A stretch of DNA of 31,144 nucleotides, from IMG/VR virus record IMGVR_UViG_3300012953_000121, positions 1-31,144 of that record; one strand, given 5' to 3'. A program made the position numbers and the translations under genes. This DNA comes from a virus. Taxonomy: Duplodnaviria > Caudoviricetes. This document shows positions 1 through 31,144 of this stretch, one piece after another (within the stretch, counting starts at the first letter, position 1; each line of letters starts with the position of its first letter). The notes under the pieces are model-generated. The model was not told the DNA's origin and searched no databases. It saw nothing but the letters and a program-made list of their open reading frames with translations.

Positions 1-78
1 ATAGGCCATTTCACCCCAATTGAGGCTGGCAGGTTTATCGGTTCCAGAGGATCGTTTGATCCTGATAATACTAGCCAT
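1..78 (-). CDS. 5' end of a tail-fibre-like structural protein (partial, runs off the window)
   Basis: Translated by hand from the ATG at 78: MASIIRIKRSSGTDKPASLNWGEMAY. The I-x-IKRS...L-x-x-GE-x-AY pattern is typical of phage fibre N-terminal attachment domains. It abuts the stop of 79..306. Confidence 0.75.
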   Translation of the reverse strand, partial: MASIIRIKRSSGTDKPASLNWGEMAY

Positions 79-306
79 TTAGAAATTTCCCCCGTTAATG
101 TTTAAATTTTGTTCCGTTCCAGGTGTTAGTTCAAGAGTTGCATCCCATTTTTGAGTTGCTCCATTATAAACTAAGACCATTCCATTTAACAGGTTCGAGG
201 CATTAACATCGCTTAATTCAGCGAGTGATAAGCCTTGAGCACCAGCAAGTGAGGAAACAACCTTCACCGCATTGTGTTGCCCAACTCTTACCTTAATATC
301 TGCCAT
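79..306 (-). CDS. small virion-associated hypothetical protein (75 aa)
   Basis: LxxLSDVxxxxxxNGxVLVYNxxTQKW motif seen in phage fibre-associated proteins; C-terminal INGGNF; late promoter just upstream. Confidence 0.75.
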   Translation of the reverse strand: MADIKVRVGQHNAVKVVSSLAGAQGLSLAELSDVNASNLLNGMVLVYNGATQKWDATLELTPGTEQNLNINGGNF

Positions 307-334
307 TTATGTATGCAATTCAGAATCTATGTAT

Positions 335-342
335 TATTTATA
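335..342 (-). promoter_or_regulatory. T4-type late promoter (TATAAATA)
   Basis: Plus strand tatttata at 335-342 reads TATAAATA on the minus strand; intergenic, about 30 nt upstream of the ATG at 306. Confidence 0.85.
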
Positions 343-344
343 CT

Positions 345-548
345 TTAAGATGTTATCTGACCTGTAATTTGTTTTAATAAAGTCTTAATTTCATTAATAT
401 CTTTTTTCATCGCATCTAATTCTGATTTTTCATCAAGTTTTCTATTTTTAGTAGAAACATAATCAGAATATGAGTTAGTATCTGTACTAATTATTGCACC
501 TGTTTCTGGGTCACGAAACAGGTTTTTATGTCCTTCAACTGGTATCAT
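345..548 (-). CDS. cyanophage-type hypothetical protein (67 aa) with C-terminal coiled coil
   Basis: VEGHKNLFRDPETGAII motif recalled from small genes that follow vrlC in T4-like cyanophages; heptad-like C-terminus; ATGA overlap with the upstream ORF. Confidence 0.8.
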   Translation of the reverse strand: MIPVEGHKNLFRDPETGAIISTDTNSYSDYVSTKNRKLDEKSELDAMKKDINEIKTLLKQITGQITS

Positions 549-799
549 GCTTTTTTAATGGGTATAGTTCCCCTAATCAAATCATCCTCAGATGGTTTTT
601 TAGGATTTGTAATATTCTTATATTGACCATTGATCTTATCATCTTTAGAAAGTTTTGCCTGTGTATTTGGTTTTGGAATTGGTTCCAATTTTTTATATTT
701 TCCTCCAGGACCAAATAAATTTCTTATCCTGAAACCTTTATCTCTAAAAGTTTGAACAGCATTAGATGCTTCTTCTAAAAATTGTTTGAATGTTTTCAT
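545..799 (-). CDS. putative internal head protein with T4-type capsid-targeting leader (84 aa, Lys-rich)
   Basis: N-terminus MKTFKQFLEE/A resembles T4 internal-protein leaders (MKTYQEFIAE) and ends in a gp21-type L-x-E site. Confidence 0.65.
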   Translation of the reverse strand: MKTFKQFLEEASNAVQTFRDKGFRIRNLFGPGGKYKKLEPIPKPNTQAKLSKDDKINGQYKNITNPKKPSEDDLIRGTIPIKKA

Positions 800-959
800 A
801 GTAGAAAGTCGAAGTTTCCGTTCTGATTAAATTAAATGGATATTGCTTTAACTTATCCTCAACAGTTCTAAGATCTATTGGGAGATTAAATTTTACTAAT
901 TTGCCAGATCCACTAGGATCTATAATGAATTTAGTTGCTGGATTTACAGAGTTTCTCAT
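762..959 (-). CDS. hypothetical protein (65 aa)
   Basis: ATG overlaps the upstream stop (ATGA at 956-959) and the ORF fills the gap in the operon; 38-nt overlap with the downstream ORF; no recognised motif. Confidence 0.55.
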   Translation of the reverse strand: MRNSVNPATKFIIDPSGSGKLVKFNLPIDLRTVEDKLKQYPFNLIRTETSTFYYENIQTIFRRSI

Positions 960-1465
960 GAATAATGGAAATCCCTATCCTTTTTCTTGTCCTTTAACTT
1001 ATCACCTCTTTGTCTTGTTTCGCCAGTTTCACCATAACCATCTGGATGTGGACCTGGTTTTGCTGATCCTATATTATCTGGACTTCGTCCACTCTTATCG
1101 GTATAATGTAATCTAGCATCTTTACCAGCTTTCTTTGTAATAATTGATTCTTGACCATACTTAGCACCAAGTCGTCTCATCCTCTTACCAAATTCTCTCT
1201 TTGACATTCCAGCAGGACGTGTTGTTGCGTAAGAAACTTCACGAGCATCAGACCCATCATCGTACTTATATTTGCCAGTTGATTTTCTATAACCAATTTT
1301 ATTTTTTCTTAAATCACGTTCAAGACTTCTTCTTTTCTTTTTATTTTCATTTTCATCATCACCACGATCAGGTGATATATGACCAGTATCATGGGTCTCA
1401 GACTTACCAAGATATCTTGATAAACCTCCCTCACATAAAACTAAAAATTCCTGAAAAGATATCAT
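956..1465 (-). CDS. putative S-adenosylmethionine lyase (T3 SAMase / Svi3-3 family) with N-terminal capsid-targeting-like leader
   Basis: Motif order IS-x-x-R...N...L..DL...TG-x-Y66...E76-x-S...LG-x-KY-x-Q105-E106-SII...A-x-L-x-Y parallels T3 SAMase as recalled (VSAFR...N...TGCY...EEKT...EQDCVL...AGLVY). Leader is MISFQEFLVLCE/G. TAATG coupling to vrlC. Confidence 0.7.
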   Translation of the reverse strand: MISFQEFLVLCEGGLSRYLGKSETHDTGHISPDRGDDENENKKKRRSLERDLRKNKIGYRKSTGKYKYDDGSDAREVSYATTRPAGMSKREFGKRMRRLGAKYGQESIITKKAGKDARLHYTDKSGRSPDNIGSAKPGPHPDGYGETGETRQRGDKLKDKKKDRDFHYS

Positions 1466-4400
1466 TATGCTAAAGCAAGTGCTCTAAAGTCTTTAAGTCT
1501 AACTGGTACACACTCGTTAGTGGATGACATTACAATCTTAATTTTAAATCCACTGAACTGTTCTAAATCATTAACAGTAAATTGGTATTCAGAGAAGTCA
1601 TTCTGTCCACTCTTCTTGACTTTAGCATCAGAACTACCATCACTCATACCATAATCAATAACCTTATCACCATAACCATCACCATTAGTATCTATTAAGT
1701 TAGAATATCCAGGGAATGGTCTATAAACCTGAGAAGTTTCGCTAGAATCAGCAGAATATAATCTATAGTAAACTCTAAAGTCTGCTTGTGGTTGTACATT
1801 AGCAGCAACATAAACTTTTATTGAACTTGCAGGTTGTTGTAAATTAACCTTTTTAGTAACAAATATTGAACCATGTGGATCACCGATTAGTTGAGTAGAT
1901 CTAGTATCAGTTACATAATCATCAATAGGAGAATTAATTTTATTTCTACCTAGAACAAATGTAGCATTTTGAGCATCTAATACTGGTGATAAATTAGGAT
2001 CATTAGAAGTCATATCAACTTTGAGGGTAAGAGATGCATTTCTTGGAAGAGAATCTAATCTTTCTACCTCATTAACTAAAGAAGCTGCCATTCTAGGTGT
2101 TGGGAAGAATGTAGTTTCATTCAAGATAGTTGGTTCAAATCCCTGATCTAAGAATGATACTTCAGATCCATTAGCACTAGTACCACTTACAGTTCTATAT
2201 GAAGCACTAGCACGGGTTCCTTTACCAGGAGTAATAACATTAAATTTAGCAGAAGCAGAACTATATTGATGATTTTGAGAAATTCCAACCCGATTTCCAC
2301 CTACAGCTTTTTCATTTATAAAGTTTAATTGATTCTTACCTGATGCCCTATTACCACTTCCCCTATCAAGTTCTAAGTAATAATTATCAATATTTGATAG
2401 ATTTTTTAGAGTTTGGTTGGTTGGAATGGTATGTGTCTTATTAATCTTAGTTAATGGCATACCATTAACTTCATATGGTTGAATACTAGCACCAGAAGAA
2501 TGCGAAATAGAAGTTGTACCTTCAAGTCCCCTTCCAGTTAATGCTAACTTATTAACACCAACAACATATGATACAATCTCATTATTTAATAAAGCTTCAC
2601 CCCTATCAGTTGTTATTCCAGCCATGTATGTAAATGGTGTGGTTGAAGCAACATTTACCTCAACATCAGTAGCAGAAATATCATTTGTAGTTGCGGTTTT
2701 AATGCTATCTGGTTCAATCGACTCAATTTTAATACTATTATTAGCACCATGATGTCCATGATTATGTTGAATCACTTCAATAACATTTCCTGAGTAGATA
2801 TCATTAGTTACTACAGAATCAGAAGAAACTGTTATACCAGTAAGAACTGTTCTAGTATCGTTAGCAACTCCATAATGAATAATTTGATCACCTGTAACAA
2901 ATTTTTCTCCTTGAACATCAGTTAGATAAACGGTGTCAATAACATCAGTAATATCAGTAATTGTAAATCTAGCACCAGAACCATTAGTAACATCAGCACT
3001 AAGTGGAACATCAATTGTTAATACTTCACCAACTCTATAACCAGTACCAGATTGAGTTATACTATTAATAGTAATTGCTCCACCAGTAGCAATAGTTATA
3101 CTTAACGATGCTCCAGATCCATTACCATCAAGTGATCTAACAGGAACTGATCCCCAAGCACCACCAGTATTATAGTTAGCACCATTGGATGAAACTTTTA
3201 TTCCTAATAAAGGTCCACCTACATCTTCAATAACACCAGTAATACTATTATCTTCAGTATCAGCAACAAGACCTGTACTTATTTTTCTACCAACAGGTAA
3301 TAAAGCACGTTCTGTAGATGTAACGTTATTACTTAAACCAAATCTAATCTTTCTAGGAAGTGTTCTAATTGGATTGCTCATCATTGGCATTACATTCATA
3401 TTAGAAGGTTCAATAGAACTGTTGTAGAATGTACATGTACCAGCAGGAACAAATGCTGCTTTTCTAAGAGTAAATTTAAGATCTTGATACTGACTAGGTG
3501 TCCAAATTGTACCGTTTTGTGATTTGAATAAACTACCACCAATATACTGCTTAGTTACAACACCAAACTGAGAATCGTCAGTTGTTGCTGGTAATCCTAC
3601 AGGTGGAGTAACATTCTTTTGACCCATAGTAGCAACCCACATCTCATACTCATCAGATCCTGGTGATAAGAATACAATAGCATATTCTTTACCAGATTCT
3701 AAGAATACTGGTGATGGGAATTTAACTGTAGTTGCTACAGAAGCATCATCTGAAATAGCAATATCATTAGGATTTAATGCTACTTGAGCATATCCTTGTA
3801 CAAGGAAACTTGTAGGTGTTCCTAATTCAACTTCTCTAAGTTCAACAAAAACCTTAGCATTTGGATCTTTCTTATAGAAATAAACATCAAATGATGTTAA
3901 GAATGCTCCAGTTTCATCAACAGTAAATGTTTGTGCTAGAGGATCCCTATAAGGTGCTTCTATTCTTACAGTAGAAGAACTTGAATTTACACTTACGCTA
4001 GTAGTAATTTCATTGGGTTTCTGTGCAGGTTGGGGAGGATTTCTAACTCCAACAGTACCTGTGACTTGAGTTAAAATAGTACCAGTTCCACTATAAGTAC
4101 CACTAGCATCACTAGCAAGAGCAGTGCTTCCTGTAGGAACAAATGCTCCTGTAGTATTAGCAGTAAGTCTAAATGTTTTTGTTCCAGTATAGAATAATAC
4201 TGAAGGTTGAGGAGTTTGGTTGGGATCTCTGAAGAAGAATGCTCCCAAAACATCACCCCAATTATCTGACATAAGATCCATATTAGTTACTGTTGCTTCA
4301 GTACCAGATGTTTCTCCTATCAGTTTTGCACCCTTAACAACATAACCATAATAATTCTCATTATTTGCTAACTCACTAATATCACAATTAAATAATACAG

Positions 4401-7400
4401 ATGTTGATGAATACGCATTAGAAGGTGCAGGTCTTGATCTATCAAATGGATCAACACTATATGTCTCAACTGTAACTGCTGGATGACCTAATCCTGCAGC
4501 AAATTCTGGTCTAGTTGTATCCCCAAACTTATGATTTGGTGCTTGTGCTTTAACATAACCTATGGTATAAAACCCATTCATTACCCTAACATTTTCACCA
4601 ACTGTAAATCCATTACCAGATCCAGCAGTTGTTGAAATTTCAAGCAATTTGGGGAATATATCAGGTACTCCACTATCAAGTTTATGAATATGTTTTGTAT
4701 ATGGTTTTAAACCATTAGCAGCAAAATAAACATTTCTAGATCTCATATATGGATCTGTTTCACCATTAATCTTAACACTTTCAACATAATCAAATTCTTG
4801 ATTATTGCCAGTTAATTGATTAGTGAAACTAGTTTCTACAGTTTGTGTTGTAGTTGTAGTATGTGTTGTTGTAGTATCAGTATGATTACCACTAAATATA
4901 TCTTGATCCGCTTCAATTTCAGTTTCTGTCACATCTACTGAATTTTGAACATCAGTAGTATCAGAAACAACATTACCTATTGAATTCCAAGTATTACCAG
5001 TAGACTCTGTTCTATGATTATCAACATATATTGTCCTAGTCCAATTATCTGAAGGGGGATCTAACTGAATACCACCAACATAAACAATAACATTAAATGG
5101 GTTGATATTCTCAACACCAGATGCTTGTGGTTGTACTATCCAATCAGTTTCAGTGTAATCTAATGTTAATAAATCACCAGTTTTTTTACAATTTGGATCT
5201 AAAAGACTCAAATTAGATGACATATCAGCAGTATTTCCATCAATTCCTGGATTAAGTGCTAATACTGCTCTTAATGACCAAAAATCAACAGCACTTATTA
5301 ATTCTTTATTGACTACATCAACATCACATCTAGATCCATCCTCAACTCTAAAGTCAATAAAATCTCTATTTTTAAAATCATTAACAACAAATCCACTCTT
5401 AAATCTGTCTATACCATCAGCATCCTTAACTTGAAGTGATTTTGTATCTAATTCAAGAGCAGTTAATGAAGTCATTACTTCAAGGTTGGAAATCCTCTTT
5501 TCAAGTTTTCCAATATCCCTCATAGTAAATCTTCTATTATCATATAATTTAATCTTAGGTCCTTTAATAGGATCATAAAGATATGGTGGATAGGTTATCT
5601 GAGCAACTTCCATTGTATCGGAAACTTCAGTTGGTGGTGATGGTTTATCGTCAGAAACACCCTTAATAAGTTTAACCTCTTCAAATTTATTAATAACAAG
5701 TTTATCAATTCTAGGTAGATAATAACTATATCCTAAAATAGAACTTTCATCTGGAGTTACAACATACCTAGTTGTCGTTTCAAGTATTCTACTATTATAT
5801 GAGAATGGTGATGAAGTAGTTGCATCAGTAGGTTCAAACTTTTTAACTCTTGGTCTAAAATCAAGAATATCCTGACATCTATTACCAGATACTACTGGAA
5901 TATCATGAGTATATCTATCTTTTGTATAAGAATTGACAGTATAGAAATCTCCAGCAGTATTCAAAGCAGACTCATAGTAATCAAATATTACAAGTAGTCT
6001 CTTAGAAGGTGAAGCAGAATTTGCGGTCCTTACAAGTCTAGAATAATCTAGGAATTGTTTTCTATGACCTTTATCTAAAATAAAATTGCTAGTTCTATTA
6101 ATATAATTACCATTATTCAAACTTTGTACATTTGCAGTAATTTGAGATTCTTTGAAAGTAACACTTTCACCTTTAATAAAACTATTACCATTTAAAGGTA
6201 CATACTCAACTGTTGTATCAGAAACTCTATTAACAACTTGTGCGATAGCTCTACTATCAGCACCAACAATCTTTTCACCAATAAAGGTATTTGTATCAAG
6301 ACCCAATCCAGAAACAAAAACTAAACCATCTAAAGTTGGTTTAGAAGTATCTTTAGATTCATATACAGCATGAATCTTAACGGCATCAGGAACATTTAAT
6401 GATATTTCCTTATCTTCTACTCTCAATCCATAGGCACTACTAATTCCAAGATTTGTAGATCCATTGGATACACTAATAGTTTTTGTTATCTCAACTTGAG
6501 AACTTCTAATATAATTCTTAACCTTACTAGAAAGACCAAGTTTTTTCAACGTAGTATTTACAACTACATCACTATCCGTTGCCTTTGATAAATTACTAAA
6601 CCTTATAACACTACCATTACCAGTAATATTAACCTGATCTGATGTTAGAGGTTCTGTAGTACCATCTGAATAATGAATTGAATATCTTTCAGCATCAAAT
6701 GGTTCAAAAAATGCTGTTGTAATTCCTAAAGCAGCACCAGCACCAGAATTCTCCATAACAACTTCAGTTTTAAGTTCTAACGCATTACCTGCTACGGATT
6801 GAGTTTTAACTTGACGAGATATTATTAAACTTGAATTTGAAAGATCAACCGAAGATATATTCTTTTTCGGTAATCGAGTAAATAATCCAGAACGATTATA
6901 ATTAATTATCTTTGGAGTTTTAACTGTAAAAAGAGATGAAATTGTAGTTCCATTTGCTGGAATATCACCATAATTAACATCAGCAACTGTAGTAACATCG
7001 TCAAGTGTTAAGGTTGCCCCATCTGCTGAAATAGCACTAACTCTATTATAAACGGGATCACCTTGAGAATCTACTTTATATCCAACTATAGAATCAACTT
7101 TTAACCCTACAGCACCAGAAAATCTTCTATTTGGACAGGTTGCTGCTGCAGTACTAGTAGAACCAGTAATATTTAATTGATCTGTTATAGAGAAATTTGG
7201 TAAAATTCTATCATACAGAATAGAATCAGCAGTAAAATCTTTAGCATTACTACCAAATCCACCTACATCTTTTGACTGATAAACTGATTTTATATCTCCA
7301 GTAGAATACTGTGTAACCTTTGAAACCGATGCTGTAGATGTATTTACTCCAACATTACTAGTTTTCTCATTGAATATTAGTTTTTCACCAGAAATAAATG

Positions 7401-8988
7401 ACCCAGATGTATCACTAATGTCTATATTACCAGCACTTGGATGACCAGCAACAAATCCTTCAGCACCACTACTCATTCCTCTAACTTTAGATCCAAGTGG
7501 AGCTAAAGTATTTTGCTGATATGTTAGACCACCAGCACCATTTCCAATTTCTAGTTGTGTATATGTCTGAAGATCATACAAATATAAATCCCATTCAGTT
7601 TCATCTCCCTTATAACTATCATCAGCTAACCCAAAGGAATATACACGGGCTTCGCCAATTTTAGTACCACTACCAGCAGTTGGAACACCAGTTCCCTTTC
7701 TCTGACTGAAAAGATCTACAGTATTAGCAACATTACTTTCATTAGCACCAACATTAATATATGGAGTTCCATGTGGGTTATTAACTTTCAACAAACTACC
7801 CATTCTGAAAGGAACAGATCCAGATTGTATAGATTTAGTATCTCTTGGTTTATCTACATCCAATACAGTAGTTCCAGATAAAGGAACCTGATAACCTTTA
7901 ACATATGCTGTACCTGGTGATAATTCTACACATGCTAAATCATCATTGGGTATATTGAGTTCATCAGTTTTATCTCCCTCAACATACTTACCATTAGATC
8001 CCATCTCATCATTTAATGAGTTCTGAACACTAACATTAAAGGGAACTACAGCATAATTACCAGACTCATCATATGTTCTTCCAGCAATCCAATCTCTAAT
8101 AATATTATATTGAGACTTATTCTGTATTTTCTTTATTTCTCCATTCTTTACACGCAATACTTCTACAAAATTAGTATCATCAAAATCTTCAAGTGATTTT
8201 TTAGATAATTTTACACTAATTTTAAATCTATCAGCACCTGGAGCAGCAAAATTGGTAAAACCCTTTGCATTATCATTTAATGTAGTATCGTCATTTGAAT
8301 TTACTAATTCTTCAAGTACTTCCCAACCAACTCTATATGATGGCTTATTTGAATATGGTTCAAGTATAACTACAGATTTTGGAGTATCAACAAATGCTCC
8401 TCTTAAAAAATAGATACCAGAATCTACACCAACAGCAGATCCAGTTTCTGTAGCATTTTCACTGTTTAATGTTAAAATAGTATCTCCAGAAACTAATGTA
8501 GTATTTCCATAAGTAACATTTTGATCAAGTACTAATATTTCTCCGTTAGGAAAATGTGTACTCTCTCCAGCAGTATCGGATTCAGTATACTTTACAAAAA
8601 TCGTAATATCATCAACATTTTCTTCTGGTGGTAAAATATAATTTACAATTTTACCTACAATTTGAGAATTTTGTCCTCTTACTCGTGTACCTTCACCAGC
8701 AACTAAAGCATCAAGATATATGCTAACATCAATTCCTAGATGATCACCATTTACTTTACATGAAAAATATGTACTATCATACGTAACAGATCCAGGTATA
8801 ACCATAGATCCTTCTTTGAATATATGATTACCAAAAGATTCAACTTGATTCTGTAATATTGATTGAAGACCTGTTAATTCTCTTGCTTGAACTGGATATC
8901 CAGGTTTAAACAAAACCTTATAATAATTCTTCGCCTTATCAAAATCATCGTAATAAGGACTTATATTTAAATTAGTCTTTTGTGGCAT
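1465..8988 (-). CDS. VrlC-like / DUF4815-type large virion structural protein (2507 aa)
   Basis: N-terminal NLNISPYYDDFD...KVLFKPGYPVQARELTGLQSILQNQ, and internal RTYDESGNY, YYLPRIDKL, NRRFTMRDIGKLEKRI and DPLAQTF motifs; located directly after gp8 as in T4-like cyanophages. Confidence 0.85.
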   Translation of the reverse strand: MPQKTNLNISPYYDDFDKAKNYYKVLFKPGYPVQARELTGLQSILQNQVESFGNHIFKEGSMVIPGSVTYDSTYFSCKVNGDHLGIDVSIYLDALVAGEGTRVRGQNSQIVGKIVNYILPPEENVDDITIFVKYTESDTAGESTHFPNGEILVLDQNVTYGNTTLVSGDTILTLNSENATETGSAVGVDSGIYFLRGAFVDTPKSVVILEPYSNKPSYRVGWEVLEELVNSNDDTTLNDNAKGFTNFAAPGADRFKISVKLSKKSLEDFDDTNFVEVLRVKNGEIKKIQNKSQYNIIRDWIAGRTYDESGNYAVVPFNVSVQNSLNDEMGSNGKYVEGDKTDELNIPNDDLACVELSPGTAYVKGYQVPLSGTTVLDVDKPRDTKSIQSGSVPFRMGSLLKVNNPHGTPYINVGANESNVANTVDLFSQRKGTGVPTAGSGTKIGEARVYSFGLADDSYKGDETEWDLYLYDLQTYTQLEIGNGAGGLTYQQNTLAPLGSKVRGMSSGAEGFVAGHPSAGNIDISDTSGSFISGEKLIFNEKTSNVGVNTSTASVSKVTQYSTGDIKSVYQSKDVGGFGSNAKDFTADSILYDRILPNFSITDQLNITGSTSTAAATCPNRRFSGAVGLKVDSIVGYKVDSQGDPVYNRVSAISADGATLTLDDVTTVADVNYGDIPANGTTISSLFTVKTPKIINYNRSGLFTRLPKKNISSVDLSNSSLIISRQVKTQSVAGNALELKTEVVMENSGAGAALGITTAFFEPFDAERYSIHYSDGTTEPLTSDQVNITGNGSVIRFSNLSKATDSDVVVNTTLKKLGLSSKVKNYIRSSQVEITKTISVSNGSTNLGISSAYGLRVEDKEISLNVPDAVKIHAVYESKDTSKPTLDGLVFVSGLGLDTNTFIGEKIVGADSRAIAQVVNRVSDTTVEYVPLNGNSFIKGESVTFKESQITANVQSLNNGNYINRTSNFILDKGHRKQFLDYSRLVRTANSASPSKRLLVIFDYYESALNTAGDFYTVNSYTKDRYTHDIPVVSGNRCQDILDFRPRVKKFEPTDATTSSPFSYNSRILETTTRYVVTPDESSILGYSYYLPRIDKLVINKFEEVKLIKGVSDDKPSPPTEVSDTMEVAQITYPPYLYDPIKGPKIKLYDNRRFTMRDIGKLEKRISNLEVMTSLTALELDTKSLQVKDADGIDRFKSGFVVNDFKNRDFIDFRVEDGSRCDVDVVNKELISAVDFWSLRAVLALNPGIDGNTADMSSNLSLLDPNCKKTGDLLTLDYTETDWIVQPQASGVENINPFNVIVYVGGIQLDPPSDNWTRTIYVDNHRTESTGNTWNSIGNVVSDTTDVQNSVDVTETEIEADQDIFSGNHTDTTTTHTTTTTQTVETSFTNQLTGNNQEFDYVESVKINGETDPYMRSRNVYFAANGLKPYTKHIHKLDSGVPDIFPKLLEISTTAGSGNGFTVGENVRVMNGFYTIGYVKAQAPNHKFGDTTRPEFAAGLGHPAVTVETYSVDPFDRSRPAPSNAYSSTSVLFNCDISELANNENYYGYVVKGAKLIGETSGTEATVTNMDLMSDNWGDVLGAFFFRDPNQTPQPSVLFYTGTKTFRLTANTTGAFVPTGSTALASDASGTYSGTGTILTQVTGTVGVRNPPQPAQKPNEITTSVSVNSSSSTVRIEAPYRDPLAQTFTVDETGAFLTSFDVYFYKKDPNAKVFVELREVELGTPTSFLVQGYAQVALNPNDIAISDDASVATTVKFPSPVFLESGKEYAIVFLSPGSDEYEMWVATMGQKNVTPPVGLPATTDDSQFGVVTKQYIGGSLFKSQNGTIWTPSQYQDLKFTLRKAAFVPAGTCTFYNSSIEPSNMNVMPMMSNPIRTLPRKIRFGLSNNVTSTERALLPVGRKISTGLVADTEDNSITGVIEDVGGPLLGIKVSSNGANYNTGGAWGSVPVRSLDGNGSGASLSITIATGGAITINSITQSGTGYRVGEVLTIDVPLSADVTNGSGARFTITDITDVIDTVYLTDVQGEKFVTGDQIIHYGVANDTRTVLTGITVSSDSVVTNDIYSGNVIEVIQHNHGHHGANNSIKIESIEPDSIKTATTNDISATDVEVNVASTTPFTYMAGITTDRGEALLNNEIVSYVVGVNKLALTGRGLEGTTSISHSSGASIQPYEVNGMPLTKINKTHTIPTNQTLKNLSNIDNYYLELDRGSGNRASGKNQLNFINEKAVGGNRVGISQNHQYSSASAKFNVITPGKGTRASASYRTVSGTSANGSEVSFLDQGFEPTILNETTFFPTPRMAASLVNEVERLDSLPRNASLTLKVDMTSNDPNLSPVLDAQNATFVLGRNKINSPIDDYVTDTRSTQLIGDPHGSIFVTKKVNLQQPASSIKVYVAANVQPQADFRVYYRLYSADSSETSQVYRPFPGYSNLIDTNGDGYGDKVIDYGMSDGSSDAKVKKSGQNDFSEYQFTVNDLEQFSGFKIKIVMSSTNECVPVRLKDFRALALA

Positions 8989-8994
8989 TTTACT

Positions 8995-10605
8995 TTAGAA
9001 TTCCAGGATGATTTTAACGTCTTCTTTTTGTCGAGTATTTCGAGCAATCAGAGGTCTATTGTCTACATAAACAGTTTCCCCTGAGCCTTTATTTATCTCA
9101 GATTTAGATAACCCACTTGTAAAAGCAGAACCTAAGTTAATTTGCTTAGTTCCAGATGGATTTGTGGTTATTCCAGTATAACCATTATTGATATAACCTT
9201 TAAATCCAGAAGATTTACCCTCAACTACGGGACCATCGGATTTAAAGTCCCAAAACTTACCTTGAGTTGAAATACCAACATAATCTGTATGGTTCTGAGA
9301 ACCTTTATAATTTAGAGATCTATCTCTAAAGAATTTCAAAACTTTAGTTTCTTTATCAAAGGAAGCAACATATGCTCTTGCTATGTTTCCAGAAGCATCA
9401 ATTTTCTGCTCTATAACTTCACCAACTTCAGGAGTACCATCAACTTTTTTGGTAACATCATTACTATTTGGTTCATCATTAAAAATCATAGCATCCAATG
9501 ATGAGAATTGACTACCAGTAAATCCAGCAGCAACTGTACCACCAGTTCCACCAACTGTTGGATTTTTTATAATACCAACTTGAGCAAATTTAGTATCTGT
9601 TGGGAAATCTTTAGTTGAATCATCAAATCTAGCATAGATAAGAACCTTATCAGTTCCCAATTCGGTGTAAATGTCATAACCATGACCCTTACTTGGTGGA
9701 ATTATTGGAATCAATTCTGCTAGAGATCCAGAAGCAGTACTATTAACTGGTCCTAAATCTACCAATCCGTAGGTATATCCTTGTCCACCAGCACTAACTG
9801 TTACATCTGATATTACACCTTGATTAACATCAACTCTAGCTTTACCACCATATCCATCACCAACAATATCAACTTCTTGACCTGATAATGTTTGATATGA
9901 AGCTCCACCATTTTTAATATAAACATGCTTAATTTGGTTATCATTAACCTCAGAATCACCATTCTCACGAACAGATCTAATTTGAGGATCTGTACTTGTT
10001 GACCAATTATTTGGAACAGTAATGTATTCTGTAGAATCAAATTTTATAATATCACCTGGAGAAACACTATAAAGATATTTCCACAGATAACCATCACCAG
10101 ATCCACCTGCTTTTGATGGTTCTAAATCGGTAAATGTTGGTTCATCTTGTGAAACATTACCTTTTTCATTATCTCCACTAGAACCATTATCAATACAAAC
10201 ATAAACTTTGTAATCCGAGTTCATTACATAATACTCGGAATCATATAATCTATTAGCACTTTTTAATGGACTTGGATTAGAACTACTATAATCATCCCTA
10301 TAGATCTCATATCTAGTACCCGCTTTCCAATCAACTCTCTTTATAACACGACGAATATTGGCAGAAGTTATCTTCTTACCAAACATCATTGTATCCCCTA
10401 TATGGGAATTATTTGAAAAACTATCAAGTGGTTGTGGTGGATTAGTATTCCAATTAGAAGACCTACCATACCCTACAACAGTACTTTCTGTAAGTTTTGT
10501 TGGATTAGGTAAACCAATAAAAACGTAGTAATTATTATTATCAATAGAATCTACGAAATTACTAGCATTTAATATCCTAAATTGGTCGGTGACAATTGCT
10601 GGCAT
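8995..10605 (-). CDS. gp8: baseplate wedge subunit gp8 (536 aa)
   Basis: YVMNSDYKVYVCIDN, DGYLWKYLY and terminal VYVDNRPLIAR...QKEDVKIILEF motifs of T4 gp8 homologues; synteny gp6-gp7-gp8. Confidence 0.9.
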   Translation of the reverse strand: MPAIVTDQFRILNASNFVDSIDNNNYYVFIGLPNPTKLTESTVVGYGRSSNWNTNPPQPLDSFSNNSHIGDTMMFGKKITSANIRRVIKRVDWKAGTRYEIYRDDYSSSNPSPLKSANRLYDSEYYVMNSDYKVYVCIDNGSSGDNEKGNVSQDEPTFTDLEPSKAGGSGDGYLWKYLYSVSPGDIIKFDSTEYITVPNNWSTSTDPQIRSVRENGDSEVNDNQIKHVYIKNGGASYQTLSGQEVDIVGDGYGGKARVDVNQGVISDVTVSAGGQGYTYGLVDLGPVNSTASGSLAELIPIIPPSKGHGYDIYTELGTDKVLIYARFDDSTKDFPTDTKFAQVGIIKNPTVGGTGGTVAAGFTGSQFSSLDAMIFNDEPNSNDVTKKVDGTPEVGEVIEQKIDASGNIARAYVASFDKETKVLKFFRDRSLNYKGSQNHTDYVGISTQGKFWDFKSDGPVVEGKSSGFKGYINNGYTGITTNPSGTKQINLGSAFTSGLSKSEINKGSGETVYVDNRPLIARNTRQKEDVKIILEF

Positions 10606-10634
10606 TATCTTGTCTTAATTACACATTTTTTCTT

Positions 10635-10642
10635 TATTTATA
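10635..10642 (-). promoter_or_regulatory. T4-type late promoter (TATAAATA)
   Basis: tatttata on the plus strand in the 44-nt gp7/gp8 intergenic gap, about 30 nt upstream of the gp8 ATG. Confidence 0.85.
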
Positions 10643-10649
10643 GACATAA

Positions 10650-13600
10650 TTATACTTGTAATCTAATAGCACCTGTATTCCTTAATCCTTTAAGGGATCC
10701 TAGAGAATAATTTCTCCTTTGAATAACTGGGAAAGTAGATAATCCAGAGTCAATAGTTAATCCAGTAACACCAATCGAGATTGGATTTGTTGATCTAACT
10801 GTATCTGGTCCATACAATCTTCCCCATGAAATTGTTCCTAGAGAAGTTGTTATTCCAATATTTGTTTGATTATACTGTCCAGTGGAAGCTAATCCAACAT
10901 GATTAGTTGTACTTAGTATATTACAAGTAATCTCACCTGTTTTATCCGCAGTAGTAATACTATGAACTTTGTATATATTATCCAAGAATGTTGTACCGAT
11001 ACCAACTACTGAAGTCTCGTGACTATCAATAGAAGTAACACCGTCACCAATCTTAGTATCCTTAATAGAAATTGGATAACCAATTCTCAAATCACCTGCC
11101 TGATTTCCATCAATAGTCTTAAAGAAGAATTTAATAGCAAGTGGGTTATTATTCGTACCAACAGCAGTTCCAATACCTGTAATTATTCCAGTAAATCCTT
11201 GAGCAAACTTAAATAACTCAATTCTTTCTGTCTCATAGGTAGGACTTTCAATAATAACATTTGGTACTCTTCCTGTATACAATCCAACATTAGTAACAGT
11301 TGCTGATGTAACAGAACCATTTACAATTGTTGTTGTTGCTGTAGCAGTAGTTCCTATTCCAACACCAATCATTGGTGGAGCTGATAACTTAATAGTAGGA
11401 GCAACTGTATAACCTGATCCACCATCAGTGATAGTTATTGAACTAACCTGTGATGTAGCAGCACTAACAACAACTTCTGCTGCGGCTGGGCGTTCTACAC
11501 CACTAGCTGGCATCATTAATGCATCAACAGCATCAACTGTAATACCATACCTTTCAGAACTAGGGAGGCGAAGTGGTCCTTCCTCATAGAAGAATATTTC
11601 AGCATCATCTACAAATATTCCATCTTGTAATCCAAGACCAATACCAGAAGTTTCATTAACATCTGAAATAATCTTAGAAGTTGGATATACACAAGGTTCA
11701 ATAGACTCTCTTGCCTTAGATACTAAAGATCCTTGAATAACTTTATCAACCTTTTGCTTAGTCCAACTAAGTGGTTTATCATCATCTTCATTAATACCTC
11801 TACCAGAATATACATCAGTTTCAATCAAGTCAGATGTTAGAATTTCTTTTACAACTCTTTCTCTATCTTGTGTAATTGAATCTGGTAATGATGGATGGCG
11901 ATATATTCTTACATCATCACCTGGTTTGATAGTTTCTTGAATATCAATAATTTCAACATCAATACCTCTTTGTCCAAGATAGAAGAATATATCAACCTTA
12001 TCACCACCATCTGGTGCTTCAGTAAATGTAAATGTAGTTCCACCTTCAAACTGATAAGCAGTTCCTGGTGTTTGTAGTACACCATTTACAAATATTAAAA
12101 GAACAGCATTTAAGTTGATATCTGAAGATAGTGGATCCGATTCGTCCTTTTCAAAACTCAACAACTGCCCATTAAAGAATAATGGGAATCTTCTTCTAAC
12201 TCCATTTTGCATTGATTTAATATCATCAATGAAATCTATTTCTCCAAATTGCCATGCTGAGAAGAAATCATTGAATATTTCAACAACTTCTAATTCAAAG
12301 TCTTTTAATGGTTCCTCAACTTCGGCAGAAGTAACCATTCCAATTGGAGTAAATCTATCACCAACTTTAAATGAATGACCTGGTCTAGCAATATCAAATT
12401 TTGATATTTCAAATAATGTAGAAGATATACCAACAGAAGTTTGAGCAGCACCTACTGCAAGGTTAAGTAGAAGATTGACTCCAGTTTCTGTCGTTTTTCC
12501 AATACCAAGTCTAGAAATACCCTTAACTGGTATATTTTCATAATTTGGTTCAGGGCAAATAATTTCTGGATTAACATACCCAGTTCCACCAGCAACAACG
12601 GTAAATTCTAAAGATCCACCAGTTCCATATGGAGATCTGCCAACATTAATACTAAATTTAGTAGTACTCTCAATACCTTCAACACCCACAGGTCTATTAT
12701 AAACAGGATCAGTTGTTCTTGGATAAGAATGATTTGTAGCATAACGATCCTTATTACATGTAAGTGTTAGAGAACCAGCAACAATCTCAACTGTATTATT
12801 TGCTCCCATAATATTTCCAGCTTCAGATCTCTCATAACTATGAGATGATGTGTTTGTTGAAGGTACGGAAAGTAAACATTGAACCTCAAATTTCTTAGCA
12901 GTTACATTTGAAACTTGTGTCCACTTATTAAATAATGGATCACCCTTTCTTGGATAACTATGCTCACTAATAAATCCATCCTTAGCACATTTGAATACTA
13001 AAGAGTTCTCAGCAATCTTAACATAATCACCATTACTAAATCCATGATTTGTATTAGTAGTAACGGTTAATATTCCAACATTTGGATTATATACAGCATT
13101 TGTTGTGTTCTTAGTAATAGCAGCAGTAAATCCATGAGCAGCAGATGTAGTTACAGTCATAATTCCACATTGTGGATCATAATCAACCGTATCTGCCGTG
13201 AAAGGACCTCCAGCATTTGCTGTAATTCCTTCATATTGATAAGGAATACCAACATTACATGTAATAGTACCACCAGACTGATCTACAGCAGTAATTGCTA
13301 ATGCTGTATTATATGCTGGATCAGTTGTGCGAGGATATGCGTGTTCTGTAGCATGATTATCAGCATCGCAAGTAAATTTAAGTGCTTTATGTGCGATAGT
13401 TACAGTATCACTAGTACTGAAAGTATGAGATCCTATCGTTAATACCAATATTCCAGTACTTGGGGTATATACAGCATTAGTAACATCCTTTTTAGTACCG
13501 CCAATGGTAACGGCATTGCTTATAGAACTCTTGTATATGTGAGTGCCAATAGAATTTACAAACCTATGTGTATTTTTAGCAATTTTGGCAGTTACAATTG

Positions 13601-16600
13601 CTCCAGTACCAGCACCACCACCAGGACCAACATCAGTCATAATTGTATTCTGAGTTGTTGATGTTATTGGTAAGAATGTATCATATGCTGGATCAGTTGT
13701 TCTTGGATAGGTATGCTCACCATCATAATCATCCTTAGAACAAGTGAAGGTTAATGAATTTGTAGCGATTTTAAGAGATTTTGTTGCTCTAACTCCGTTA
13801 GTAGTTGCCGAATCAAATGTATGAGTATAGAATCCACCAGATTTAACGGCATTCGCAGTAGCACCTTCAAATGTATGAATATCAGTATTAGTTGAAGGTA
13901 CAGTGGTTAATACTTGTAGTGTAATAGTAGTTTCAGTTACTGACTGAATAGGAATAGCAGTATTATAGAATGGATCATTAGATGGTCTAGGATAAGATTT
14001 TGTTCCACCACTACCATAATTACAACTGAATGATATTGATTCAGGTTCTAACCTGACACTTTCGCCCTGTTTTAGAGTATGAGAACCAATTTCTAATACC
14101 ATTAATCCAGTAAATGGATCATATGTAGTTCCTGTAGTTGGTGTATGCCCAACTAATGGACTTGTACCAACATTAACTTCAAAATCTGTTGCAGTTACGT
14201 TAGATACTATTAACCACTTATCACTTGATGGGTCGGTTGATCTTGGATATGAATGAGTAGTGGCATTATTGTCCATACCACATTTAAATGTTATAGAATT
14301 ATCAGCAAACCTAACTTGCTCATTATTAGTAAAGACTCTTGGAACAAATACTGCTCCAGCAGTAGCACTAACAAATGTATGAACATCTGTATTAGTAGAA
14401 GGAGTAGTACTTAATACTTTTACAGAAATTGTTCCAGCAGCAATATCTACAGCAGTTATATCTAAGAAAGTATTATATCCAGGATCAGGAGTTCCAGCAT
14501 TTACACCTGTTCCACTTGCTCTTGGGTACGTCTTTTGAGCAGCAGTACCAGTAGCACCACCATATCCACAACTAAATGTTAATGAATTTGGTACAAGCTT
14601 AAGTTTATCATTGGTATCTAAATTATGAGTACCAATAGTTAATACCATAATACCTGTAGTAGGATCATAAGTGGCATCACTAACATCATAATTTGTTCCA
14701 GCAGTGGCTGTTAATATACCAACTCTAGCATCATATTGAGCATCTTTAACAGTTATATCTACTGGACCTGCTATACCATGTTCACCGAAAGTCATTAATA
14801 AATCACCCGTAGATGAAGTATAATCAATAGCGATTGGTGTCAATGTTTGACCCATGAATCCACCAGTGTATGCTGTAATTGAATCAGCATCAGATCTTAC
14901 AAATTTATGATCATAAGCAATATCATTAACAGAAATAGATACTGGTTCACGATAACCAGAACCATATGTTAATTGATTTTCATAACGCCAAACTGATCCA
15001 CCACCAACATAAGTATGTGGAATACTAGTAATACCACAATCAACTTGGAAACTTCTTGCAGAACTAACTCCAACTAATTGAAGTGGTCTTTCATGATCTT
15101 GGAATATTGTTGTAGTAACTCCTACATATCCACCACCACCAATTGTTCTTACAGCGTTAGATGTTGCTGAAACGAACGTGTGTGCGTCTGTATTGGTAGG
15201 TGTAACACCAAACAATACATTCACCTTAAATGTATCTGTAGTAACGTCAGAAACGTACATATACCTATCATAGGCAGGATCAGTTTCTCTTGGATATGCC
15301 TTTTGAGCAGCAGAACCAGTAGCACCACCATATCCACAACTGAAGATAATTGATTCCTTTTCTAACTTAACTGCATCACCATTTGAAAGTCCATGACCAG
15401 CAATTGTTATTACCATATCACCTGTTGCTGGATCATATGTTGTACCTGTAACAGGAGTACCAACAGCATTAGTTGGGCATATAAATTGCAAATCTTCCAA
15501 TTTAACAGTATTTGGACTTCCTAAACCAAATCCATGAACCTCATTAGTAGTAACTGTTATGATTCCAATATTATTATCATAATGAGCAGTTTGAATACCA
15601 CCACCTATTGGTCCAACTGATGTTCCAGCACCAGTAACACTAACTATAGATCCACTTTGTAATTTGGGATATACTCTAGCACCTACAAGTGGAGCGTAAC
15701 CAACACCAGTAGTAGAACCCATAGAAACTATTATGCCACCTCTTGGAACCTGATTCTGATTAATATCAAATTCTGATTGAATTAGTTGTCCATTTTCGGA
15801 ACTAATTCCAGTAAAGGTAACGCTAGAAACTCCAGAAACAACGTCTGCTTCAATTTCATAATTATTACCTAAGTTATTGAGTGTTAGTGGTGTCTGGAAT
15901 ACTCCATTAATGAATAAAATACCATTTCCCACACCAACACCTGAAGAAGTATTAGCACCACCAACAGTTAAACTGTAAGTTCTTCCAATTCCAGTAAAGT
16001 TATCTGAAATATCATCAAATACCATATTGGTATCATAATTTGTTCTTAAGAAAGTTCTTCCACTAAATTCTGCTTTAACGTAAGGTAGATTAGTTAAATT
16101 TCTTCTAGTTCTAGTATTACCTTTAGGTGGATCTAAGAACCATGCTGTACTATCAACTATATTGTAAGATCCTCTGAATACCTGAACATTAGATCCAGAA
16201 TTATGAGTTGTAGGTAAGATTCCAAGAGCACCTCTCTTAACCTTAACTACTGGAATAGTCCCATTCCAAGAATTAATTGTACCACCTACAGATTCAGCAA
16301 GACCAACTTCCTCAACCTTCATATATTCATCATCAATTTTTATTACATCTCTTGGTTGTACTGAACTAATACCACTTAAAGCAAACTGAGATAATCCAAT
16401 ACCGATAGTAGTTGGAAGTGTATGATTAATAGAAGTATATGTAACTGGTTGTTGAATAATACCATCAAGGCCAATAACAGTTTTGCTTATCTTTTTACCC
16501 ATTTCAAGTTTATGGGCGTTACCACCACCAACATTTGTTACTTCTATTGGCAATCCAGTAGCAATATATTCCCTTCTACTGAATAATTGGAAAGTATCTG

Positions 16601-19600
16601 GTGTTAATGCTTTTACATACACCTCTGATGGCATTTCAGTAACCAATTGCCCAAGATTATTTGTAGTTTGAGCAATACCACAAGGTGCTGCAGCAACACC
16701 AATAAATGATGAATATGCTTTATAATTTAATATCTCATTCGTATTGAAGAAATGATCTGGTATGGTAAAGGTTGTTCCAGCACCAGCAGAAACAGTAAGT
16801 TGACTGCTATCTGGATTAAATGTCTTATAATAAATTGGAATACCTTCATGTTTAAGATCAAAATTAACTCTATTTCCTCTAGTTCCATTAAGACCGTCAT
16901 ATGATGATAATACTAATTCAGTACTTACTGGACCAATCTGTAAAAGAGGTGGTTCATTCTCAAAATCATTAATAGTTTGATATATCTCAGAATAAGCCTG
17001 AACTTCAACAGTTGATGAAGAATATGCTGCATCTGGATAGAAATCAAATCTAACTTTATTGTTTACAGTATCTGTAACTGTACCAAAAGTTCCTATACCA
17101 CTTATGTCACCTATTGAAACATGAGGATATTGGACAGTTACAGCATCATTATTCACATCTTGAATAACAACTGCTTGATGTATAGCACTATTCTGCCCAG
17201 AAGTAACTTTTAATATAGACTTAGCTGAACTATCAACAAGACCATCAAGGGTGAAAATAGGTATTGAATTTCCATTATCTACCGCATTATAGTTTGACTC
17301 ATATCTTACTGTTCTTTCAGAACCATCTGGTTGTCCTGAAACTTTATATCTGTATGTTCCTATACCAGCAGTTGTAGTACCTAATCCAACAACATTAGCA
17401 CTAAGAAGTAATTTAGATGATTTGTCGTTAATACAATCAAAGTAAATTGTACCAGAATCAAATCTAGCAGTTAATACACCAACTTTACTATTAGAACTAG
17501 AACTATATGTAACGCCTAAAACGTCAGTATATGATTCTGTAATATAGGTGTCTGTACCATCAAAATTAACAATAACTTCATTATAATCTAACTCACCAGA
17601 AGCATCATCTTTAACTAAAACATTAGCAAAGAAAGCATTAAAGTTTGTAGGTGAGAATTGTAGTATATTTGTTGTAGTAGTACCTGTAACAACAAGATTA
17701 CCACCACTCATTGCTGTTTGAGCAGCAGCAACCTGTACATTTTTACCAATTAAATCTATAGATCCAATTTCTTGAACAGAGTCAGATATTGTATCAGTAT
17801 TAAATGATGTTTTTAAAACTTTAATATCAAAATCCTTTTCAAATTTTTCAAGTGGTGTAAATTCTAAAGTCTTTCTATTGAAATAATCGACATTAGTTTT
17901 AAATTCACCTAGTAAAGTATTTGAAAAATCGGTAGATCTCTCTAAGATATAAGCACTATCAGTTGAAGTTAGTACAATTAAATCGGTAAATTGTACATCA
18001 AAAGTATCAGCATCAACAACTTGTATATGGTACTTTATAAAGTTTGTACCAATTTCCTCTATTTCAGTATATTGATCTTGTCCTCCCTTACTTGAAAACT
18101 TACCACTTATATCGTCATGGATCAAAACTCTATTTGTTTTACACTTAGTAAAATCGGTTAACTTCTTATGTTTGAAATCAATAAACTTAGATTTATTATC
18201 TCTAGCATCATAATCTATAACATGATCAAAATCATTAATTGTATCTACTCTCTTTTCACCAAACACATCAAGTATAATAACCGCCTTTGATGCCTCTGTG
18301 GATCCCAGACCCACCCGAACATCAACATTAGTCTCTAACAACGTATCAGAAAAATTCTTCAATCCAGAGGGGTGTATAACCCTATTAAGAGGATCAACAA
18401 ATGATTCCCAAGTTTCGGAACTTCTAACAGAATATGAAAGATTTTGATAATAATCATTATTCGGTATTACTTGGAAGTCTTCATTCAACATTCCAGTATT
18501 ATTAGTCCAACCAATTTCCCTTCTATTTGAGAAACTAACATCAAATTTAGCACTATTTGCTGTAATTCCAGTAACAGTAGCAGTAACACCACTATACTGT
18601 CCAGCAATTCTATCTCCAACTTTAAGATTATATAACCCGCTTGTTTTAATAAAATCTTCTCTAATTTCTACTGCCTTAAGATCTTTCTTCTGGAAAGTAC
18701 CTGTTTGGTTCTCTTTAACCAATATTGGTTCATCTGGTGAGAACTTAGATCTTTGTTGAACAGGTGAAAATACTGGTAATTTATTTCTATTTACAATATT
18801 AGCATAACCAGATTGATAAGTTTTAGCAATACCTGGATTAGTAGTTAAACCAACTAAATCAAATTTTAAAACATCTGGATTTGATGAAATATAACTTTTA
18901 ACTTTAAAATATTGATAACCATGATTTGATGAATTCCACCCTTCACCATCAGTTGATATACCACTAGATGATGAAGCTTGAGTACCAATACCAACTTCTC
19001 CAAATAACTGTATACCTTCAACAAAAATTTCATCATCAACCGCAAATGGTGCTACAGTATATCCATTAATAGGAGTTTCCATAACACAAGTAGCTTCCGT
19101 CCCATCCACAGTCATGGAGTTAATACCAATTCCATTAGAATTGTTAATAGCAATAACTCTATGTGTTACAGAATCTAGTCCTTTAATAGGAGCAATAACA
19201 TCAACACCAGCAACACCTTGATTGGGGGAAATAGCTTCTAATGAAGTACTATCAACGACTTGATTAGATTCTGGATTGTATAGTATTAAATCGGGGGCAC
19301 TTAAATAATCACTTCCAGTATCTACAACAGAAATTTCTTCAATAAAGTCTAAATCATCAATTCTAACAACAGGAGAAATAAATGCTTCAGGTCTTAAAGT
19401 ACTATCAGAGGAATATTCATATCCAATATCAACAATTCGTAAATTATTAATCCTACCAATAGATGTTGATAATGCTACAATATTAGCATTAGAACCACTT
19501 ACACTATTAACTGAAGTAAATTTAGGTAATTTCTTATAACTAGATCCTTCAGAAATTAATTTTATACTCTTTATAGGACCAGATACAGTATTTGACTTAC

Positions 19601-22600
19601 TTGAGTATTCAATATTATCACACTGATCTTCTTCATATCTCAATACTTCAGGAATTGCTCTAGGCGAATATTTAAAAGTTTCAGTAGTAATATCAAATAC
19701 TTCATAGTCACCTGAATACTTACTATCAGTGAATAATATTTGCGAATAATTATTAACATCCTTATCAGCAGTACTAATATACCCACCCTTTTCTAGAGCA
19801 TAATATAGAATGGCTGGCATTGCTGTAGAGAATCCTACCGATACCGCAGCACCAACTAAAGGACTGGATAAAAATGTACCAATACCTATCGTACCAATAC
19901 CACTAATATTAAAGGTATTAAGATCTGTAGCAGTAACAAATTCATTCTTAAATTCCTTATCATAGAAGAACTTGAGTTTATAGTCTGCTAAATTAAATGA
20001 ACTAACACCAAAAGTTAATTGTGAATTTTTAACTACTGGTATTTGGGGATTAACCAATGAAATACTATGCCCACTTCCACCAGCAGTAAAATCAATCATT
20101 CTAGGTGGTGATGAGAAGGTATCATTATAAGTTTCAGATAAATTAAACTTATTTGAATCTACTAAATGTATATAATAACAACCTGTTGTTATTCCAGAAA
20201 CGATATCACCATCACAACTATAAAAGATCTTATCTCCAGTTTTGTATCCATGATCAGTAATTGTTATGGTGTCTTTAATCGTATCAACATCTGATCCATC
20301 AAATCCAACAGGATTGATTAATAATTTCTGATATTGCTCATTATAATCTAAAACTAATGGAGCAGTAGAACCCAATCCAACTGTTGTATTTGGTACAACA
20401 TTAATACTAACTTTATCACCATTCAATAATCCATGAGTTGTAGTATTAGCAGCACCTATTTTTGTAGTTACTGTGCTAACAATTCTATCAACATTACATC
20501 TTATTTGTTCAAACGTTGTTTCTATCTTGTATTCATAATCATTAGTAGCATTACTATAGAAGAATAATCCAGATTCAGTATTAGCAGCACCTACATTAGT
20601 AGCAAGACCAATAAAATCACTACCCTTATCAACTACATACAACTCGGATGAACTTGAAGTTTGGTCGGGTAGATAGAATTGTTGAGAACCATCAATTTCT
20701 CTACCAACAAGTAATGATTGGGCAGATGCTTCTTTAGTGAATATAACTCTTTCTCCACCCTTAAATGGATGTTTGGGTAAATAAATGCTTTGAGAAGGAA
20801 CATTAACTTGTTTTGTACTTTCACCAATAGTGTAATCAATAACACTTCCACAAGTAGTACCAACACCAACTGCTAAATTGGCATTAAAAAATTGAACTAA
20901 ATTTAAATCAGATTTAAATTGGTTAGTTTTAACTGGTATACTAATACGATTATTCAGTACATCAATTTTAGATCCATAAGCATGAGCAATACCTGAAGTA
21001 GGTCTATTAACTCTTATAATGCCCCCAATATCATATAGGTTCAATACTTTAAGACATTCATCACCTACCCTAAGTGATCCACCTATAGAAACTGTATTTG
21101 GAATATAATTTACGTAAATATCCTCAACAGCACCATTTGAATTGTTTTGAACTGACATTGTTTTTGCCAATCCAATAACATCAGTATGAATACCAACGCT
21201 AAATGAATCATTTAATTTGTATATTGATGTAGTAAGACCTGATATTAAAACGGTGTCTTTATCATTAAGTTCAATGGTTGGTAAATTATGTACCATAACC
21301 TCAGTATCACTTTGCCATACTAATACAGCATTTTCAAAAGTAGTTAATTCAGTATTAATACTAGAAACACCAATACCTACTATCTCATCAACTTGACCTC
21401 TAGCACCACCACCATTTGTATCATCATCATTAAATACAGTAAAATCACCAATTTTATAACTATCCCCACCATCTAATATATCAAATCCATCAACAACACC
21501 TCTAGTTACTGATTCAACTACAGATTTCTGCTTAATTATTTCATTTGATTCTATGATAAAGTCATTATCAGCATATTGTTCATTAACTTTATATGGGAAA
21601 GTATTTCTAGAAAGATTACTATTATTAAAATCAAATGATTGATCTAAAATTGTATTTTCTTCAATGTAAGGTAATCTGTAAGTTTCTCCAATAAAATATG
21701 GATATATGGGAACACCATTCTGATCTACAGTAGCAAAATAAGCATAAACCCCATTTGGGAACTCTGGAGTTTTACAAAATCTTCCATTGTGAATATCTAA
21801 ATCACCAGAACCATCAAAAACATTATCTTCTACGAAGAATCTTTCATTATATTCATTGACTGTTGGACGATCTTTATAGTCATACTTCTGAATATAACTT
21901 GGAAGTAATCTCTTAATTCCTGAGTTAATATCAGAAGGATCCATATAACCATATGATCCATATATTGGATTACCGTCATATGCCCAACCAATTAATGCTG
22001 AGTGTGTACCAATACCAGCACCAGTAACACCACCATTATCACCTAATCCTTGTGATATAGTATTAGTATATGCGTGAACACCAAATTGTAATAAATCCTC
22101 ATTAAGTGGTTCAAGATGATATTCAGACTGCCATTGATAATTATCAATACTTAATTTTCTTATAGTAGCACTTAATAAAGCATTCTTACCTTTAGAATCT
22201 ACATAAACATTCGCATTTGTAGAATATCCAATACCTGGATTAATTACAACTATATCAGATAATTGACCTAAACTATTAATAACTGGTTTTAATTTACAAC
22301 CACTGCCAGGAATTTTAGAATCAGCAGCATCAACTATATCAAGATTAGGTAAAGACCAATATTCTTTACCTTTATTGAGAACTTGAACATCAACAATTTT
22401 GCCACTTTCTATTATTGGTCTTACTTCAGCAGTTCTTCCATTCTGTATAGTTACTTTTGGCGTAAAATAATGTCCAGAAACTTTACTTCCATACTTACTA
22501 CCACCATCATACAGATAAGCACCTATCATTTCACCTGTAACAATAGGAGTAAAGTTTATTTTTCCAGAAACACTTGAAGCATAAGAAACATTGACATTTA

Positions 22601-25600
22601 CTTCAATATCTGGATATTTAAATACCTGATAACCAGTACCTGTTGATCCTAGACCAACATAATTCTTCCTTGTATAATCAATCTTTGAAGTTCCACCAAT
22701 TCCAGCATCTGCTACTCTAAATGAATCATCATCAATCTTTAATATATGATAGAAATTAGCAGTAGTGCTTATACCTGTAGATATAGTTAAACCCTGAATT
22801 GCTTTAGGTTGTGTTGTACCTATACCAACCATTGTGGTATATTCTACTAAATCACCATCTCTAAATCCATGATCTTTAAAGTTTATAGTATCAAAAGCAG
22901 TTGAAATTCCTGAAGGATGTACAGGTAATTTTCTATATTGGAAATCATAACCAGAATTTAAGACTCTAACAGATCTTAAAGTATTTTTTGATTCTGTTCT
23001 AAACTTATGAATACCAGCAGCATTTGTTGCTGTAGAGAATCCTATGGTATTAATACCAGTGATACCAAACATAGCATCTGCTGGTGTTTTATATAAGTAA
23101 ATTCTTTCTGGATTAATAACTCTAACATAGTAAGGTGCTCCATTAACCAAATATTCAGTAATTACATTACTTACTTCTTTGAACTTGGTTATTCCTATAG
23201 CATCTTGTCCGTTACTGTTATAGTAAAGTAATTGTCCATCAACAAGATTGTGATCTCTTTTGAAAGTTATAGTTTCTTCTTGTATATCTAAACCACCTGA
23301 GAAGAATATATCACGACTATCAAATTCAACTTCCCTAAATCTAGGTCCAGTAATTGGTTCTAATAAACAACCTTTACCGTTACCACCAATAAGACTTACT
23401 GATAAAACCTTATCAATATCAAAATCTTGAGCATCTACAAGAACCTCTCTAACAGATCCTTTAATGATTGGTTCCGCATGTGCGATTTCGCCACCAAATT
23501 CTTGTGGTGCTTCAATAGATAATTTTGGAGGATTAGCAACATCATATTCCTTTCCTGAATTATATACTTTTACATTCTCTAAAGGACCATATGACATGGT
23601 CTCATTTGCCACATATGATCTTATTTGAGTACCATCAACCAACATACCAATATTATTAATTGGTCTCTGATCCTTAGTTGTAATACTTAAATCTTGTGAT
23701 AGTGGGAATTTTCTTAAAATTCTATCCTCATAGAGCATTTTATTGAAATGATCTCTAAGAATAAACCTATGAGTATGAGTATGACCAGCACCTACTGGTG
23801 GATTCATAGTTATACTACTAGCACTACCAATAGCACTTATTGAATTATATAAAGCAATACCCTTCCTAGTTGAACCTTCAGCAACACTAATATAATAAGT
23901 TTCGCCATCAGTTAGACCTTGAATAGGAATACCTATATCATCTAAATTATCTCTTGTTTGATAAACAACAGCATTACCTGAAATAAAATTGGTAGGTTCC
24001 GATAGATTTAATCGGGCAAAACCAGAATTATATCCACTAATTGGGTCGATATATGTTGGATATGAGAGTAAACCGTTACGGAAAGTTGTAAGTCCTGATT
24101 CAACTATTAAAGATGTAAACCTCTTTAGATCAAGTTCATAACTTGGCAATCCATTAGAAGCAACATAACCATCCTTATCCCCATCAGAATAAACATTAAG
24201 TACATTAGAGATAACATTACTATTAGAAAGACCTATACCAACAGATGTTGTTTTCGCCTTATTTAAGTTTCTTCTTAAGTCATAATCAGCAAGTGGATTT
24301 GGTTCTCCACTAGACCAAGATAAGTTATCTACTGTAATACTGTTAGTTACATAATCAATACTCTTAACTATAGCACCACCCATTGGTGTCATAGCAGTTC
24401 TTCTAAGGAAAGTGATACTATCACCAATCTTTAAACTGGATTTATCAATTACACTCAATAAAGTAAATGATGTTTGACCATTTGAGGATACATTCTCTAT
24501 CTGATAACGAGAACTTGTATTATAAACCCAACTATTAGCAAATATTTCTTTATATGTTATACCAGTATTTGATATAATCTCACCAACATTCTTTACAGAA
24601 ATTTCTTCCCGTTCACCAACCAATGAAATATCTTCATTTGGTACAAATTTGGAAAGAACACCAGTAATTCTTAAATCACATCTCTGAGATAAATCTCCAT
24701 GTTCATATCCAAATATAGTTTCCGTTGTTCTTATATTTGAACCAGTTTCTATTGCGTATGTAATATTAGAACAACCAAAGAATTGATTTACACTCTTTGA
24801 GGTATATTGAATGATATTAGGATTACCTTCACTTAAAATAGATCCCGTATTACCAAAACCAATAGTAGAATCTACAGATATGATGGAAGATCCAACCGAA
24901 ACTGTTTCTAATGATTTTGTTTTTGCTTGTATATTAAAACTTCCTTCAATTAAATCCCTATCACTAAATCCAACAAATAAAGAAAGTTGATAATATGTTT
25001 TACCTTCTCTTGTTAAAATTTCAACTTCAGATACTGATCCAGTAGTTCTATCGTCAGTTGATTTGTATATAGTTTGTCCAACCAAATTGTATGGGTCACC
25101 GCTTATTGCTTCGGCAATGACAGTTTCTCTACGAATAAATTCAGCTGCTGATGGTTTAACTAAACGCTCTTCAAGGTCTAATACCTTAGCTTCAACACCA
25201 TATAATAATTTAAATAGTATTCTTATAGATTCTTCAATACCTTTTGATTGATAGAAGGATCTAGCATTTTTTACAAAGTTACCAACATCAATACCAGGAT
25301 GGAATGATTCATCCTCTAAACCTGGTAAGAAAGTTTTCTTTATCTTTTTATAAAATTCCTGTAAAAAGAGTACACTAAGGTTAGTGATTACAGAGTTAAT
25401 ATTATGATTAGACGCATTACTATCATTAAATACTAAATTTTGATTATTAACTTCAAGTAATGATGAGGAAATGCCAACATTATAATCACTTATTCCACTA
25501 AATCCACGTATACATCCCGTAAAAGTTGTACTTGTCTTACCTGTATATGATATAATTTCATCATCAATCTTTAAAAGACCATATTCTTTAGGAAATCCCT

Positions 25601-25871
25601 TTGTTGAAGCAACAGTAATAGTTGTATCAGAAGTAATAATGTCTGTAGATAGTGTAGTAGTTCCAGTAACAACTTCAGGAACTAGGTTATCTACTTTAAG
25701 ATACCTATCGAGATTATCAATAAGATCAGTAGGACCTCCTTGATATTCTTGCGATATGTAGTATTGTTTTAAAAAATCAGTAGTTAATGGAAAATCAGCT
25801 ACCACAAATTCTGGTAACTGACTTTCGACTATCTTATTGACTTGTACTCTTTTATCAAATTCTAGACTCAT
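10650..25871 (-). CDS. gp7: giant baseplate wedge initiator gp7 (5073 aa)
   Basis: Single 15.2-kb ORF between gp6 and gp8. It carries QLPEFV...FLKQYY, FYQSKGIEESIRILFKLLYG and NDYYQNLSYSVRS...VIHPSGLK motifs of gp7-like wedge proteins, plus many internal beta-rich modules. Confidence 0.88.
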   Translation of the reverse strand: MSLEFDKRVQVNKIVESQLPEFVVADFPLTTDFLKQYYISQEYQGGPTDLIDNLDRYLKVDNLVPEVVTGTTTLSTDIITSDTTITVASTKGFPKEYGLLKIDDEIISYTGKTSTTFTGCIRGFSGISDYNVGISSSLLEVNNQNLVFNDSNASNHNINSVITNLSVLFLQEFYKKIKKTFLPGLEDESFHPGIDVGNFVKNARSFYQSKGIEESIRILFKLLYGVEAKVLDLEERLVKPSAAEFIRRETVIAEAISGDPYNLVGQTIYKSTDDRTTGSVSEVEILTREGKTYYQLSLFVGFSDRDLIEGSFNIQAKTKSLETVSVGSSIISVDSTIGFGNTGSILSEGNPNIIQYTSKSVNQFFGCSNITYAIETGSNIRTTETIFGYEHGDLSQRCDLRITGVLSKFVPNEDISLVGEREEISVKNVGEIISNTGITYKEIFANSWVYNTSSRYQIENVSSNGQTSFTLLSVIDKSSLKIGDSITFLRRTAMTPMGGAIVKSIDYVTNSITVDNLSWSSGEPNPLADYDLRRNLNKAKTTSVGIGLSNSNVISNVLNVYSDGDKDGYVASNGLPSYELDLKRFTSLIVESGLTTFRNGLLSYPTYIDPISGYNSGFARLNLSEPTNFISGNAVVYQTRDNLDDIGIPIQGLTDGETYYISVAEGSTRKGIALYNSISAIGSASSITMNPPVGAGHTHTHRFILRDHFNKMLYEDRILRKFPLSQDLSITTKDQRPINNIGMLVDGTQIRSYVANETMSYGPLENVKVYNSGKEYDVANPPKLSIEAPQEFGGEIAHAEPIIKGSVREVLVDAQDFDIDKVLSVSLIGGNGKGCLLEPITGPRFREVEFDSRDIFFSGGLDIQEETITFKRDHNLVDGQLLYYNSNGQDAIGITKFKEVSNVITEYLVNGAPYYVRVINPERIYLYKTPADAMFGITGINTIGFSTATNAAGIHKFRTESKNTLRSVRVLNSGYDFQYRKLPVHPSGISTAFDTINFKDHGFRDGDLVEYTTMVGIGTTQPKAIQGLTISTGISTTANFYHILKIDDDSFRVADAGIGGTSKIDYTRKNYVGLGSTGTGYQVFKYPDIEVNVNVSYASSVSGKINFTPIVTGEMIGAYLYDGGSKYGSKVSGHYFTPKVTIQNGRTAEVRPIIESGKIVDVQVLNKGKEYWSLPNLDIVDAADSKIPGSGCKLKPVINSLGQLSDIVVINPGIGYSTNANVYVDSKGKNALLSATIRKLSIDNYQWQSEYHLEPLNEDLLQFGVHAYTNTISQGLGDNGGVTGAGIGTHSALIGWAYDGNPIYGSYGYMDPSDINSGIKRLLPSYIQKYDYKDRPTVNEYNERFFVEDNVFDGSGDLDIHNGRFCKTPEFPNGVYAYFATVDQNGVPIYPYFIGETYRLPYIEENTILDQSFDFNNSNLSRNTFPYKVNEQYADNDFIIESNEIIKQKSVVESVTRGVVDGFDILDGGDSYKIGDFTVFNDDDTNGGGARGQVDEIVGIGVSSINTELTTFENAVLVWQSDTEVMVHNLPTIELNDKDTVLISGLTTSIYKLNDSFSVGIHTDVIGLAKTMSVQNNSNGAVEDIYVNYIPNTVSIGGSLRVGDECLKVLNLYDIGGIIRVNRPTSGIAHAYGSKIDVLNNRISIPVKTNQFKSDLNLVQFFNANLAVGVGTTCGSVIDYTIGESTKQVNVPSQSIYLPKHPFKGGERVIFTKEASAQSLLVGREIDGSQQFYLPDQTSSSSELYVVDKGSDFIGLATNVGAANTESGLFFYSNATNDYEYKIETTFEQIRCNVDRIVSTVTTKIGAANTTTHGLLNGDKVSINVVPNTTVGLGSTAPLVLDYNEQYQKLLINPVGFDGSDVDTIKDTITITDHGYKTGDKIFYSCDGDIVSGITTGCYYIHLVDSNKFNLSETYNDTFSSPPRMIDFTAGGSGHSISLVNPQIPVVKNSQLTFGVSSFNLADYKLKFFYDKEFKNEFVTATDLNTFNISGIGTIGIGTFLSSPLVGAAVSVGFSTAMPAILYYALEKGGYISTADKDVNNYSQILFTDSKYSGDYEVFDITTETFKYSPRAIPEVLRYEEDQCDNIEYSSKSNTVSGPIKSIKLISEGSSYKKLPKFTSVNSVSGSNANIVALSTSIGRINNLRIVDIGYEYSSDSTLRPEAFISPVVRIDDLDFIEEISVVDTGSDYLSAPDLILYNPESNQVVDSTSLEAISPNQGVAGVDVIAPIKGLDSVTHRVIAINNSNGIGINSMTVDGTEATCVMETPINGYTVAPFAVDDEIFVEGIQLFGEVGIGTQASSSSGISTDGEGWNSSNHGYQYFKVKSYISSNPDVLKFDLVGLTTNPGIAKTYQSGYANIVNRNKLPVFSPVQQRSKFSPDEPILVKENQTGTFQKKDLKAVEIREDFIKTSGLYNLKVGDRIAGQYSGVTATVTGITANSAKFDVSFSNRREIGWTNNTGMLNEDFQVIPNNDYYQNLSYSVRSSETWESFVDPLNRVIHPSGLKNFSDTLLETNVDVRVGLGSTEASKAVIILDVFGEKRVDTINDFDHVIDYDARDNKSKFIDFKHKKLTDFTKCKTNRVLIHDDISGKFSSKGGQDQYTEIEEIGTNFIKYHIQVVDADTFDVQFTDLIVLTSTDSAYILERSTDFSNTLLGEFKTNVDYFNRKTLEFTPLEKFEKDFDIKVLKTSFNTDTISDSVQEIGSIDLIGKNVQVAAAQTAMSGGNLVVTGTTTTNILQFSPTNFNAFFANVLVKDDASGELDYNEVIVNFDGTDTYITESYTDVLGVTYSSSSNSKVGVLTARFDSGTIYFDCINDKSSKLLLSANVVGLGTTTAGIGTYRYKVSGQPDGSERTVRYESNYNAVDNGNSIPIFTLDGLVDSSAKSILKVTSGQNSAIHQAVVIQDVNNDAVTVQYPHVSIGDISGIGTFGTVTDTVNNKVRFDFYPDAAYSSSTVEVQAYSEIYQTINDFENEPPLLQIGPVSTELVLSSYDGLNGTRGNRVNFDLKHEGIPIYYKTFNPDSSQLTVSAGAGTTFTIPDHFFNTNEILNYKAYSSFIGVAAAPCGIAQTTNNLGQLVTEMPSEVYVKALTPDTFQLFSRREYIATGLPIEVTNVGGGNAHKLEMGKKISKTVIGLDGIIQQPVTYTSINHTLPTTIGIGLSQFALSGISSVQPRDVIKIDDEYMKVEEVGLAESVGGTINSWNGTIPVVKVKRGALGILPTTHNSGSNVQVFRGSYNIVDSTAWFLDPPKGNTRTRRNLTNLPYVKAEFSGRTFLRTNYDTNMVFDDISDNFTGIGRTYSLTVGGANTSSGVGVGNGILFINGVFQTPLTLNNLGNNYEIEADVVSGVSSVTFTGISSENGQLIQSEFDINQNQVPRGGIIVSMGSTTGVGYAPLVGARVYPKLQSGSIVSVTGAGTSVGPIGGGIQTAHYDNNIGIITVTTNEVHGFGLGSPNTVKLEDLQFICPTNAVGTPVTGTTYDPATGDMVITIAGHGLSNGDAVKLEKESIIFSCGYGGATGSAAQKAYPRETDPAYDRYMYVSDVTTDTFKVNVLFGVTPTNTDAHTFVSATSNAVRTIGGGGYVGVTTTIFQDHERPLQLVGVSSARSFQVDCGITSIPHTYVGGGSVWRYENQLTYGSGYREPVSISVNDIAYDHKFVRSDADSITAYTGGFMGQTLTPIAIDYTSSTGDLLMTFGEHGIAGPVDITVKDAQYDARVGILTATAGTNYDVSDATYDPTTGIMVLTIGTHNLDTNDKLKLVPNSLTFSCGYGGATGTAAQKTYPRASGTGVNAGTPDPGYNTFLDITAVDIAAGTISVKVLSTTPSTNTDVHTFVSATAGAVFVPRVFTNNEQVRFADNSITFKCGMDNNATTHSYPRSTDPSSDKWLIVSNVTATDFEVNVGTSPLVGHTPTTGTTYDPFTGLMVLEIGSHTLKQGESVRLEPESISFSCNYGSGGTKSYPRPSNDPFYNTAIPIQSVTETTITLQVLTTVPSTNTDIHTFEGATANAVKSGGFYTHTFDSATTNGVRATKSLKIATNSLTFTCSKDDYDGEHTYPRTTDPAYDTFLPITSTTQNTIMTDVGPGGGAGTGAIVTAKIAKNTHRFVNSIGTHIYKSSISNAVTIGGTKKDVTNAVYTPSTGILVLTIGSHTFSTSDTVTIAHKALKFTCDADNHATEHAYPRTTDPAYNTALAITAVDQSGGTITCNVGIPYQYEGITANAGGPFTADTVDYDPQCGIMTVTTSAAHGFTAAITKNTTNAVYNPNVGILTVTTNTNHGFSNGDYVKIAENSLVFKCAKDGFISEHSYPRKGDPLFNKWTQVSNVTAKKFEVQCLLSVPSTNTSSHSYERSEAGNIMGANNTVEIVAGSLTLTCNKDRYATNHSYPRTTDPVYNRPVGVEGIESTTKFSINVGRSPYGTGGSLEFTVVAGGTGYVNPEIICPEPNYENIPVKGISRLGIGKTTETGVNLLLNLAVGAAQTSVGISSTLFEISKFDIARPGHSFKVGDRFTPIGMVTSAEVEEPLKDFELEVVEIFNDFFSAWQFGEIDFIDDIKSMQNGVRRRFPLFFNGQLLSFEKDESDPLSSDINLNAVLLIFVNGVLQTPGTAYQFEGGTTFTFTEAPDGGDKVDIFFYLGQRGIDVEIIDIQETIKPGDDVRIYRHPSLPDSITQDRERVVKEILTSDLIETDVYSGRGINEDDDKPLSWTKQKVDKVIQGSLVSKARESIEPCVYPTSKIISDVNETSGIGLGLQDGIFVDDAEIFFYEEGPLRLPSSERYGITVDAVDALMMPASGVERPAAAEVVVSAATSQVSSITITDGGSGYTVAPTIKLSAPPMIGVGIGTTATATTTIVNGSVTSATVTNVGLYTGRVPNVIIESPTYETERIELFKFAQGFTGIITGIGTAVGTNNNPLAIKFFFKTIDGNQAGDLRIGYPISIKDTKIGDGVTSIDSHETSVVGIGTTFLDNIYKVHSITTADKTGEITCNILSTTNHVGLASTGQYNQTNIGITTSLGTISWGRLYGPDTVRSTNPISIGVTGLTIDSGLSTFPVIQRRNYSLGSLKGLRNTGAIRLQV
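12630..15600 (-). repeat. array of nine ~90-100-aa repeat units within gp7 (Y[DNT]PxxGxhxhT...H / ShxFxC / YPRxxDP / HxF)
   Basis: Nine Y-x-x-x-x-G starts at about 15581, 15437, 14822, 14735, 14669, 14123, 13469, 13181 and 13091; eight YPR...DP motifs. Confidence 0.9.
14532..15341. repeat. near-identical 42-bp direct repeat (14532-14573 and 15300-15341)
   Basis: cttttgagcagcag[t/a]accagtagcaccaccatatccacaact, 41 of 42 bases identical; encodes SCGYGGATG[T/S]AAQK. Confidence 0.9.
21688..22005 (-). other. YHYH-family-like domain embedded in gp7
   Basis: HSALIGWAYDGNPIYG...GDLDIHNGRFCKTPEFPNGVYAYFAT...YPYFIG matches the C-terminal half of YHYH proteins, with YAYF in place of YHYH. Confidence 0.7.
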
Positions 25872-25874
25872 TCT

Positions 25875-27854
25875 TTATTTCCTCTCGATTGCTCCATTTG
25901 AGTAACTTGAAGTGTAATAATCTCTTGAAAATACCACGCCTGAAACATCCTCTCCTGATGCGATTACGTCCTTGACCATATTTATCGAACTATTAGAAAC
26001 GTCAAAACTAAGATAGAGATCCTTCAATCCAATAACATCATTGGATTCTGGGAATGCTTGTATCTCAATTAAGTTATTTGCCGCAACAGTTTGTGTTATA
26101 TTAACAGTGTTGATGATGATTTCACCTTTCTTATAATCAACCGTACCAACATCCTTTGCTACAATCTTCATCTCATTCTTTGTATCCTTAGATACAATAC
26201 ACATAACACCCTTCTTACTACCATCTAAATCGCCTGTAACAGTTTTATTTGGAATATCTGTGAAATATACCGTATTAGGGTATCCAGAGATCTTAAACCC
26301 TGTAGACTTGATATTAAAACCAGATTGACTAATGTAAAATCTATTACCAAAACATATCTCATATTGAGCAAATGTATTGATAAGTACCTTCATATCCCTT
26401 CTAATCTTCACTTTCGTAATATTAGAAGTAATAGCATTATTAACTCTATCAATAAGTTGATTCATTTTACTGAATTTAAATCTACCACCAAACTTATTAA
26501 TCTCCACATTATTTGAATATGTAGTAAGATTGTCAATTATATTGCTACGTAATAAAGAACCGTCCGAGAACTGTGAGGTGTTATAATAAACTGTTGTATC
26601 AATTTCTACATATAGAACTTTAAGATCTACAATTTCAGAATTTATACCAGCAATAGCATAATTTTTTAACTTACTCTTAATTTGTTGTTTATCAAAATCA
26701 GATACATAAGTACCATTTTTTGGTTTAATACTAATCTGAACTTTACCGAACTGTGGTGGATCCAATTCCTCACCACCAACAACCGCAACAGATTCTGTCG
26801 CAGGGTAAATTGATTGTATTATTGCCTCATAATCTCTTGGCGTAACTGCTCTATACTGTGCGGAATACAGTCTAGGAGCCAAATACTTAATTGATGATAT
26901 ATCTTCGTTCTCAGAACCATTTGAGGCACGATTAACAGTAGTTACTGATATAGTATCAACTGGCAATTCAGAAACATATTGATCTGAAGCAGTACTTAAT
27001 CTACGATCAAAAGTTCCTTGAAATTCAAAAGTACCAACAGAACCTGCTGCTCCACCAGCACCATTACCTTCAACACCATCAGTTATAATATATCTAACAC
27101 TAACGATATTACCTGTTGTTAATTTCTTACCAAAGAATCCATCACCAAATAATACTTCAACTTTCTCATCCTGAACTTCTTGTATTAAGAATATTTCAGA
27201 ATCTTTGTTTAAATTAAGGATATTATCTATCTTTTTATATTCTCTACCATTAGATAAATCATTAACATCGTTTCTAACACTAACTTTAATAGTTGAAGAA
27301 TCAATATTAGTATTGTCTAAAATAAATCTTTGATCAACTTGAGTATCAATTATAAAATTTGTTTGTACTAATGTTCCTTGTTTAACTGGGATATTAGTAA
27401 AAGATGCGATTCTCTTACCAAGAGTATTAGTTAATACGTTAGCAGTTATAGGAGATGAACTTGAGAATCTATAATTCGTGTTATTAGCGTTTCCTACACA
27501 AACAAGACCAGGTTTAAGTCTAAGTTGAGAAATATCATTATTACTATCTTGTATTTCTACATCAAACGAAATATGTGCTTCTGCTGCTGTTTTAGATCTT
27601 GGTACATATCCTATATTACGTGCTAATGATATAACATTTTCTCTTATAGTTGCTGAATCTAAAAACGATTCATTTGCTACTAAATTAGCATTAAACGCAT
27701 TAATATAGGTGTTATATGCTAAAGAATCAATTAAAACGGAAAAATTAGATCCCTCAAAATCAAAATCAGTAAAATTTGAGTTTGAAGCAAGATAATCCTT
27801 TAATTGATTCTTGATTTGATCAAAATCTAGAGTGTTAAACTGCGTAACGGGCAT
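25875..27854 (-). CDS. gp6: baseplate wedge subunit gp6 (659 aa)
   Basis: LDFDQIK..L..YL...FTDFDFEGSNFSVLID.LAYNTY...NESFLDSA..RENVISLARNIGYVPRS and QYRAVTPRDY motifs; length similar to T4 gp6. Confidence 0.95.
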   Translation of the reverse strand: MPVTQFNTLDFDQIKNQLKDYLASNSNFTDFDFEGSNFSVLIDSLAYNTYINAFNANLVANESFLDSATIRENVISLARNIGYVPRSKTAAEAHISFDVEIQDSNNDISQLRLKPGLVCVGNANNTNYRFSSSSPITANVLTNTLGKRIASFTNIPVKQGTLVQTNFIIDTQVDQRFILDNTNIDSSTIKVSVRNDVNDLSNGREYKKIDNILNLNKDSEIFLIQEVQDEKVEVLFGDGFFGKKLTTGNIVSVRYIITDGVEGNGAGGAAGSVGTFEFQGTFDRRLSTASDQYVSELPVDTISVTTVNRASNGSENEDISSIKYLAPRLYSAQYRAVTPRDYEAIIQSIYPATESVAVVGGEELDPPQFGKVQISIKPKNGTYVSDFDKQQIKSKLKNYAIAGINSEIVDLKVLYVEIDTTVYYNTSQFSDGSLLRSNIIDNLTTYSNNVEINKFGGRFKFSKMNQLIDRVNNAITSNITKVKIRRDMKVLINTFAQYEICFGNRFYISQSGFNIKSTGFKISGYPNTVYFTDIPNKTVTGDLDGSKKGVMCIVSKDTKNEMKIVAKDVGTVDYKKGEIIINTVNITQTVAANNLIEIQAFPESNDVIGLKDLYLSFDVSNSSINMVKDVIASGEDVSGVVFSRDYYTSSYSNGAIERK

Positions 27855-27858
27855 TATT

Positions 27859-28260
27859 TTATCTGGTAGGTTCTAATAAAAAGGTGAAATTTTGTCTTGG
27901 TCTATCCAAACCAACAATATCAAAGAAAACTGTTACCTCAAAAGCATTTCTATCTGGTCTACCTAAGACATTCGTCTTAACATTAGCAACTCTTGGTTCG
28001 TAGTTGTTAATAGAAATCTTAATTTGGTCTTCAATTACGTATGAAGTTAACTTAGTATAGTTTTCAAATAACATTCCTCTGATATCTGTACCAATTAATG
28101 GTTCAAAATACCTTTCAGTTGGTATAGTTTCTACTAAATTCCTAACTGACCTAATAATTGCACGTTCATTAACCAAAACTGGCATGTCACCAGTAACGGG
28201 ATGGGGTTTAAAAGACAAACTAATGTCTTTAAATGCTCTAGATTTACGTGTAATCGACAT
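27859..28260 (-). CDS. gp25: baseplate wedge subunit gp25 (133 aa)
   Basis: FKDISLSF..HPVTGD...NERAI.RSVRNLV.T...ER.F.P..G...YEPRV motifs of the gp25/GPW family. Confidence 0.93.
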   Translation of the reverse strand: MSITRKSRAFKDISLSFKPHPVTGDMPVLVNERAIIRSVRNLVETIPTERYFEPLIGTDIRGMLFENYTKLTSYVIEDQIKISINNYEPRVANVKTNVLGRPDRNAFEVTVFFDIVGLDRPRQNFTFLLEPTR

Positions 28261-28291
28261 CGATAGGAGACTTTGTAGTATTTCCTCCCTT

Positions 28292-28299
28292 TATTTATA
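28292..28299 (-). promoter_or_regulatory. T4-type late promoter (TATAAATA) for the gp25-gp6-gp7 operon
   Basis: tatttata on the plus strand, intergenic, about 32 nt upstream of the gp25 ATG. Confidence 0.85.
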
Positions 28300-28320
28300 C
28301 CTATTCTTCAGAAAAATTAA

Positions 28321-28941
28321 TTATGTTCCTTGTTTGTACGAATTTTGTGGAAATTCTTCAATCCAACCATTCAATATGTACTTATCTCCATGTAAAGGAG
28401 GGTTTCCTCGGTGTGTATGTGTCCATCCTGCTGGAAAAACGATAATTTTTCCTACTTTTGGTTCAATTCTAAGACTTTGGTACAAGAATTCAGTTTCTCC
28501 ACCACCAAAACCTTCATTTAGGTAGACAATTACGACTATTTTACGATAAGTATCAGGAGCACATGCGTCATGATGCCATGTATGATACCCTTGTTGTGGA
28601 CGTGTCTTCTGTAATTTAGAATATTTGTACTCAAACGGTGTATTTTTTAATATTTCATATCTTTCTGTGTAATGATGAAGGCAACTCATTACAACATGAT
28701 TCCAATCTTGTGCTAATGGTAAAGTACTATTATAAACATTCTGTTCTTCGTGTTGTAATAGTTGTGTAAGGAACAATTGCTCATTCTTTACAGCACCAGT
28801 ACTACGGGGTGTAACCAACCCCGCACCAGCAGCGGCCATACGTTCATAAAAATCGACAAATTTATCCCCGTCAAGATTAGATTGAAATTCGGAGATAAAA
28901 TTGCCATGATCAGTATGACTAGTTAATTCAATCTGACTCAC
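28321..28941 (-). CDS. 2OG-Fe(II) oxygenase (prolyl-4-hydroxylase-like, 206 aa)
   Basis: WHHD (HxD) ... VYLN..GGETEF ... PKVGKIIVFPAGWTHTHRG ... KYILNGW gives the HxD...H iron triad and a basic 2OG-binding residue; GTG start coupled to the upstream stop (TAGTG). Confidence 0.9.
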   Translation of the reverse strand: MSQIELTSHTDHGNFISEFQSNLDGDKFVDFYERMAAAGAGLVTPRSTGAVKNEQLFLTQLLQHEEQNVYNSTLPLAQDWNHVVMSCLHHYTERYEILKNTPFEYKYSKLQKTRPQQGYHTWHHDACAPDTYRKIVVIVYLNEGFGGGETEFLYQSLRIEPKVGKIIVFPAGWTHTHRGNPPLHGDKYILNGWIEEFPQNSYKQGT

Positions 28942-29081
28942 TAACCTTGTCCTCTATATCTTTTACGAGCCGAGTTACGGGATGTTGCTGAATATTTCGA
29001 GTGCTTTCCTCTTCCTTGACGAGACTTTTTCGGTTTTGATTCGATAAAAGTATCACTGTTCCATGCGACTGATTTAGCCAT
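28941..29081 (-). CDS. small highly basic protein (46 aa; not in the ORF track)
   Basis: Hand translation MAKSVAWNSDTFIESKPKKSRQGRGKHSKYSATSRNSARKRYRGQG*; upstream GAGGA Shine-Dalgarno-like sequence; the stop overlaps the next start. Confidence 0.8.
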   Translation of the reverse strand: MAKSVAWNSDTFIESKPKKSRQGRGKHSKYSATSRNSARKRYRGQG

Positions 29082-29083
29082 AA

Positions 29084-29242
29084 TTAATCCTCAATAAATT
29101 CTGTTTTGATATTAGAAGGATTCGGTGATGAATTATCAATATAATAATCCTGTGCCAAATCCTCTATAGTGTTAAAATACTCATCCTCTGTAAGGTTCTT
29201 ATAAACTACCTCACCGTCAATTAGAATATTATAACGTGTCAT
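29084..29242 (-). CDS. small acidic hypothetical protein (52 aa; not in the ORF track)
   Basis: Hand translation MTRYNILIDGEVVYKNLTEDEYFNTIEDLAQDYYIDNSSPNPSNIKTEFIED*; TAATG coupling to the upstream gene. Confidence 0.8.
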   Translation of the reverse strand: MTRYNILIDGEVVYKNLTEDEYFNTIEDLAQDYYIDNSSPNPSNIKTEFIED

Positions 29243-29997
29243 TAGATTACTCTAGTCTTCTCATGACCCACACGAACACGAGGATCGCACCAGATCTCGA
29301 AACCTGCCTCCTTCGCATCTAGGCAGAATGAAACATCCTCTCCGCACATATCCTGTACTTCACCCGATTCAAAGACTTGCATCTTAGGAGCAAACCAAGG
29401 ATAAGGCATATCTTTATGTTCAAATACACCATTCTTAATAAGTAACCATCCAAATCCTGTATAATCAACAGTAAATGGTTTCTTTCTTTTCGAGATGCTT
29501 TCGATGGTTTCGTGATTCATCACACCACCATTAGTTCTGAAATCATCTTCTTCAAGCCAATGAGCAACTGATGTAGTCTTACCATCTTCTGTAGCATACC
29601 AACCAGCAGCTAAGTCCTTATCCATTAGAACGATCTGCCAGAACTTCTCTGTATTGAATACTATATCACTATCAATCCATAACTGATAATCATATTGTAA
29701 CTTGCCGTCCCAAGGTAACTGATCAGGTCCTCTGAGGACATTTGCTCCTAAACACTTACAACGAGCAAAGTTGACCATTGATGAGTAATCCTGTGAGATT
29801 TGGATACTTGCTCCACTCTGTACCAGATCAAAGCATAGTTGTACAAAACTCTTCAAAAATTGATAAGAAACTCCACGACCTGGTAAACAGAATACTACTG
29901 TCTTACCTTTGATGAGTTCTCTTGCTTGATCAAAATCCCACTCTGGTTCTTTCTGTACCACTGGGGATTTCGCTTTAACTGTAAATCCTTTTGCCAT
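29242..29997 (-). CDS. GT-A fold glycosyltransferase-like protein (251 aa)
   Basis: LWIDSD (DxD), YTGFGWLLIK, GEDVSFC and terminal VGHEK motifs resemble GT2-like nucleotide-diphospho-sugar transferases. Confidence 0.7.
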   Translation of the reverse strand: MAKGFTVKAKSPVVQKEPEWDFDQARELIKGKTVVFCLPGRGVSYQFLKSFVQLCFDLVQSGASIQISQDYSSMVNFARCKCLGANVLRGPDQLPWDGKLQYDYQLWIDSDIVFNTEKFWQIVLMDKDLAAGWYATEDGKTTSVAHWLEEDDFRTNGGVMNHETIESISKRKKPFTVDYTGFGWLLIKNGVFEHKDMPYPWFAPKMQVFESGEVQDMCGEDVSFCLDAKEAGFEIWCDPRVRVGHEKTRVI

Positions 29998-30020
29998 AAC
30001 CTACGTAATGTTATATCAAT

Positions 30021-30049
30021 ATTATATCAGTATATGTAGGTTTAGTCAA
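30021..30049 (-). promoter_or_regulatory. sigma70-type promoter TTGACT-N17-TATAAT
   Basis: -35 at 30049-30044 and -10 at 30026-30021 with a 17-nt spacer, 23 nt upstream of the ATG at 29997. Confidence 0.85.
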
Positions 30050-30071
30050 CTTAAATTATAAGGTAGTGATA

Positions 30072-30266
30072 TCAGTACGATGCGTCTGTCATATTCTCTT
30101 GTTGAAATTCTTCATATGATAATTCTTCCCTAAAGTATGATTGATATATTCTTCCCCATATCAACTTAAATTCATAATCATCAAGATCCTTGAAGAGACA
30201 CTCTCCTCTTAGATATATGTGAAACGTACTAGTCTTTTGATTCTGTAATGATGAGTTCATCGCCAT
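30072..30266 (-). CDS. small hypothetical protein (64 aa; start may be 30260), paralogue of 29084..29242
   Basis: FHIYLRGECLFKDLDDYEF aligns with YNILIDGEVVYKNLTEDEY; overlaps the upstream AbrB-like gene. Confidence 0.7.
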   Translation of the reverse strand: MAMNSSLQNQKTSTFHIYLRGECLFKDLDDYEFKLIWGRIYQSYFREELSYEEFQQENMTDASY

Positions 30267-30402
30267 CTGTCTTAAAACTTACTTCTGTATCTTCAAACCA
30301 ACCCTGATCATTTATAGCCCATTCAGGGATTCTTACATAATACTCACCAGATACTGTATCAACTTCTATGGGGCGTTTTTCCTCTGGGTTATTTTTTTGC
30401 AT
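30229..30402 (-). CDS. AbrB/MazE/SpoVT-like swapped-hairpin DNA-binding protein (57 aa)
   Basis: GEYYVRIPEW.I...GW.EDTEV.F...GDELII pattern. Start moved to the ATG at 30402 because the track's start (30435) lies inside the promoter. Confidence 0.7.
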   Translation of the reverse strand: MQKNNPEEKRPIEVDTVSGEYYVRIPEWAINDQGWFEDTEVSFKTDGDELIITESKD

Positions 30403-30423
30403 TCCGTAGTATTCTGTTATGAC

Positions 30424-30452
30424 ATTATATATCAATTACGAATTATTAGCAA
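30424..30452 (-). promoter_or_regulatory. sigma70-type promoter TTGCTA-N17-TATAAT
   Basis: -35 at 30452-30447, -10 at 30429-30424, 21 nt upstream of the ATG at 30402. Confidence 0.7.
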
Positions 30453-30454
30453 GT

Positions 30455-30629
30455 CAACCCTGTGGGGAATTTTTAACAGGGAAAAAAAATTTGAGTTTCA
30501 TTGAGATATTGTTCTCGCTTCCGTAACACTTTGTAGGTTAGGGTAGTTAAGCGTTTTTCAACGGGCGGGGGCGGGGCAACGCCCACCACGGGGGCACTGC
30601 CGAATCACGAACCCATTGGGGGGTGTGGA
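30455..30629. other. non-coding element with G-tract cluster, short inverted repeats and an A-tract (candidate origin or structured RNA)
   Basis: No credible ORF; G runs at 30563-65, 30567-71, 30573-76, 30590-94 and 30618-23; ccctgt/acaggg inverted repeat 30458-30481 followed by an A-tract. Confidence 0.45.
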
Positions 30630-30842
30630 TTACCTCACATCACCCAAGGCGGTGGCAACTGTGTTAGAGGTAATACCGTTATTAGAAGCACAGCGTACTC
30701 TGCTGCTGCCTCCCTTAATTTGGTTTACCCACTTATTACGCTTCGCACCGTGTGCTGTTCTTAAGCGTGTTACCTTCCAAACTCTACCGTTGATTTCTAC
30801 CTCAGTGGTAGGAACTGTTAAACCGAATGGAGTTGTGTTCAT
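30630..30842 (-). CDS. small basic early hypothetical protein (70 aa)
   Basis: MNTTPFGLTVPTTEVEINGRVWKVTRLRT...; start placed at the ATG at 30842, downstream of a TATACT -10. The longer track ORF runs through the regulatory palindrome and overlaps the upstream gene. Confidence 0.7.
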   Translation of the reverse strand: MNTTPFGLTVPTTEVEINGRVWKVTRLRTAHGAKRNKWVNQIKGGSSRVRCASNNGITSNTVATALGDVR

Positions 30843-30863
30843 AACGAATTTGTTTGGTATACA

Positions 30864-30926
30864 AGTATAATAAACCAGCACACGCACGAATAGAGAAAGC
30901 GTGTGCCAGTTTTTGGATTGGCACAC
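30864..30926 (-). promoter_or_regulatory. early promoter: GTGTGCCA-N10-TGGCACAC palindrome plus TATACT -10
   Basis: Perfect 8-bp inverted repeat at 30901-30908/30919-30926; TATACT at 30869-30864; no good -35. Confidence 0.65.
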
Positions 30927-31105
30927 TAATGCCGATCTGATACGTTCCAAGTACCGTAGTTTGAAGGGGCGGGGCGTAAACCCATACGCACTTCGTGATC
31001 GATCCGTGCTTGAATCATTTCCTTTGCTACCATGTGTTCGCAGAACTGAACCATATTTGGTGAGCAGTAGTAACCGTTTCCAGTGATGAGTGTTTTGTTT
31101 TTCAT
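30926..31105 (-). CDS. small early hypothetical protein (59 aa; not in the ORF track)
   Basis: Hand translation MKNKTLITGNGYYCSPNMVQFCEHMVAKEMIQARIDHEVRMGLRPAPSNYGTWNVSDRH*; promoter directly upstream; the stop abuts the palindrome. Confidence 0.7.
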   Translation of the reverse strand: MKNKTLITGNGYYCSPNMVQFCEHMVAKEMIQARIDHEVRMGLRPAPSNYGTWNVSDRH

Positions 31106-31111
31106 ACTCTT

Positions 31112-31120
31112 AGTATAGCA
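31112..31120 (-). promoter_or_regulatory. extended -10 promoter (TGcTATACT), probably giving a leaderless mRNA
   Basis: Minus strand reads tttgcTATACTaagagtATG; only 6 nt separate the -10 from the ATG. Confidence 0.65.
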
Positions 31121-31144
31121 AATAAAGGGGCAGTGAGAAGGGGG

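Follow-up and report, generated by a model that had tools for sequence, protein, structure and literature searches.

A SAM-lyase family gene at the end of a baseplate gene run

The gene at positions 956 to 1465 (minus strand) of the DNA analyzed here raises a question of place and timing: why would a T4-like phage encode a SAM lyase behind its baseplate genes, with a predicted leader of the type that directs proteins into the T4 head? By gene content, the window, that is, the whole 31,144-nucleotide (31-kb) stretch, comes from a T4-like cyanomyophage of marine cyanobacteria. Its minus strand carries a run of gp25, gp6, gp7, gp8, and a 2507-aa baseplate-region gene of PHROG 358 (1465 to 8988, minus strand; function not annotated), followed by the ORF in question, which encodes a 169-aa protein (P0001) assigned to the SAM-lyase family by Pfam profile, diverse profile search, and fold match. 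Gene order is identical in Prochlorococcus phage P-SSM2, including that around the 2507-aa gene, and PSSM2_114 is 65% identical to the window lyase. An earlier reading made from the letters alone (the sequence-only reading) had proposed a TAATG coupling of the lyase to an upstream gene that it called vrlC. The coupling was borne out, as the lyase ATG shares base 1465 with the TAA of the 2507-aa gene in a one-base overlap, but no database result gave the name vrlC for this PHROG 358 gene. In phage S-SZBM1, the counterpart of the 2507-aa gene is a virion protein annotated as a baseplate wedge tail fibre connector. The very basic composition ascribed to the lyase was also found, with a pI of 9.74 and 40 K+R against 27 D+E residues (24% K+R).

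The region from 545 to 1465 (minus strand) is a modular array 3′ of the 2507-aa gene, in which the lyase and two small ORFs are each absent in some relatives, with clean joints. The first small ORF, of 65 aa (762 to 959, minus strand), is ATGA-coupled to the lyase stop and is an optional module present in 6 of the 34 loci that share the 2507-aa upstream gene. The second, of 84 aa (545 to 799, minus strand), has its own T4-like leader (F4, F7, E10) and a counterpart in PSSM2_115, and was found in 16 of the same 34 loci. Leader-bearing ORFs gather near lyase genes more generally (45/416 within 600 nt versus 12/797 farther away), which suggests a cassette of packaged cargo.

The protein belongs to the T3/Svi3-3 family of SAM lyases

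The identity of the product as a SAM lyase is well supported. Residues 36 to 136 match Pfam PF23780 (S-AdoMet_lyase) at 30.5 bits, above the cut-off of 28 (E = 3.8e-7), and the ESM Atlas neighbors of the protein are PF23780 clusters at 0.94 to 0.95. Searches of the PDB with the single sequence or with close relatives matched no lyase, and a diverse profile was needed: one built from 76 relatives returned the T3 SAM lyase 7OCK (E = 5.4e-5) and Svi3-3 6ZM9 (E = 0.0019) as its sole two PDB matches at E values up to 10. The sequence-only reading had called for comparison of a predicted structure with these two enzymes, and the outcome was a clear fold match. The AlphaFold model (mean pLDDT 74, pTM 0.71) matched 7OCK best (Z 13.7, rmsd 3.0, 136 aligned residues, model 16-169 on chain 4-150) and 6ZM9 second (Z 7.7, rmsd 3.3, 101 aligned), with unrelated rows at 6.2 or below; on both matches it shows the ferredoxin/PII-like fold with the C-terminal strands of SAM lyases. 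The SAM-AMP lyase 9GAB lay inside this background (Z 5.7, rmsd 3.7, 90 aligned). PHROG 2226, "SAM-dependent methyltransferase," was also matched (E = 0.019) and was rejected as a function, the records so labeled being T3-type 0.3 genes that are also called SAM hydrolase.

All motifs quoted in the sequence-only reading are in place, namely I30-S31-x-x-R34, N41, L48, D51-L52, T63-G64-x-Y66, E76-x-S78, Q105-E106-S107, and A117-x-L119-x-Y121. Three of these could be placed on Svi3-3, the residue correspondence being read from the sequence-profile alignment, and were scored in 52 representatives (below 60% identity, chosen from the 182 near-full-length cores in a set of 233 proteins). G64-x-Y66 (1268 to 1276, minus strand) corresponds to G56-x-Y58 of Svi3-3, which serves in ribose packing and sulfonium contact, with G in 52/52 and Y/W/F in 50/52; E76-x-S78 (1232 to 1240, minus strand) corresponds to E69-x-S71, with E in 52/52 and S in 50/52; and Q105-E106-S107 (1145 to 1153, minus strand) corresponds to Q104-E105-S106, with Q in 52/52 and D/E in 49/52. 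G64, E76, and Q105 are likewise invariant in all 76 aligned relatives. These are exactly the three residues, Gly56, Glu69, and Gln104 of Svi3-3, that the text available to us of PMC7877911 lists among the conserved ligand-binding residues and as strictly conserved in the tested SAMases, so that the invariant columns agree with that study; the same source reports that the E69Q exchange lowered Svi3-3 activity 4500-fold. Taken together, these computational data show, by family and fold, that the ORF belongs with the SAM lyases of the T3/Svi3-3 family.

A predicted capsid-targeting leader is shared by the family

We confirmed in the ORF translation that the lyase begins with MISFQEFLVLCE followed by G, as had been claimed. 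Residues 1 to 12 (1430 to 1465, minus strand) form the predicted capsid-targeting leader, with F4, F7, and then L10-C11-E12, and the predicted cut falls between positions 1430 and 1429. In T4, according to the accessible text of PMC9026906, targeting depends on leader residues 4 and 7 and processing on residues 8 and 10, and gp21 cleaves after L/I-x-E; IPII and IPIII both start MKTYQEFIAE (read from NC_000866). The claim of a T4-type leader therefore stands for F4/F7 and the (L/I)xE site, but not for the spacing, since P0001 has its P1 Glu at residue 12, whereas IPII and IPIII have theirs at 10. Both spacings occur among relatives, with Glu at 10, or at 12 or later, and many relatives begin almost like T4 IPIII.

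The site is widely kept. E12 is present in at least 90% of the 76 aligned relatives. In a 12-residue window positioned by P0001's own site, (L/I)xE stands directly before the domain in 39/52 representatives, compared with 8.1% of 12,183 other windows, and hydrophobic-x-E in 46/52, against a background of 17.4%, leaving 6/52 without it. An N-terminal aromatic-x-x-aromatic was found in 25/52 representatives, and among the best-ranked IMG/VR loci 95 of the 126 distinct lyase ORFs carried the leader pattern, versus 0.7% of shuffled N-termini. The leader is also present on the members from PANV1, Slicko01, and Campylobacter phage CP220. It is absent from T7-like lyases (0/3), in which just 1, 2, and 8 residues precede the core; their placement in a tree of 60 lyase cores, which has few columns, is not settled (91/7). 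The CP220 homologue is CPT_0131 (L178, 4974-5603), and this phage also encodes 11 radical-SAM proteins.

In long relatives, the lyase domain ends a basic polyprotein, with an internal copy of the leader just before the domain. The (L/I)xE motif occurs in the polyprotein extensions at 1.7 times the expected rate, compared with 1.1 in controls, and their K+R content is 24%. S-SZBM1 gene 194 (L009, 23252-25375, minus strand) and P0087-P0110 are such proteins, with the lyase as the last module of 400 to 760 aa and several (L/I/V)xE sites. Indirect support for a protease that shares the T4 cleavage rule comes from the head proteins gp21, gp22, and gp23 of two cyanophages, which are rich in the motif, with L/I two residues before Glu in 60/197 cases versus 83/477 in 12 non-head proteins; in two small putative core proteins of cyanophages, (L/I)xE was found at 0/23 Glu.

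Right after the predicted cut, the model and alignment place a helix at residues 14-24 with a conserved R17 (1394 to 1426, minus strand), which is kept in distant leader-bearing relatives. The fold match begins with model residue 16 aligned to T3 residue 4, and extrapolation from the range ends would put the predicted mature start, G13, close to the T3 start. We found no support for the suggested autoinhibition by the leader, given that residues 1-13 are modeled at pLDDT below 50 and that leader length ranges from 10 to several hundred residues among relatives. Overall, the N-termini make a strong case that the leader is a trait of the lyase family, T7-like members excepted, and packaging of the lyase and its cleavage between E12 and G13 appear likely.

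Promoters and timing

The sequence-only reading had placed the nearest late promoter at 10635 to 10642. The T4-type late consensus TATAAATA is indeed there (minus strand), between gp7 and gp8 and 9.2 kb upstream of the lyase, but a one-mismatch late promoter-like site, GATAAATA, lies nearer, at 9090 to 9097 (minus strand) in the 3′ end of gp8 and ∼100 nt before the 2507-aa gene; both sites are identified as consensus matches. Exact copies of TATAAATA are not enriched in the window, with 3 against 6.9 expected by chance, and each of the three sits in a gap, with a gene start ∼30 nt downstream.

We also examined upstream sequence at 160 loci (the best 80 of 538 plus the best 80 of 164), which contain 155 lyase ORFs. 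Of these ORFs, 126 were distinct with 70 nt upstream; the loci are related and hence not independent samples. The core TAAATA, picked after ATAAATA gave 43/126, was found within 70 nt of 72/94 lyase ORFs not coupled to the upstream gene, mostly 18 to 34 nt from the start, compared with 4% of random windows and 103/769 other ORFs. Among coupled relatives, 0/32 had a promoter of their own, as is the case for the window lyase. An internal early promoter, which the sequence-only reading had named as an observation that would speak against late expression, was not in evidence between 1 and 11000, where 38 sigma70-like sites were counted against 56 expected. The portions of the PMC7238727 and PMC6708340 supplements available to us held no timing entries for the lyase gene. 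Contigs from marine RNA libraries span the gene but are uninformative on its transcription, level, and timing; their shares were small (0.08 to 0.14).

Homologues in virion proteomes

Evidence for packaging comes from cyanophage S-CREM2, whose ORF6, a "SAM hydrolase," was detected in CsCl-purified virions (19 unique peptides, 26.3%), as reported in 2023 in the text available of PMC10665884. Its authors proposed that ORF6 enters the host and shields the DNA from R-M, and cautioned that such proteins may be co-purified. We found that ORF6 has the leader, which would put its mature start at S21, and its own TATAAATA 22 nt upstream, is 36.5% identical to the window lyase over residues 1-138, and falls in the same supported clade (95/94). 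Across the 219 S-CREM2 genes, the strict leader was present in 4/52 virion proteins versus 0/167 others (p = 0.003), a test that is partly circular in that five N-termini, including the strict matches ORF6 and ORF14 (2/4), were seen before the pattern was fixed. With the P0001-type pattern, 5/8 carriers were in virions (p = 0.02), and with the relaxed pattern, 10/37 (p = 0.37). A leader of the same kind is found on S-CREM2 ORF12-15, 136, and 154 (L001, 3751-9378; L005, 7301-8014 and 24608-25468), virion proteins that comprise a kinase, a cytidylyltransferase, and several of undefined function. A virion cytidylyltransferase of S-SZBM1 also has a leader.

The S-SZBM1 proteome was different. In the accessible data of PMC9146016, the 707-aa homologue is absent among the 30 virion proteins detected of 218, and the same fixed leader patterns were not enriched in virions (1/4, p = 0.45; 1/5; 4/25). 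The CP220 homologue was not among 11 virion gel bands, a shallow sampling, and no usable virion proteome was found for PANV1 in PMC9239159 or in PMC9964418. Late expression, head targeting, and the cut between E12 and G13, as proposed in the sequence-only reading, are thus favored by conservation across the family and by one homologue in virions, whereas the second proteome brought no confirmation. Trypsin would release from P0001 itself only 6 peptides in the 7-35 residue range.

Distribution and accessory status

A tblastn search located the lyase protein in 37 of 50,697 phage records: 35 belong to cyanophages or marine single-cell viruses and 2 to Alishewanella phages; the family was matched also in Lak phages. 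In contigs assembled from marine RNA libraries, position 958 is joined to 1469 in two runs of one sample, a skip of 510 that is exactly the gene, and in one run of a second study a contig joins 795 to 1462. We read these contigs as probable related phages without the lyase gene and not as RNA processing. The exact 510-base absence in relatives fits an accessory gene and speaks against a structural role. In a scan of genome contigs, close lyase homologues (L175, L176, L177) were seen at three loci in unrelated assemblies, namely an archaeal MAG, a gammaproteobacterial MAG, and one of Nonlabens; these contigs are probably stray phage DNA.

Proposed function and alternatives

We propose that the gene encodes a late-made SAM lyase that is loaded into the head and, upon injection, cleaves the SAM of the next host to weaken SAM-dependent restriction, a reading to which we assign a probability of about 0.55. 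Its steps differ in strength. With G64, Y66, E76, S78, Q105, and E106 intact, the trimer would very probably cleave SAM to MTA and homoserine lactone. Transcription would be late, together with the baseplate operon, which we expect almost as firmly. A little less securely, but with good confidence, the F4/F7 leader would recruit the lyase to the prohead core, where a gp21-type protease would cut between E12 and G13 and leave a start near that of the T3 SAMase. By analogy with T4 internal proteins, the enzyme would then probably be ejected with the DNA and refold. Should the steps up to ejection hold, the gain would be protection from type I/III restriction or BREX, systems carried by a minority of hosts; this is the weakest step, and we lean only slightly in its favor.

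An anti-restriction/BREX purpose of the window lyase is plausible. The T3 SAMase counters type I R-M, as described in the available text of PMC7877911, and is reported to counter BREX as well. In the part of PMC6708340 that was accessible, however, 13 of 17 marine cyanobacterial strains are without known defense systems, complete type I R-M is found in 2, probable type III in 2, and complete BREX in 0. This scarcity of SAM-dependent defenses makes the anti-defense target the weaker part of the reading, although a patchy gene is consistent with patchy host defense. The phages also have SAM-consuming enzymes of their own, with an adenine methylase encoded two genes from ORF6 in S-CREM2 and a SAM decarboxylase and a cytosine methyltransferase in S-SZBM1, so a late active lyase would starve them at a cost to the phage; quick packaging may limit this cost.

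The same host survey bears on a second reading, host takeover, in which the packaged and injected lyase lowers SAM for a short time, possibly while binding SAM synthetase like the T3 SAMase, with the result that host methylation stalls and sulfur/one-carbon flux shifts before phage genes are read. Hosts that mostly lack SAM-dependent defenses would fit it, as would the kinase and cytidylyltransferase among the other leader-bearing S-CREM2 virion proteins and the best fold match, which is the T3 SAMase in complex with SAM synthetase. We consider it rather unlikely, since the tested phage member of known role, the T3 SAMase, is an anti-restriction and anti-BREX protein in the sources available, and the patchy presence of the gene (37/50,697 records, with exact gene loss) fits patchy host defense; a few injected copies would, moreover, be unlikely to alter metabolism for long.

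The enzyme could instead act late in the producing cell, for example by ending methylation, with the leader sequestering it, or with the protein co-purified, so that nothing useful is delivered. The missing homologue in the S-SZBM1 virions (PMC9146016, as far as its data were accessible), the co-purification raised in the available text of PMC10665884, and the 6/52 representatives without even a relaxed hydrophobic-x-E site all agree with this. Against it, conservation of the cut site (E12 in at least 90%) equals that of near-catalytic residues and persists even where the domain ends a polyprotein of 700 aa that has its own internal copy of the leader, and so conserved a site is hard to account for without maturation inside the prohead. 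We therefore regard action in the producing cell as improbable.

Two further alternatives are very improbable. The substrate might be a SAM-derived signal (SAM-AMP or another), as for the phage enzyme AcrIIIB4, given that the SAM-AMP lyase has the same fold and E/Q pair and that 9GAB was matched at Z 5.7, but the T3 SAM lyase scored far higher (Z 13.7), the profile search gave T3 and Svi3-3 only, and CRISPR is uncommon in these hosts according to the accessible part of PMC6708340. A catalytically irrelevant, DNA-condensing filler of the head built on a lyase fold would suit the pI of 9.7, the 24% K+R, and the basic polyproteins among long relatives, but not the invariance of G64, E76, and Q105 in 52/52, the near-neutral pI (7.9) of the leader-bearing PANV1 relative, or the dispensability of the gene in relatives.

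Relation to known systems

The lyase family, its chemistry, T4 capsid targeting, and a virion-associated cyanophage SAMase (2023, PMC10665884) are already published. The window lyase resembles T3 gp0.3 (PDB 7OCK, 8BB1) and Svi3-3 (6ZM9) in fold and in the G-x-Y, E-x-S, and Q-E-S motifs. However, T3 makes its enzyme early from first-entering DNA (PMC7877911, in the text available), whereas the window gene lies among structural genes of a probably late operon and its product starts with a predicted packaging leader; the window lyase is also more basic (pI 9.7 compared with 5.0-8.3). S-CREM2 ORF6 is a homologue from a T4-like cyanophage with leader and late promoter, but it has 414 aa, a long C-terminal extension, and another gene neighborhood, compared with 169 aa here. 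The main text of PMC10665884, in the form available, does not mention capsid targeting, an internal protein, a leader, the N-terminus, or a late promoter, and its passages covered here describe no activity assay.

With T4 IPI, IPII, IPIII, and Alt (PMC9026906, accessible text), the lyase shares aromatics at 4 and 7, an L/I-x-E site, and a basic mature protein, although its leader is two residues longer than that of T4 internal proteins. The predicted cargo also differs, being a metabolite-destroying enzyme, whereas, in the sources available, IPI* inhibits a nuclease stoichiometrically and Alt acts as an ADP-ribosyltransferase. SAM-AMP lyases and AcrIIIB4 (PMC12255297; bioRxiv 2025.04.28.651013) share the PII-like fold and the catalytic Glu and Gln but are linked to type III CRISPR, and they gave a weaker fold match (Z 5.7) and no profile match. 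No published link between a T4-type leader and SAM lyases was found among the matches listed, in which subscription papers and supplements are thinly covered; PMC7824862 does not mention SAM. Since each part has a precedent, in the T3 SAMase, T4 internal proteins, and the 2023 virion detection, the reading would extend known biology rather than overturn it.

If true, the proposed packaging and injection would let a catalytic anti-defense enzyme arrive with the DNA, solving a timing problem that T3 meets by entering slowly and expressing its enzyme very early. It would also explain the route of the SAMase into S-CREM2 virions, provide a sequence rule for finding the injected cargo of T4-like marine phages, and raise the question of which SAM-dependent process in marine cyanobacteria merits attack at time zero. 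A broader and tentative proposal, one we would not yet bet on, is that T4-like phages of cyanobacteria, Alishewanella, Paraglaciecola, Campylobacter, and Prevotella share a SAM-lyase lineage whose members undergo maturation by the prohead protease, in some cases through release from basic polyproteins, and are injected to attack host SAM catalytically from time zero. Its persistence in Prochlorococcus, which is mostly without type I R-M and BREX, might then point to an undescribed SAM-dependent defense, and the leader could help to catalogue the enzymes that marine myophages inject.

Two other features of the window are noted. At the gp7 position, a baseplate gene of 5073 aa (10650 to 25871, minus strand) is close in size to the 5195-aa span of PSSM2_111, and directly upstream of gp25 is an auxiliary gene for a 2OG-Fe(II) oxygenase (28321 to 28941, minus strand).
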